Origin: Candidatus Oxydemutatoraceae bacterium
Lineage (GTDB): Bacteria > Pseudomonadota > Gammaproteobacteria > Poriferisulfidales > Oxydemutatoraceae
Length of the DNA: 64,000 nucleotides
Assembly: GCA_965219575.1 (NCBI GenBank)
Contig: OZ244779.1
Span: 1,292,769-1,356,768, forward strand
Direction of reading: 5' to 3'
Under the pieces are notes generated by a model that saw only the letters and a list, made by a program, of their open reading frames with translations, made no database searches and was not told where the DNA came from. Each line of letters begins with the position of its first letter. The stretch's first letter is position 1. This document shows positions 1 through 64,000 of this stretch, in pieces. The position numbers were made by a program, and so were the translations under genes.

Positions 1-4
1 GGAT

Positions 5-3000
5 TTGGATGCAGTACGCCATCAATTGGACGGTAGCGGTTATAGGGCGGATGCCGGGTCGGTCAAGATTACCTCGGGTTGTCCGAGTGCGGGATGTCGC
101 GGTTATGAATTGTTAAGAGATTTGGATTTTAACGATGCTGCCGGTTATCGCAATGCCGATGCAAACATGGGGCGATGGACGGGTGCGGGTGCTTGGCAAC
201 CGATCGGATCGGACCGAGCAACTTTCACCGCTACATTCAAGGGTAATAATAAAACGATTGCCAATTTAAGCGTGAGGGCCGGCGGCGGTCTGTTTACTGC
301 GATAGGTAGCGATAGTCGTGTTGCCTATATAGACGGTATCGGATTGTCGGCTGTAGATATTAAAGGGGATGTAGTTGCCGGAATCGCCGCATCGTGTGTA
401 CAGTGTACGATAAGCAATAGTTATGTGATAGGAAATATACAAGGAACCGCCGCTGTCGCCGGTTTATTAAATACTATTAGCGCAACGAACGGCGGGCGTG
501 CCTCGATTAGCAACAGTTATTTCATCGGTAATCTTGCCGTTAACGGTCCATCGGCAGTCGGCGGAGGTTTGGTCGGCGATGTAGACTCCGATCTAACTAT
601 CACCGACAGCTATGTAGTCGGCAGGATTACCGCAGAGCACGATGACGGATTTATAGGTGGCTTGGTCGGGGTACGCACATCGTCCGCGCTTGATATCGTC
701 AACAGTTATGCGAGTATTGCGGCAACCAAAGCCGATGTATCGCAAGGCTTATTCGGTGGCAATAGGAATCCGAGTGCTAGACTGGCACCGACCGTTCATA
801 CAAGTTATCTGGATAAAGATATTTCACAAGCCGAGGTGACTTTAGGCAAGCTCAAGAGCACCGTTGCGCTTCAATCGCAAGCACCGACGACACCGACCGA
901 TAGTATTTATAAAGATTGGGATACCGACGATTGGGATTTCGGCACCGCTAAGCAATATCCGGCGATCAAGTATAATTTGCAGGCGCACGCTACCGATGGT
1001 GATGCACATTGTGGTACGGCGGATATTCGGAGACGTCCCGATGCGTGCCGTACCTTGCTTCGTCATCAGGGGAGTCTATTGCAAGACTTAAAGTTATCCG
1101 AAGGCTTAGGTTTGTCTAGTCCTTTTGCGCATACATCGTTTGATTACGGTATATCGGTCAATGCCGATCGCAGTACTATTCGCATGTTGCCGACGGCATT
1201 TAATGAAATAGCAACGATTGAGGTTATTAAGGATGACAACGCAATAGGAGAAACCGATAGCGGTAAATGGACGGTGCCGATACCGTTGAACGACAGCGGT
1301 GATACGGTTTTTAGTTTGGTCGTAAAAGACGGCAAACGACATTCTTACCGATATCGATTCGTCGTTAATCGGCTCGGCATCGTCGCGCAAAGCATAGACG
1401 AAGACGGCGATGGGTTCATAGATATAAGCAATGCCACACACCTGGATGCCGTCCGCCATCGCTTGGACGGCAGCGCCTATCAACAGAGCGAGACTGTCGA
1501 TGCGCTCTATTGTTCCAACGGGTGCAGCGGATATGAATTGACCGCCGATATAGACCTTGCCGGGGTTGAGTGGCAACCTATCGGTAGTCTGAATGAGCCT
1601 TTTAGCGGTGTATTCAGAGGCAACGGCCACACGATTTCCAATTTGACTATAAAAACGGGCAATGCGACCGGTATGGGTCTATTCGAAGTAATCGGAGCCG
1701 GTGGTAGAGTTGAGAATGTCGGTCTGGTGAATGTGAATATCGCCGGACAGAATAATGTCGGCACCATAGCCGGCTATAACTTCGGCACGATCATCAATAG
1801 CCATGCAGACGGCAATCTCGTGGTTGTGAACAGCTACGTCGGTGGTTTGGTCGGCAGGAATAATGGCGGCACGATCGTTAATAGCTATGCGAATGTCGAC
1901 GTACACGCAAATAATATTTACGCAGGCGGTCTGGTCGGTTGGAACGAAGCAAATAGCTTTATTGTTAATAGCTATGCCATCGGCACCGTAAGGGCGAATA
2001 ACGGTTTGGCGGGTGGTTTGGTTGGTAGTAGCCCGAAGGGTGCGAAAATTCACAATAGTTATGCAGCGGGTGATGTGCGCGTGCAAACCGATGGTAATTT
2101 AGCGGGGGGGCTGATAGCTTCCGGAGGGTTAATCGTTAGTAGTTACTACAAAGCAGGTGCGGTTATCTCCAGAGCCAACTCACTGATCGGCATCGATAAA
2201 ACTGCGGTGGAACTTAAGGCCGGTGTGCCGTCGGATGATATCTATACCGAGTGGGATAGAGCCGATTGGCACTTCGGTAATACAGAGCAATATCCGGCGT
2301 TGCTTTATGCGCCGGCCAATGCCGACGACACGGCATGCAGGCAGCCGTCGCTCGAGCAATTATCCGCTTGCAACGGTGGGTTGTTTGGAGCCTTGTCGGA
2401 ACATGACAGGGCGGTCGTATGTCGTAGTCATTTACCAAGATTACCGGAACAGACACCGTATTGTGGTGCCTTGCTACCCGAACAACGTGCCGGGTTGGTG
2501 CGGCTGGAGTTTTCAAAAAATGCAAGTTTGATTCCGGCATTTAATCCCGAGATATACGACTATGATTTAGTCGTCGATTCGGGCATCACATTTCGTACCA
2601 CACCGACCGCTTATTACGGTAGCGATACGATTACCGTAAACATAGATGATTTGGGTTCGTCTACGAGTAGTGGGCGAAGTTCATCGATTACTCTAAATGA
2701 CGATTTAGACAGCATCGTGCTTAGGGTTCAATCCGCAACGCCGGGCATGCCGACACGCTATACGATTAAGGTATTGCAAGATATTGCAGTAGTCGATGGT
2801 TTGATAACGATTGATTATCTGGAGGACTTGAACCTGATGCGTCACTCTCTGGAACAGGTATCCGCCACCTTGAAGGATTGCCCTATAGATACCGAGGACG
2901 GTGTGAGGCGATGCAAGGGTTATAGATTGGTCGGAGATTTAGATTTTAAGAATCCTACGAGTTATCGTGCCGGTAATCTCAACCCGATATGGACGACCGG

Positions 3001-6000
3001 TTCCGGTTGGCAACCGATAGGAAATCGTAGCAATCCTTTCAGCGGTTTATTTAGCGGAAATGCGCATACGCTATCAAATCTGAGGATCCACGACATACCT
3101 GTCGGCGACATCGGTTTATTCGGTGTTGTGGCGGATGATGCGAGAATTGAGAATATCGGTCTACTCAATGCGGATATTGATGTTGATAATAGTCGGCATA
3201 GTTTATTCGATATCGGTGGTTTGGTCGGTGAGAATTACGGCGAAATCATCAACAGCCATGTGGTAGGCGGTCGTGTTCGAGGTGATTTTTTCGTAGGTGG
3301 TTTGGTCGGTAGGAATGAAGGTGGCACAATCGTCAATAGCCATGCAAATGTTTCGGTAAATGGACGCACTAACATTACCGGCGGTTTAGTCGGTTCTAAT
3401 GCAATAGATGGAAAAATTCATAATAGTTATGCAAGCGGTGCGGTTGTCGGAAATGACTTTGTCGGTGGTTTAGTCGGTATTTCGACCGGAGATATTCGTA
3501 ATAGTTATGCGAGCGGTGCGGTTGTCGGAAATGGCTTTGTCGGTGGCTTGGTAGGTGAACTATCACAGCAAGGGATCGAGGTGAGTAATAGCTATGCAAT
3601 CGGCAAAGTGACGGGCAGAAGGCTTGTCGGTGGATTAATAGGCAGTATCACGAATGCCGGGATCAGGGATGCCGTCAATGCGAGTTATTGGGATATCGAT
3701 ACGAGCAACATAACAGGATCCGTCGCCGGTATCGGCAAGACGACGGCAGAGCTTCGGACACCTGCGATCGGAAATGGAATCTATAGCAACTGGGACGGCA
3801 ACGATTGGTATTCCGAGAGTAGTTCGCAATATCCGGCACTGAGATATACCGGTGCTACCGATGTGGTCGCTCGGCCGGCGTGTCGAGAAACCGGAGACGA
3901 CGGTGCCGAACTGCCGATTTGTGGAGACCTGTTGCCGGATCAGAGCATCGGTCTAAGCAATCTGGCGCGCTCAAATCGAACCGGTCAGGTTTTGTTATTA
4001 AGACCCGACTTTAATTCCGGGATATACGATTACGAGTTGATATTAAAAAGCGATGCGCGTGAATTTAGCATTATTCCGTATACATTTAATCCGGATGCGG
4101 TGATTACGCTCAACGACGATAGCGAAACGAATCGACATAGAGAATTACGAAGCGGTAAAGGCACTACGCTTACTATAGGCGATATCGATGATCTTTTGCT
4201 GACATTGGCGGTAGAAGATCGCTTGATATCCGGAACTACGCAAACGACGCTCTACAGTATCAAGGTAAGCAAACATTCTTTCGTTACCGTCAACGATATA
4301 GACGAAGACGACGACGGTTTGATAGAGGTTCGCAGTGCGGACGACCTAAATGCGATTCGTTATCAACTGGACGGTAGCGGCTATAAAGCGGATCGCGACG
4401 ACACCAAAATCACCGTGGGGTGTCCGACCACCCCGACCGTCGGTTGCAAAGGTTATGAATTGGCGGCAAGCATAGACCTTTCCGGTTTTGATTGGCATCC
4501 GATCGGAGTGATCGATGCTACGACGCTTGATTGCAACGATACGCAAAGCCGATGTTTTGCGGCGATATTCGACGGCAATCGGGCATTAGGCTACGAGATT
4601 TCCGGTTTAAGCATCGCAACCTCGCAGCGAGACAATGTCGGTTTGTTCGCGGCATTAGCCGACGCTGCGCAAGTCAAAAATCTTAATTTAGCGGATGTGG
4701 AGGTCGGGGGGCACTTCGGTGTCGGAAGTTTGACCGCCTATAATGCCGGGGCGATAGACAACAGTTCCGCCGACGGTACGGTGGCGGGGGAACATGCCGT
4801 CGGCGGTTTGGTCGCCTACAATGTCGGTCGTATTTCCGATAGTTATGCTTACGGTGCGGTATCGGGTGACCGTATAGTCGGTGGTTTGGTCGCTCGCAAC
4901 GAAAGTAGCGGGGTGATTGCAAACAGCTATAGCTTGAACCGTGTATCGGGCAACACCGGCATCGGCGGTTTGGTTGCCTTGAACCTCGGTGCGATTGCAA
5001 ACACTTATGCAAGCGGTGTTGTTGAAGGAGTTACACTTATAGGTGGTTTGGTCGGTGACAACGGCGGTTCGGTTCGCAATAGTTATGCGACGGCAGATAT
5101 CGTATGCACAGGTGTGCCTGCGTGTACCTCGTATACGGTTGCCACGGGAGGTCTCATCGGTCGCAACACCGGTGGTATTGCGGTAAATAGCTATTGGGAT
5201 ACCGGTGTGAGCAACATACGAATATCCGCCGGCGGTGTCGGCAAGACTACCTTGCAACTACAATCGGGCAGCGGCCAATCGTCGGATGCAAGCAGGGCAT
5301 ATTACCGGTGGCGCAGTAGCGATTGGCATTTCGGCGATGTATATCAATATCCGATTCTTAAATATACCGGCGGTAGCGAAAACACGCTCGCCGGTTTACA
5401 GTCTTATGGTTTGGCAAGTTTGACGATCGCAGAAGTTGTAACCTTATCTCCGAACTTCAATACGACTAAATTGCATTATCGTGTCGGCGTAGATTTGGAT
5501 GCGAACATAAAGCGGTTGCATTTGACACCGAATGCGTTGGATGAGGATGCAACCATTCGTATCTTCAGCGATAACGGTTTTGACGAGACGATCAAAACCG
5601 GCACCGGCAGTTCGGCAATTGTATTACATTCCACTGCGACGACCGTGATCGGCGTTGAAGTCTCGGGGGACCGGCGCGTCCGATATCGCTTTGAAGTAAA
5701 TTACTTCTCTTCCGGTACTAAAAGAGATGTTGATACCGACCGAGACGGGTTGATAGAGATTCTAACACTGGAGGATTTGGATGCGATGCGCAATGCGCTC
5801 GACGGCAAAAGTCTTAGACATCAAAACGCCGACGGTGTATCGATAAAAAATGCCCGAGGCTGTCCGATGACCGGTTGCAGAGGCTATGAGTTGTTGCGCG
5901 ATTTGGACTTTGATAATCCGGCACATTACCGAACGGGGAGCGTGAATACCGCATGGACTAGCGGGGCAAGCTGGCAGCCGATAGGAACCCAAAGGCATCC

Positions 6001-9000
6001 GTTCACGGCAACATTCAAAGGCAACGGCTATACGATTTCTAATTTGAAGGTGAATAGACCGGATAGCGACGGTGGGTTATTCGGTGTGATAGACGGTAGC
6101 GAAAGCAATGTCGTAATAGAGAGTCTAGGTTTGTCGGATGTAGATATAGTCGGCGGTGCGCATGTCGGTGGTCTGGTCGGCACTAACCGAGCGGGGGACA
6201 TTCGCAAGAGTTATGTCATCGGTTCTGTGACGACAAGAGGCTACGGCACATCGGAAATGGTGGGCGGTCTGGTCGGTAGGAATATTGCCGGTTCCATCAC
6301 CGAATCATACTCGGAGACACAAGTGAAGGCCAATCTAGCGGCTGAATTATCGGTGGCATTGGCAGGTGGTCTGGTTGCCCTAAACGATGATCGCAGTCGC
6401 ATCGAGAATAGCTATGCGATAGGGTCGGTAGTCGGTCGGGACAGCGTCGGTGGTTTGGTTGCTCTCAATCGAAACTCTAGCGAAATCGTCGACAGCTATG
6501 CGGTGAATAAGGCTATAGCCATCGGCGCGATGTCTAAGGTAGGCGGTTTGGTTGCCGTCAACGATGCGGTGGTCGGCGATAGTTACTGGGATATAGAAGT
6601 GAGTGGTGTCGTATCGAGTGCCGGCGGCACTTCCGCAACCACGATAACACTTCAATCGTCTACGCCGACTTCGCCGATAAACAGTGTTTATAGAAATTGG
6701 GATGCCGATGTATGGGAGTTTTCGGATGCGGGTCGCTATCCTACACTGAAAGCCTTAGACCATGCGTCACTGCTTGCTCCCGATGGAAAGAGTTTGTTAC
6801 AAAGCCTGACCCTATCGGACAATGTGCGACTATTCCCGTCCTTCCATCCGCTGATTTTTGACTACGATCTCATTGCCGAGTCGGGACAGATAGCCGAAGT
6901 GCGATTGAATACCACATCGACACGGGCAGCTACGACGATCGATATCGCTTGTAGTACCGGTTTGGTGTGTTCGTCGGGTATCCCGATGTCGTTTGTATTG
7001 AACGGTAGTGATACACCGGAAATTACCATAACCACGAATAATTCCGATGCCGGCGTGTTGTCGTATAACTTCTCGGTGCGTTACGGCGAACCGAATATCA
7101 AGCGAGTGACGGCAACGACTACAACAGTAATATCGTTGCCGTTAGCGGTAGCCGAAGGTGAGCGTGTTCGTTTGATAGCTTCGTATGATTTCGGTTTGAG
7201 TGCGGATTTGTATCACTATAGATGGCGGCAATCGACAGGTGATGCCTTAAGATTCAACGATATGCAATCGCCGGTTGATACACAGAGTGCCGTATTGGAT
7301 TTTACGGTACCCGGCAATGTAGTGTCTCAGCAAGACGATCGCCGTGTCGTACGGTTGATCTTGGAAATCGTTGTCAACGAAGCCGTGTATCTAAGCAAGG
7401 TACTACCGTTGATAATTTCCAAACGAGATAACGACGCAGCCAGTCGTATTCGCGTGCTTAAAGATGACGATAAACTGCACACTTATACCGTTAAATTTGA
7501 AAGAGCGGACGGTAGCGAGTTTGTAGATCGCGACGGTGGCTTTACCGAAACCTTTATACAATGGCAGCGTCGTCGTAGCGAAGCGGAGAGTTGGATAGAC
7601 TTAGCGTCTACGCCTACCTATACTATTCCGAACGAGGGAAATTATCAATATCGTGCACTCGCTCTGTATGAGGACAATCAAGGTTATCGCGGACAATTTG
7701 AATCTGAGGTCATAGACTATTCGGACATAGACGACGATGGCGATGGTTTGATAGAGATTCGTTATTTGGAAGAATTGGATGCGATACGCTATCGGTTGGA
7801 CGGTAGCGGTTATAAAGCGACCGCAAGTGTGGATAAGATCACTACAGGTTGCCCGTTGGTCAACGGTATAGAGAAATGCCGAGGCTATGAGTTGATGAAT
7901 GACTTGGATTTTAACGACAATGAGAGCTATCGTGCGCTTGATCCGTCGCTACTCAAGAATAGCTGGACGGTGAGCGATTTCACCGACGCAAGCGATTTGG
8001 GTTGGCAGCCTATAGGTGGGTTTAATGCCGTATTCAACGGTAACGGTTATACGATATCCAATATGCAAATAAATCGTAGCGTCGGCAATACAAACAGTAT
8101 AGGTCTATTTTCCCAAATAGGAGCAGTCGGAAAAGTTAAGAACTTGGGGCTTGTAGATCCGACAATCAAAGGTTTAGTCGGTATTAAAAATGTCGGCGGT
8201 ATCGCCGGTGCCATACAACGCGGCGGTGTCATCATCAATAGCCATGTGGTCGGCGATGTCGGCGCGGGAAACACCGATAAAATAATAACAGGTGATGTCG
8301 GATTCGCCGGCGGTAGGGGATTCATAGGGGGACTGGTCGGCTGGAATAGAGGTTTTATACTCAATAGTTATGCAAAGATCAACGTGGTTGCCGAAGACTC
8401 CGGAACGCTTGAAAACAAGCGTGTCGGAGTAGGCGGTTTGGTCGGTAGGAACATAGACGGTGGCAAGGTGTATAACAGCTATGCGACCGGTGAGGTGAAA
8501 GGCCCTTGTGTCGTCGGTGGTTTGGTGGGCAATCAATTTTCCGCCAACTCGGATAGTTTATTGACTCGAAGCGAAATCAAAAACAGCTATGCGACCGGTA
8601 ATGTAGAGACCGGGTTCGGGACGTGCGTAAACTCAAACAACAAATTTGCCGGTGGTTTAGTCGGTTTTAATAATAATTCAAGGGTTGAAAATAGTTATAC
8701 GCTGGGTGAAGTTCTCGGTGACGGTACACGCGGCGGTTTGGTTGCCGGAAAGTTTCCCGTCGGCAATACCTCTATTGCAAACCCGATCAATAGCTATTGG
8801 AACTATGAACAGAATTGTCATTTTGCTGTTTCGTTTGGTTTCGTATTAGGAGTGCAATGTTTCGGAATAACGGGAGGTACCAAGAATGTAAGAATACCGA
8901 ACAACCTTCGAAGTCCTATTGCTCCGAATACTATGTTTAATTCATGTGTTGAGAGTTATGCCGGTGGCTTAGATCCCGAAGATGTATGTACGACCTATGT

Positions 9001-12000
9001 GGGTTGGAATACTGCCGATTGGGATTTCGGTACTACAAAACAATATCCGGCACTCAAATACGGAGTCGGATTGGATAGAAATGCCCCTGGTTGCGACACC
9101 GATCCCAAGACGGCATTGCCGAGTTGTAATGCTTTACTGCCCGGTCAGATTGCCGATACGGTTTTATTGAATAGCCTGAGTGTATCCGCTAATTCAAGCG
9201 CTGTGCGGCTGATCCCGAGCTTCATGCCGAGTAGATTTAACTACGAAGCAATCATCGTAGCCGAAACGGTACCGGCACTTATAAAAGTTGCCACCGGTGT
9301 CGAAGAAGATACCGCAATAACGATTCGTAAAGACGGTGGTGCGCCTTTGATTAAACAATCGGACGGCACCGTGCAGATTAGTACGAACGATTCGTTCAAT
9401 CTCGGTATTAAAACCACAAGCGGAGATGAGAGAGCGGCGAACTATCGAATACAAGTACATTTAAGTTATTTGCCTCAACCGAAAATACTCCAAGTAATCA
9501 ACGCGAGTACTCCCACCGAATTAATCAAAGAGAATATCCTTAGCTTAAGCGAAGGGGATGTCGTCCGCTTCGATGCCTCAAGGAGTTTCGGACCGAACAA
9601 TTCGCGGTTGGATTACCGGTGGAGTCAAGTATCGGGGAAACCCTTACTGTCGGGAATAAGAACCGCATCTACCGGAGAGTTGATGATACCTGTGGATTTA
9701 TTTGCCGAAGACGAGGACGATAGCACGGTGATCCTAAAACTAGAACTGAGCGAGAGCAATAATCCGGCATCTGCGCTAAGCATAGAAATACCGTTATCGG
9801 TGCGCAAGGCAAACAACGGAAATGCCGAAAGTGGTGTGAAATGGATAAATAGCGATACGCTTTCGGCAGGCGATCTGTCGGACGATATAGACGGAGATCC
9901 ACTGATTGATGTAGCCTATCTATGGTCGTCGGAACAAAACGGTAGATTTGTCGCTATACCCGGTGCGACTCGAAAAAGCTATACGCCTCCCGAAAATGCT
10001 CGCAACGCACAATACAGAGTCTCTATAAGCTACACCGATGCACAAGGTTACCGAACCACCGCTCACTACGACGCACCGCAATTTATAACGATTGCCAACT
10101 TCGTCGATAAAGACAGCGACGGTTTGATAGAGATCGAGACACTCGAGGCACTCGATGCGATTCGTTATCAGACGGACGGTAGCGGTTACCGTGCAAGTTC
10201 TACGACGATGATGATTACTACAGGTTGTCCTTTAGTCAACGGTGTAGAGAAATGCCGGGGCTACGAATTAGTCAAGGATTTGGATTTTCTAGACGATGCC
10301 GGCTATAGTTCAACCGCCAATAAAGTAGCTTGGACAACCGGCGCAGGTTGGCAACCTATCGGTATTGTCGCTAACAATGACTGTAGTGATGCGGCTAGCG
10401 ACTGTTTCGCCGCTATTTTGGAAGGCAACGGATATAGCATTTCCAATTTGCGGATCAATAGAGACACCACCGATGAAATAGGTTTGTTTGCCGGAAACAC
10501 CGGCACCATTCGCAATCTCGGATTATCGGAAATAGAAGTAACAGGCAATTCTAGGGTCGGTGGCCTCGTCGGTCGCAACGAAGGTGGACTAATGAATATC
10601 TATGTAGTCGAAGGCAAGGTTGAAGGTCAAAATAACGTTATCGGTCTGTTAACCGGCATCGGCGTGTCGGGTTCGTCGATCATCAATAGTTATGTAATCG
10701 GCACTGTGATAGGTTCTCGTTTTGTCGGTGGTATCTGTGGCATAAACTATGGTGACATGATCGGTAGTTATGCGGTTGCCGATGTTTCGGCACAGCGGGA
10801 GGCAGGTGGTCTGGTCGGCGAGAATCAAGGCACTATCGGCAACAGCTATACATCAGGCTCGGTTAGTATCAATGAGAAAGAACGAGCTGTAGGAGGTCTA
10901 GTCGGTGTATTATGGTCGGGCGGTCGTATTGATAACAGTTACTCGACTGCCGAGGTAAAAACAGACTTTGTTGCAACAGCCAATAGCGATGCGCAGTATG
11001 TAGGTGGTTTAATCGGCAACCGAGAATCACCCAGCCTACAAGTCAATAATAGTTATTGGGATACCGATGCGAGTGGGCGGACGAACTCTTCGGGAGGCGG
11101 TATCGCCAAGACCAAGGCTGAATTGCAAATGCCGACTGTAGCGGGAGCAAGGGTCAATGCTATCTATTACAACTGGGATGCCGACAGATGGGATTTCGGC
11201 ACTTCCGAGGCGTATCCGGCACTCAAATACTACGATAACACTTGTGTCACTGCCACACCGTCGCCGGATTGCGGTAGATTATTGCTCCATCAACGTATCG
11301 GCTTGAGAGATATAAAGCTGGAGCAGAATGTGGAGGGAGAACGACTGTATCTTTCTCCCGATTTTGACTCTACGGTTACAGCTTATACGGTATCGGTGCA
11401 TGCCGATGCGAGCGAATTGGGAATTATCCCGCTAGCGGCTAATCCCGATGCGGATATCGTAGCCGACGGCAAGGTCTTATCGGCAAACCACAGCGGCTAT
11501 ACCATTGCGATAGATACTTCCGAGCCTACCTCTACGGTTATCGAAGTTTCGGCGAGCAATTCGATGGGAACGGAGGATCCCATTGCATATAGATTGACGG
11601 TAAACAATCGTTTGCCCGAGATAGATATTAACGCGCCCGCTTCGATAAGCGAAGGCGAAACCCTTAGATTAAATGCCTCTATAGCAGATGCCGACGGAGA
11701 CGAGTTGCGGTACAGTCTGAGTGCGATTACCGACTTATTGCCGGATTTAGAGGAGACCACCGGCACCGCGGTAGGCGGTGCCGATTCGGTTTATGCGCTT
11801 AACATACCGAGTGATCTGCTCGGTGAGAGGCAAAGCACCGATAATATAAAGATCATGCTGACAGTTGAGGATGGTATGAGTGTTATGAACAAAACGGTGC
11901 GGATATCGATAATCAAAGAAAATAACGGTGTGATATCGGTTGCTACCCCTACGCTGAATGGTTTCACATATACCGTCGGAAATATAGATCTATCGTCGGA

Positions 12001-12319
12001 TACGGACGGAATAAATCCTGTTCCCGAAATAGCTTACCGATGGCAAAAGGAACTGTTGGGCAGCTGGTCGGATATCAATGGTGCCACCGCTCAAAGTTAT
12101 ACCGTCGAGGGTATTATAGGTGACCGCTACCGTGTATTGGTCGATTATACCGATAAGCAGGGTTATAGACATCAAAGCGTTGCATCTTCGGCAGTATCGG
12201 TACCGCAGCAATTTACTTATGATGTTCAGAAATCTAGAAGTGCCGTAAGAACTGTAATGGATCGGGCACCGGGTATTTTCATACATATCAGAGTACTCCC
12301 CGAAGGCCTTCTACGGTAA
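5..12319 (+). CDS. Giant modular surface protein/adhesin (GLUG-like beta-helix modules, DxDxDG Ca-binding-like motifs, cadherin-like beta-sandwich domains); 5' part lies outside the window
   Basis: 4104-aa open frame from the window edge. Seven repeats of the module DxDxDGLIEI..L.AIRY.LDGSGY..GC.GYEL..DLDF..W.PIG..F.GNG.TI.NL / GGLVGxN..I.NSYA.G.V coils / SYWD..WDFG..YP.L.Y / L.P.F..Y beta-sandwich. Colinear with the 21394-39036 paralog from about 26795 onward. Confidence 0.85.
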   Translation: MDAVRHQLDGSGYRADAGSVKITSGCPSAGCRGYELLRDLDFNDAAGYRNADANMGRWTGAGAWQPIGSDRATFTATFKGNNKTIANLSVRAGGGLFTAIGSDSRVAYIDGIGLSAVDIKGDVVAGIAASCVQCTISNSYVIGNIQGTAAVAGLLNTISATNGGRASISNSYFIGNLAVNGPSAVGGGLVGDVDSDLTITDSYVVGRITAEHDDGFIGGLVGVRTSSALDIVNSYASIAATKADVSQGLFGGNRNPSARLAPTVHTSYLDKDISQAEVTLGKLKSTVALQSQAPTTPTDSIYKDWDTDDWDFGTAKQYPAIKYNLQAHATDGDAHCGTADIRRRPDACRTLLRHQGSLLQDLKLSEGLGLSSPFAHTSFDYGISVNADRSTIRMLPTAFNEIATIEVIKDDNAIGETDSGKWTVPIPLNDSGDTVFSLVVKDGKRHSYRYRFVVNRLGIVAQSIDEDGDGFIDISNATHLDAVRHRLDGSAYQQSETVDALYCSNGCSGYELTADIDLAGVEWQPIGSLNEPFSGVFRGNGHTISNLTIKTGNATGMGLFEVIGAGGRVENVGLVNVNIAGQNNVGTIAGYNFGTIINSHADGNLVVVNSYVGGLVGRNNGGTIVNSYANVDVHANNIYAGGLVGWNEANSFIVNSYAIGTVRANNGLAGGLVGSSPKGAKIHNSYAAGDVRVQTDGNLAGGLIASGGLIVSSYYKAGAVISRANSLIGIDKTAVELKAGVPSDDIYTEWDRADWHFGNTEQYPALLYAPANADDTACRQPSLEQLSACNGGLFGALSEHDRAVVCRSHLPRLPEQTPYCGALLPEQRAGLVRLEFSKNASLIPAFNPEIYDYDLVVDSGITFRTTPTAYYGSDTITVNIDDLGSSTSSGRSSSITLNDDLDSIVLRVQSATPGMPTRYTIKVLQDIAVVDGLITIDYLEDLNLMRHSLEQVSATLKDCPIDTEDGVRRCKGYRLVGDLDFKNPTSYRAGNLNPIWTTGSGWQPIGNRSNPFSGLFSGNAHTLSNLRIHDIPVGDIGLFGVVADDARIENIGLLNADIDVDNSRHSLFDIGGLVGENYGEIINSHVVGGRVRGDFFVGGLVGRNEGGTIVNSHANVSVNGRTNITGGLVGSNAIDGKIHNSYASGAVVGNDFVGGLVGISTGDIRNSYASGAVVGNGFVGGLVGELSQQGIEVSNSYAIGKVTGRRLVGGLIGSITNAGIRDAVNASYWDIDTSNITGSVAGIGKTTAELRTPAIGNGIYSNWDGNDWYSESSSQYPALRYTGATDVVARPACRETGDDGAELPICGDLLPDQSIGLSNLARSNRTGQVLLLRPDFNSGIYDYELILKSDAREFSIIPYTFNPDAVITLNDDSETNRHRELRSGKGTTLTIGDIDDLLLTLAVEDRLISGTTQTTLYSIKVSKHSFVTVNDIDEDDDGLIEVRSADDLNAIRYQLDGSGYKADRDDTKITVGCPTTPTVGCKGYELAASIDLSGFDWHPIGVIDATTLDCNDTQSRCFAAIFDGNRALGYEISGLSIATSQRDNVGLFAALADAAQVKNLNLADVEVGGHFGVGSLTAYNAGAIDNSSADGTVAGEHAVGGLVAYNVGRISDSYAYGAVSGDRIVGGLVARNESSGVIANSYSLNRVSGNTGIGGLVALNLGAIANTYASGVVEGVTLIGGLVGDNGGSVRNSYATADIVCTGVPACTSYTVATGGLIGRNTGGIAVNSYWDTGVSNIRISAGGVGKTTLQLQSGSGQSSDASRAYYRWRSSDWHFGDVYQYPILKYTGGSENTLAGLQSYGLASLTIAEVVTLSPNFNTTKLHYRVGVDLDANIKRLHLTPNALDEDATIRIFSDNGFDETIKTGTGSSAIVLHSTATTVIGVEVSGDRRVRYRFEVNYFSSGTKRDVDTDRDGLIEILTLEDLDAMRNALDGKSLRHQNADGVSIKNARGCPMTGCRGYELLRDLDFDNPAHYRTGSVNTAWTSGASWQPIGTQRHPFTATFKGNGYTISNLKVNRPDSDGGLFGVIDGSESNVVIESLGLSDVDIVGGAHVGGLVGTNRAGDIRKSYVIGSVTTRGYGTSEMVGGLVGRNIAGSITESYSETQVKANLAAELSVALAGGLVALNDDRSRIENSYAIGSVVGRDSVGGLVALNRNSSEIVDSYAVNKAIAIGAMSKVGGLVAVNDAVVGDSYWDIEVSGVVSSAGGTSATTITLQSSTPTSPINSVYRNWDADVWEFSDAGRYPTLKALDHASLLAPDGKSLLQSLTLSDNVRLFPSFHPLIFDYDLIAESGQIAEVRLNTTSTRAATTIDIACSTGLVCSSGIPMSFVLNGSDTPEITITTNNSDAGVLSYNFSVRYGEPNIKRVTATTTTVISLPLAVAEGERVRLIASYDFGLSADLYHYRWRQSTGDALRFNDMQSPVDTQSAVLDFTVPGNVVSQQDDRRVVRLILEIVVNEAVYLSKVLPLIISKRDNDAASRIRVLKDDDKLHTYTVKFERADGSEFVDRDGGFTETFIQWQRRRSEAESWIDLASTPTYTIPNEGNYQYRALALYEDNQGYRGQFESEVIDYSDIDDDGDGLIEIRYLEELDAIRYRLDGSGYKATASVDKITTGCPLVNGIEKCRGYELMNDLDFNDNESYRALDPSLLKNSWTVSDFTDASDLGWQPIGGFNAVFNGNGYTISNMQINRSVGNTNSIGLFSQIGAVGKVKNLGLVDPTIKGLVGIKNVGGIAGAIQRGGVIINSHVVGDVGAGNTDKIITGDVGFAGGRGFIGGLVGWNRGFILNSYAKINVVAEDSGTLENKRVGVGGLVGRNIDGGKVYNSYATGEVKGPCVVGGLVGNQFSANSDSLLTRSEIKNSYATGNVETGFGTCVNSNNKFAGGLVGFNNNSRVENSYTLGEVLGDGTRGGLVAGKFPVGNTSIANPINSYWNYEQNCHFAVSFGFVLGVQCFGITGGTKNVRIPNNLRSPIAPNTMFNSCVESYAGGLDPEDVCTTYVGWNTADWDFGTTKQYPALKYGVGLDRNAPGCDTDPKTALPSCNALLPGQIADTVLLNSLSVSANSSAVRLIPSFMPSRFNYEAIIVAETVPALIKVATGVEEDTAITIRKDGGAPLIKQSDGTVQISTNDSFNLGIKTTSGDERAANYRIQVHLSYLPQPKILQVINASTPTELIKENILSLSEGDVVRFDASRSFGPNNSRLDYRWSQVSGKPLLSGIRTASTGELMIPVDLFAEDEDDSTVILKLELSESNNPASALSIEIPLSVRKANNGNAESGVKWINSDTLSAGDLSDDIDGDPLIDVAYLWSSEQNGRFVAIPGATRKSYTPPENARNAQYRVSISYTDAQGYRTTAHYDAPQFITIANFVDKDSDGLIEIETLEALDAIRYQTDGSGYRASSTTMMITTGCPLVNGVEKCRGYELVKDLDFLDDAGYSSTANKVAWTTGAGWQPIGIVANNDCSDAASDCFAAILEGNGYSISNLRINRDTTDEIGLFAGNTGTIRNLGLSEIEVTGNSRVGGLVGRNEGGLMNIYVVEGKVEGQNNVIGLLTGIGVSGSSIINSYVIGTVIGSRFVGGICGINYGDMIGSYAVADVSAQREAGGLVGENQGTIGNSYTSGSVSINEKERAVGGLVGVLWSGGRIDNSYSTAEVKTDFVATANSDAQYVGGLIGNRESPSLQVNNSYWDTDASGRTNSSGGGIAKTKAELQMPTVAGARVNAIYYNWDADRWDFGTSEAYPALKYYDNTCVTATPSPDCGRLLLHQRIGLRDIKLEQNVEGERLYLSPDFDSTVTAYTVSVHADASELGIIPLAANPDADIVADGKVLSANHSGYTIAIDTSEPTSTVIEVSASNSMGTEDPIAYRLTVNNRLPEIDINAPASISEGETLRLNASIADADGDELRYSLSAITDLLPDLEETTGTAVGGADSVYALNIPSDLLGERQSTDNIKIMLTVEDGMSVMNKTVRISIIKENNGVISVATPTLNGFTYTVGNIDLSSDTDGINPVPEIAYRWQKELLGSWSDINGATAQSYTVEGIIGDRYRVLVDYTDKQGYRHQSVASSAVSVPQQFTYDVQKSRSAVRTVMDRAPGIFIHIRVLPEGLLR

Positions 12320-12323
12320 TCCA

Positions 12324-12370
12324 TTTCCCTCCTGTGGAGGGGTGGCAGGTTGAGCCTGACGGGGTGATCG
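12324..12370. repeat. Repeat family A (CCCTCC-N3-GGAGGG-TGGC ... TTGAGCCTGACGGGGTGATCG), copy 1
   Basis: Hairpin 5 bp after the stop at 12319; the same element recurs at 20834 and 56319, each right after a + strand stop codon. Confidence 0.75.
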
Positions 12371-12378
12371 CCGGGGGA

Positions 12379-12669
12379 GGGCTGTTGAAAAAGTATCCAC
12401 GAACCGTAGGGGCGGACTTGCATGTCCGCCCGTGACGCGTTGGTCGGCACGATTTATACATTCATTCACCCGATTTATGGAAACCAAAACCATGCAGCGC
12501 AAGCGGTTACGGTTATTCTGGACAGTACTTAAGGGCAGACATCAGAGTTGCCGATTGACCTACCGGCTCAATCGGCGGCTTTATACCGCCCCTACGGCTT
12601 GGTGGTTATTATAAATTCAAGGCGTGCAGCGGTTGGGTTTGAGCGATGCCCGCACTTTTTCAACAGCCC
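12379..12669. mobile_element. Non-autonomous MITE-like element with terminal inverted repeats, containing a REP-like hairpin and the 27-bp palindrome
   Basis: Terminal IRs GGGCTGTTGAAAAAGT ... ACTTTTTCAACAGCCC; internal GTAGGGGCGGAC-TTGCAT-GTCCGCCC hairpin at about 12406-12431; related copies at 13860, 20976, 40754, 51522 and 56399-56478. Confidence 0.8.
12550..12576. repeat. 27-bp palindrome family D (GCCGATTGA-CCTACCGGC-TCAATCGGC), representative of 10 copies
   Basis: Copies start at 12550, 13771, 15393, 20915, 21270, 40846, 51573, 51734, 56399 and 60808, in both orientations. Confidence 0.9.
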
Positions 12670-12830
12670 AAGCGTGTCTGAATCAGTTAATCTCTCTCCT
12701 TCGGAAGAGAATATCACCCTCTAATATACCGTTCAACATGTATTTACTACCGTTCATCGATTTGTTTCCCACCCTACTCAATACCGGGTTTAGGGTAGAT
12801 GTTTTACACCCAATTTATAGGAGATTTACT

Positions 12831-13779
12831 ATGGATGAAAAACATCTCGGATACTTAGACTTGACAAAAGATATTTCCTTTAAGCGATACTTGTCGATCA
12901 ATAAGCAAGTATTGTTCTCGTTGATTAAGAGCTTCCTGCCGACCTCCGATAATGCGCCGGATATGATGACATTCAACCCCGGCATACTCAACCCTGCATC
13001 CAAAACTGCAAATCAACAAAGCCGATCGGGCGATAAGCTACATCTGCAGGATAGTTCTATCCCACCGGACACACCGGGTGGCAAACAGGTTGTGCTAGAC
13101 CTCCATGTCAAGTTACATAGCGGTGAGAATATCAACATAGAGATGCAGGGCTACTCTCAAAAGGACTTCTTTAGTAGAATGTTGGCTTATTGGGTGCAGT
13201 TGCACTCTTATGGTATGAGGCGTGGGCAGAAGTTTGATCAGATTGATCCGAGCTACTTACTGGTGTTTACTCGGTTCACGGTGTTTGATGAAGAGGACTA
13301 TATAAACGAGACAATAATCACTCTGCGTAAGCATCGGCATAAAGAATTGACTAAGGACTTTGGGTTGGTGATAGTGGAATTGAGCAAGTTCAACAAGAAC
13401 TACCTTGAGTTGGTTGATATGACGGATAGGTGGTGCTATCATCAAGCACTCGGCGGAATTGACGGCTGAGCAAGTAAAGCATTTATCACAAGACGGAGAG
13501 ACGAAGATGGCATTAAAACATTTAGAGAAAGTATCAAAAGAGAATAGAGAGTACTGGAACGCTATATTGCTAGAAAGACAAGAGTGGGACCGCCACGTGA
13601 GAAAGCAAGAGATCATGGAAGAAGTCAAGGCAGAAGGGTTGGCAGAAGGTAAAGTAAAAAGAGATCACGAAATTGCTTTGAACATGTTGCAAAAAGGCCT
13701 GAAGGTTTCGTTGATTTCCGAAGTCACGGGTTTATCTGCCGACGAGATTAAACAGCTAAAGAGTAGAACTGCCGATTGA
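12831..13779 (+). pseudogene. Rpn family recombination-promoting nuclease/putative transposase (PD-(D/E)XK), frameshifted at about 13440
   Basis: AGGAG SD before ATG 12831; motifs D.SFKRY, VLDL.VK..INIEMQ, RML.YW, ELSKF, WCY. The C-terminal EG.AEG..EIALNML.KG..SLISEVTGLS..EI..L segment is in another frame. Join: TGG TGC TAT C ATC AAG CAC (WCY/IKHSAELTAEQ). A sequencing error cannot be excluded. Confidence 0.8.
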
Positions 13780-14009
13780 GCCGATAGATCAATCGACAGA
13801 GACGAGATGAGCCTTTTAACTATTTAGGTGGATAAATGGATAATTGTGCAGACATTCTTGGGGCTGTTGAAGAAGTGAGGACATCGTTCAAACCCAATCG
13901 CTGTGCGCCGTGAATACTTGCAAACCACCTGTAGGGGCGGACTAACATGATGCCTTATTAAAAATCAAGCCATTTTATTCATTTTTTATCTCCTTTTTTG
14001 AGTATCGAT

Positions 14010-14996
14010 TCAGGATGCAGATGCGCAACAATAATTCGGGTCAAACGGCTTCCTGTATCTGAGTATTCCGTAAATAATACGTGCCAGCTTATGGGCGCAA
14101 GCAACAATAATCTGCTTTTTAGTTAACTCCGGACGCCGCCGACTTAATTGGTCGGCAAAGGCACGGATGATTGGGTTATGAACCCGTGCCGAGAGTGCCG
14201 CCATAAACAGCAGGGTGCGCAGTTCGGCATCGCCCATTTTAGAGATATGCGCCTTCGCCTCGTAGTTGCCGGACTGCCGGCGCCTTGGGTTGAGACCGAC
14301 ATAGACTGCGAATTGCTCTGCGTTATCAAATGTCTTATCATTGAAAACAGCACACAGGGCAATCGCCGTCTGAGTGCCGATGCCGGTAATGGAACACAGC
14401 AACTGCTCAAGCTCTGCGAGTTGCTCGTCTTGAGCGATAATTCGCTCCATTTCGGCATCCTGCTTAGCAATCTGCTTGTCAAAGTATCTCAGGTTCTCAG
14501 CTGCTCGTTTTTTTTGCCTTGCATCGCATAAGGTTTTCATACAATTACTTAACCCGGTATGATCTTTGACTAATTGCCTGCGCACTTTTCGTGCATCTCT
14601 CAAGGCGAGTGCAGTCGGTGACGGCATTTGCCAATCTTTACCGTCAACAGCGAATGCGAACAGTGCGATGAGCCGCGCATCATCGCGATCGGTTTTATTG
14701 TGCATACCAAGCGATTTACGGAAGCTGGCAACCTGCGCCGGTTTGACAATCCTAATCGGATGTTGCGCCAGATAGCCGGCTTTGCACAGGGCGAACTCAA
14801 AACCGCCGGTGGCTTCAACACAGATGCGACAGTGCGGTGCGCAGTGTTTGCTAGCCCAAGCTAACAGTTGCTTAATGCCTTTGGCATCATTGCTAAATTG
14901 TGCCTCGGCAAAACTATTATCGGTGAATAATAGAGCGGCCTCTAAAGTGTCTTTAGAGACATCCACGCCGATTATGGCAGGGTGTTTGTTTTCCAT
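14010..14996 (-). CDS. IS110 family DEDD recombinase/transposase
   Basis: GVDVSKD, VEATG, KTDRDDA (DEDD RuvC-like), ITGIG HhH, GLNP..RQSG catalytic-Ser motif, ISKMG..LR..L, ACAHKLARIIY. GGAGG SD favours ATG 14996 over 15011. Confidence 0.95.
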   Translation of the reverse strand: MENKHPAIIGVDVSKDTLEAALLFTDNSFAEAQFSNDAKGIKQLLAWASKHCAPHCRICVEATGGFEFALCKAGYLAQHPIRIVKPAQVASFRKSLGMHNKTDRDDARLIALFAFAVDGKDWQMPSPTALALRDARKVRRQLVKDHTGLSNCMKTLCDARQKKRAAENLRYFDKQIAKQDAEMERIIAQDEQLAELEQLLCSITGIGTQTAIALCAVFNDKTFDNAEQFAVYVGLNPRRRQSGNYEAKAHISKMGDAELRTLLFMAALSARVHNPIIRAFADQLSRRRPELTKKQIIVACAHKLARIIYGILRYRKPFDPNYCCASAS

Positions 14997-15057
14997 AATA
15001 ATATCCTCCATTATGGTTGTTCAGTGAATAAAATACTCGGTAGCCAGTTCAGGAAAG

Positions 15058-15225
15058 TATGACTACGCCGCCCACACAGGTAAATACGAGATCTAAAGTC
15101 TCAAGCTGCCTTCCGAGCTCTATAGTCATAGCGCCGGAGGAGTGCTTTTCATGCTAACAGGCTTTAATGCCTCGTCCGTCCTGCGGCGTGTCTCCTCCGA
15201 CTTCCTAGGTACTGCAACTACCTAA
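15058..15225 (-). ncRNA. Putative IS110 bridge RNA (5' hairpin, target-binding loop, donor-binding loop)
   Basis: Stems by eye: TAGGTA/TACCTA hairpin; GTCGGAGGAG (15201-15192) / CTCCTCCGGC (15142-15133) with inner AGGC/GCCT; TATGACTAT (15130-15122) / GTAGTCATA (15066-15058) with inner GAGA/TCTC. Loop segments match the target and donor sequences. RNA ends are approximate. Confidence 0.8.
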
Positions 15226-15574
15226 GCATTTATCTTATATAAATAAGCTAGGGTTTAATATACCTGTCCGCCCGTAACGCGTTGGTCGGCACGATTTATA
15301 CATTCATTCATTCAATTTATGGAAACCAAAACCAAATGGCGCAAAGCGGTTAGGTTTGTGCATGACGTTAGTTAAGGGCAGACATCAGAGTTGCCGATTG
15401 ACCTACCGGCTCAATCGGCGGCTTTATACTGCCCCTACGGCTTGGTGGTTATTATAAATTCACGGCGCAAGCGGTTACGGTTGCAAGCTGACGATACTTT
15501 TTCAACAGTCCCACATCGTAAATTTGCATATATGTCAGATTACACTATAATTTATTCCAGTACTCCTCAATATC

Positions 15575-18500
15575 ATGCTTAAAAATATAATAATGCGAGG
15601 TTTATTTACCTCTCGATTTATTCGGCAAGCAGTCGTTTTGTCCGTCTTGTGTTGCTTGCCGGTTATCGGTGTCGCACAATCCACTTTGGTATTCGGCACG
15701 CCGTCGATCGCACCTGCCGAACTTCGTTGGGGGGGGGATTATACACTATCGTTTCTTGCGATTAGCCAAGAACAACCCACGCAAGCGACGACGCTGACGC
15801 TCCATATAACGGAGAATGGTATCAGCAGGCGCATAGACGAAACGCCCTATGGTCTGGCAAACGAATTTTTGCCGTTGCAGAGACAGGTTTCCATACCCGC
15901 TTTAGGTATCAGAACTTCTGCTATGATCAATGCACGAGGGACGGCAGGCATCGGTCTTGTCGGAACGGTTGCTTTTAGATATTGCGACGATACGCAAACA
16001 CTCTGTACGGAGGCTTTCAATGTCGATTATCTAAGCGACACGCCGAGCCGTGATATAAACGGGAATTACCGGCTGTCCATCACAACATCGACCGTGGTAT
16101 CGGGGTCGTGTGCTGCGGTGCGTGAGCGAGAACAGCGAATTGAGATGAGCCAAGCAGGCAACACGGCAAGTTATCGTTTCACCGACGATTTCGGATTGTC
16201 GGCGATGCTTCAGGCGGCGATAAGTTCCAACACTTATGTATTCACGAGGCAATACGGCACTGCGCCGGCATTTAACGGCACGCGCACACTGATCGTACGA
16301 GCCGAGTTTAGCGACAACGATAACGGCAACGGGCGCGCGTATTGGTCATACCAACGCGCCGACGGCAACTTGTGTCGTGGCACTTACGAGGTGCAATATA
16401 GCAAGCGATCGGGGGCGATCAAAGTACGGGCGCGGGTATTTTTAGAAGGTGCGCTGAGTGGCGGTATCTCTAATATAGTTTCAGGTGCTACACCGCCTAC
16501 GCTGCCCGAGCGAGTGCAAGACACGGTGCTGTCCGAGTCGGGTGCATTATACGCATTGAGAGACGACCACACGCTATGGACGGTTAATCCGTCGGGTTCA
16601 AGACAACAACTAGTGTCCACCAGTTTTAAGGTCGGCGAGGTGGATATTCATGATTTGGTCTTTGTCGGGCGTAGCGACAGCACCGACAGGCTGTATATCG
16701 TCGATAGTTTTCTGCGTGCGGTGATTGCGGTTGATTTGACCGACGGCAGTCGCAATGTGGTTTCCGGGTGCGACATCGCCAACCGCTGTCCGTCGGGGCA
16801 ATACCGGGTGGGCGACGGTGTGCCGTTAACGCAACCGACCGATGCGGTGTTGGACGAGGCTGGCAATCGCCTGATTATCACCGATACTTATTTGAGCGCA
16901 CTTGTCGCAGTGGATTTAACGAACGGCAACCGCAGTGTGGTTTCGGGATGCACGGCAAACGATTTATGTCCTGTTGAGGAACGCAACATCGGAGACGGCA
17001 CCGTCATGCTACACCCGCAAGCGTTGAGCATCAATAGTTCTGTGACCCGTATCGTCGTCGTAGACGACCGGCTGGACGCACTGCTCGTGGTGGATGCGAC
17101 GACCGGTGAGAGAGTCATCGTTTCGGGCTGTTTGGTGCGAGCGATATGCGTGATACCGGAAAGGGGTTCCGGCCCCTCGTTCGATCAACCGATTGCAGTG
17201 GTGCTGGACGACGATGCCGGTTTGGCGTATGTTGCGGACAATGGTTTGAGGGCTGTAGTCGAGGTTGACCTTGATAACGGCAACCGCACCGTTCTATTGA
17301 GTCCGGTCACCGTCCGAGCACCGTATCATCTGATCTTAGACGCAGACACGGAGCGGGTGCTGGTCTACAGTGATGCCGACGGTTCGCTGACTGCGATTCC
17401 CCAAGCGGCGCGCACCCCGACGCAACTAACGACCTATATCAGAACCGGAAGCACCGCAACCTCGCCGCCTGCGCCGCCGCGCGATTTGATTCTTGAGGCA
17501 CGCGACGATGTCATTGCGCTCAGCTGGCGACCGGTAAATCGGGCAACCTCGTATAAGATTTATTGGAACAGCTTTGCCGATATTAATGCCGCTCAAGCGG
17601 ATCAAGTCATCTCGGATATCTACGGCACCGGCTATGTACACACCGGGCTAATCCGAGGGCAACTTTATTACTACGCGGTGAGTGCAGTCAATGAGCAGGG
17701 TGAGAGTGCCGTCAGCCCGGCGGTGAGCATAATGTTGCCGCTACCAACCGGCAACGACGAAACACCCCCGACTGCGCCGGTCATCGTGTCTGCGTATGCT
17801 TCTTCCACGACCGCCATTGCACTGGATTGGATGGCATCGACCGACGACCGCAGTGCTGCCGAGCAGATCGTCTACGAAGTGCATGTCTCCGAAAGCACCG
17901 CAACCACGATCGGCAAAGACACCGAACGGGTGATGGTGCAGGGCATCTATAGTGCCAATGTCGATGACCTCAAAACCAGCCAGACCTACTATGTGCATGT
18001 TGCCGCACTGGACGAGGCAGGCAACCGTAGCCTCTCGGAGATGATATCGATACGCACGATGTCGATGATGCCGAAATTGTCCACCCAAAACGAGGTGGTG
18101 CTGATACGGATTGATACGGAACTGAACGCCGACGGCACGATTATCGTAGACCGTCGCGACGATCTGAAAGTGGGACAAGTTGCGATCATGATGGGACAAG
18201 ACGACAGCTATCTGAGAAGGATTACCCGTATTGAAATCGTCGGTAGCGACCAAATGCTACTCTATACCGAACAGGCATCGCTGGCCGATGTATTCTCAGA
18301 CCTCAGCTTGAACATGAATGTTAGACTGGAGGATGTGGACGACGATGCGGCGATTGCGGCAGCGAAATCGGCACAAGTGCGTGCCGAGCAACGAGGCGAG
18401 CCGGCACCGCCGGCGGACACCAAACTCAGGCGGTTCTCCCCGGCACTGCGCTCGCCGATGTCGGTTCCGCCGTCCGAAGTGTGGCCGTATCAACCGATCT

Positions 18501-20833
18501 TCGAGGGCGGCGAGCAAATCCGTGAGATGCACTGGCCGGATAGCGGCTTTAGACTACGCCAGTCCGAACCGCTCAGCCAAACCGACGATCTACTCGATAG
18601 CATCAAAGATGCGGTAGGGCTACGCTCGGAGCAACAGCCGTCCGAACCGGATATTCCTGCGACTTATGAACATGAAAATATCCGCATTATCACAACAGGC
18701 TTTTTCGGTCTATTCGGCGACATCATAAAAGTTTGGTATCCGCCTTATGTGACAGCCGAAGTCAACAAGGTTGCCTCGTTTGATGTTTATGTTGAATATC
18801 CCGAGAACTTTAGCGAACGGTGTTCGGTGACCATAGACGACATCACCCAAAGAGGTACGAGCCGGGGAAGGCAGGGTGCTTCGGTGAGAGCTAAACCGGC
18901 AAGTGCCGATGCAAGGATTGTGGAACATCGTGTGCGCTGGCGAACTTACGAACGGCATAAGAGTCGCGATGAATGGAAAATGGAGCTTTTGTTCGGCTAT
19001 CCATGCGAGCGAAGTATTACGGTGCCGATTGCTGTTTCTTCCGATAAACCTGTGAATCTTTCCTTCCAAGGAGAGGTGACGATACCGATACCCTCAATAC
19101 CCGATGGCGAACAGCGATTCCATGGCGATATGGATCTGGATTTTGACCCTGAAATTAAAATCTCTTATGATCGAGAATCATCCAAACACGGAACTCTCGA
19201 GGTCGTTGTCGGTGGCGATGTAGATCTAGACATACTACTAGAAATAATTACTGCATCCGGATATACGCTAGATGGAGAAAAAGAAATAGGTAAAAAGAAA
19301 AGTTTCTATCGGCTCATATTTGTACCTACTTTGGGAATACCGATACCGGTTGTGGTTAACGGTGAGCTTGGCTTTAAGGTAAGAGGTGAGGCTGGAGTAT
19401 CGGCCGAGATGAACATTGCCCAGACATTTCAATCAACCTATAAATTAAGGGCAGGTTTTAGATACAAAAACGGTAGATTTGTGCCTATCAGCAGTGCCGA
19501 CAGTAGCAGCGAATACGAAATCACGGTTAAGACAGCAGCCGGAATGATGGTTAAGTTTTCGCTGATTCCTCAACTGGACTTGGGGCTTTACGCCTCCATT
19601 CTTACGAATGTTCAATTAATTCCTTATGTGCAGGGCAATGGCGATGTTGAGGGAATATTCGAGCGAGGGAGTGGTGTTTCTTTAGAGGCAGCTATTGACA
19701 GCAGTGATTATCGCTTCACGAGGTTGGATTCAAGTTTAGGAATTGCGTCAAACATAAATGTGGATCTTGAACCTATTCTTATCCCCTTCGCCGAATCGTA
19801 TGAATTATTTGACTTGCGTCGTGCGATTACATCGCTACCGGAAATGCAGCTGAGACAAGGTAGAAATGACGAAAATACCTATACCGTGCGGGTTACACCG
19901 GGGCAATGGTTTGGTAGGGAGAGGAACAAAATCCAACAGGGCATGTGGTCGGTTGTTCCACCCGAAGGTGCGCCTAGATTGATAAGAGTTGACGAAAACA
20001 CCGTCCGAGTGGATGACTCACAAGAGATAGAAGAAGACAAATACAAGCTACGCTATACCGGACACAGTCGATACGGTAGAGTAATTCAGCAATATCAGGA
20101 AATACCAATCGCTGTGCAACTACTGGGTGTATGCGATAGAACACCACAGGTGCGGGATGAAATCAAACAACGGGTTGACAAAGACGACTGTGCCGAGATT
20201 AGTGCGGAAGACCTCGCTACGATTACAAGAATGTTTCTTGATGAAGAGTCGATATTTCCTTCATTATCTTCTTTATTGACCGGTGATTTTAGCGGTTTAA
20301 CTAGTCTGGAGTGGTTGGATTTGGGCGACAACGAGCTAAGCACGCTCCCCGAGGGTATCTTTAGCGGTTTAACTAGTCTGGGGCGGTTGGATTTGGATGG
20401 CAACGAGCTAAGTACGCTCCCCGAGGGTATCTTTAGCGGTTTAACTAGGCTGTATGAGTTGAGTTTGGATAACAACAAGCTAAGTACGCTCCCCGAGGGT
20501 ATCTTTAGCGGTTTAACTAGGCTGGAGTGGTTGGGTTTGGGCGACAATAATCTAAGTACGCTCCCCGAGGATATTTTTAGCGGTTTAACTAGGCTGTATG
20601 AGTTGAGGTTGGATAACAACAAGCTAAGTACGCTGCCCGAGGATATCTTTAGCGGTTTAACTAGTCTGGAGTATTTGTATTTGTATGGTAACGAGCTAAG
20701 CACGCTTCCCGAGGATATCTTTAGTGGTTTAACTAGTCTGCAGTGGTTGGTTTTGAGGAACAACAATTTGGGTAACGATTACTGTACGGCTTTGAGAAAT
20801 CAGCTATCACTTAGTCGCTTTAGCTGTGATTAA
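15575..20833 (+). CDS. Secreted mosaic protein: signal peptide, beta-propeller-like repeats, two fibronectin type III domains, beta-rich region, C-terminal leucine-rich repeats
   Basis: Hydrophobic N-terminus ..VVLSVLCCLPVIGVA/Q; repeats VAVDLTNGNRSVVSGC; FN3 motifs P..PRDL..LSW.PV..ATSYKIYW..GL..GQLYYYAVSAVNEQGES; LRR N-cap VCDRTPQVRD..C; 24-aa LRRs. Start codon uncertain. Confidence 0.85.
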   Translation: MLKNIIMRGLFTSRFIRQAVVLSVLCCLPVIGVAQSTLVFGTPSIAPAELRWGGDYTLSFLAISQEQPTQATTLTLHITENGISRRIDETPYGLANEFLPLQRQVSIPALGIRTSAMINARGTAGIGLVGTVAFRYCDDTQTLCTEAFNVDYLSDTPSRDINGNYRLSITTSTVVSGSCAAVREREQRIEMSQAGNTASYRFTDDFGLSAMLQAAISSNTYVFTRQYGTAPAFNGTRTLIVRAEFSDNDNGNGRAYWSYQRADGNLCRGTYEVQYSKRSGAIKVRARVFLEGALSGGISNIVSGATPPTLPERVQDTVLSESGALYALRDDHTLWTVNPSGSRQQLVSTSFKVGEVDIHDLVFVGRSDSTDRLYIVDSFLRAVIAVDLTDGSRNVVSGCDIANRCPSGQYRVGDGVPLTQPTDAVLDEAGNRLIITDTYLSALVAVDLTNGNRSVVSGCTANDLCPVEERNIGDGTVMLHPQALSINSSVTRIVVVDDRLDALLVVDATTGERVIVSGCLVRAICVIPERGSGPSFDQPIAVVLDDDAGLAYVADNGLRAVVEVDLDNGNRTVLLSPVTVRAPYHLILDADTERVLVYSDADGSLTAIPQAARTPTQLTTYIRTGSTATSPPAPPRDLILEARDDVIALSWRPVNRATSYKIYWNSFADINAAQADQVISDIYGTGYVHTGLIRGQLYYYAVSAVNEQGESAVSPAVSIMLPLPTGNDETPPTAPVIVSAYASSTTAIALDWMASTDDRSAAEQIVYEVHVSESTATTIGKDTERVMVQGIYSANVDDLKTSQTYYVHVAALDEAGNRSLSEMISIRTMSMMPKLSTQNEVVLIRIDTELNADGTIIVDRRDDLKVGQVAIMMGQDDSYLRRITRIEIVGSDQMLLYTEQASLADVFSDLSLNMNVRLEDVDDDAAIAAAKSAQVRAEQRGEPAPPADTKLRRFSPALRSPMSVPPSEVWPYQPIFEGGEQIREMHWPDSGFRLRQSEPLSQTDDLLDSIKDAVGLRSEQQPSEPDIPATYEHENIRIITTGFFGLFGDIIKVWYPPYVTAEVNKVASFDVYVEYPENFSERCSVTIDDITQRGTSRGRQGASVRAKPASADARIVEHRVRWRTYERHKSRDEWKMELLFGYPCERSITVPIAVSSDKPVNLSFQGEVTIPIPSIPDGEQRFHGDMDLDFDPEIKISYDRESSKHGTLEVVVGGDVDLDILLEIITASGYTLDGEKEIGKKKSFYRLIFVPTLGIPIPVVVNGELGFKVRGEAGVSAEMNIAQTFQSTYKLRAGFRYKNGRFVPISSADSSSEYEITVKTAAGMMVKFSLIPQLDLGLYASILTNVQLIPYVQGNGDVEGIFERGSGVSLEAAIDSSDYRFTRLDSSLGIASNINVDLEPILIPFAESYELFDLRRAITSLPEMQLRQGRNDENTYTVRVTPGQWFGRERNKIQQGMWSVVPPEGAPRLIRVDENTVRVDDSQEIEEDKYKLRYTGHSRYGRVIQQYQEIPIAVQLLGVCDRTPQVRDEIKQRVDKDDCAEISAEDLATITRMFLDEESIFPSLSSLLTGDFSGLTSLEWLDLGDNELSTLPEGIFSGLTSLGRLDLDGNELSTLPEGIFSGLTRLYELSLDNNKLSTLPEGIFSGLTRLEWLGLGDNNLSTLPEDIFSGLTRLYELRLDNNKLSTLPEDIFSGLTSLEYLYLYGNELSTLPEDIFSGLTSLQWLVLRNNNLGNDYCTALRNQLSLSRFSCD
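20288..20770 (+). repeat. 72-bp coding tandem repeat (about 7 LRR units FSGLTxLxxLxLxxNxLSTLPExI)
   Basis: Near-identical TTTAGCGGTTTAACTAG...CTAAGTACGCTCCCCGAGG units at a 72-bp period. Confidence 0.9.
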
Positions 20834-20969
20834 TTCCCCTCCTTCGGAGGGGTGGCCTATGCATTTTGCAATGCATGCGTTTAGCAGTCATAATGAGGTT
20901 CTGAACAAAGTCACGCCGATTGACCTACCGGTTCAATCGGCGGTTTTATTGAGCCTGACGGGGTGATCG
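20834..20969. repeat. Repeat family A copy 2, split by an insert of about 90 bp that ends in the 27-bp palindrome
   Basis: TTCCCCTCCTTCGGAGGGGTGGC, then the insert (also at 56341-56398), the 27-mer at 20915-20941, then TTGAGCCTGACGGGGTGATCG. Confidence 0.75.
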
Positions 20970-20975
20970 CTAAGA

Positions 20976-21184
20976 GGGGCTGTTGAAAAAGTGCGGCATC
21001 GTACGAATCCAATCACTTGCGCCATTTGGTTTTGGTTTCCATAAATTGGATGGATGAATGTATAAATCGTGTAAGCACAACGCGTTACGGGCGGACATGC
21101 TAGTCCGCCCCTATGGGTGGTTTGCAAATATTCACGGTGCAAGCGGTTGGATTTTTGCGCTAACAATACTTTTTCAACAATCGC
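20976..21184. mobile_element. MITE copy (reverse orientation) carrying an empty IS110 target site
   Basis: GGGGCTGTTGAAAAAGT ... ACTTTTTCAACAATCGC; internal GGGCGGACATGCTAGTCCGCCC at 21089-21110. Confidence 0.8.
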
Positions 21185-21393
21185 TAAGGGTCTGTACAGT
21201 TGCAGTGTCGGTACATTCCTCTGAAAGGGGCAGGCGAATCCAATATATTATGGTTTTGCAAAGGGTTACGCCGATTGACCTAGCGGCTCAATCGGCGGTT
21301 TTATGGCGGTAATGTCGCTTTTTCAACCGTGCCGAATATGCTAAAATAGAAATATATTTTGAAGAGAATGCTATGTATGGGGGGGAGCGTAGT

Positions 21394-24300
21394 ATGGGGG
21401 GATCGGCAAGATTTCTACTACTGTTAATCACGGTATTATGGGTATCGGTATCGGCACAGGATGTCTTTGAATGCAACTATGCAACCGATGTAGATCAAGA
21501 CGAAGACGGGTTGATAGAGCTATGCGATTTGGATGCACTCGATGCGGTTCGCTATCAGCTCGACGGCAGCGGTTATAGAGAAAGTTTCGATGCAGTCAAA
21601 ATAACCGCCGGGTGTCCTCGAAGCGGTTGCAACGGCTACGAGTTGCGTAGAGATTTGGACTTCAATTCCGACGATAGCTATCGCGATCTCGCCAACAAAG
21701 CAGCATGGACGAGCGGTTCGGGTTGGTTGCCTATAGGCGATCGGCTGGATTTCTTTACCGCAAGGTTCGAAGGCAACGGTCATACGATAGCCAATCTTTA
21801 CATCAACAGGCTGTCGGATTATGTCGGTTTATTCAGGGCAACGGCAAAACCGGCCAAAATAAGCGACCTGGTATTGTCGCAAATAAACATCACAGGGAAT
21901 TCATACATCGGTGGTTTGGCGGGTCATAACGCCGGCAGTGTCGCTTATGTCGGTGTCGAGGGCGGTCGCCTAATCGCTACGGGCAACACCGTAGGCGGGT
22001 TGTTCGGTGCCAATGCCGGGACGATACTCAACGGCGATGTCATACTCGAGCATTTAGAGAGTCGCGGGCATAGTCTCGGCGGTCTGGTAGGTTATAACGA
22101 AGGGCATATCAGGCATAGCGTTGCCGATACCGGTTTATTCGGTGTCAGCCAAGTCGGCGGTCTGGTTGGTCTCAATGCTCGCGGTGTGCTGACCGACAGT
22201 CGCTCCGACGGCACTGCGAATGGGAGCGATTATATCGGTGGTTTGGTCGGTCTCAATCGTGCCCGGATTAGTGCGAGCTATGCGATCGGCAAAGTGATAA
22301 GCGACGGTTCGTATAGCGGTGGCTTGGTCGGTGCCAATGACCGTGGCGGTAGAATTGCCGATAGTCGGGCGAGCGGTGCGGTTTCGGGTAATCTCTATGC
22401 AGGCGGTCTGGTCGGTTGGAATAAGGACAGTGAAATCACCAATAGTTTTGCGGTTAATCGTGTAGACGGCAATAGCGATGTAGGCGGTCTGGTCGGTTGG
22501 AACGAGGACAGTCGGATAAGCAATACTTATGCGACCGGTTCTATAACCGGTGTGGATAGAGTCGGTGGTTTGGTCGGCAGTAATAAGGGCATCGTCTCCG
22601 ACAGTTTTGCAAACGGGCAAGTTGTTGCAAGCGGGATGCATGCCGGTGGTTTGATCGGCTGGAATTACGCGTATCAGACTAGAGATGCCGTAGCAGTGCG
22701 TGTGACACACAGCTATTGGAATAGCAAAACTGTCGGGATATCGCTCAGTGCCGGTGGCAGTCCTCGCACTACCGAACAGCTAAAATCATCGACCGCTCCC
22801 GGTCTACTCGGTGAGACCTTCGAGAGATGGGATGTTGCCGATTGGGATTTCGGCACCGGCGAACAATACCCGATACTCAGATACAGCGAGGGTTTTAATG
22901 AAGGACATCTGCTACCGGGTCAACACATCGTGTTGTCGGGTTTGCTCGTATTGGACGGTTTGACCTTATCTCCTGCGTTCGATCCACAGACTTTTAATTA
23001 TCGTGTTCACCTAAGCGACGACAGCTTAAGACAAATAAGGTTCAGCCTTACGATAGCGAATAGCACGCAAACGATTAGTGTTCTTAAAGACGAGAGAGTC
23101 GGTTTGCCGTCGGTTCACAACGGCGAGACGGTAACGGTCAATTTGAATGGTGTTCCCGAGCCTACCTTGGTGACGATAGCGAGGCACTATCGGGTATGGA
23201 TCGTGCATCACACTCGCTTGCGAGCTGTAATCGGTAGCAACCGCTCGGATTATAGGCTAAGCGAAGGACAAGACATTAGGTTCGATGTTTCAACCTCCGA
23301 ACCGGATTTACGGCGGCTACGCTATCGCTGGAGTCAGGTCTCACCGCCACAACCCGATTTATTAAAAGACTCGGACACCGGCCTAGCCGAGTTGAACATC
23401 AACATACCCGACGATTTTGTAGCCCGAGGTGCCGACGAGACCTCGGCCGTGTTGCAAGTGGAAGTGCGTGCCGGTCGGACGACCGTAGTTCGCAACACGA
23501 CGATGACGGTCGTCAAAAAAAATAACGGTAGTATAAGTGTCTTAGCTGCGCCGATTTATCGACAAGGCACTTTAACGACGGCGGATATCGGCGAAGCCGA
23601 TCTATCTATGGAGTCCGACGGCGGTGTGCATCCCAACAGCTTTAGTTATCAATGGCAGTACAAGCTACCGTTTGACTCCGGGCTATGGAGAGACATTGAA
23701 GATGCGATACAAATGCGTTATGAGATACCGACGGTGTTGTCGGCAATCAATAACATCGGCTATCGTGTATCGCTGGATTATCGCGATAATCAAGGTTATC
23801 GTCATCGTATCGTATCCGAGCCGATATCGGTTATGAAGTCCTTAGTAGATGACGGTTTTACCAATATTTATCATCTGGAGGATTTGAATGCGATACGCAA
23901 TCGATTAAACGGTAAATACAAACTGATGCGGGATTTGGATTTCAATTCGGATGCAAGCTACCGCGACCCGATCAATAAAGCGAAATGGACGGTAGCCGAT
24001 TACGAGAACGATGCGGATACCGGCTGGTTGCCTATAGGAAAATCCGTCAATGCATATTGCAAAAATAGCGGTAGTAGCTGCTTTACCGGTACCTTCGAAG
24101 GCAACGGTTATACGATATTCAATTTACAAATCAACAGAGACACTGCCGACTATCAAGGTTTATTCGGTGCCGTGGGACCTGCTGCTACCATAAGAAATAT
24201 AGGCTTGCCCAATGTAAAGATAGAGGGAAATCAATACATCGGTGGACTCGTAGGTGTGAGTGAAGGTACTATCGTTGCCGGTTATGCGATCGGTGAGTTT

Positions 24301-27300
24301 CGGAGTCTGGCAAATAAACCCCTTCAAGGCTATGTGGGGGGGTTAGTCGGCGACAATATAGGCTTGATTATCAATAGTCATGCACACGGTAGTGTGTCGG
24401 GAGAGAGACATTTTGTCGGTGCACTCGCAGGCCGGAATGATTTTAATGCGCGCATTATCAATAGCTATGCCGGTGGTGATGTCAGAGGTGGTTTCAGAAG
24501 TGACTCCATAGGGGGTTTAACCGGCGCGAATAGAGGGTCCATAACGAATAGCTATGCCTACGGCGAAGTCTCCGGAAACGGTAATGTAGCCGGCTTGGTC
24601 GGTGCTAATCAAATATTGAAGGCAGCGATTAGAAACAGTTATGCCGTCGTGAAAGTCCGGAGAAGCCGAGAAGGTTTAGTCACTTTCAATAACGGGGTTA
24701 TTAGAGAAAGCTATTGGAATCCCGAGATCAGTGGTTTACAAGATCGTACCGGAAATGGGCGGACTACGCGACAAATGCAATTACCCACTGCGGCAATCGG
24801 GATATACGAAGCGTGGGACGATGCCGATTGGGATTTCGGCAACAGCGCGCAGTATCCGATCCTCAAATATGCGTCGGGACCTCGCGGCGATGCGTGCGGT
24901 GTGTCGGGATTGCCGCAGTGCGGTGCGTTGATATCACCGCGCTTGCGCTACGGTTTACACAGTTTGACGACGGCGGACGGTGTTGCCTTAGCTCCCGAGT
25001 TTGATATAGCGGCACAAAACCAAAGCGGTATTTATATCGGCACTCTGAACAGTACCGATAACACGATACGGTTGATTCCGACAGCGATAGAACCAACTGC
25101 GCGTATCGGTTTCTACATCGGCGACGATAAGACCGTCTACGACCGCATCCGAAGCGGCGAGACGAGTAGAGCGATTTCTTTGAAAGCGGACTTTATAACC
25201 CGTATTCGCATTGAAGTACAGGGAACGGTAACGGTGGGCTATACGTTGTATATCGATTATCAAAGCATTGCCGACGATAGAGTCATATCGATTAACTATC
25301 TAGAGGACTTAAATGCGATACGAGATCGACCGACGGGCTCTTATAAGTTAACCAGGGATTTAGATTTTGAAGATAGTGGTAGTTATCTGGATCCGTTGAA
25401 TAGGAGTTTTTGGACGGTAGACGACTACAACGATGCCGGCGATGTCGGTTGGGTGCCTATAGGCAACGAGGCAAAGCCTTTCGGCGGTCGCTTCGACGGC
25501 AACGGCTATACGATATCCGGTTTGCAAATCAATAGAAACGATGCCGACAATCAAAGTTTATTCGGCGTTAGCGCAGCCGCTGCACTGATAAGCAATATCG
25601 GCTTGTTGAATGTAAAGATAGAAGGTGGAGCTAAAGTTGCCGGGCTGGTCGGCACGAACCGAGGGCAAGTCGGTTATAGCTATGTCGGTGGCAGTATTGA
25701 AGCTAAAAGTATCGAGGGTGTAGCCGGCGGTCTGGTTGCAGACAACGACGGCGGAGATGTTATCGGCAGTTATGCGCTAAGTCAAGTGTCGGGAGCTTCA
25801 TCGGTCGGTGGTTTAATCGGAGATAACAACGGCAAGGTTATCAATAGTCATGCCGATAGTATCGTGATGCCGGGTTCGGGCGGCGCGCGGTTCGGTGGTT
25901 TGGTCGGTCGTAATCGGAGTCTGATTGCCAATAGTTATGCGAGCGGTAAGATTTTGCGGGAGGGGAGTAGTTCTATTAAAGGGGGTCTGGTTGGTGAGAA
26001 TATTTCGAAAGCACGGATCATTAACGGTTATGCAGCGGTCGGTGTTGCCGGTGCTATAGCAGGCGGACTGGTTGGATATAACCTGGGTGCTATAAAAAAT
26101 AGTTATGCGATCGGCGAGCTAATCGATGGCAGCAACACAAGAGGCAGTTTAGTCGGGATCAACGATGGCGGCACAATTGCCGCAAGCTATTGGAATAGCG
26201 ATACGATTGCTGTCGGAAACAACTACGGTGTCGGGCAGACCATGGCACAGCTTCAATCGGCAACCCCTACGATGCCGAGTAGCATCTATAAAGATTGGGA
26301 TAGCGGCGATTGGGATTTCGGTACACCCGAACACTATCCGATACTTAAATACACCACTGCAACCGAAAGTATTTTTGAATGTGGTTTATCGGGAATGCCG
26401 CAATGCGGCGATTTGATATCGCCGGGTTTGCGCTACGGCTTGCGTAGCTTAACATCGGCGAACGATGCGACATTGTCTCCACCCATCGATATTGAAAGGC
26501 TCAACCAAAGCGGTATTTATTTAGGCACGGTGATCGCAGAACATCCGAGTGTGCGCTTGACTCCGGTGGCAATGGAATCAACTGCGGGCATCAATGTTAT
26601 AGGAGATAAACATGAAACCCTAGACAGCCACGATACGAGTTTGCCGATTTCGTTGAAAAATGACGAAGTAAAGAAAGTGATTATTGAAGTAAAAGGCACG
26701 CGGAAGGTCGGATACACGCTTTATTTGAGCTACGCGAGCCATAGGGTCATAGACGAAGACGGCGACGGTCTCGTTGACATCGATTATTTGGAAGATTTGG
26801 ATGCGATCCGCTATCAGTTGGACGGTAGCGGCTATAGAGCGAATGTCGGGTCGGCCAAGATTAGCTCGGGCTGTCCGAGCGAGGGATGTCGCGGTTATGA
26901 ATTGCTAAGAGATTTGGATTTTAACGATGCCGACAGTTATCGCAACGCCGCTGCGAACATGCGTCGTTGGACGGGTGTAGGTGCTTGGCAACCTATAGCA
27001 GGAACCTTTACCGGTATATTCAAAGGCAATAATAAAACGATTGCCAATTTAAGCGTGAGATCAAACGGCGGTCTTTTTACCAAGCTAGGTAGCGATAGTC
27101 GTGTTGCCTATATAGACGGTATCGGATTGTCGGCTGTGGATATTAAGGGGGATGCCGTTGCCGGCATCGCTACATCGTGTCGGTGGTGTACGATAAGCAA
27201 TAGTTATGTTATAGGAGATATACAAGGCACCGTCGCTGCCGCCGGTTTGGTCGGTATTATCGGTGCAACGAGTAGTGGGCGTGCACGAATTAACAACAGT

Positions 27301-30300
27301 TATTTCGTCGGTAATATTGCCGTGGACGGTCGATCGGCGGTTGCCGGCGGTTTGGTCGGCGATGTAGATTCGGATCTAATCATCACCGACAGTTATGTGG
27401 TCGGCAGGATTACGGCAGAACACGATGGCGGATTTATAGGCGGTTTGGTCGGGGTACGTTCATCGTCGGTTCTTGAAATCGGCAACAGCTATGCGAGTGT
27501 TCTGGCAACCAGAGCCGGTATGCCGCAAGGTTTATTCGGCGGCAATAGAGATCCGCAAGATCGGTTTGCACCGGTTTCCCACGCAATTTATGAAGACGAA
27601 GACATCGCCGCAACCGATGTGACTTTGGGAGAGAGTAAGCGTACCGCCGAACTTCAATCACCGACGAGTGCAACCGGCATCTATATAAGCTGGGATAGCG
27701 ATAGCTGGGATTTCGGCACCGCTAAGCACTATCCGGCGATTAAGTATAATTTGCAGGCGCACGCTACCGATGGTGATGCACATTGTGATACGGCGGATAT
27801 TCAAAAACGTCCCGATGCATGTCGCACCTTACTTCGTCATCAAGGGAGTCTATTGCGAGACTTAGAATTATCCGAAGGCGCAGGTTTGTCCAGCCCTTTT
27901 ACATTTACATCGTTTGATTACGGTATATCGGTCAATGCCGATCGGAGTACCATTCGTATGTTGCCGACCGCATTTAACGGAGTAGCGACGGTGGAGGTTT
28001 TTAAGGATGGTGATCCGATAGGAGCAAGCGATAGCGGCGAATGGACGGTGCCGATACCGTTGAACGACATCGGCGATACGGTTGTCGGTTTGGTCGTAAA
28101 AGAAGGCAAACGACATTCTTACCGATATCAATTCATTGTCAATCGTATCGATACCGTAGTTCAAAACATAGATGAGGACGGTGATGGACTAATAGAGATT
28201 AACGATGCGACACATTTGAATGCCGTCCGTCACCGCTTGGACGGTAGTGCTTATCAAGAACGAGAAACTGCCGATGCGGTCTATTGTATCGGCGGTTGTA
28301 CGGGATACGAACTGACTGCCGATATAGACCTTGCCGGGATTTCTTGGTGGCCTATAGGTAATCTGAGTGAACCTTTTACCGGTGTATTCAACGGCAACGG
28401 CCATAAAATTTCCAATTTGACTATAAAGGCAAACAATATTAACAATATCGGTTTATTCGGAGCAATCGGAGATAACGGCAGGGTTGAGAATATCGCTCTA
28501 GTGAATGTGGATATCGCCGGACGAAACACTATCGGTAGCATCGCCGGCTACAACTTCGGCACGATTATCAATAGCTATGCAGAGGGTAAGCTCTCGGCTA
28601 TGTCCGAGTATGGTGGTGGTTTGGTCGGTAGAAACAGACGCGGCACGATCGTCAATAGCTATGCGAATGTCGACGTACGAGTGCATAGTGATCATGCCGG
28701 CGGTTTGGTCGGTTGGAATGAAATAGGGAGTTCTATCGTTAATAGTTATGCGGTCGGTGATGTGCAGGCAAGTAATGGCGGTGCAGGTGGTTTGGTCGGT
28801 AATAATCATTCAAGAATTCACACGAGCTATGCAATCGGTGATGTACGGGCAAGTAATGGCAGCGCAGGAGGGTTAGTGGCAGCATACATAGCCGAGCATA
28901 AAATTACCGATAGTTATCATAGAGAAGGCGGAGTGAGCTCCGCAACCGTCTCATTTACCGAAACTACAAAAACTGCGACGGCACTCAAGATCGGTATGCC
29001 GTCGAATGATATCTACAGCGGATGGAATAGAGGCGATTGGCACTTCGGTAATGCAGAGCAATATCCGGCGTTGCTTTATGCGCCGGGCGACGGCGAAAAT
29101 AAGGCATGTAGGCAGCCGTCTTCGGAGCAATTATCCGATTGCGACGGCAGGTTGTTCGCAAACTTGTCGGAGCATGACAAAACGGTTATATGTCGTAGCC
29201 TGATGTCGAGATTGCCGCAAGAGACACCGTATTGTGGTGCTTTGCTACCCGAACAACGCGCCGGGTTGGTTCAAATGGAGTTCTCAAAAAATGCATACTT
29301 GATTCCGGCATTTAATCCCGAGGTATACGACTATAATCTAATCGTCAATCAGGGCAACGAGATTCGTACCACACCGACCGCTTATTACGGCACCGATACG
29401 ATTACCGTAGACGCAGATGGCTTGAGTTCACCGAGTGGTAGCGGGCAAAGTTCGTCGTTCACTCTAAACGACGGTTTAGACAGCATTGTAATTACGGTGC
29501 GTGCTGCGAATCATAATGTAGCGACGCGCTATACGATTAGGGTACTGAACGATATTGCGATAGTAGGAGGTTTGATATCGATTGATTATCTGGAAGATTT
29601 GGATTTGATGCGTTATTCTTTGGCACAGGTATCGGCCACCTTGGACGGTTGCCCTATAGATACCGAAGATAACATGAGGCGATGCAGGGGTTACAGGCTG
29701 AACAGAGACTTAGACTTTAAGGATCCTATGAGCTATCGTGCAGGTAGGATCAACTCGATGTGGACGACCGGTGCCGGGTGGCAACCGATAGGAAACCGTA
29801 GCAACCCTTTCGGATATTCGTTTAACGGTAATGCACATACGATATCGAATTTGAGGATACACGGTATCTCTGCCGATGATATCGGTTTATTCGGTGTTTC
29901 GGCGGACGGCGCGAGAATTGAGAACATCGGCTTAGTCGCTGCGGATATTAATGTTAACGGTCAATCTAATATCGGCACTTTGGTAGGCGAGAATCGCGGT
30001 GAGATCGTCAATAGCTATGTGATAGGCGGTGCTGTCCGTGGCGGTTCTCGTGTAGGTGGATTGACCGGTAGGAATTCGGGTGAGATCGTTAATAGCTATA
30101 CGGATATTGCAGTCACCGGAATTAATTTTGTCGGTGGTTTAGCCGGCAGTAGCCGATCGGGTTCAAGAATCTACAATAGTTATACGAATGGTACGGTTAG
30201 CGGAAACGAATTCGTAGGGGGTTTAGTCGGCTCATCACAAGCGAGTATCTTGAATAGTTATGCAAACGCTGCGGTTATCGGCAGTCGGTCCGTGGGAGGG

Positions 30301-33300
30301 TTAGTCGGCAGAGCAGGTAATAGAATTATCAACAGCTATGCAATCGGAAAAATATCGGGTCGTAGTGGGGGATTAATAGGTAGTGCTTTGAGCAATTTTT
30401 TCTTTATTCAGAGTTATTGGGATGTTGCTACGAGTACGGTGGGAGATGACAATAATAATCTCAACGGTGTCGGCAAGACGACATCGGAGCTCCAAACAGC
30501 TGCGATCGGAGATGGAATCTATCGCAACTGGGATAGTGAAAATTGGTATTCCGAGGCCGGTCAATATCCGGCATTGAGATATACCGGTGCTATCGATATA
30601 ATCACTCGCTCGGCGTGCCGAGTATCCGAAAATATACATGCCGAGACACCGATATGTGGGACCTTGTTGCCGGCGCAACGCCGCACCGGTTTAAGCAATT
30701 TAGCACTTTCAAGTGATGTAGGCCGGATTTTGCTATTAAAACCCGATTTTCATTTCGGAATATACGATTACAATTTGATATTAAAAAGTGATGCGCGTCA
30801 ATTTAGTATTATTCCGCATACGTTTAACCCGAATGCGGTGATCGTAATAAACGACGATAAAGAATTACGAAGTGGTCAAATCACTACGCTTACTATAGAT
30901 AATAGCGATAATTTTTTGTTGACGCTGACAGTCCGAGATACTCTAATTTTTGCAACTACGAGAACGACGAGTTATCGGCTTAGGGTGAGCAAGCATCCAC
31001 TTATTACCGTCAACGATATAGACGATGACGACGACGGTTTAATAGAGATTCGCAATATAGACGATTTGAATGTAATGCGTTATCAATTAGACGGTAGCGG
31101 TTATAGAGCGAGCGAAGACAACATTAAAATCATCGAGGGCTGTCCGAACGATATATGTTCGGGTTATGAATTAACACGAGACTTGGACTTCCGCAACGCA
31201 GCAAGCTACTACTCGGGGGTGGTGAATACCGAATGGGCGGAGAGTTGGCAATCTATAGGAGATCGAGATAATCCGTTCGCCGGTGTGTTCAACGGCAACG
31301 ATCATACTATTTCAAATCTACGCATCGATAAGACCGACACCGATCATGTCGGCTTATTTGCGGCATTATCCGACGGTGCGCAAGTCGGAAATGTTAATTT
31401 GGCGGATGTAGATATTGCCGGTCGTTTCGGTGTCGGGAGTCTAGCTGCCTATAATGCCGGGGTCATAGACAACAGTTCTGCCGACGGCACGGTGGCGGGA
31501 GAACATGACGTCGGCGGTTTGGTGGCCTATAATGTCGGTCGTGTTTCTAATAGTTATGCCTACGGTGTGGTGTCGGGGAGATCTTCGGTCGGCGGTTTGG
31601 TGGCTCGAAACGAAAGCACCGGGGTGATTGCAAGCAGCTATAGCTTGAACCGTGTATCGGGCAATGATAGTATCGGTGGTTTAGTCGGTTTGAACCTCGG
31701 TTCTATCGCAAACACTTATGCAAGCGGCGGTGTCGAGGGAAACACGCGCATCGGTGGTTTGGTCGGTGACAACGGGGGTTCGGTCGGCAACAGTTATGCG
31801 ACGGCGGCTATAATATGCACGGGCGTGCCTGCGTGTGCTTCGTATACGGTCGCCACGGGCGGGCTAATCGGTAACAATGCCGATGGTGGTAATGCCGTAA
31901 ATAGCTATTGGGATACCGGTGTGAGCAACATGCGAATATCCGCCGGTGGTGTCGGTAAGACCACCCTGCAACTACGATCGGGCAACAGCCAATCGTCGGA
32001 TTCAAGCAGCGCGTATTACCAATGGAATAGTAGCGATTGGCATTTCGGTAATGCAGATCAATATCCGATACTTAAATATACCACCGGCACCGAGAGTATG
32101 CTTGTCGGTTTGCAGTCTTATGGTTTGGCAAGTTTGACAATCGCAGAGATTGTAACGCTATCTCCGAACTTCGATGCGACCCAATTGCATTATCGTGTCG
32201 GTGTAGAATTGGATACCGATATAAGTCGCTTACATTTGACACCGAATGCATTGAACGAGGGTGCAACTATTCGTATCGTCAGCGACAATGGTTTCGACGA
32301 GACGGTCGAGAGCGGTAGCGACAGTTCGGCGATTGTATTACGCTCTACCGATACGACGGTGATTAGCATCGAAGTCTCGGGGGCGCGACGCGTCCGATAT
32401 CGGTTTGAAGTCGATTATTTCTCTTCGGGTCTAGATGATATCGATACCGACAAAGACGGATTGATAGAGATTCTGACACTCGAAGATTTGGATGCGATAC
32501 GCAACGTTTTGGACGGTAGATATCTTAGATATCAAAACGCCGACGGTGTATTGATAGAAAGTGCCGGAGGTTGTCCGATCAGCGGCTGCAAAGGCTATGA
32601 GTTATTGCGAGACTTAGATTTTAATAACCCGGCACATTACCGAGCGGGTCGTGTCAACACGGCATGGACCGGCGGGGCAGGTTGGCAGCCGATAGGCACA
32701 TCGCTACATCCGTTCACGGCAACATTCAAAGGCAACGGCTATACGATTTCTAATTTGAGGGTGAATAGACCGGATAGAGACGGCGGTTTATTCGGTGTGA
32801 TAGACGGTAGCGAAAGCGATGTCGTAATAGAGGATCTAGGTTTGTCGGATGTAGATATAGTCGGCGGTGCGTATGTCGGTGGTCTGGTCGGCACTAACCG
32901 AGCGGGCGACATTCGCAAGAGTTATGTCACCGGTTATGTGGTGGCAAGAGGTGACGGCACATCGGCAATCGTCGGCGGTCTGGTCGGTAGGAATGTTGCC
33001 GGCTCGATTACCGAGTCGTATGCCGAGACACAAGTGAGAGGCAGTCTATCGGTCGGATTGTCGGTGGCATTGGCAGGTGGTTTGGTTGCCCTGAACGACG
33101 GTCGTGGTCGTATCGAGAATAGTTATGCGGTGGGGTCGGTAATCGGGTCGGGTTATGTCGGTGGTTTGGTTGCTCTCAATCGAAACTCTAGCGAAATCGT
33201 CGACAGCTATGCGGTGAATAAGGCTATAGCCATCGGAGCGATGTCTAAGGTAGGCGGTTTGGTTGCCGTCAACGGTTCGGAGGTTGACGATAGTTATTGG

Positions 33301-36300
33301 GATATAGAGGTCGGTGGTATCGCAGCGAGTGCCGCCGGCACTTCTGCGACTACGGCAATACTCCGATCGTCCACACCGACTTCACCGATCAATAGTATTT
33401 ATAAAGACTGGGATACCGATGTTTGGGAGTTCGCAGATGCGAATCGCTATCCCGAACTGAAAGCCATTGCCGATGTGCCGTTACTTGCTCCCGAAGGAAA
33501 GAGTTTGTTGCAAAGTTTGACCTTATCGAACAATGTTTGGTTATTTCCGTCTTTTCATCCGCTCATTTTCGACTACGATCTGATAGCCGAGGCCGATCGA
33601 ATGACCGAAGTACGAATCGATACCACCTCGACTCGAGTAGGTACGACAATCGATATTGCTTGTCGCAACGGCTTGATATGTTCGCCGGGTATTCCGACAT
33701 CGTTTGTATTGGACGGTAGCGATACAGGGAAAATTACGATAACCACGCATAACCTCGATGCCGGCGAATTGTCGTATAACTTCTCGATACGTTATCACGA
33801 GCTAAAGATTGAACGAGTGACGGCAACGACAACGACAAGCGTGCCGTTATCGTTGTCAATAGCCGAAGGCGAGCGTGTTCGTTTGATAGCTTCTTATGAT
33901 TTCGGTTTGAGTGCGGATTCTTATCGCTACCAATGGCGACAATCGTCGGGTGATATTCTGAAGTTTAACGATAAGCAATCGCCGGTTGATACGCAAAATG
34001 CAATGTTGGATTTTACGATACCCGACGATGTCGTGTCTAAGCAAGACGATAGCCGTATCGTTCAGTTGATAGCGGAAGTTAATGTGAACGATGATATCTA
34101 TCTAAGCAAGGCAGTAGCGTTGATAATTTCCAAACGGAATAACGACACTGCCGATCGTATTCGCTTGCTCAAAAATAGGGATAAACCGTACACTTATACC
34201 GTTCGAATTGAAAGAGAAGACGGTGGCGAGTTTGTAGACCGCGACGGGGGTTTTTCCGAAACCTATATACATTGGCAACGTCGTCGTAACAGTGCAGAGG
34301 ATTGGGTCGATGTCGGGAGCGGGTCTCCGTATACCATTCCCGACGAAGGAGATTATCAATATCGCGCACTCGCTATATATGAAGACAATCAAGGTTATCG
34401 CAAACAATTTGAATCCAGAGTCATAAATTATTTAGATATAGACGATGACGGCGACGGTCTGATAGAGATTCGTTATTTGGAAGAGTTGAATGCGATACGT
34501 TATCAGCCGAACGGTAGCGGGTATAAAGCGAAAGCGAAAGCGAAGAAGATTACTGCGGGCTGCCCTTTGGTCAACGGTAAAGAGAAATGCCGAGGCTATG
34601 AACTGGTCGCAGATTTGGATTTTAACAAGAACGAAAGCTATCGTACATCGAATCGGGCTATCCGCACCGCACTCAAGAATAGTTGGATGGTGAGCGATTT
34701 CACCGATGCAAGCGATTCGGGTTGGCAGCCTATAGGTGGGTTTAATGCCGTATTTAACGGCAACGGTTATACGATATCCAATATGCAAATAAACCGTAGC
34801 GTCGGCAATACAAACAACATAGGTCTATTTTCCCAAATAGGCGCAGTCGGAAGAGTTAAGAACTTGGGGCTTATAGATCCGGTAATCAAAGGTCTGGTCG
34901 GAGTCAAAAATGTAGGCGGCATTGCCGGCAGAATAGAACGCGGCGGTGTCGTCATGAATAGCTATGTGGCCGGCGATGTCGGCGCGGGAAACACCGATAA
35001 AATAATAACCGGCGATGTCGGGTTCGGCAAAGGTAGAGGTTTCCTAGGCGGGCTGGTAGGCTGGAACAAAGGTTTTATACTCAATAGTTATGCAAAGATC
35101 AACCTGATTTCCGAAGATTCCGGAACACCGGCAAACAAGCGGGTCGGAGTAGGCGGTTTGGTCGGTCGGAACATAGACGGCGGCAAGGTGTATAACAGCT
35201 ATGCGACCGGTGAGGTGAGAGGCCCTTGCATCGTCGGTGGTTTGGTAGGCAATCAGTTTTCCACCAATTCGGATCGGTTAGCGACAAGGAGCGAGATCAA
35301 AAACAGCTATGCGACCGGCAAAGTAGAGACCGGGTTCGGGACATGTAGTAATTCAGACGACAGAATTGCCGGTGGTTTAGTCGGTTTTAATAATAATTCA
35401 AGGATTGAAAATAGTTATGCCTTAGGTGAAATTTCCGGTGACGGTACACGCGCCGGCTTGGTTGCCGGAAGGTTTCCCGTCGGTGGCACCTCTATTGCAA
35501 ACCCGGTCAATAGTTATTGGAATTTTAGTACAAATTGTACCGATGGTTTAATATTCGACTCGGATAATAATAGGATACCCGTCGTGTTTTGTTATAAGAG
35601 CTCCGTTCCCACTCCGGTACCTCCCAATGCAAGGTTGAGTTTCGGGCTTCAATCGGCTACGATGCCGGATTTTGATTATGCGGCGTGTATAGAAGATAGT
35701 GGTGTTACTCGCCAATGTAGGACTTATGTAAATTGGAGTACTGTCAATTGGGATTTCGGCACTGTACAACAATATCCGGCACTCAAATACGGAGTCGGAT
35801 TGGATACCGATAACCCGGGTTGCGACACCGATCCCGAGACGGCATTGCCGAGTTGTAATGCTTTATTGTCCGGTCAGATTGCCGATGCACTTTTATTGAA
35901 TAGTCTTAGCTTATCCGCCGATTCAAAATCTGTGCAGCTGATCCCGAGCTTTATGCCGAGTAGATTGAACTACGAAGCGATAATTATTGCCGAGACATTA
36001 CCGGTTGTTATAAAAATCGCCACGAAGATCGGCGGCGGTAGTGAAATAACATTTCGTGAAGACGGTGACACACCCTTGCTCAAACAATCGGACAGTACCG
36101 CACAAGTTAGTGCGAATAGATCATTTAACCTCGGGATTGAGACTACACGCGAAAGTTATAGAAAAGCGAGCTATCAAATCCGGATATACTTAAGGCATCT
36201 GCCTCGGCCGAATGTACTCACGGTGGTCAACGGTAGCAGGCCCACCGAATTGATCACCGGAGATATTTTTGTTTTAGACGAAGGAGATATCGTTCGCTTC

Positions 36301-39036
36301 GATGCTTCGGAGAGTTTCGGACAGAACAATTCGCAGTTGGATTATCGGTGGAGTCAGGTATCGGGGAAGCCGTTGCTGTCGGAGATACAAACTACATCTA
36401 CTATAAAGTTTACGGTGCCCACCGATTTTGCCGCCGGAGACGAGAATGATAGCACGGTGGTCCTAAAACTGGAACTGAACGAAAGCAACGATCTATCAAC
36501 TACCGTAAGTAGAGAGGTACCGTTGCTGGTGAGAAAAATCAATAATGGAGATTCCGAGAGTGGTGTGAAATGGGTAAGTAGCGACACGCTTTCCGCAGAG
36601 GATTTGTCGGACGATATAGACGGAGGGCATGCGACCGATGTCGACTATCTGTGGTCGTTGGAACAAAACGGTAGATTTGTCGCAATACCCGGTGCGAATC
36701 TAAAAAGCTATACACCTCGCGTAGATGCTCGCAATGCGCAATACAGACTCTCCATAAGTTATACCGATGCACAAGGTTACCAAACGAATATCCACTACGA
36801 TGCACCGCGATTTACAACGATTGCAGACTTTGTGGATAAAGACAGCGACGGTTTGATAGAGATTGAGACACTCGAGACTCTCGATGCGATTCGTTATCAA
36901 CCGGACGGCAGCGGTTATCGTGCAAACACTACGGCGAGTAAGATTACTACAGGTTGTCCCGATAGCCGATGTAAAGGCTATGAATTAGTCAAGGATTTAA
37001 ATTTTCTGGACGACGCCGGCTATAGTTCAACGGTTAATAAAGTGGCTTGGACGACCGGCGCAGGTTGGCAACCGATAGGTATTGTTGCCAACAATCGCTG
37101 TAGTGATTCGGGTAGCGACTGTTTTGCCGGTATTTTGGAAGGCAACGGATATAGCATTTCCAATTTATCGATCAATAGAAAGCGTAGCGATAATGTGGGT
37201 TTATTTTCCGGAAATATCGGTAGCATTCGCAATCTCGGTTTATCGGAAATAGAAGTGAGAGGCAATTCGAGGGTCGGTGGCCTCGTCGGTCAAAATGAGG
37301 GTGAACTAATGAATGTTTATATAGTCGAAGGCAGGGTTGAAGGGCAAAATAATGTCATCGGTCTGTTAACCGGCATCAGCGCGTCGGGTTCGTCGATTAT
37401 CAATAGTTATGTCAGTGGCACTGTCGTAGGTTCTCGTTTTGTCGGTGGCATCTGTGGCATAAACTACGGTGGCATTGTCGGTAGCTATGCGGTTGCCGAT
37501 GTTTCGGCACAGCGGGATGCGGGCGGTCTGGTCGGCGAGAATCAAGGCACTATCAGCAACAGCTATACATCAGGCTCGGTTAGTATCAATGAGAAAGAAC
37601 GAGCTGTCGGAGGTCTAGTCGGTGTATTATGGTCGGGCGGTCGTATTGATAACAGTTACTCGACTGCCGAGGTAAAAACAGACTTTGTTGCAACAGCCAA
37701 TAGCGATGCGCAGTATGTAGGTGGTTTAATCGGCAACCGAGAATCACCCAGCCTACAAGTCAATAATAGTTATTGGGATACCGATGCGAGTGGGCGGACG
37801 AACTCTCCGGGAGGCGGTATCGCCAAGACCAAGGCTGAATTGCAAATGCCGACTGTAGCGGGAGCAAGGGTCAATGCTGTTTATTACAACTGGGATGCCG
37901 ACAGATGGGATTTCGGCACTTCCGAGGCGTATCCGGCACTCAAATACTACGATAATACGTGTGCCACTGCCACACCGTCGCCGGATTGCGGTAGATTATT
38001 GCTCCATCAACGTATCGGCTTGAGAGATATAAAGCTGGAGCAGAATGTGGAGGGAGAACGGCTGTATCTTTCTCCCGATTTTGATTCTACGGTTACAGCT
38101 TATACGGTATCGGTGCATGCCGATGCGAGCGAATTGAGAATTATCCCGCTAGCGGCTAATCCCGATGCGGATATCGTAGCCGACGGCAAGGTCTTATCGG
38201 CAAACCACAGCGGCTATACCATTGCGATAGATACTTCCGAGCCTACATCGACGGTTATGCGAGTTGCGGCGAGCAATTCGATGGGAACGGAGGATCCCAT
38301 TGCATATAGATTGACGGTAAACAATCGTTTGCCCGAGATAGATATTAACGCGCCCGCTTCGATAAGCGAAGGCGAAACCCTTAGATTAAATGCCTCTATA
38401 GCAGATGCCGACGGAGACGAGTTGCGTTACCGTCTGAGTGCAATGACCGACTTATTGCCGGGTTTAGAGGAGACCACCGGCACTGCGGTAGGTCGTGCCG
38501 ATTTGGTGTATGCGCTTAGTATACCGAGTGATCTGCTCGGTGCCAGGCAAAGCACCGATGATATGGAAATCGTGTTGACGGTTGAGGATAGGCATAGCGT
38601 TATCGGTGAAACGGTGTCGATAACGATAATCAAAGAAAATAACGGTGCTATATCGGTTCCTTTGCCTACGCTGAATGGTTTCACATACACCGTCGGAGAT
38701 ATAGATTTGTCGTCGGATGTGGACGGAGTAAATCCTGCTCCCGAGATAGCCTACCGATGGCAAGAAGAATTGCTGGGTAGCTGGTCGGATATTGATGGTA
38801 CTACCGATCAAAGTTATACCGTGAGAGGTATTATAGGTGACCGTTACCGCGTATTGGTCGATTATACCGATAAGCAAGGCTATAGACATCGGCGCGTTGC
38901 ATCTCCGGCGGTGTCGGCACCGCAGCAATTTATTTATGATGTCGTGAGATCTAGAGGTGCCGTGAGAACTTCGTCAAGTCTGCCACCAAGTATTTTTATA
39001 CACCTCAGAATATTTCCCGAGGGTTTGTTAAAGTAA
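21394..39036 (+). CDS. Giant (~5880 aa) modular surface protein/adhesin with Sec signal peptide, 10 GLUG-like beta-helix modules and cadherin-like/PKD-like linkers
   Basis: ORF 21373-39036; GGAG SD favours ATG 21394 (MGGSARFLLLLITVLWVSVSA/QD); ten modules opening with (DxDxDG)LIxI..LE.L.AIR; no autotransporter barrel or RTX repeats visible. Confidence 0.88.
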   Translation: MGGSARFLLLLITVLWVSVSAQDVFECNYATDVDQDEDGLIELCDLDALDAVRYQLDGSGYRESFDAVKITAGCPRSGCNGYELRRDLDFNSDDSYRDLANKAAWTSGSGWLPIGDRLDFFTARFEGNGHTIANLYINRLSDYVGLFRATAKPAKISDLVLSQINITGNSYIGGLAGHNAGSVAYVGVEGGRLIATGNTVGGLFGANAGTILNGDVILEHLESRGHSLGGLVGYNEGHIRHSVADTGLFGVSQVGGLVGLNARGVLTDSRSDGTANGSDYIGGLVGLNRARISASYAIGKVISDGSYSGGLVGANDRGGRIADSRASGAVSGNLYAGGLVGWNKDSEITNSFAVNRVDGNSDVGGLVGWNEDSRISNTYATGSITGVDRVGGLVGSNKGIVSDSFANGQVVASGMHAGGLIGWNYAYQTRDAVAVRVTHSYWNSKTVGISLSAGGSPRTTEQLKSSTAPGLLGETFERWDVADWDFGTGEQYPILRYSEGFNEGHLLPGQHIVLSGLLVLDGLTLSPAFDPQTFNYRVHLSDDSLRQIRFSLTIANSTQTISVLKDERVGLPSVHNGETVTVNLNGVPEPTLVTIARHYRVWIVHHTRLRAVIGSNRSDYRLSEGQDIRFDVSTSEPDLRRLRYRWSQVSPPQPDLLKDSDTGLAELNINIPDDFVARGADETSAVLQVEVRAGRTTVVRNTTMTVVKKNNGSISVLAAPIYRQGTLTTADIGEADLSMESDGGVHPNSFSYQWQYKLPFDSGLWRDIEDAIQMRYEIPTVLSAINNIGYRVSLDYRDNQGYRHRIVSEPISVMKSLVDDGFTNIYHLEDLNAIRNRLNGKYKLMRDLDFNSDASYRDPINKAKWTVADYENDADTGWLPIGKSVNAYCKNSGSSCFTGTFEGNGYTIFNLQINRDTADYQGLFGAVGPAATIRNIGLPNVKIEGNQYIGGLVGVSEGTIVAGYAIGEFRSLANKPLQGYVGGLVGDNIGLIINSHAHGSVSGERHFVGALAGRNDFNARIINSYAGGDVRGGFRSDSIGGLTGANRGSITNSYAYGEVSGNGNVAGLVGANQILKAAIRNSYAVVKVRRSREGLVTFNNGVIRESYWNPEISGLQDRTGNGRTTRQMQLPTAAIGIYEAWDDADWDFGNSAQYPILKYASGPRGDACGVSGLPQCGALISPRLRYGLHSLTTADGVALAPEFDIAAQNQSGIYIGTLNSTDNTIRLIPTAIEPTARIGFYIGDDKTVYDRIRSGETSRAISLKADFITRIRIEVQGTVTVGYTLYIDYQSIADDRVISINYLEDLNAIRDRPTGSYKLTRDLDFEDSGSYLDPLNRSFWTVDDYNDAGDVGWVPIGNEAKPFGGRFDGNGYTISGLQINRNDADNQSLFGVSAAAALISNIGLLNVKIEGGAKVAGLVGTNRGQVGYSYVGGSIEAKSIEGVAGGLVADNDGGDVIGSYALSQVSGASSVGGLIGDNNGKVINSHADSIVMPGSGGARFGGLVGRNRSLIANSYASGKILREGSSSIKGGLVGENISKARIINGYAAVGVAGAIAGGLVGYNLGAIKNSYAIGELIDGSNTRGSLVGINDGGTIAASYWNSDTIAVGNNYGVGQTMAQLQSATPTMPSSIYKDWDSGDWDFGTPEHYPILKYTTATESIFECGLSGMPQCGDLISPGLRYGLRSLTSANDATLSPPIDIERLNQSGIYLGTVIAEHPSVRLTPVAMESTAGINVIGDKHETLDSHDTSLPISLKNDEVKKVIIEVKGTRKVGYTLYLSYASHRVIDEDGDGLVDIDYLEDLDAIRYQLDGSGYRANVGSAKISSGCPSEGCRGYELLRDLDFNDADSYRNAAANMRRWTGVGAWQPIAGTFTGIFKGNNKTIANLSVRSNGGLFTKLGSDSRVAYIDGIGLSAVDIKGDAVAGIATSCRWCTISNSYVIGDIQGTVAAAGLVGIIGATSSGRARINNSYFVGNIAVDGRSAVAGGLVGDVDSDLIITDSYVVGRITAEHDGGFIGGLVGVRSSSVLEIGNSYASVLATRAGMPQGLFGGNRDPQDRFAPVSHAIYEDEDIAATDVTLGESKRTAELQSPTSATGIYISWDSDSWDFGTAKHYPAIKYNLQAHATDGDAHCDTADIQKRPDACRTLLRHQGSLLRDLELSEGAGLSSPFTFTSFDYGISVNADRSTIRMLPTAFNGVATVEVFKDGDPIGASDSGEWTVPIPLNDIGDTVVGLVVKEGKRHSYRYQFIVNRIDTVVQNIDEDGDGLIEINDATHLNAVRHRLDGSAYQERETADAVYCIGGCTGYELTADIDLAGISWWPIGNLSEPFTGVFNGNGHKISNLTIKANNINNIGLFGAIGDNGRVENIALVNVDIAGRNTIGSIAGYNFGTIINSYAEGKLSAMSEYGGGLVGRNRRGTIVNSYANVDVRVHSDHAGGLVGWNEIGSSIVNSYAVGDVQASNGGAGGLVGNNHSRIHTSYAIGDVRASNGSAGGLVAAYIAEHKITDSYHREGGVSSATVSFTETTKTATALKIGMPSNDIYSGWNRGDWHFGNAEQYPALLYAPGDGENKACRQPSSEQLSDCDGRLFANLSEHDKTVICRSLMSRLPQETPYCGALLPEQRAGLVQMEFSKNAYLIPAFNPEVYDYNLIVNQGNEIRTTPTAYYGTDTITVDADGLSSPSGSGQSSSFTLNDGLDSIVITVRAANHNVATRYTIRVLNDIAIVGGLISIDYLEDLDLMRYSLAQVSATLDGCPIDTEDNMRRCRGYRLNRDLDFKDPMSYRAGRINSMWTTGAGWQPIGNRSNPFGYSFNGNAHTISNLRIHGISADDIGLFGVSADGARIENIGLVAADINVNGQSNIGTLVGENRGEIVNSYVIGGAVRGGSRVGGLTGRNSGEIVNSYTDIAVTGINFVGGLAGSSRSGSRIYNSYTNGTVSGNEFVGGLVGSSQASILNSYANAAVIGSRSVGGLVGRAGNRIINSYAIGKISGRSGGLIGSALSNFFFIQSYWDVATSTVGDDNNNLNGVGKTTSELQTAAIGDGIYRNWDSENWYSEAGQYPALRYTGAIDIITRSACRVSENIHAETPICGTLLPAQRRTGLSNLALSSDVGRILLLKPDFHFGIYDYNLILKSDARQFSIIPHTFNPNAVIVINDDKELRSGQITTLTIDNSDNFLLTLTVRDTLIFATTRTTSYRLRVSKHPLITVNDIDDDDDGLIEIRNIDDLNVMRYQLDGSGYRASEDNIKIIEGCPNDICSGYELTRDLDFRNAASYYSGVVNTEWAESWQSIGDRDNPFAGVFNGNDHTISNLRIDKTDTDHVGLFAALSDGAQVGNVNLADVDIAGRFGVGSLAAYNAGVIDNSSADGTVAGEHDVGGLVAYNVGRVSNSYAYGVVSGRSSVGGLVARNESTGVIASSYSLNRVSGNDSIGGLVGLNLGSIANTYASGGVEGNTRIGGLVGDNGGSVGNSYATAAIICTGVPACASYTVATGGLIGNNADGGNAVNSYWDTGVSNMRISAGGVGKTTLQLRSGNSQSSDSSSAYYQWNSSDWHFGNADQYPILKYTTGTESMLVGLQSYGLASLTIAEIVTLSPNFDATQLHYRVGVELDTDISRLHLTPNALNEGATIRIVSDNGFDETVESGSDSSAIVLRSTDTTVISIEVSGARRVRYRFEVDYFSSGLDDIDTDKDGLIEILTLEDLDAIRNVLDGRYLRYQNADGVLIESAGGCPISGCKGYELLRDLDFNNPAHYRAGRVNTAWTGGAGWQPIGTSLHPFTATFKGNGYTISNLRVNRPDRDGGLFGVIDGSESDVVIEDLGLSDVDIVGGAYVGGLVGTNRAGDIRKSYVTGYVVARGDGTSAIVGGLVGRNVAGSITESYAETQVRGSLSVGLSVALAGGLVALNDGRGRIENSYAVGSVIGSGYVGGLVALNRNSSEIVDSYAVNKAIAIGAMSKVGGLVAVNGSEVDDSYWDIEVGGIAASAAGTSATTAILRSSTPTSPINSIYKDWDTDVWEFADANRYPELKAIADVPLLAPEGKSLLQSLTLSNNVWLFPSFHPLIFDYDLIAEADRMTEVRIDTTSTRVGTTIDIACRNGLICSPGIPTSFVLDGSDTGKITITTHNLDAGELSYNFSIRYHELKIERVTATTTTSVPLSLSIAEGERVRLIASYDFGLSADSYRYQWRQSSGDILKFNDKQSPVDTQNAMLDFTIPDDVVSKQDDSRIVQLIAEVNVNDDIYLSKAVALIISKRNNDTADRIRLLKNRDKPYTYTVRIEREDGGEFVDRDGGFSETYIHWQRRRNSAEDWVDVGSGSPYTIPDEGDYQYRALAIYEDNQGYRKQFESRVINYLDIDDDGDGLIEIRYLEELNAIRYQPNGSGYKAKAKAKKITAGCPLVNGKEKCRGYELVADLDFNKNESYRTSNRAIRTALKNSWMVSDFTDASDSGWQPIGGFNAVFNGNGYTISNMQINRSVGNTNNIGLFSQIGAVGRVKNLGLIDPVIKGLVGVKNVGGIAGRIERGGVVMNSYVAGDVGAGNTDKIITGDVGFGKGRGFLGGLVGWNKGFILNSYAKINLISEDSGTPANKRVGVGGLVGRNIDGGKVYNSYATGEVRGPCIVGGLVGNQFSTNSDRLATRSEIKNSYATGKVETGFGTCSNSDDRIAGGLVGFNNNSRIENSYALGEISGDGTRAGLVAGRFPVGGTSIANPVNSYWNFSTNCTDGLIFDSDNNRIPVVFCYKSSVPTPVPPNARLSFGLQSATMPDFDYAACIEDSGVTRQCRTYVNWSTVNWDFGTVQQYPALKYGVGLDTDNPGCDTDPETALPSCNALLSGQIADALLLNSLSLSADSKSVQLIPSFMPSRLNYEAIIIAETLPVVIKIATKIGGGSEITFREDGDTPLLKQSDSTAQVSANRSFNLGIETTRESYRKASYQIRIYLRHLPRPNVLTVVNGSRPTELITGDIFVLDEGDIVRFDASESFGQNNSQLDYRWSQVSGKPLLSEIQTTSTIKFTVPTDFAAGDENDSTVVLKLELNESNDLSTTVSREVPLLVRKINNGDSESGVKWVSSDTLSAEDLSDDIDGGHATDVDYLWSLEQNGRFVAIPGANLKSYTPRVDARNAQYRLSISYTDAQGYQTNIHYDAPRFTTIADFVDKDSDGLIEIETLETLDAIRYQPDGSGYRANTTASKITTGCPDSRCKGYELVKDLNFLDDAGYSSTVNKVAWTTGAGWQPIGIVANNRCSDSGSDCFAGILEGNGYSISNLSINRKRSDNVGLFSGNIGSIRNLGLSEIEVRGNSRVGGLVGQNEGELMNVYIVEGRVEGQNNVIGLLTGISASGSSIINSYVSGTVVGSRFVGGICGINYGGIVGSYAVADVSAQRDAGGLVGENQGTISNSYTSGSVSINEKERAVGGLVGVLWSGGRIDNSYSTAEVKTDFVATANSDAQYVGGLIGNRESPSLQVNNSYWDTDASGRTNSPGGGIAKTKAELQMPTVAGARVNAVYYNWDADRWDFGTSEAYPALKYYDNTCATATPSPDCGRLLLHQRIGLRDIKLEQNVEGERLYLSPDFDSTVTAYTVSVHADASELRIIPLAANPDADIVADGKVLSANHSGYTIAIDTSEPTSTVMRVAASNSMGTEDPIAYRLTVNNRLPEIDINAPASISEGETLRLNASIADADGDELRYRLSAMTDLLPGLEETTGTAVGRADLVYALSIPSDLLGARQSTDDMEIVLTVEDRHSVIGETVSITIIKENNGAISVPLPTLNGFTYTVGDIDLSSDVDGVNPAPEIAYRWQEELLGSWSDIDGTTDQSYTVRGIIGDRYRVLVDYTDKQGYRHRRVASPAVSAPQQFIYDVVRSRGAVRTSSSLPPSIFIHLRIFPEGLLK

Positions 39037-39241
39037 TCCGTTCCTTTCTATAGGAGAGGAAGACCAATCCTATATTTATTAGCTTATATCGTAATCTTAC
39101 AAACATCCCGTTATACCGTTCGTCGGATATTAGCTACCGTTCAACCCGGAACCGGTTGCATGCCTATTTCTATAGGATAAGGTTGTAATGCTTGTTGTTT
39201 AGCAAGTATTTACATATAATTATTGATAGGAGTTTTTCATT

Positions 39242-39874
39242 ATGTATAGACCAATTTTATTTAAAACTTTTGCCAAAATTCCTAATACCACCGATGAAGA
39301 GGTCGGTATGGTGATAGATAGTATTACCTACATAAACGAACTTTCTTTTAGAGATGCTGTTAGGGATATGGCAACCAAAGCCGATATTAAAGATATGGTA
39401 GTCAAAGCCGATATTAAAGATATGGTGGTCAAAGCCGATATTAAAGATATGGTAGTCAAAGCCGATATTAAAGATATGGTAGTCAAAGCCGATATTAAAG
39501 ATATGGTAGTCAAAGCCGATATTAAAGATATGGTGGTCAAGGATGATATTAAAGATATGGTGGTCAAGGATGATATTAAAGATATGGTGGTCAAGGATGA
39601 TATTAAAGATATGGTGGTCAAGGATGATATTAAAGATATGGTGGTCAAGGATGATATTAAAGATATGGCAACCAAGGACGATATTAAAGACCTAGAGTCC
39701 AGAATGGCAACCAAGGCCGACATCAAATATCTAGAATCTATAATGGCAACTAAGGAGGACATTAGAAAATCGGAGAATAAAATGCTTTTTAGAATAGTAG
39801 GATTGCTTGCGGCAACAGTGCTTGTGAATCTTTCTCTAACCGGCATGATGTTACGATTTTTTTTGTCTAGCTAA
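39242..39874 (+). CDS. DUF1640/CCDC90-like coiled-coil protein with nonad beta-layer repeats and a C-terminal membrane anchor
   Basis: AGGAG SD; MATKADIKD/MVVKxDIKD repeats; hydrophobic C-terminus IVGLLAATVLVNLSLTGMMLRFFL. Confidence 0.75.
   Translation: MYRPILFKTFAKIPNTTDEEVGMVIDSITYINELSFRDAVRDMATKADIKDMVVKADIKDMVVKADIKDMVVKADIKDMVVKADIKDMVVKADIKDMVVKDDIKDMVVKDDIKDMVVKDDIKDMVVKDDIKDMVVKDDIKDMATKDDIKDLESRMATKADIKYLESIMATKEDIRKSENKMLFRIVGLLAATVLVNLSLTGMMLRFFLSS
39368..39691 (+). repeat. 27-bp coding tandem repeat, 12 copies
   Basis: ATGG(T/C)xxxCAA(AGCC/GGAT)GATATTAAAGA(T/C): 1 MATKADIKD, 5 MVVKADIKD, 5 MVVKDDIKD, 1 MATKDDIKD. Confidence 0.95.
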
Positions 39875-39897
39875 AATTACATGTGGATTGAATAAAA

Positions 39898-40728
39898 GTG
39901 AGTTTTATTAATTCTTTACCTCCTACCGTTTGGACTTTCATAGTAATTTCTTTATTAGGGGTTATAGCGACCTTTATATATAAGATATTGATTATTGATT
40001 GGAAAATGAGAGACCTTGAACCCATCAGAAAAAATGCAGATGAAATTTCTAAAATGCCGGAGGAAATAAGGAATGTCGGAAATAGGGTAGCCACCCTTGA
40101 GAAGACGACGGAGATCGTTGTATATAAGGTAGACACCCTCGAGAAGACGACAGCCAATCTTGAGAAGACGACAGCTACCCTCGAGAAAACAACAGAGCGC
40201 GTCGTAAATAAGGTAGCTACCCTCGAGAAAACGACAGAGCGCGTCGTAAATAAGGTAGCTACCCTCGAGAAAACGACAGAGCATGTCGTAAACAAGGTAG
40301 CCGTTCTTGAGAATACAACGGAAAGTATTTCTAGACAAATGGCAGGAGTTGGTGGTCGGCAATATACGGAAGCCAATAGTCCGATGTCGCTAAACGATAG
40401 AGGCAGAGAACTATCTAAAGAGATGGGGGCAGCAGAGATTGCGAGTAAATATAGAGCAAAACTCGTTGATAAAGCCAGAGATGAAGATGGAGGTCCGTAT
40501 CAAATACAAGAAAGTTGCTTTGATTGTGCAGCAAAGGAAATTCTCAAGGACTTAGAAGAAAAAGACAAAAAGACTTTTAGGCACTTAACCGATATAGCTT
40601 ATAAAGAAGGTGTACAAATAGAAATACTTATGCGAATTGTAGGATTGGTTCTAAGAGACCAAGTATTACAGGCTATTGATCACGAAGATAGATTTGATAT
40701 TGAAAAAGAAGTAACAAAAAACAGCTGA
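39898..40728 (+). CDS. Hypothetical membrane-anchored coiled-coil protein with 7/14-aa repeats
   Basis: N-terminal TM (WTFIVISLLGVIATFIYKILII); repeats VATLEKTTERVVNK (42 bp) and LEKTTAx (21 bp) at about 40087-40320. Confidence 0.7.
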   Translation: MSFINSLPPTVWTFIVISLLGVIATFIYKILIIDWKMRDLEPIRKNADEISKMPEEIRNVGNRVATLEKTTEIVVYKVDTLEKTTANLEKTTATLEKTTERVVNKVATLEKTTERVVNKVATLEKTTEHVVNKVAVLENTTESISRQMAGVGGRQYTEANSPMSLNDRGRELSKEMGAAEIASKYRAKLVDKARDEDGGPYQIQESCFDCAAKEILKDLEEKDKKTFRHLTDIAYKEGVQIEILMRIVGLVLRDQVLQAIDHEDRFDIEKEVTKNS

Positions 40729-40753
40729 CAGTCCCCGTATGAAAATAAAAGTA

Positions 40754-40967
40754 GGGCTGTTGAAAAAGTATCGTCGGCGTGCAACCGTAACCGCTTGCGC
40801 CGTGAATTTATAATAATCACCAAGCCGTAGGGGCAGTATAAAGCCGCCGATTGAGCCGGTAGGTCAATCGGCAATTTAATTTTAGTCCGCCCCTACAGGT
40901 GGTTTGCAAATATTCACGGCGCACAGCGATTGGGTTTGAGCGATACCCTCACTTTTTCAACAGCCCC
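40754..40967. mobile_element. MITE copy forming one long nested imperfect palindrome
   Basis: TIR pair; inner pair GCGCCGTGAAT / ATTCACGGCGC; inner pair GTAGGGGC / GCCCCTAC; 27-mer at the centre (40846-40872). Confidence 0.85.
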
Positions 40968-41007
40968 AAGTCATCAATTTGTAATATATTTTTCATATTG
41001 ATGTCAC
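40968..41007 (+). promoter_or_regulatory. Putative Pho box array upstream of the phosphate porin
   Basis: Heptads AAGTCAT, TTGTAAT, TTTTCAT and ATGTCAC at an exact 11-bp period (PhoB consensus CTGTCAT-N4); phoBR is in the window. Confidence 0.7.
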
Positions 41008-41066
41008 AAAAATTACGATAATAACAAAACAATATATAACTTTTTGTTTTTACTAAAGGAGATACC

Positions 41067-42542
41067 ATGAAAAAACTATATCGGATAGTGATTTTTTCGC
41101 TTACTTTGATCTGCTTGCCGTTATCCGTTTCGGCACAAACGATGGAAGAAAAAATCAGAAGCCTAGAAGCAACCGTAGAACAGCTGCAAGAAACTTTGAT
41201 TCAGATGCGTGCCGAAATGGCAAAAGCCAAAGAAGCCGATGCATCCGAAAAAGGTGGCGTTGTTCGTAGCGACGGTGAAAACATCACCTTGTCTACCACT
41301 GGCGGTGGTTTGAAGCTCAAGTCGGACAACGGGAACTCGTTTCAATTCGGCGGTCGCTTGATGTTGGACTACGACAATTACGACTTTGACGGAGATCCTA
41401 TAGGAGAGGGCAGAGACGAAGACGACGGATCCGATACCGAATGGCGTCGTACTCGTATTACTGCCAAAGGCACCGTCAAAAACGATTGGGCTTATGGATT
41501 GACGATCAATATCAGCGACGACGACGAGAGTGCCGACATCAATACCGCCTATATGCGCTATGACGGCTTCAAGCCGCTGAGCATCACGGTCGGTAAATTC
41601 AAGGAGCCTTTCAGTTTGGAAAGACTGGCAAGTTCCAAATGGATCAATACGATTGAACGTGGGATGATAATCGATGTCGTCAACGAAGGGCACGGGCAAC
41701 CCCAAACAGCCGGCGTAATGCTTTCCGGCTATCATGCGGAGATGGGAAACCTGAATTGGGCATTCGGTGTGTTTGACGACGATCAAAAAGATGTCGACGG
41801 CGATTCGAATTATGCATACACCGGTCGTATCGCTGCCGCACCGCAGCTGAACGAGAATAGCTTTTTTCACTTAGGCTTTGCTTATTCCGAGCGCGAAAGA
41901 GACGAGGAACCCTATAGAGTGAGAACACGTTTCGGTGTACATACGAATAACGATCTGCGTACTACTTTGGTCGATCTCCCGAGTGGCGATGACACTTCCC
42001 AATGGGGACTGGAAGCTGCTTTTGTGACCGGGCCATTTTCTCTACAAGCCGAATATGTCGATTTAGAAGTAGACGGTAGTACCCGTTTGAGAACAGACGA
42101 AGATGATGACGGTGATGTCATAGAGAGTATCTTCGACAGTTTCAGTGATTTAGAAGCCGACGGCTATTATATACAAGGTGCCTGGACGCTCACCGGCGAA
42201 CAACGCAGCTATAAAACCAAAGGTGCTTACTTTGATAAAATCAAGCCCAAAGGTCCTATGGGTGCATTGGAATTGGTCGCACGCTACGAAGAAATTGACG
42301 TAGAGTACAACGGTGCTACAAGTAGTATTCAAAGGATGGCAGGTAATGGTGAAATTGATCTATTGGCTATCGGTGCCGGCAGGGCAGATAATGATGCCGA
42401 AAAAATGCTAATCGGGATCAACTGGTACCCAAACAACAATGTCAAGTTCATGCTGAACTATATCGATGCCGAAGCAAACTTGTCCGGCAGAGATGATGTA
42501 GACGGTGATGCCATCTCACTTCGCGCCCAATACGCATTCTGA
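41067..42542 (+). CDS. Phosphate-selective porin, OprO/OprP family
   Basis: Signal peptide, short coiled coil, GGRLMLDY, RRTR, GKFKEPFSLE.L.SS..ER, GYYIQ..WTLTGE.RSY, GALELVARY, GINWY, C-terminal RAQYAF. Confidence 0.9.
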   Translation: MKKLYRIVIFSLTLICLPLSVSAQTMEEKIRSLEATVEQLQETLIQMRAEMAKAKEADASEKGGVVRSDGENITLSTTGGGLKLKSDNGNSFQFGGRLMLDYDNYDFDGDPIGEGRDEDDGSDTEWRRTRITAKGTVKNDWAYGLTINISDDDESADINTAYMRYDGFKPLSITVGKFKEPFSLERLASSKWINTIERGMIIDVVNEGHGQPQTAGVMLSGYHAEMGNLNWAFGVFDDDQKDVDGDSNYAYTGRIAAAPQLNENSFFHLGFAYSERERDEEPYRVRTRFGVHTNNDLRTTLVDLPSGDDTSQWGLEAAFVTGPFSLQAEYVDLEVDGSTRLRTDEDDDGDVIESIFDSFSDLEADGYYIQGAWTLTGEQRSYKTKGAYFDKIKPKGPMGALELVARYEEIDVEYNGATSSIQRMAGNGEIDLLAIGAGRADNDAEKMLIGINWYPNNNVKFMLNYIDAEANLSGRDDVDGDAISLRAQYAF

Positions 42543-43028
42543 CATAGCACAACTCTCGGATATGGATCACTAACATCGGATGCCTCAAAGCACAAAGCCA
42601 AATCTATATCCGAGTTTCTTAACCGAAGATATCTTTCGATCAAAATATCCACTTTGCGGAGCCGATGTTTTTTTATACTTCCGGATAGATGCAAGGCAAG
42701 GTATTTGTCTCTGAATATGAAAATGGTATAGCGCATCACGTTTACTCCCCCCTCTATAAAAGCAAACAAACGCGCTATACCATTATTCAAACTAGCATGC
42801 TTCAATTATAATGTCAAGCGTAATGTTTTATATCGTAACATTTAAGAAAATAAAGGAGATTTATTGTATCTATATCCGGTAAATCAAGCTACTTTAATGA
42901 GGTTTTGATGAAAAATATCTGCTCCGTTCCTCCCTATATTTTTGCCCCGTATGTTATACTCGTGCTAAAAATTTACCCTGAGTATTGTTGCTTGTTCCGA
43001 TGCAAGGAGCGGTGATGTTTTTTGAAAT

Positions 43029-43105
43029 AGGCGCGTAGCTCAGTTGGTTAGAGTGCCACCTTGACATGGTGGAGGTCGTTGGTTCAAATCCAATCGCGCC
43101 TACCA
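43029..43105 (+). tRNA. tRNA-Val(GAC)
   Basis: Acceptor stem AGGCGCG/CGCGCCT, anticodon arm CCACC-TT GAC AT-GGTGG, GGTTCAAATCC T-loop, 3' ACCA. Confidence 0.97.
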
Positions 43106-43135
43106 TACACATTAAAATGCAAAGACATATTAAAA

Positions 43136-45043
43136 ATGCCGACCATAAGTTTAATAGACGGTTCGAAGAAAGAATTCAATAGCCCGGTTAGCGTATCACA
43201 GATTGCCGAAGCGATAGGTCCGGGGTTATTGAAAGCAACGATTGCCGGACAAGTCGGAGACAAGCTCGTAGATGCGTGTGTGAAGGTTGACGATGATGCC
43301 GAGGTTAAAATTATCACTTCCACGGATCCGACGGGTGTTGAAATCATCCGACATTCGTGTGCGCATCTGCTCGGGCATGCGGTCAAGCAACTCTATCCCG
43401 ATGCACAAATGGCAATAGGTCCGGTCATAGACAAAGGCTTTTATTACGATATTGCATACAAGCGTTCGTTCACCGAAGAAGATCTCGCTTCGATAGAACA
43501 ACGTATGAAAGAATTGGCTAAAAAAAATTATCCGGTGATTAGAGAAGTTGTCTCCAGAGAACGAGCGATAGAGGTATTCAAACAACGCGGCGAAAGCTAC
43601 AAAGTTCAAATTGCCGAAGAGATACCGGACGATGAGATTATCGCGCTCTATCATCACGAGGAGTATATAGACATGTGCCGTGGTCCGCATGTGCCCGATA
43701 CCCGCTATTTGCAAGCATTCAAACTAACGCATTTGGCAGGTGCCTATTGGCGAGGCGACCATAAAAACGAAATGTTACAACGCATCTACGGTACCGCATG
43801 GGCGGATAAAAAACAGCTCAAAGCGTATTTGCTAAAACTTGAAGAGGCGGGTAAACGCGACCATCGTCGCTTGGGCAAACAAATGGATTTATTCCATTTC
43901 CAAGAGGAAGCACCGGGGATGGTGTTTTGGCACGAAAAAGGATGGCTACTCTATCGTTCGGTGGAAGACTATATGCGGCAGACGATTAAGGAACATCGCT
44001 ATTACGAGGTCAATACCCCACAGTTAATAGATCGCAGTCTATGGGAGCAGTCGGGGCATTGGCAGAAGTTCGGTGATATGATTTTCAGTACCGAGTCCGA
44101 AAAACGAGACTATGCGGTCAAGCCTATGAATTGTCCGGCGCATATACAAATCTATAACCAGACACTGCATAGCTACCGCGATTTACCTTATCGTATCGCC
44201 GAGTTCGGGGTGGTGCACCGCAACGAACCCTCGGGTACCTTACACGGTTTGATGCGCGCCCGGCGTTTTACCCAAGACGATGCGCATATCTTTTGTCGCG
44301 AAGAACAGTTAAACGAAGAAGTCGGAACATTGATAGAAAAAACATTCGAGGTCTATCGCGACTTCGGCTTCGACGATATCCTCATTGCCTTTTCAACTCG
44401 TCCGCAGCAGCGAGTCGGAGACGATGTATTGTGGGACAAAGCCGAGACCGCATTGCGAGAAGTTCTGGAAATGCGTGGATTGAAATTTGAAGTTCAACAA
44501 GGCGAGGGTGCTTTCTACGGTCCTAAGATAGAGTTTACTTTGACCGATAGCTTGGATAGAAAGTGGCAATGTGGCACCATACAACTAGACTTCTCGATGC
44601 CGATGCAGCTCGGTGCGAATTATGTTTCCGAGAGCGGGGAAAAGCGGGTGCCGGTGATGATACATCGGGCAATTTTAGGTTCGCTCGAGCGTTTTATAGG
44701 GATATTGCTGGAAAATTATGCCGGCAAACTGCCGTTATGGCTTGCGCCGGTACAGATTATGGTCATGAATGTTACCGACGCGCAAGCCGAATATGCACGA
44801 ATAATAACCGAACAATTTCGTAGCGACGGATTTCGTGTCGATATGGACTTGAGAAATGAGAAGATAGGGTATAAAATTCGCAGTGGGACTTTGCAAAAGA
44901 TACCTTATATGATAATCGTGGGCGACAAGGAAGTTGCAATGCAAAATGTTTCGGTGCGTACTCTCGACGGTACCGACTTAGGTCGGATGCCTGTTGCGCA
45001 GTTGCTCGGCGAATTGAAAACTAAGGTACAATGCAGAGAGTAA
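43136..45043 (+). CDS. thrS: Threonine--tRNA ligase
   Basis: TGS N-terminus, RHSCAHL, DMCRGPH, KPMNCP, RNEPSG.LHGLMR, GAFYGPK, HRAILGS.ERF; start moved to ATG 43136 because the longer ORF overlaps the tRNA. Confidence 0.97.
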
Positions 45044-45065
45044 TTTATGAACATAGGAATTTAAT

Positions 45066-45581
45066 TTGATAAAAAAGCATAACAGAACCAACGGCGAGAT
45101 CGATTGCACCGAAGTACGTTTGATTGCGCCCGACGGGACCAACATAGGAGTTGTAGGTATAGAGAAAGCGCGTAGCTATGCCGCAGAACAAAATTTAGAT
45201 TTAGTCGAATTAGTGCCGAATGCGAAGCCGCCTGTATGCAGGTTGCTTAACTACGGAAAGTTTAAGTTCGAGCAACGGAAAAAGGAGCAACGTTCGCGTA
45301 AGAACCAAAAGCGTATACAGGTCAAGGAAGTTAAATTCAGACCGAGTACCGAGGCGATGGACTATCAAACCAAGTTGCGTAGCCTGAAGAAATTTTTGCA
45401 AGACGGAGATAAAACAAAAGTTGTATTGAGATTCAAGGGACGAGAGTTTATACACCGCGAGCTCGGAATGGAAATGCTGTATCGCATAGAGAACGATCTA
45501 AAAGAATACGGTGTCGTCGAGCAACAACCTAAAACTGAAGGTCGCCAAGTAGTAATGATATATGCCCCTAAAAGAAATTGA
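45066..45581 (+). CDS. infC: Translation initiation factor IF-3
   Basis: LDLVE..PNAKPPVCR, KEVKFRP, FKGRE; non-AUG start (TTG 45066 or ATA 45069), as is typical for infC. Confidence 0.95.
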   Translation: MIKKHNRTNGEIDCTEVRLIAPDGTNIGVVGIEKARSYAAEQNLDLVELVPNAKPPVCRLLNYGKFKFEQRKKEQRSRKNQKRIQVKEVKFRPSTEAMDYQTKLRSLKKFLQDGDKTKVVLRFKGREFIHRELGMEMLYRIENDLKEYGVVEQQPKTEGRQVVMIYAPKRN

Positions 45582-45595
45582 AAGATAGATAGACG

Positions 45596-45793
45596 ATGCC
45601 TAAGTTGAAAACAAATAGAGGTGCCGCCAAGCGGTTTAGTAAAACCGCATCGGGTAAGTTTCGGAAGAAGCAATCCCATGCGCGACACATTCTGACCAAA
45701 AAAGATAGCAAGCGCAAACGTAATTTACGCGCGCCCGATTTAATACACGGCAACGACGAAGCGGTGATTAGAAAACTGCTACCGTATGCTTAA
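45596..45793 (+). CDS. rpmI: 50S ribosomal protein L35
   Basis: [25 protein letters not shown]; synteny. Confidence 0.97.
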
Positions 45794-45805
45794 CACGGAA
45801 TAGAG

Positions 45806-46165
45806 ATGGCGAGAGTTAAACGAGGTGTGGTTTCACACGCTAGGCATAAGAAAGTTCTAAAACAAGCACGCGGATATTACGGTGCGCGGAGCAGAACATT
45901 TCGCGTTGCCAAACAAGCGGTAATACGCGCCGGTCAATACGCCTACCGCGACCGTCGCCAACGCAAACGTCAATTTCGTGCTTTATGGATTATCAGGATC
46001 AACGCCGCAGCGCGATCTTTCGGTTTGTCTTACAGTCGATTGATCAACGGTCTGACCTGTTCGGGCGTGGAAATAGACCGTAAACTGTTAGCCGACCTTG
46101 CGGTCAACGATATAGAGGCTTTCGGGAAAATCGTCGACAAAGCTAAAACCGCACTCGCCTCCTAG
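45806..46165 (+). CDS. rplT: 50S ribosomal protein L20
   Basis: [41 protein letters not shown]. Confidence 0.98.
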
Positions 46166-46178
46166 TGTGTCTCCCCCG

Positions 46179-47189
46179 ATGTCGGATGAACTGCCGGATT
46201 TGGTTCAGCTCAAATCCCGAGCGCATACCGAGATTGAAAAAGCGCAAGACCTGAAAAGCCTAGAGCAATTACGGGTTGCTTATCTGGGCAAGAAAGGCGA
46301 ACTGACATTACAACTTAAGAAGATTAATACATTGCCGGCAAAACGGCGACCGGTGATAGGGCAACTCGCCAACGAGGTAAAGCAAGACATTATCGAAGCC
46401 GTCAAAGCTCGCGAGCAATCACTCAAAGCGCAAGCCATAGAACGGCAGACCTCGGAAGAGAGCATAGATGTAGGTTTGGCAGGTAGGCGTACCGCTGCGG
46501 CTAACCCACATCCGGTGACTCGTACGCTGCGTCGTATAGAGATGCTTTTTTCAAATCTAGGTTTTGATATAGCCGAGGGTCCCGAAATAGAAGACGATTT
46601 TCACAACTTCGAAGCATTGAATATTCCTGCATCGCATCCGGCGCGTGCGATGCACGATACTTTTTATCTCAACAACGGCGATTTATTGCGTACCCATACT
46701 TCACCGGTACAAATTAGAGTGATGCAAAAGCGCAAACCGCCGATACGAATCATTGCCCCGGGACGTGTCTATAGACGCGATTTTGATATTACCCATAGTC
46801 CGATGTTTCATCAAGTCGAAGGCTTGGTGGTAGGGCGTGATATTTGTTTTACCGACTTAAAGGCGATGGTTGCCAATTTCTTGCGCACATTTTTTGAAGA
46901 CAAAGACTTGGCGATACGCTTCAGGCCCTCTTATTTTCCTTTTACCGAACCGTCGGCCGAGGTTGATATCGAATGGCAAGAAGGCAAAAAACATGATTGG
47001 CTCGAAGTGATGGGATGCGGCATGGTGCATCCGGCGGTATTCAAAGCGGTGGCTTACGATACCGCACTGTATAAGGGATACGCTTTCGGTTTGGGCATAG
47101 AACGATTGGCTATGCTACGCTACCGCATAGCCGATTTGCGGTTGCTGTTTGAGAACGACATTCGCTTCTTAAAGCAATTTTACCTCTGA
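46179..47189 (+). CDS. pheS: Phenylalanine--tRNA ligase alpha subunit
   Basis: HPARAMHDTF, LRTHTSPVQ, FRPSYFPFTEPSAE, AFGLGIERLAML; alternative start GTG 46167. Confidence 0.97.
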   Translation: MSDELPDLVQLKSRAHTEIEKAQDLKSLEQLRVAYLGKKGELTLQLKKINTLPAKRRPVIGQLANEVKQDIIEAVKAREQSLKAQAIERQTSEESIDVGLAGRRTAAANPHPVTRTLRRIEMLFSNLGFDIAEGPEIEDDFHNFEALNIPASHPARAMHDTFYLNNGDLLRTHTSPVQIRVMQKRKPPIRIIAPGRVYRRDFDITHSPMFHQVEGLVVGRDICFTDLKAMVANFLRTFFEDKDLAIRFRPSYFPFTEPSAEVDIEWQEGKKHDWLEVMGCGMVHPAVFKAVAYDTALYKGYAFGLGIERLAMLRYRIADLRLLFENDIRFLKQFYL

Positions 47190-47194
47190 AGGAT

Positions 47195-49570
47195 ATGCGT
47201 TGTAATCTCGAATGGCTAAAGCAGTGGTTGCCTATAGAGGCGGACGCCGAAGTATTGGGTAACCGCCTCACGATGGCCGGCTTGGAACTCGATGCAATAG
47301 AAACCGTTTGTCATCATTTGTCGGGTGTCGTTGTCGCACGCGTTGTTGCCGTAAATAACCATCCCGATGCCGACAAACTCAAATTATGTAAAGTGGATAT
47401 GGGCGAGCAACGAGTGCGTGATGTCGTTTGCGGGGCAAGTAATGTTCGCACCGATATGTTGACGGCTTACGCACCGTCGGGTGCACGCATCGGAGAGTCT
47501 CGGATTGCGATTAAGAACATACGAGGATGCGACTCGGACGGAATGCTTTGCTCGGCTTACGAATTGGGTATGTCGGAAGAGCAGGAGGGTCTGCTGGAAC
47601 TCGATGATGTTGCCGAAGTAGGTCGATCGTTGGTCGATTATATGAAATTGGACGATTTGGTTTACGACATAGACCTAACTCCCAATCGTGCCGATTGTTT
47701 GAGTATTTCGGGAATCGCCCGCGAACTTTCGACCTTACTGGATTTGCCGCTCAAAGATATGCAATGGGAGCCGCCGGCCGAATCACCCTGCGATACACCC
47801 GAGGTCAAACTGCTACAACCCGACGCCTGCCCGCATTATTTAGCCAGAGAAATACGAGCCATAGATATACGAAAGACTACGCCTTTGTGGATCAAAGAAC
47901 GGCTTAGACGATGCGGTATCCGTGCGATTTATCCGGTCGTGGATATACTCAACTATGTAATGCTCGAATTAGGACAGCCTATGCACGCATTCGACAAGCG
48001 TCGCTTAAAAGGCGCACTGCATATACGATGGTCGGAGGCGAACGAAGAACTGAAAGTATTGGGTGGACAAACGATTGAGCTCGATCGGCAAACCTTGGTT
48101 ATTGCCGACGAACAACGGGCGGTTGCAATCGCCGGCATCGTAGGCGGAGAACACAGTGCGGTGCAAAGCGACTCTACCGAAATCGTTTTAGAAAGCGCAT
48201 TCTTCAAGCCCGAAGCAATTTTAGGGCAAGCGAGACACTACGGCTTGCAGACCGAGTCATCGCATCGTTTTGAGCGCGGCGTAGACTTTGAATTGCAATC
48301 TAAAGCCATCGAATATGCGAGTTATTTGATCGCAACACTACTCGATGCAGAGGTCGGAACTACGGTTGAAATCGTATCGCATGAGCATATACCGACTAGA
48401 ACACCGATTGTATTGAATAAAAAGTCCGTTGCTGCGTATTTGGGTGTGGAAATAAAGCCCGACTTTATCGAAAAAACCTTAAAGAATTTAGGCTGTAAGT
48501 TAGACACGAACAAGGATGGCTGGCAATGCACGCCGCCGTCTTATAGATTTGACTTGGCGATAGAGGCGGATCTGATAGAGGAGATTGCCAGAATCTACGG
48601 TTATGAACGAATTCCCGAAACACCGGGTAGTCATACCGATCGTTTCAATACGGATAGGAACGAGCAACATATTAGACAGTGCGGCGATTACTTAAACGCA
48701 CGAGGTTATTTTGAAGTCATCACATATAGCTTTATCGCTCCCGAACAACTGCGTACATTCACACCCGATGTCGATATCGAAGCATTGCAGCTGGAGAATC
48801 CGGTCTCCGAGCAGATGTCGGTGATGCGTACTTCTTTGTGGCCGGGTCTGCTACAAGTATTAAAGTATAACCTGAATAGACAGCAAGATAAGGTTTGTAT
48901 TTTTGAACAGGGAGCTAAATTTTTCACTAACGCTAATAAAGTTGAGCAGAGTAATGTACTAGCCGGCTTAGCCTGTGGCACGATAATGCCCGATCAATGG
49001 AGTGATAAGCCTAGGTGCTATGATTTTTACGATGTCAAAGGCGACCTGGAGAACTTGTTGCAAACCTTCGAAGGTCGACTGAAATTTAAAGCCGGCGAGT
49101 ACCCGGGATTACATCGCGGACAATGTGCGGATATCTACATCGAGGATAGGCACATCGGTTGTGTGGGCGCACTCTCGCCGTTGCTGACCGGGCAATATAA
49201 ATTGCATGCGCCGGCATTTTTATTTGAACTTCGCATCGACGAAATAAGCGATGTAAAACTCCCGCATTACCGAGCGATACCCGCTTACCCGTCGGTGCGC
49301 CGAGATTTGGCGTTCGTCGTAGCAAAAGGCATCGATTCAACCGCAATTCTGGAATACATAGATACTTTGGATATTGGCTATTTGACGGATCGTTTTGTAT
49401 TCGATGCTTACGAAGACCAACAGTTGGGAGAGGATGTTAAGAATATCGGTATCGGCTTCATCTTTCAAGATTTCCGGCAGACGCTACAAAAAGAAACCGT
49501 CGACAATCTAACTCAAACCCTGATCGACGGGATCTGCAAACGGTTTTCCGCCGAGCGTAGATTGGCTTAA
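47195..49570 (+). CDS. pheT: Phenylalanine--tRNA ligase beta subunit
   Basis: HPDADKL, VCGASN, TPNRADCLS..GIARE, GQPMHAFD, RFERGVD, DLIEEIARIYGY. Confidence 0.97.
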   Translation: MRCNLEWLKQWLPIEADAEVLGNRLTMAGLELDAIETVCHHLSGVVVARVVAVNNHPDADKLKLCKVDMGEQRVRDVVCGASNVRTDMLTAYAPSGARIGESRIAIKNIRGCDSDGMLCSAYELGMSEEQEGLLELDDVAEVGRSLVDYMKLDDLVYDIDLTPNRADCLSISGIARELSTLLDLPLKDMQWEPPAESPCDTPEVKLLQPDACPHYLAREIRAIDIRKTTPLWIKERLRRCGIRAIYPVVDILNYVMLELGQPMHAFDKRRLKGALHIRWSEANEELKVLGGQTIELDRQTLVIADEQRAVAIAGIVGGEHSAVQSDSTEIVLESAFFKPEAILGQARHYGLQTESSHRFERGVDFELQSKAIEYASYLIATLLDAEVGTTVEIVSHEHIPTRTPIVLNKKSVAAYLGVEIKPDFIEKTLKNLGCKLDTNKDGWQCTPPSYRFDLAIEADLIEEIARIYGYERIPETPGSHTDRFNTDRNEQHIRQCGDYLNARGYFEVITYSFIAPEQLRTFTPDVDIEALQLENPVSEQMSVMRTSLWPGLLQVLKYNLNRQQDKVCIFEQGAKFFTNANKVEQSNVLAGLACGTIMPDQWSDKPRCYDFYDVKGDLENLLQTFEGRLKFKAGEYPGLHRGQCADIYIEDRHIGCVGALSPLLTGQYKLHAPAFLFELRIDEISDVKLPHYRAIPAYPSVRRDLAFVVAKGIDSTAILEYIDTLDIGYLTDRFVFDAYEDQQLGEDVKNIGIGFIFQDFRQTLQKETVDNLTQTLIDGICKRFSAERRLA

Positions 49571-49580
49571 AACGGATTTT

Positions 49581-50210
49581 CTAGGTACGGCTGCGTTGCC
49601 ATATCTGTTCCAAAGGTTTTCTCTCGGATGGTGGTTTTTCCGTGTCCGGAGGGTCTTCGGATAATTGACCCGCCGAATCCATGTCTATATAACCGAGTGC
49701 AAAACCGCAGATTACTTCAAACCGCGTCGTGTCTAAATCGAAAGCCTCATAGATTTCCTCTCGTTTGATACCGCCCATTCCGTGTGTATAAAGTCCGAGT
49801 AGTCTTGCCTGCAGAGTCATTGCGAGCCACGCCGCACCGCAATCGAAGTTCGCCAACCGATTCGGTTTACCGTTATGTTCAAAATGTTTGCGTGCGACGA
49901 TGAAACCCAGTAGAGAGGCTCGGTGTGCCCACGCTTGATTGAATTCGGTCAGTAGGTTATGAAAAAAATCAAAATCCTCGTTGCCGTCGGACGTAATGAA
50001 TAACCACGGTTGATCGTTATAACACGAAGGCGACCAGCGCGCCGCATCGAAAATAGTTTTAAGTGTATTTTCGGGTATGGGTTTTTTGTTAAAAGAACGC
50101 GGCGACCAGCGTTGATAAAATAAAGCATCTACGCCATCGGCAGGGTTGCGCCGGCTAAAGTCTATGTCCGTAGAAGAGGCAAAAGAGTTTTGTATAAATT
50201 TATCGTTCAT
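49581..50210 (-). CDS. Nitroreductase family protein
   Basis: RWSPRSF, AARWSPSCYN.QPW.F, FDCGAAW..M.LQA..GL.THGMGG, RKPL. Confidence 0.9.
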   Translation of the reverse strand: MNDKFIQNSFASSTDIDFSRRNPADGVDALFYQRWSPRSFNKKPIPENTLKTIFDAARWSPSCYNDQPWLFITSDGNEDFDFFHNLLTEFNQAWAHRASLLGFIVARKHFEHNGKPNRLANFDCGAAWLAMTLQARLLGLYTHGMGGIKREEIYEAFDLDTTRFEVICGFALGYIDMDSAGQLSEDPPDTEKPPSERKPLEQIWQRSRT

Positions 50211-50294
50211 AGTATTATTCAAAGTATATAGTTGATAAAATGCTCTCGGTAAGTACTATTGCTGTGAGCGGTAATTATAACAGAGATAGAGGTA

Positions 50295-50591
50295 ATGACG
50301 GTAACTAAAGCTGATATAGCACAAAATTTGGTTGATAGGCTCGGGTTTAATAGACTCGAGTCGGAAGAGTTCGTTAAACTTTTTTTTGAGGAAATTGTTA
50401 GCACTTTGGAAGAAGGCAAAGACCTTAGGATATCGAGCTTCGGAAATTTTTTGTTGCGAAATAAGAAACAACGAATGGGGCGTAATCCTAAGACCGGGAA
50501 ACCGGCGGTGATTTCCGCACGTCGTGTCGTTGTATTCAGGCCGGGGCTAAAATTAAAGAACAGAATAGCTTCCAATGACGGAAGAGATTAA
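50295..50591 (+). CDS. ihfA: Integration host factor alpha subunit
   Basis: TKADIA..FFEEI..L..G....ISSFGNF..R.K..R.GRNPKTG....ISARRVV.FRPG.KLK. Confidence 0.95.
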   Translation: MTVTKADIAQNLVDRLGFNRLESEEFVKLFFEEIVSTLEEGKDLRISSFGNFLLRNKKQRMGRNPKTGKPAVISARRVVVFRPGLKLKNRIASNDGRD

Positions 50592-50922
50592 GACTCGTTA
50601 TCCACTGATACCCGATAAACACTATTTTACGATTGGCGATGTCAGCGAATGGTGCGGTGTAGAACAGCATGTGTTGCGTTATTGGGAACAGACATTTAGA
50701 CAATTAAAACCCATTAGACGCGGGGGTCGACGTTTTTATACTAAGAACGACTTATACATAGTCAGAAAGATTTATACGCTACTCAAACACGAAGGTTATA
50801 CGATAGACGGGGCCAAACGAAAAATAAACAGCGACGACCGGATTCCGGAAAAACACTATAATAGTCGTTTGCTCGACGAGGTTATTAAGGAACTGCAAGT
50901 CATATTAAAAAGTATGGAATGA
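50575..50922 (+). CDS. MerR family transcriptional regulator (ihfA-linked)
   Basis: [42 protein letters not shown]; conserved ihfA-merR-tRNAPro synteny. Confidence 0.92.
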
Positions 50923-50926
50923 ATAT

Positions 50927-51003
<77 letters not shown>

Positions 51004-51029
51004 TATAGTTTTGACGAATTATCCGGGCG

Positions 51030-51521
51030 ATGAAAGAATCGGTTGTGGAGTCGTTGTATCTAAAAACACCGTTAGGTGGACTGGTTCTGGAAATACGAGA
51101 GCAAGGTCTAGGTGCCGTATGTTTTTCCGACTCCTCGCATCGTACGAATGTTTATCCTCGAACCCGACTAGGACATCTGGCGTATAATCAGATGATGCGC
51201 TATTTCGACAGACCGCACAACCGATTTACGATTCCGCTCGTATTATCCGAGCAGACTTCTTTTAGAAGACGAGTATGGGAAGCCTTATCTAATATCAAAA
51301 TAGGCAGTACGGCAACCTACAAGCAAATTGCTCAAAAGCTGAACACACATCCGCGCGCAATCGGCGGTGCGTGCGCCGCTAATCCGATACCGATCATTAT
51401 CCCGTGCCATAGAGTGATTGCTCAATCCGGTGCGCTCTGCGGTTATACGGGAACCGACGGCAAGCAAGATTTGGGCATCAAGGCGTGGTTGTTAAACCAC
51501 GAGAATCCGAAGCATCCATAG
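51030..51521 (+). CDS. ogt: Methylated-DNA--protein-cysteine methyltransferase
   Basis: T.FRRRVW.AL..I..G...TY..IA, RAIGGAC..NP.PIIIPCHRV, K.WLL.HE. Confidence 0.92.
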   Translation: MKESVVESLYLKTPLGGLVLEIREQGLGAVCFSDSSHRTNVYPRTRLGHLAYNQMMRYFDRPHNRFTIPLVLSEQTSFRRRVWEALSNIKIGSTATYKQIAQKLNTHPRAIGGACAANPIPIIIPCHRVIAQSGALCGYTGTDGKQDLGIKAWLLNHENPKHP

Positions 51522-51760
51522 GGGACTGTTGAAAAAGTATTTCATAGAGTGGTAGGGGCGGACATCAAAATTGCCGATTGACCTACTGGTTCAATCGGCG
51601 GCTCTATTCTGCCCGTAACGCGTTGTGCCTGCACAATTTATACATTCATTCATCCAATTTATGGAAACCAAAACCAAATGGCGCAAGCGGTTGCAGTTAT
51701 TCCGAACGGTACTTTAGGGCAGACATCAGAATTACCGATTGACCTAGCGGTTCAATCTGC
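51522..51760. mobile_element. Partial MITE copy (left TIR, REP, two 27-mers; no adjacent right TIR)
   Basis: GGGACTGTTGAAAAAGT abuts the ogt stop; 27-mers at 51573 and 51734; shared core TTTATACATTCATTCA..TTTATGGAAACCAAAACC. Confidence 0.75.
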
Positions 51761-52999
51761 GGTTATTTCCCATAATTTTCTTACCGGCAGCGCATAAAGA
51801 GATTTGCCGTGGCTTAGGACACTATCACCGTTATAGAATAGGATGCCGCCTGCGAAATTCTTTCCTACCGCCTCTTTGAGTTTGCGCAAGCCGTTAAAAT
51901 CCGATTTTCTAATCGTTCCGGAGGCTTTAACTTCTACGCCTGCCAGTTTTATTCCGCGTTGTATAACGATGTCCACTTCCTCACCGTCTCTGTTTCTGAA
52001 GTGATAAAAGCTGTGATTTCTATCGCTTGCGCTGGCCTGTCTTTTTAATTCTTGTAAAACGAATGTTTCGAGGATATGACTGAATAACATACGATCTTCC
52101 AAGAGTGCCGATTTATCTAAGTCAAGCAAAGCACAGACGACCCCCGTATCGCATAGATGCATTTTAGGTGTTTTTACCAATCGCTTCGCTCGATTGCTAT
52201 GCCACGCCGGTATCCTTTCCATCAAAAACATTTTTTCGAGCACCATCAGGTAGCTATCGATTGTCAGCCTATCCAATTGAAAGGATGATGCTAGATTATT
52301 TACATTCAATAGGCAGGCTGTACGTCCCGCTGCTATTTCGAGTAACCTCGGTAATGTTTCTATCGAGCGAATTCCGGAAATAGTCCGTGCATCGCTATTT
52401 ACGATACTTTCTATATAGTTTCTATACCAGTTGTGTCTTCTTGTTTTAGATCGTTTGAGTACCGTCGGATAACCGCCTGTTACGATACGGTCTATATACG
52501 AATTTTTATTCGGTAAATCTTGGCTGATAGAAAAATCGGGAGCAAATAGAAGGTCGGGAAACTTGGGTTTCGTTTGTTGAAGTTCGTTTTGTGAAAACGG
52601 GTGCAGCCGAAGTATATCCATACGACCGGCGAGTGACTCTTTTATCTGTTTTGTTTGCAGTAGATTGACCGAACCCGTCAAGATAAATCTTCCTGCCGTA
52701 CGGTCTCTATCAACCGATAATTTTATCGACGGAAAAATTTCCGGTGCGCGTTGTGCTTCATCCAATATAACGCGTTCCGGTAGAGAATTGACAAAGTTAA
52801 GAGGGTCTTCAACGGCTTGAATTCTGATATTTTCGTCATCGAAAGTTAGGTATTTATAATCTGTCGATTTCTCTATTGCTTGAGCAAGCGTAGTTTTACC
52901 GCATTGACGTGATCCTTGTATTAGAACAAGAGGGGAATCTTTCAGTGCCTTTTTCAAGCGCGGTTCAATATGACGCGGATAAATGACTTTCTGTATCAT
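51752..52999 (-). CDS. AAA+ ATPase (AAA_14 + DUF4143) with a C-terminal PD-(D/E)XK-like domain
   Basis: Walker A GSRQCGKTT, Walker B ILDEAQ, FILTGS, ESLAGR, GGYP, KRLVKTPK...DTG, EVDIV....GVEVKAS. Confidence 0.9.
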   Translation of the reverse strand: MIQKVIYPRHIEPRLKKALKDSPLVLIQGSRQCGKTTLAQAIEKSTDYKYLTFDDENIRIQAVEDPLNFVNSLPERVILDEAQRAPEIFPSIKLSVDRDRTAGRFILTGSVNLLQTKQIKESLAGRMDILRLHPFSQNELQQTKPKFPDLLFAPDFSISQDLPNKNSYIDRIVTGGYPTVLKRSKTRRHNWYRNYIESIVNSDARTISGIRSIETLPRLLEIAAGRTACLLNVNNLASSFQLDRLTIDSYLMVLEKMFLMERIPAWHSNRAKRLVKTPKMHLCDTGVVCALLDLDKSALLEDRMLFSHILETFVLQELKRQASASDRNHSFYHFRNRDGEEVDIVIQRGIKLAGVEVKASGTIRKSDFNGLRKLKEAVGKNFAGGILFYNGDSVLSHGKSLYALPVRKLWEITAD

Positions 53000-53018
53000 G
53001 ATTTTATTAGATCAAGGT

Positions 53019-53150
53019 TCGGCGTGCGTTATTTTATCTATCGGCTAATTGTGAATTAATACCTCGGCTGATTGTGAATCAAGACCTCGGCTGATTGTTA
53101 TTTTACCTATCGGCTGATTGTGAATCAAGACCTCGGCTGATTATGAAAAC
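53019..53150. repeat. 23-bp tandem direct-repeat array (TCGGCTGATTGTGAATCAAGACC-like), about 6 units
   Basis: Units start at 53019 (degenerate), 53041, 53064, 53087, 53110 and 53133; units 53064 and 53110 are identical. Confidence 0.9.
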
Positions 53151-53322
53151 AGAATGCTTAACCGAAGTTTATAATAGGGTTAATTCATATATTGTGTCGG
53201 CATGGGTTCGGACCAAACTTTTTAGGTTTCCTTAAAATAAGCGGTAATAAATATGTTTGTTATACTATGTATAAGAATTTTACCCATCAACTAGAATTAT
53301 TTAGAAAGATTTATACGATAGC

Positions 53323-54318
53323 ATGAATAGGTTATTGAAAAATACAGAAAATCGTTTTACATGCAATAAGTTGAAACCGACAAAACAGATAAATACACTG
53401 GAGGAAGACATGATGGAGAGCCTATCCAATAATGCTTTTAGCCTGCCTCCTAAATATCTATATAACGATAAGGGTTCCGAATTATTCGAGCAAATTTGCA
53501 ATTCCAAAGATTATTATCTGACTCGGGCGGAAAATAAGCTCTTGCAGGAGAAAGCCGATTATTTAATTGCCGAAGTTAAACCCGAACATATTGTCGAATT
53601 TGGTTGCGGCAAATTAGCCAAGAGCCGATTTTTATTGGATGCCTGTGAGCGACAAGGTATTCATTGTACCTTTTGGCCTGTCGATATATGCTATAGAGCA
53701 ATCAAGGATTTGAGCAGTAAGTTGCTCGCTGCGTATCCGTGGTTGCGTATCAATGCTTATTTAGGTGATTATCATGCAGGCTTTACGAATATACGCCTGC
53801 CCGAAGGTTGTCGCCTAGCCTTATTCATGGGTAGCACCATAGGTAATTTCAGTTCCGAGCAAGCGACCGATTTTTTAAGAGAAATCGGTGATTTATTGGG
53901 TGATGACGGTGTTTTGTTGTTGGGTGCGGATCGTATTAAGGACCGCGACATATTGACTGCCGCTTACGATGATTCCGACGGTGTGACCAAGCGTTTTAAT
54001 TTCAATTTACTCGATAGGCTCAATCAAGAACTGGATGCGGATTTCGTGTGTGATAATTTTAAGTATAGTGCCGTTTTCAATGAGTCTTATAGCCGTGTAG
54101 AAATGCGTTTGGTATCCGAGAAAGATCAAGTAATCTATTTTGCCAAGCTCGGACGTTCTATGAAGCTACGCAAAGGTGAAGCGATGTTAACCGAGATTAG
54201 CCGAAAATTCGACGATAAAAAATTAGACAATCTAATGCAAGAAGGCGGGTTTAAGATAGCGCATCATATGCTGGCGAACAACGATGTTTTTTCCCTACTA
54301 TTAGCTAAGAAATACTGA
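53323..54318 (+). CDS. egtD: L-histidine N-alpha-methyltransferase (ergothioneine pathway)
   Basis: LPPKYLYND.GSELFEQIC..DYYLTRAE, EFGCG, FMGSTIGNF, AYDD..GVT..FN.N.L..LN.EL, TEISRKF. Start uncertain. Confidence 0.88.
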   Translation: MNRLLKNTENRFTCNKLKPTKQINTLEEDMMESLSNNAFSLPPKYLYNDKGSELFEQICNSKDYYLTRAENKLLQEKADYLIAEVKPEHIVEFGCGKLAKSRFLLDACERQGIHCTFWPVDICYRAIKDLSSKLLAAYPWLRINAYLGDYHAGFTNIRLPEGCRLALFMGSTIGNFSSEQATDFLREIGDLLGDDGVLLLGADRIKDRDILTAAYDDSDGVTKRFNFNLLDRLNQELDADFVCDNFKYSAVFNESYSRVEMRLVSEKDQVIYFAKLGRSMKLRKGEAMLTEISRKFDDKKLDNLMQEGGFKIAHHMLANNDVFSLLLAKKY

Positions 54319-54325
54319 AGCGGAT

Positions 54326-55030
54326 ATGAACCTGACACAAATCTTAATAGTTGACGACGACCCCGCTATTTGTGAAATGACTTGCCTGATGCTTAACAAC
54401 GAAGGTTATCGAGCCGAACAGGCGTTGACCGCAGAACTCGCAATTAAGAAAATATACCGCACGATGCCCGATCTGATTTTGGTCGATTGGATGATGCCGA
54501 AAACCGACGGTATCGATTTCACGCGTTATCTGCGCGGGCTTTCGGAAACCTCCCGGATTCCGATTATTATGCTAACCGCCAAGAGTGAAGAGAACGATAA
54601 AGTTAAGGCATTGGAACTCGGATGCGACGATTATATAACCAAACCATTTTCCAAACGAGAACTGCTTGCCAGGATCAAAGCACTGTTGCGGCGCACCAAG
54701 CCCGACAAGGAACTCAAGAAGATCACTTTAGGTGTTTATGCAATCGACCCGATGAAGCACTGGTTCACAATCAATAACAAAGAGGTCTTTTTGAGTGCAA
54801 CCGAATTTAAGCTATTGTATTTTATGATGATCCATCACGACCAGGTTTTATCGCGTTCTAAGATATTGGCTCGTGTTTGGGATAGAGATAAATATATAGA
54901 AGAACGAACCGTCGATGTACATATCAAGAGATTACGAAATATTCTTAAGGCGCATCGAGCGGCGGAAGCGATAGAGACGGTTAGAGGAGTGGGTTATCGT
55001 TTCGTACTTAAGGAAAAAATATCGGCGTGA
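54326..55030 (+). CDS. phoB: Phosphate regulon response regulator
   Basis: Receiver domain (PDLILVDWMMP, PIIMLTAK, DDYITKPFS) plus OmpR wHTH (EERTVDVHI.RLR, ETVRGVGYRF); adjacent to phoR/pst. Confidence 0.9.
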   Translation: MNLTQILIVDDDPAICEMTCLMLNNEGYRAEQALTAELAIKKIYRTMPDLILVDWMMPKTDGIDFTRYLRGLSETSRIPIIMLTAKSEENDKVKALELGCDDYITKPFSKRELLARIKALLRRTKPDKELKKITLGVYAIDPMKHWFTINNKEVFLSATEFKLLYFMMIHHDQVLSRSKILARVWDRDKYIEERTVDVHIKRLRNILKAHRAAEAIETVRGVGYRFVLKEKISA

Positions 55031-56301
55031 AGCGATTTATACAAAATAATGTATCGGCACTGATACCTTATGTATTGCTCGCCGTGATCTGCGGCATTAT
55101 TTTCGGACATTTTTTGGTCTTTCTCCTACTCGCAATACTGGCATTTATTTTCACACAGTTACTGCAACTGTACTATTTGCAGAAATGGTGTTCCGATCAA
55201 TCGATAACCGTACCGTCTGCGGGATTAAATCGCATATGGAAAAATGTCTACACTTCGCTCGAGACTCGTCTAAGCGATAGAAATGCAGTACCCGAGTTAA
55301 GTGTTAATGAACTGCAAAACATCGAGCAGAGTGATTACGGTCTCGTATTACTCGAAGACAATCGTATTAAATGGATAAATAAACAAGCGGGTGCATTATT
55401 ACAACTTAACGCAAGCCGAGATATCGCAACCGATATAAGTCACTCACTGCGTTATCCGAGTTTTATAGATGCACTCGATAAAAAGTGTTATGGGCAGGAA
55501 ATCATATTGCAAGATAAACAGCCGCCCATCGCCGTCTGTTTGTTGCCCTACGGTAGCCGTTATCTTTGTATGTTGGTGCGTGATATTTCTCATTTTATAG
55601 AAATCAAAAACACCAATCGTCAATTAGTCGCTAATGTGGCTCACGAATTACGCTCTCCGTTGACTGTGATCAACGGTTATTTGGAAATATTAAAAGAAAA
55701 TAGCAAAGAGGCCGAAGACAAGTCTCTTAAAAAGATATTGGATAATATACAAAAGCAAGTTGAACGAATGAAAGTATTGGCCGACGATACGCTGAACATA
55801 GTCTATTTGGAAAATACCGAATTAAAGGAGCGAGATCAGAGTAGTGTCGACGTAGCCGAGATGCTGGAGTCCGTATTAGAGGCTATAAAGATAGGCACCG
55901 ACCCAATCCGTTTTGATACTCGGATAGAGGCTTTTAAGTTGCACGGCTGCGCTTCGGAACTCTACAGCGTATTCTATAATCTTATCGACAATGCAAAAAG
56001 CCATTCGCAATCCGACGACATAAATATCGTATGGCAGCGAGACGACCGAGGCGCTTATTTCGAAGTGGCCGACACGGGCATCGGTATAGCGACACATCAT
56101 TTGCCGAAACTAAGCAAGCATTTCTATAAGGTAGACCCGGCGCGTTCGGGAAGCAAAGGCAATACCGGTTTGGGTTTATCGATAGTCAAGCATGTATTGG
56201 ATAGACATCAAGCAACTTTGGAAATAGAAAGCGAAGTAGGTAAGGGAAGCACTTTCAGGTGTCGATTTCCCGCCTCGAGGGTAGTAGAGGCAGATTCTTA
56301 A
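55027..56301 (+). CDS. phoR: Phosphate regulon sensor histidine kinase
   Basis: N-terminal TMs, PAS-like region, ANVAHELRSPLTVI.GYLE, NLIDNA, DTGIGI, G.TGLGLSIVKH. Confidence 0.88.
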   Translation: MKRFIQNNVSALIPYVLLAVICGIIFGHFLVFLLLAILAFIFTQLLQLYYLQKWCSDQSITVPSAGLNRIWKNVYTSLETRLSDRNAVPELSVNELQNIEQSDYGLVLLEDNRIKWINKQAGALLQLNASRDIATDISHSLRYPSFIDALDKKCYGQEIILQDKQPPIAVCLLPYGSRYLCMLVRDISHFIEIKNTNRQLVANVAHELRSPLTVINGYLEILKENSKEAEDKSLKKILDNIQKQVERMKVLADDTLNIVYLENTELKERDQSSVDVAEMLESVLEAIKIGTDPIRFDTRIEAFKLHGCASELYSVFYNLIDNAKSHSQSDDINIVWQRDDRGAYFEVADTGIGIATHHLPKLSKHFYKVDPARSGSKGNTGLGLSIVKHVLDRHQATLEIESEVGKGSTFRCRFPASRVVEADS

Positions 56302-56318
56302 AGTATAGTGCCGGTACA

Positions 56319-56478
56319 TTCCCCTCCTTCGAGGGGTGGCCTATGCATTTTGCAATGGATGTGTTTAGCAGTCATGTTGAGGTTCCGAGCAAAGTCACGC
56401 CGATTGAGCCGGTAGGTTAATCGGCAATTTAATTTTAGTCCGCCCCTACAACTTTATGAAATACTTTTTCAACAGCCC
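56319..56478. repeat. Composite repeat: family A, shared insert, 27-mer, REP half and right MITE TIR
   Basis: TTCCCCTCCTTCGAGGGGTGGC; 56341-56398 is similar to 20857-20914; 27-mer at 56399; GTCCGCCCCTAC; ACTTTTTCAACAGCCC. Confidence 0.8.
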
Positions 56479-56517
56479 GGCGTATCCGCACTATCCGGAG
56501 CAAGTGGTGGTTGATAG

Positions 56518-57291
56518 TTAGCCGAAACGCCCGGTAATATATTGTTCGGTTAGAGTCTCTTTAGGGTTTGTGAATATCTCTTCGGTATCCGCCAATTCAA
56601 TTAAAGCACCCAAGTGAAAATAAGCGGTTGTTTGCGATACGCGGGCTGCTTGTTGCATTGAATGTGTGACGATGGCGATCGTATAATTTTGTTTTAATTC
56701 ATCTATTAATTCTTCTATTTTAGCGGTTGCGATAGGGTCTAGAGCGGAACACGGCTCATCCATCAGCACGACTTCGGGGTTGATAGAGATCGCTCGTGCG
56801 ATGCACAGGCGTTGTTGTTGTCCGCCCGAGAGGCTGGTTCCGGTTTCGTCTAAACGCTCTTTGACTTCGTTCCATAGACCGGCTTTTTCCAAGCTCGCAC
56901 GCACGATTTCGTCGAGTGCGTGGCGGTCGGTGGCTAGGCCGTGAATACGCGGACCATAAGCGATATTGTCGTAAATGGATTTAGGGAATGGATTGGGTTT
57001 TTGAAAAACCATACCGACTCTGGCCCGTAATTCCACCACATCGATGCCGTCTTTGATATTAATATCGTTGAGCAATATCTCTCCGGTAACCCGACAATCG
57101 TCTATGGTGTCGTTCATTCTGTTGAGACAACGCAGAAATGTGGATTTGCCGCAGCCCGACGGTCCGATCATTGCGATTACTTCGTTACGTTTTATATCCA
57201 GACTGACATCGGTGATCGCTTGCTTTTTGCCGTAATATACATTTAAGTTTTTAACTCTGATACAGATACTGTTTTGTGTTTTTTTTATCAT
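56518..57291 (-). CDS. pstB: Phosphate ABC transporter ATP-binding protein
   Basis: [55 protein letters not shown]. Confidence 0.97.
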
Positions 57292-57301
57292 CGGGACGTA
57301 T

Positions 57302-58573
57302 TCAGTATTTTACTTCGAATGCCTTTCTAGCCAATACCGCAAGTAGATTCATCGCTACCAGAAACACCAATAGCACCACGATTGCACCTGCGGTGCGGTC
57401 TACAAAAGCACGTTCGGGACTGTCCGCCCATAAGTATATCTGCACCGGTAAAGCGGTAGCGGGATCGGTCATGTCTTGAGGGATGTCGACGATGAATGCC
57501 ATCATTCCTATAATCAGTAACGGTGCAGTTTCTCCTAAAGCCTGCGCCATGCCGATAATGCTACCGGTTAAAATACTAGGCATTGCCAGAGGCAACACAT
57601 GGTGTGTCGTCGCCTGCACATCCGACGCACCTAAAGCGAGTGCGCCTTCGCGTATGGAAGACGGTACCGATTTTAGTGCTGCGCGTGCGGCAATAATAAT
57701 CGTCGGCAAAGTCATCAAGCTGAGAACCAAGCCGCCGACCAAAGGGGTTGACCTCGGTAGGTTGAAAAAGTTTAGGAAAATTACCAAACCCAGCAAACCG
57801 AAGATGATAGAGGGGACTGCAGCCAAGTTATTGATATTGATTTCTATAAAGTCGGTGTAGCGATTTTTAGGAGCAAATTCCTCCAAGTAAATTGCCGTAG
57901 CGATACCGAGCGGGAAAGAGATTAGAAACGCGATTAGCAAAGCATAGGAAGAACCGACGATTGCACCCAATATGCCGGCGCGTTCGGGGTCTCGTGAATC
58001 ACCGTTGCTAAAGAAGTTGGTATTGAATTTCAATTTAATGCGATCTTGCGAGACGAGCTGTTCCGCCCACAGAACTTGTTTTTCGTTGAGCCTAAATGTT
58101 TTTCTGCTCGCCGGCGAGTCTCCGCTTTTCATGTAGCCGTCCAGTTCGTCGTCGGCGAGTATATCCAGAGATACCGTCTGTTCCGATGTTTTCGGTAGGT
58201 CCTGAATTATCTCTACGACCTCGTATTTGGCACCGTTGCTGATTAGTTTGCCTAATGCGAGTTTGTCGCTTCTGGACCGGACATCGGGGAACAACCCGTA
58301 TAGTGCGGTCTTGATGGCATTTTGAACCGACAAGCTCGATAACGTTTGTTGTTCACGCACATTGGCAGGGAAGTCAATGTCGAGTTGTATATAAGTTTGT
58401 TGAAAGGCGTTTCTTGCTTGGTAGATTAACCCACCTATGATGAGTACCAACAGCAGTATACCGATCAGTGTGGTCGTCATAGCCGCAAACTTGAACAGTT
58501 TCTCGGTGTAATAACGCCGTCCTAAACTATGTTTTATTTGTTCTACATACGATACTTCGGTACTTTTATTCAT
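57302..58573 (-). CDS. pstA: Phosphate ABC transporter permease PstA
   Basis: [46 protein letters not shown]. Confidence 0.95.
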
Positions 58574-59810
58574 ATTGTTCCCGGTATGTTTTTAAGATCT
58601 TTAATGCAACGACATTGAGCATCAATGTTGCCAAAAACAAAGTCAATCCCAAGGCGAAAGCAGCCAAGGTTTTAGCACTGTCAAATTCGTGATCGCCGAT
58701 GAGTAAGGAGACAATCTGCACGGTCACGGTGGTAGTACTATCGAGCGGATTACCGGTCAGTTTAGCCGACATACCCGCGGCCATCACGACGATCATCGTC
58801 TCGCCGATTGCTCTGGAGACAGCCAATAATATACCTCCCATAATCCCCGGTATCGCTGCCGGTAACACGACTTTGGTTATCGTTTCCGAATGGGTGGCAC
58901 CGAGCGCATACGAACTGTCGCGCAAGGCTTTGGGTACGGCGTGCAGAGCGTCGTCGGTGAACGAGCATATAAACGGTATCAGCATGACCCCCATTGCCAA
59001 ACCGGCAGCCAAGGCACTTTCCGACGAGGCTTGTAAGCCGAATGACTCGGCGGTATTTTTGATGAAAGGGGAAAGCCACAAAACTGCGATAAAGCCGTAG
59101 ACTACGGTCGGGATGCCGGCTAAAATCTCGAGCAGGGGTTTGATGGAATTTCTGATATGCGCACCTGCATATTCGGCAAGAAAGATAGCCGACATCAAGC
59201 CTATAGGTAGTGCGAGTGTCATCGCAACTACGGTTATCAGTAAAGTACCGGCAAATAACGGTATTGCACCGAAAGCACCCGAGGCACCGACTTGGTCTTC
59301 GCGTATCGCAGTTTGCGGACTCCAGTGCAAACCGAAAAATTCACTAATAGGCACTAGATTGAAAAACTTAATAGACTCGAATAGCACCGATAATACGATA
59401 CCTATAGTAGTCAATATGGCAAGGGTGGAAGCAGAAATCAGTAGCCAAGTCAACATTTTTTCTATAGCTTTGCGCGTATTGTGTCGGTTGTTGATGCACT
59501 GCCATCCCCATGTGGCACCGACGAGTAGAACACCGATACACAGCGTCATCAGTACCGGAAACGGACCTGTTTCTATGGCATCTTTGACGGTAGCAGGAAG
59601 ATAGTCACCCCATAGAAACCAACCGACTAAGATAATCATCGGGGGCACGCTACTCCATAGTGCGGTATGCCACGCATAATAGACGGGAGCGGATTTAACA
59701 ACGCGGCTACCGTAACTTTGCAGTTGTATCGCTCTAGCGCGCCGTCCTGCAAAAAAATAGATCAAAGTAGATAGCGATAGTAAAAGGATAGCTAATTCTA
59801 TATTACTCAT
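58566..59810 (-). CDS. pstC: Phosphate ABC transporter permease PstC
   Basis: WSPQTA.R.DQVG.SG.FGA.PLF.GT, KPLLEILAGIPTVVYG, SRAIGETMIVVMAAG. Confidence 0.95.
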   Translation of the reverse strand: MSNIELAILLLSLSTLIYFFAGRRARAIQLQSYGSRVVKSAPVYYAWHTALWSSVPPMIILVGWFLWGDYLPATVKDAIETGPFPVLMTLCIGVLLVGATWGWQCINNRHNTRKAIEKMLTWLLISASTLAILTTIGIVLSVLFESIKFFNLVPISEFFGLHWSPQTAIREDQVGASGAFGAIPLFAGTLLITVVAMTLALPIGLMSAIFLAEYAGAHIRNSIKPLLEILAGIPTVVYGFIAVLWLSPFIKNTAESFGLQASSESALAAGLAMGVMLIPFICSFTDDALHAVPKALRDSSYALGATHSETITKVVLPAAIPGIMGGILLAVSRAIGETMIVVMAAGMSAKLTGNPLDSTTTVTVQIVSLLIGDHEFDSAKTLAAFALGLTLFLATLMLNVVALKILKTYREQYE

Positions 59811-59901
59811 AACGATAAGGCGGGCGATTATTAGGTAGCGGAAACCATTACCACGATCCGTCGTCTATTATACAAAAAACCGGTAGACTCATTCCGTTCA
59901 T

Positions 59902-59941
59902 TTAACAATTATGTGTCGGATATTTGACAAATGTGTGAAAA
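59902..59941 (-). promoter_or_regulatory. Putative Pho box array upstream of pstC
   Basis: Minus-strand heptads TTTTCAC, TTGTCAA, CCGACAC and TTGTTAA at an 11-bp period. Confidence 0.6.
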
Positions 59942-60030
59942 TAGTAATTTTTTACCGAAAGTAATCTTTTAGTCGTGCTTATTAGCATATACTAGTGTAG
60001 CTTCAAATAATACGGAGAGCTAATCTAATT

Positions 60031-60732
60031 ATGAACGATAATTTACCCCACCACAGTGTTGCCCAATACGGTAAGGAGATAAACGATCTTAAGAGTTTGG
60101 TTTTGCGCATGGCGGGGGCGGTTGAACAGCGCGTCGTTGCCGTCGTCGAAGCTATGACCGAAAATAATTCCGAGCGTGCACAATGGGTTATAGACTCGGA
60201 CAACGAGATCAATAACCTGGAACGCGAAGTCGATGAAATGTGCGTAGGCATCATGGCGCGCCGGCAACCCGTTGCGACCGACTTACGCTTAGTCATTACC
60301 GTGCTAAAACTGACCACCGATCTCGAGCGTATCGGAGACGAAACCCAACGTATCGCAAAAGTGATTAGAAATTTAAATTTTGCGACGACGCCCGATCAGA
60401 TGAAGCACACATTTAAGGAATTAAGTGCAAGAGTGACAAAGATGCTACACGATGTTATAGACAGTTTTGCACGCAACGATGTGGAACTCTCGAACCGCAT
60501 TTTCAAACAAGACAAGGATGCAGACCAACACTACAAGACTCTACTGGAAGACCAACTTCCCGATGTTATAAATAACAATACACACCACATTCCTTATATA
60601 CTGGACCTGATTTGGTGCGCGCGTAGCCTGGAGCGTATCGGTGATCATTCAAAAAATGTAGCGGAACACGTCATCTATATGGTTGAAGCCACGGATGTGC
60701 GGCACCGTAAAGTATTGTCTCCAAGTGCATGA
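60031..60732 (+). CDS. phoU: Phosphate signalling protein PhoU
   Basis: D.EIN.LE..VDE.C...MARRQPVATDLR...TDLERIGD, RSLERIGDH.KNVAEHVIY.V...DVRH. Confidence 0.96.
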   Translation: MNDNLPHHSVAQYGKEINDLKSLVLRMAGAVEQRVVAVVEAMTENNSERAQWVIDSDNEINNLEREVDEMCVGIMARRQPVATDLRLVITVLKLTTDLERIGDETQRIAKVIRNLNFATTPDQMKHTFKELSARVTKMLHDVIDSFARNDVELSNRIFKQDKDADQHYKTLLEDQLPDVINNNTHHIPYILDLIWCARSLERIGDHSKNVAEHVIYMVEATDVRHRKVLSPSA

Positions 60733-60803
60733 TCTTCTTGTAGGGAGAGGGTATCACATCTTGCAGTATATGCGTTCCCCGACACGATAAGGTTCTGCAC
60801 AGG

Positions 60804-61730
60804 TTACGCCGATTGACCTACCGGCTCAATCGGCGGTTCTGTCATTAATAATTCCAGTAATGCTTTTTGAGCATGCAAGCGGTTGCCGGCTTCTTCCCAG
60901 ACGACACTCTGTATTCCGTCTATGACTTTGGCATCGACTTCTTCGCCGCGATGCGCAGGTAAGCAGTGCATGAATAACGCATCGGATTTTGCATGAGTCA
61001 TCAATTCGGCACTAACCCGATAATTGTTGAAGTCTTGTAAGCGTTTTTGCCTCTCGGTTTCTTGTCCCATACTTGCCCAGACATCGGTTACCACTAAATC
61101 GGCATCTTCGACGGCCACATGAGGATCGTCGACCCATCGTATCGGTGGTTCAATTTTCGGCAACCGTGCATCGTCTATGCGATAGCCTTCGGGGCTTGCA
61201 ATCGTCAATTGAAACTCCAGCAACGATGCAGCGTTAATGTAGGAATAACAAACATTATTTCCGTCTCCTACCCAGGCGACCGATCGTCCTTTGATATCAC
61301 CGCGCTTTTCAAAATAAGTCAGCATATCGGCGAGCAATTGACACGGATGGCAGAGATCGGTCAAGCCGTTGATTATCGGCACGGTTGCGTGTTCGGCAAA
61401 ACGTTCCAGGTTTCGGTGTGCCGATGTCCGTATCATAATCGCATCGACCATTCGAGATAGGACTTTGGCACTATCTTCTATGGTTTCACCGCGACCTAAT
61501 TGACTGTCCCTGCTACTCAGGAATATCGCGTGCCCGCCGAGTTGTACCATTGCGGTTTCAAAAGAAACACGCGTACGGGTAGAGGATTTCTCAAACACCA
61601 TCGCAAGTGTTTTATTTGCCAGAGATTTGGCATACAGTTCTTTTTTGAGAACCATGGCTCGGTGGATTAAAGTTTTGAATTCATCGGCACTCAAGTCTCT
61701 GAGCGTTAAAAAATGTCTAGGTTTTTTCAT
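60804..61730 (-). CDS. argF: Ornithine carbamoyltransferase
   Basis: FEKSSTRTRVSFE, HPCQ.LAD, WVGDGNNV, TDVWASMGQE, FMHCLPAHRGEEV. Confidence 0.96.
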   Translation of the reverse strand: MKKPRHFLTLRDLSADEFKTLIHRAMVLKKELYAKSLANKTLAMVFEKSSTRTRVSFETAMVQLGGHAIFLSSRDSQLGRGETIEDSAKVLSRMVDAIMIRTSAHRNLERFAEHATVPIINGLTDLCHPCQLLADMLTYFEKRGDIKGRSVAWVGDGNNVCYSYINAASLLEFQLTIASPEGYRIDDARLPKIEPPIRWVDDPHVAVEDADLVVTDVWASMGQETERQKRLQDFNNYRVSAELMTHAKSDALFMHCLPAHRGEEVDAKVIDGIQSVVWEEAGNRLHAQKALLELLMTEPPIEPVGQSA

Positions 61731-62884
61731 GGTTTCTCCGCATCTTTAATCGTCGACGATAAACGTTCGATCGCCTCGTCCGCTTCCGCAGTCGTTAGTA
61801 TCAAAGGAGGCAGCAAACGTATCACATTTTTTGCGGTCAAGTTGATCAGCAAGCCATGAGCAAGTGCGATACGTACTATCTCGTTACAAGGTTGTGCAAG
61901 TTCTATGCCGATCATCAAACCCATGCCGCGAATCTCGTGAATTTTATCCGAAACAAGTTCATTTTTGAGCGAGTCCAGTAAATAAGCACCGATTTTTGCC
62001 GCTTTCTCGCACAAATTATTTTTTTCTATCGTGTCTAAAACTGCGAGTGCTGCGCGGCACGCAAGTGGATTACCTCCGAAAGTAGAACCGTGTAAGCCGG
62101 GCTTGAATAATTGTGCAACTTTTCTTCGGGCTAAGCAAGCACCGATCGGAACACCGTTGCCGAGTGCTTTTGCGGTGGTGAGTATATCGGGTTTGATTGC
62201 GCTGTGCTGATAACAGTACCAGTGTCCGGTTCTGCCTACGCCGCTTTGCACTTCGTCGAGTATCAACAGTAAATTATGTCTATCGCAAAGTTCACGCACC
62301 GACTTTAAGTAATCGCTAGGGGCAATACGGATGCCGCCTTCCCCTTGTATCGGTTCGAGCATCACTGCGCAAAGCTCGGGTTCGGTTTCAATCAAATTTT
62401 GCAAGCTATCGATGTCGGCATACGGGATTTGTATGAAGCCCGGGAGTAGCGGTGCATAACACATATCGTTAGGTTGCGTTGCACTCCATGCAGCTATCGT
62501 GCGTCCGTGGAATGCTTTTTCCATTACCGCGATCATCGGGTTTTTTCGATGATGTTCGTGTGCATGGAGGCGTACCAATTTGATAGCGGCCTCGTTTGCC
62601 TCACTACCGGAATTACAAAAGAATACCGAGTCCAAGCCGCTTAGAGAAATGAGTTTGGAGGCTAGTTTCTCTTGTAGGTCTACTCGGTAGAGATTCGAGG
62701 TATGGAGTAGGCGCTTGGCTTGATCGCGAATGGCTTCACCGACGGCGGGATGTGCGTGTCCCAAACTACATACTGCAATCCCCGAGACCATATCCAGATA
62801 ACGCCGTCCGTCATAATCCGATAACCAGCATCCTCTGCCTTCGTTAAACATTATTTCTAATCGGTTGTAATTCGGCATCAACAT
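61727..62884 (-). CDS. argD: Acetylornithine aminotransferase
   Basis: GIAV.SLGHAHP, FFCNSGSEANEAAIK, FHGRT, EPIQGEGG, DEVQ.G.GRTG, AKALGNGVPIGA, HGSTFGGNPLAC; coupled to argF. Confidence 0.93.
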   Translation of the reverse strand: MLMPNYNRLEIMFNEGRGCWLSDYDGRRYLDMVSGIAVCSLGHAHPAVGEAIRDQAKRLLHTSNLYRVDLQEKLASKLISLSGLDSVFFCNSGSEANEAAIKLVRLHAHEHHRKNPMIAVMEKAFHGRTIAAWSATQPNDMCYAPLLPGFIQIPYADIDSLQNLIETEPELCAVMLEPIQGEGGIRIAPSDYLKSVRELCDRHNLLLILDEVQSGVGRTGHWYCYQHSAIKPDILTTAKALGNGVPIGACLARRKVAQLFKPGLHGSTFGGNPLACRAALAVLDTIEKNNLCEKAAKIGAYLLDSLKNELVSDKIHEIRGMGLMIGIELAQPCNEIVRIALAHGLLINLTAKNVIRLLPPLILTTAEADEAIERLSSTIKDAEKP

Positions 62885-62906
62885 CGTGTTATGCAGTCCA
62901 ATTAGA

Positions 62907-64000
62907 TTATAAGCACCCCATGGCTTTAATTTTATCGTATATTTGGTTGGTCAAATCTTCGGGGGTAGCGACGCTGGTATCCAGAACCATCTCCGGATTT
63001 TCAGGTGTTTCGTAAGGGTCGTTTATGCCGGTGAAAGATTGAGTTAGGTTATGACGTGCCCGCAAATAAAAGCCTTTGATATCTCTATGTTCACACACCG
63101 ACAGCGGCGTGCTTAAGTAAATCTCTATATAGAGGCCGTAACGAGAGATTAGTTTTCGGTTTTCCATGCGGTCGGCTTCGTACGGTGCGATCGGTGCGCA
63201 AATTGCAATGCCACCGTTTTTGGTGATCTCGCTGGCAACATAGCCTATACGCCGTACGTTGATCGAGCGATGTTCTTTAGAAAAACCGAGTTCGCTCGAC
63301 AAGTTCGTGCGCACTATATCGCCGTCCAACAAAGTGACTCGGCGTTTACCGTGCTCTACCAACTTAACCATCAGCATCTTAGCCAAGGTGGTTTTGCCGG
63401 AACCCGACAAACCGGTAAAGAATATCGTGAAACCTCTGTCTTTCAAGGGAGGATAAATTTCCTTCAGATATTTTGCGATGGTAGGCATGGTAAACCAATC
63501 GGGTAACTTTTCTCCTTTAATCAGCATTTCCCGCATTTGCGTGCCGGAGATGGACCACAATTCTTCGCCTTGTTTTTTGTCTTGTAGGAAAACATATTTC
63601 TTGCGCGTAGGGCTATACGCCATTTCCTCGAATAATATCGGCTGAATACCGATTTCGCCACTGTGTTCTTTGATTAAATCGTGGGCCCCTAAAGGTGGGT
63701 AGAAATTTTTCCCCGCCGAATCTTTGCCCGGTCCGGCGTGGTCGCGTCCTACTATGAAATGTGTGCAACCGTAATTTTTACGGATTAATGCATGCCATAA
63801 CGCTTCTCTAGGTCCTGCCATACGCATCGCCAACGGCAACAGCGATAGCATCGCGGCATTTTGGGGGTATTGGCGCAATGCCGCGCGGTAGCATTTCATG
63901 CGCGTGTAATAATCTACATCACCCGGTTTACTAATACCCGCAATCGGGTGGATTAATAAATGTGCATCTTCTCTTTTTAATGCTTCTTTGGTCAATTCTA
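62907..64000 (-). CDS. Bifunctional sulfate adenylyltransferase/adenylylsulfate kinase (Sat/CysC), 5' part outside the window
   Basis: MRMAGPREALWHALIRKNYGCTHFIVGRDHAGPG (ATP sulfurylase) fused to FFTGLSGSGKTT..LLDGD.VR..LS..LGFSKEHR (APS kinase). Confidence 0.92.
   Translation of the reverse strand, partial: ELTKEALKREDAHLLIHPIAGISKPGDVDYYTRMKCYRAALRQYPQNAAMLSLLPLAMRMAGPREALWHALIRKNYGCTHFIVGRDHAGPGKDSAGKNFYPPLGAHDLIKEHSGEIGIQPILFEEMAYSPTRKKYVFLQDKKQGEELWSISGTQMREMLIKGEKLPDWFTMPTIAKYLKEIYPPLKDRGFTIFFTGLSGSGKTTLAKMLMVKLVEHGKRRVTLLDGDIVRTNLSSELGFSKEHRSINVRRIGYVASEITKNGGIAICAPIAPYEADRMENRKLISRYGLYIEIYLSTPLSVCEHRDIKGFYLRARHNLTQSFTGINDPYETPENPEMVLDTSVATPEDLTNQIYDKIKAMGCL

Follow-up and report, generated by a model that had tools for sequence, protein, structure and literature searches.

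An IS110-group insertion sequence with a CA core, most likely mobile by bridge-RNA-guided recombination at a host REP hairpin

Is the 1.3-kb element at positions 13948-15266 (minus strand) of the analyzed window, the whole stretch of 64,000 nt, directed to its insertion site by an RNA of its own, and on which bases would the recombination take place? A previous sequence-only reading had described the element as a complete IS110 bridge-recombination system. All strings and coordinates given there were present in the sequence. The analysis leads us to conclude with high confidence that the element is a complete IS110-group insertion sequence, which is most likely mobile by bridge-RNA-guided recombination of the IS621 type. 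Its features are compiled in Table 1.

Table 1. Observed and predicted features of the element and its flanking target halves, in window coordinates and ordered along the minus strand.
Feature	Position	Strand	Basis or remark
Left target half (LT), GGGCGGA	15267..15273	-	5' arm of the host REP hairpin; same in 7/7 own copies
Core CA, left copy	15265..15266	-	Junction comparison, 32/32 elements
TATATT, -10 half of putative circle-junction promoter	15257..15262	-	Deduced from sequence
ATTAAA, right half of 6-bp subterminal inverted repeat	15254..15259	-	Repeat flanks the 14-bp donor
5' stem-loop of predicted bridge RNA	15204..15226	-	8 pairs, one with compensatory change
Predicted target-binding loop module: basal stem, LTG, inner hairpin, RTG	15133..15201	-	Helices 1-3; 7/17 pairs changed on both sides
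Left target guide (LTG), GGACGGACG	15173..15181	-	7/9 plus one wobble (G:T) to GGGCGGACA
Right target guide (RTG), TAGCATG	15150..15156	-	Reverse complement of CA+TGCTA; co-varies with target
Handshake guide AA, target loop	15148..15149	-	First A complementary to donor T7, mismatch to target position 7, in 32/32
Predicted donor-binding loop module: basal stems, LDG, inner hairpin, RDG	15058..15130	-	Helices 4-6; 5/19 pairs changed on both sides
Left donor guide (LDG), AAGGCAGCT	15104..15112	-	7/9 to AAGGCATCA
Right donor guide (RDG), ATTTACCTG, AT(TT)ACCTG	15077..15085	-	Nine RNA bases to seven donor bases
Handshake guide TG, donor loop	15075..15076	-	T opposite target position 7
Recombinase gene, 328 aa	14010..14996	-	ATG at 14996, GGAGGA 8 nt upstream
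TTGATT, -35 half of putative junction promoter	13963..13968	-	Right end
TTTAAT, left half of subterminal inverted repeat	13957..13962	-	
Left donor half (LD), AAGGCAT	13950..13956	-	Final bases of the right end; invariant in 32/32
Core CA, right copy	13948..13949	-	Junction comparison
Right target half (RT), TGTTA, then 3' REP-hairpin arm GTCCGCCC	13935..13947	-	

The element is intact and has noncoding ends of 268 nt on the left, up to the ATG of the recombinase gene, and 60 nt on the right. The listed open reading frame begins at 15011, five codons ahead of that ATG. The encoded protein matched the Pfam domains DEDD_Tnp_IS110 (E 3e-21) and Transposase_20 (E 2e-22), the pair PF01548 and PF02371. 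[quoted passage not shown] Residues 13-326 matched the PDB structures of IS621 (E 4e-44) and ISCro4 (9t56, E 4e-41), and D17, E66, D108, D111, and S247 align to D11, E60, D102, D105, and S241 of IS621. Judged by these alignments, the protein is homologous to the IS621 recombinase and has retained all of the catalytic residues.

The ends were defined by comparing the junctions, which read GGGCGGA-CA-GGTAT on the left and AAGGCAT-CA-TGTTA on the right. In 32 of 32 elements, CA are the sole bases common to both junctions, and the core is exactly this dinucleotide, as had been claimed before. Terminal inverted repeats are absent; the same dinucleotide is found at both ends, and intact sites contain a single CA, without a true target duplication. 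The set of 32 elements comprised the seven full copies of the own genome and 25 elements from three related MAGs; three rows of the 35-element table were left out, one in which the target loop was not found (L034) and two in which the right end was not found (L035 and L036). The seven own copies, with identities of 100, 98, 98, 98, 81, 80, and 80%, are all located at the same position and in the same orientation within the same REP hairpin, between GGGCGGA-CA and CA-TGNNA-GTCCGCCC, and their flanks outside the repeat are mutually unrelated. The inspection of other genomic copies that had been suggested thus placed 7/7 at GGGCGGA^CA and none at an unrelated site. The four copies that are 98-100% identical occupy four separate loci. 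Copy c5 is chimeric, with the left end of subfamily A and the gene of subfamily B, and is located at an A-type site. Related genomes contained up to 18 matches to a covariance model of the left end, and the fifth genome of the genus contained only truncated left-end remnants. The six divergent matches from this fifth genome had no right end at the expected distance and the gene was missing in four of them; therefore, their targets could not be reconstructed and their role was limited to structural co-variation.

The target had previously been described as a REP/MITE repeat. The first half of this description stood, as a REP-like hairpin was found within about 100 nt of loosely conserved context, whereas the MITE part was not borne out. 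The site consists of a perfect 8-bp stem and a 6-nt loop, with the core at the stem-loop border, and 206 perfect-stem copies are present in the genome. Two intact sites lie within the window, GGGCGGACATGCTA (21089-21102, plus strand) and GGGCGGACATGCAA (12431-12418, minus strand), and the loop types TGCTA and TGCAA account for 38 and 42 of 213 sites, respectively. An empty orthologous site was searched for across the genus with both flanks of the window copy, and the flanks were adjacent in no relative. As, in addition, the right flank belongs to a gene family with many copies (20 matches in the own genome), a comparison with an empty site is not possible. The GC skew profile, which was examined to relate copy orientation to replication, is irregular, and therefore the copies were not assigned to replichores.

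Next, the guides were compared with their substrates. The match counts of the sequence-only reading were reproduced for all four guides (LTG 7/9 with one G:T, RTG 7/7 to CATGCTA, LDG 7/9, RDG 8/9 contiguous). The RTG tracks the target across elements. Four RTG types were found, and the pairs of guide and target include TAGCATG/TGCTA, TTGCATG/TGCAA, and TAACATG/TGTTA. The match between RTG and RT is 7/7 in 25 elements, 6/7 in six, and 5/7 in one. In the own genome, elements with the RTG TAGCATG are located at TGCTA in four of five cases, and both elements with TTGCATG are located at TGCAA (binomial tails of 0.0043 and 0.039, respectively). The remaining case is the window copy itself: its RTG is exact to CATGCTA, as had been stated, but it is only 6/7 to the copy's own right target, TGTTA, and the other four copies with the same RTG are at TGCTA.

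For the LTG, the canonical register was the best among the shifts from -4 to +4 in 6/6 subfamilies. The overall match is 5-8 of 9, and the largest related subfamily (17 elements) has 5/9 plus one wobble. The LTG shifts from GGACGGAC to forms that contain GAGGGC where the REP arm shifts from GGGCGGA to G(A/G)GAGGG, and guide and arm change in step between subfamilies at positions 4 and 7. Position 3 is a conserved A.C mismatch. A common REP variant was rejected as the explanation of this mismatch, because the arm that matches the LTG perfectly, GGACGGACAT, occurs only four times, compared with 246 occurrences of GGGCGGACAT. Opposite the second core base, the LTG has G, A, or T and the LDG has T, and thus the left guides are mostly unpaired with the core A.

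On the donor side, the LDG matches LD at 7/9 in 29 elements and at 8/9 in three that have T at position 7; otherwise it is invariant. The contiguous RDG match of 8/9 could be refined, because the bulged reading known from IS621, with a 2-nt bulge in the guide, gives 7/7 to the donor CAGGTAT in 32/32 elements, and the C or T of the guide follows the G or A of the donor. The bases next to the right guides, A after the RTG and T after the RDG, fit the handshake scheme of IS621, in line with the former interpretation. The A of the target loop and the donor T7 are both invariant, and hence no co-variation exists. The T of the donor loop pairs with A7 in 14/32 elements, wobbles with G7 in 17/32, and fails in 1/32 (G.G); it likewise shows no co-variation, as it is unchanged when A7 of the target is replaced by G7.

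To assess chance matches, the left end was shuffled 5000 times with its dinucleotide composition preserved. Of these shuffles, 104 had an exact 7/7 match to RT, 74 had a 7/7 match to RD in the bulged reading, and matches of at least 7/9 were present in 1255 for LT and in 1233 for LD (about 25%). Taken by themselves, the left-guide matches are therefore not significant. The four matches never coincided in one shuffle (0/5000). In the real left end, the best matches follow the order LTG < RTG < LDG < RDG, with one on either side (5' and 3') of each of two internal loops. As the 32 elements are related, they represent few independent events: some four states of the RTG and one or two changes of the RDG. 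Taken together, the proposed bridge-RNA layout of LTG, RTG, LDG, and RDG is supported by seven copies at one position of the REP hairpin and by guide-target and guide-donor co-variation across 25 related elements.

In silico folding of the left end gives a 5' hairpin followed by two internal-loop modules, each arranged around an inner hairpin, with six helices. Compensatory changes were found in 12 of 36 pairs, and 94.4% of the cells are paired, compared with 31-45% with slid partners; the covariation score was reached by 0/500 shuffles. The structural co-variation stems mostly from one divergent genome and was computed on an alignment adjusted to the model; with the 10 close sequences alone, only 1 of 52 alifold pairs is compensatory. 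The energy of the single-sequence fold is unexceptional (z -1.49; 19/200 shuffles fold equally well). Of the 155 alignment columns, 38 belong to the guides and 117 to the scaffold, and 16 and 15 of them, respectively, are variable (Fisher p 2e-4). The RNA scaffold retains about 95% identity, compared with 58-70% for the proteins (differences of 30-40% between subfamilies). A search of 13500-15700 against 4227 Rfam models with E up to 10 yielded four chance-level matches (E 3.4-9.7), none of them in the left end. Our own covariance model, which is too narrow to probe more distant RNA homology (effective sequence number 0.9), did not match any of 19 distant IS110 loci (L037-L055). With neither a distant-locus match nor an Rfam family, homology to the IS621 RNA is deduced from the architecture and not from the sequence. 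A promoter-bearing RNA derivative that contains only the target loop is kept at one locus in three species.

How might such an RNA be expressed? The motif TTGAYT-17-TATATT (TTGATT or TTGACT), which resembles the two halves of a promoter, spans the joined ends RE-CA-LE in 32/32 elements and is a candidate circle-junction promoter. The 6-bp subterminal inverted repeat is perfect in 29/32 elements (TTTAAT/ATTAAA in 11, TTAAAT/ATTTAA in 18), and in its variants one pair is altered on both sides. A suitably placed sigma-70-like promoter for transcription in the integrated state was not found in a scan of 13900-15400, which yielded four weak sites versus 1.8 expected. Public runs with all or part of the stretch comprised 16 rows, all of them contigs and none of them RNA. 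In the contigs of four runs over 13500-15700, no circle or excision joint was found; these contigs are short pieces, none of which spans the whole element, and rare forms are invisible in contigs. The loose ends of contigs at 15265 and 13949 have the sequence of intact REP hairpins, but because the flanking sequence is repetitive, they cannot be attributed to the locus in the window.

From these features, we infer that the RNA is produced, that circles are formed, and that the element is active at present. The left end would give rise to an RNA of about 200 nt with the 5' hairpin and the two internal-loop modules, the second of which would pair through LDG and RDG with the joined ends of the element, AAGGCAT-CA-GGTAT. 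A tetramer of the DEDD/Ser recombinase would then exchange the strands at the shared CA, and exchange of the top strands would be needed before the one base 3' of each right guide could pair with the other substrate. Excision of the circle would join the -35 motif of the right end to the -10 motif of the left end and would thereby boost expression of the RNA and the recombinase.

A weak point of this scheme is the LTG, with 5-8 of 9 matches that are alone within chance and an A.C mismatch that persists though REP arms with a perfect match are few. The left half of the target might instead be recognized mainly as the DNA hairpin of the REP stem, with the right guides and the core supplying the sequence match, as has been proposed for ISPpu10. 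The perfect 8-bp stem, the 6-nt loop, and the core at their border would suit this mode, and in the accessible text of a preprint the target stem-loop is reported to add specificity for the REP-targeting ISPpu10. However, at positions 4 and 7 the LTG follows the REP arm from one subfamily to the next, its canonical register is the best of nine shifts in every subfamily, and ISPpu10 differs in geometry according to the same text, its stem-loop being a 5' extension that pairs with LT. We consider recognition of the left half mainly through the hairpin to be rather unlikely. If the protein alone set the site choice, the complementarity of the left end would be a coincidence or captured REP sequence. 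The left-guide matches, being within chance, would allow this, but the joint result of 0/5000 shuffles, the co-variation of RTG and RDG with the sites across subfamilies with diverged proteins, the concentration of left-end variation in guide columns, and the chimeric copy c5, which has a B gene and is found at an A-type site, make it highly improbable.

A different objection concerns time. The copies might look intact but be immobile relics of a past burst, so that the agreement of guides and sites would record history only. No RNA data set, circle, or empty-site joint was found among the public runs, in whose contigs rare forms would be invisible, the fifth genome of the genus has only truncated left-end remnants, and an integrated-state promoter was not found in the scanned region. 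These points are countered by the near identity of four copies at four loci, the open frames and retained catalytic residues of 7/7 own copies, and the up to 18 model matches in related genomes. In addition, weak expression from integrated copies is also reported for the active IS621 (PMC13626964). Loss of mobility appears improbable to us.

The preferred reading, bridge-RNA-guided mobility at a CA core, can be extended, although at this point it becomes tentative. It is possible that the elements are a natural, currently mobile CA-core lineage of bridge recombinases, restricted, among the 19 genomes searched, to one genus of uncultured bacteria, in which only the guides are rewritten as the host REP drifts. 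The target-loop-only derivative in three species hints at a half bridge RNA that is host-retained or acts in trans. If this lineage is mobile, the second core base would not be mechanistically fixed as T, and the guide-only rewriting would amount to natural reprogramming, visible both within one genome and among genomes. A clean example is offered by two subfamilies of one genome, which are one RTG base and one RDG base apart and each match their own REP variant and end. If the CA core works in an assay, more sites would be addressable by bridge recombinases, and the reading of the second core base could be put to the test. The earlier description of the element as probably active and as a candidate tool is a deduction from the DNA. 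REP sequences as multicopy landing sites are already known from IS621 and from Pseudomonas elements.

IS110 bridge RNAs have been mined by the thousands, according to the accessible text of two sources (PMC11208160; 10.64898/2026.10.21.760802). In a literature search, the phrase 'CA core' did not occur together with IS110 and bridge RNA terms, and 'non-CT core' was found in the Durrant paper only; the supplementary core lists of thousands of elements were outside this search, and thus we do not claim that a CA core is unreported. ISPpu9 of P. putida and ISEc21, the latter from the seekRNA work, also belong to the IS110 family; circle formation, recombination at a shared dinucleotide, and the use of REP-like or specific sites are described for them. 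For ISPpu9, the dinucleotide is AG, equivalent to CT on the opposite strand, and the element has an sRNA gene downstream. The accessible text on these two elements does not report a CA core. ISPpu10 of Pseudomonas putida, as far as the available text describes it, also has a bridge RNA and inserts into many REP copies with a GC-rich stem-loop. Its duplicated dinucleotide is CT and its stem-loop, a 5' extension, pairs with LT, whereas in the present element the core is at the stem-loop border and RT is the loop. ISCro4 (IS622) of Citrobacter rodentium has a homologous recombinase, a CT core, and, in the portion of its description that was available, the same two-loop RNA scheme with handshake guides; it is near IS621 and outside the present clade.

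The closest parallel in design is IS621 of E. coli, which shares the protein fold family and the catalytic residues. As described in the accessible text of the IS621 work, the guide order is the same, with LTG and LDG reading the bottom strand and RTG and RDG the top strand. Further common features in that text are a discontiguous RDG (9 nt to 7 nt), an LD position 7 that tolerates mismatches, handshake guides directly 3' of RTG and RDG, a -35 motif in the right end and a -10 motif in the left end, a short subterminal inverted repeat, and a REP target. The same source gives the differences in dimension: natural RTG pairing extends over 7 nt in the present element versus 4 in wild-type IS621, and the subterminal repeat has 6 bp versus 2-3 bp. 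The proteins are distant, and N84 of IS621 aligns with K90 of the present recombinase. The main distinction is the core, CA in the present clade versus CT in IS621, because in the available part of the IS621-type work the second core base is an almost invariant T and only NT cores were tested; engineering has been limited to these. The CA core sets the clade apart from the IS621 subgroup, but not from its mechanism.

The element is most likely an IS621-type bridge-RNA recombination system, and the strongest evidence is the natural co-variation of its guides with their sites. It occupies 1317 bp with a CA at each boundary and comprises a non-coding left end of 268 nt, a gene, and a right end of 60 nt, the layout of the IS110 group. 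The sole long reading frame (14010-15011) was listed with 333 aa. The proteins of relatives start at its sixth codon, an ATG (14996) with GGAGGA 8 nt ahead of it; therefore, the likely product has 328 aa and starts there. The Pfam matches were DEDD_Tnp_IS110 (residues 14-160, E 3e-21) and Transposase_20 (residues 203-285, E 2e-22). Just two solved structures matched, the transposases of IS621 (E 4e-44) and ISCro4 (E 4e-41), each alignment spanning residues 13-326. Residues D17, E66, D108, D111, and S247 were aligned to D11, E60, D102, D105, and S241 of IS621, with the offset of two in the structure chain numbering taken into account. A protein search showed the recombinase clade to be isolated, with 19 clusters at 49-98% identity and the next ones at 37% or less.

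Two very large reading frames enclose the element. A paralogue of the start of the 1752-aa frame, 94% identical, is present at another place in the genome. Next to the right end of the element, a nuclease-family 'transposase' is followed by an overlapping frame of 106 aa. The DNA of this neighbour has 20 matches in the window's genome and many in relatives; it is therefore another multicopy element.

Features of the element, its predicted RNA fold, and its neighbours (window positions)
Feature	Position	Strand	Description
Element	13948-15266	-	CA-bounded
Small hairpin			part of the left-end consensus fold
5′ stem-loop	15226-15204	-	8 bp; consensus fold
First module	15201-15133	-	basal stem of 10 bp + 3 bp, large internal loop, inner hairpin of 4 bp; consensus fold
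Second module	15130-15058	-	stems of 9 bp and 5 bp, internal loop, inner hairpin of 5 bp; consensus fold
'Transposase'	12624-13779	+	PD-(D/E)XK nuclease family, PF12784, E 6e-21; with the overlapping 106-aa frame
Large frame	5-12319	+	4104 aa, repetitive, begins near the window start
Large frame	15575-20833	+	1752 aa, C-terminal leucine-rich repeats

The window's genome (G000; one contig, 2.37 Mb) contains seven full-length copies and one 80-nt fragment. Besides the window copy, three copies have 98% and three 80-81% DNA identity. All seven left junctions read GGGCGGA-CA-G(G/A)TAT, and all seven right junctions read AAGGCAT-CA-TG(C/T)(T/A)A-GTCCGCCC. The core is CA because nothing else is common to both junctions, and outside the repeat the flanks are unlike. 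The rebuilt target site is the hairpin GGGCGGAC-N6-GTCCGCCC, a REP repeat with 206 perfect-stem copies in this genome, which lies in a loosely conserved context of about 100 nt. Its loops are ATGTTA (53), ATGCAA (40), ATGCCA (34), ATGCTA (34), and more rarely ATATAA (21), ATACAA (16), and a few others. Both intact target sites named in the sequence-only reading were found. A search of both flanks in the genus revealed no empty orthologous site of the window copy.

All seven copies have minus orientation in the contig, against a nearly equal split of 101 to 103 for the 204 REP sites of the form CA(T/C)NNNA; simple arithmetic from this split gives a chance of about 0.016 that all seven share one strand. 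The GC skew of the genome was too irregular to relate copy orientation to replication. One copy (L005, G000:C1:1384837-1386161, minus strand) is a chimera. Its left end, including the entire bridge RNA, shows no difference from the 98% subfamily as far as about position 215, and its gene and right end are of the 80% subfamily type, the protein of which has 220/328 identical residues. It is located at TGCTA, the site matching its RNA, and may have transposed as a chimera or formed in place.

Ten distinct left ends of this genome and its relatives were aligned to derive a consensus fold. As these are 94-95% identical, compensatory changes were few (1 of 52 predicted pairs). The alignment was enlarged with six divergent copies from a fifth genome of the genus, aligned by a covariance model of the RNA built here, and both sides had changed in 12 of 36 pairs. 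Paired cells amounted to 94.4%, compared with 31-45% when partners were slid by 1-3 columns, and none of 500 shuffles reached the observed covariation score. The predicted two-module fold is thus backed by covariation to a fair but not strong degree, because the sequences had been aligned by fitting them to the model and a single lineage contributed most double changes. The single-sequence fold was no more stable than shuffles (z -1.49), and Rfam contained no family matching the left end.

Guide positions were assigned in IS621 numbering, i.e., 1-7 for the left half, 8-9 for the core, and 10-14 for the right half (PMC11208158, PMC11208160), with GGGCGGA-CA-TGCTA as target and AAGGCAT-CA-GGTAT as donor. 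On the 3′ side of loop 1, the right target guide (RTG) TAGCATG is the exact reverse complement of target positions 8-14. The left target guide (LTG) GGACGGACG on the 5′ side matches positions 1-9 at 7/9, the exceptions being an A.C mismatch at position 3 and a G.T wobble at position 9. In loop 2, the left donor guide (LDG) AAGGCAGCT on the 5′ side matches at 7/9, with a mismatch at donor position 7, described as mismatch-tolerant in IS621 (PMC11208160). For the right donor guide (RDG) ATTTACCTG on the 3′ side, the 8/9 match claimed from sequence holds for a contiguous reading. Read as AT, two unpaired bases, and ACCTG, it pairs 7/7 with donor positions 14-8, likewise discontiguous as in IS621, where nine RNA nucleotides are reported to pair with seven donor bases (PMC11208158, PMC11208160). 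When the left end was dinucleotide-shuffled 5000 times, the exact right-target match recurred in 104 shuffles, the bulged right-donor match in 74, and the left-target and left-donor matches each in about one quarter; all four jointly occurred in none.

Natural variants showed guides and sites changing together. In the window's genome, five elements have the RTG TAGCATG, four of them at TGCTA and one, the window copy, at TGTTA, and both elements with TTGCATG are at TGCAA. The binomial tails are 0.0043 for the TGCTA group (loop share 38/213) and 0.039 for the TGCAA group (42/213). The donor also differs between the two subfamilies, GGTAT with guide ACCTG versus GATAT with guide ATCTG. A search with one genome per species yielded 47 loci, 28 of which, in three MAGs labelled 'uncultured candidatus Porisulfidus sp.', were close relatives at 58-70% protein identity. 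Both ends could be parsed for 25, the remaining three were left out, and together with the own copies 32 elements were compared. They have four RTG types, the largest group having TAACATG at TGTTA, and the RTG matched its own site at 7/7 in 25, 6/7 in 6, and 5/7 in 1. The RDG matched its donor at 7/7 in all 32; its C/T tracks the donor G/A, and its two bulged bases, TT or TC, are free to vary. Guide columns were variable more often than scaffold columns of the 155-column two-module alignment (16/38 versus 15/117, one-sided Fisher p 2e-4; target guides alone, 10/16 versus 21/139), although these p-values overstate the case because the sequences are related. Independent evolutionary events among the 32 elements are few.

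The left target guide was weaker, with matches of 8/9 in 2, 7/9 in 10, 6/9 in 2, 5/9 in 17, and 1/9 in 1 element. This would allow a variant in which recognition of the site is aided by the REP stem itself, a role proposed for ISPpu10 in a preprint. On the side of the guide, the canonical LTG register scored best of nine shifts in six of six subfamilies. REP arms that read G(A/G)GAGGG rather than GGGCGGA go with GAGGGC or GAGAGGA rather than GGACGGA in the LTG. This co-variation is partial and concerns positions 4 and 7.

The bridge-RNA region (15058-15264) is 94-95% identical where the recombinases (14010-14996) are just 58-70% identical, and the differences among left ends are mostly at guide positions. 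Conserved RNA beside diverged genes implies either a very strong scaffold constraint or an exchange of left ends between elements.

In 32/32 elements, the RTG is followed on its 3′ side by an A. This A is able to pair with the T that all 32 have at donor position 7; target position 7 is A in 14 and G in 18, and neither can pair with it. On the 3′ side of the RDG, 31 elements have a T, which pairs with target A7 in 14 and wobbles with G7 in 17; the remaining element has G opposite the target G. This is consistent with the IS621 handshake scheme as published (PMC11208158, PMC11208160), and it is weak evidence because these bases do not co-vary. Joining the right end to the left end across a single CA gave a predicted junction promoter in 32/32 elements (TTGATT/TTGACT, 17-nt spacer, TATATT). 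As in IS621, the right end contributes the -35 and the left end the -10. A promoter scan of window 13900-15400 found none comparable in the integrated state, and integrated IS621 is described as expressing its bridge RNA only weakly (PMC13626964). A subterminal inverted repeat of 6 bp, compared with 2-3 bp reported for IS621-type elements (PMC11208158, PMC11208160), flanks the 14-bp donor on both sides. It reads TTTAAT...ATTAAA in 11 and TTAAAT...ATTTAA in 18 elements, two forms that differ by one pair with both of its bases altered; the other three elements have one mismatch.

A covariance model of the RNA gave seven full matches and one partial match in the window's genome and matches in 4/4 other genomes of the genus, and none in the 14 genomes covered from five further genera in the family. 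Beyond the window, a target-loop-only relative was found (G000:C1:2280561-2280720, plus strand; loci L063/L070). This RNA comprises the 5′ stem-loop, a basal stem (GTCGGAGGAG...CTCCTCCGGC), an inner hairpin with a compensatory change, and an additional 8-bp hairpin at the expected place of the RTG; a donor loop and a recombinase gene are absent. A perfect TATAAT lies immediately 5′. The locus is conserved in two further genomes of this genus, at 87% and 68% identity, preceding in all three the same small genes, one of them prepilin-like. The RNA may have been domesticated, or it may be a relic that was retained. At L019 and L029 in related MAGs (positions ~1200-1260), a partial copy of the own left end precedes the full element and ends in ...GATG-CA or ...GGAGA-CA without a REP arm, and the right target still matches at 6-7 of 7. 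This looks like recombination at CA within the left end of another copy and resembles the 'half-match' events that a 2026 preprint describes. Six diverged left-end copies (L064-L069, 52-116 bits) were found in the fifth genome of the genus, outside REP hairpins and with flanks such as GTGTCAAAC-CA. The right end is absent at the expected distance in these copies, as is the gene in 4/6, and they are decayed remnants.

We infer that the left-end RNA would be transcribed and that the element would excise as a circle, with the host REP hairpin serving as a multicopy landing site and strand exchange occurring at the CA core. Present activity is plausible because near-identical copies reside at four loci and all seven frames are open. 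Neither the mechanism nor REP targeting is new; they are known from IS621 (PMC11208158, PMC11208160), ISPpu10, and ISPpu9. Bridge-RNA predictions are reported for thousands of IS110 elements (PMC11208160), and a 2026 preprint describes 32,190 loci (10.64898/2026.10.21.760802). A CA core was not mentioned anywhere in the results of full-text literature searches, and such elements may already be listed in supplementary tables. The distinguishing point of the element is its CA core. According to the IS621 structure paper, the second core base in IS621 and related orthologues is an almost invariant T, and the cores used in engineering are CT, GT, AT, and TT (PMC11208158, PMC11208160).
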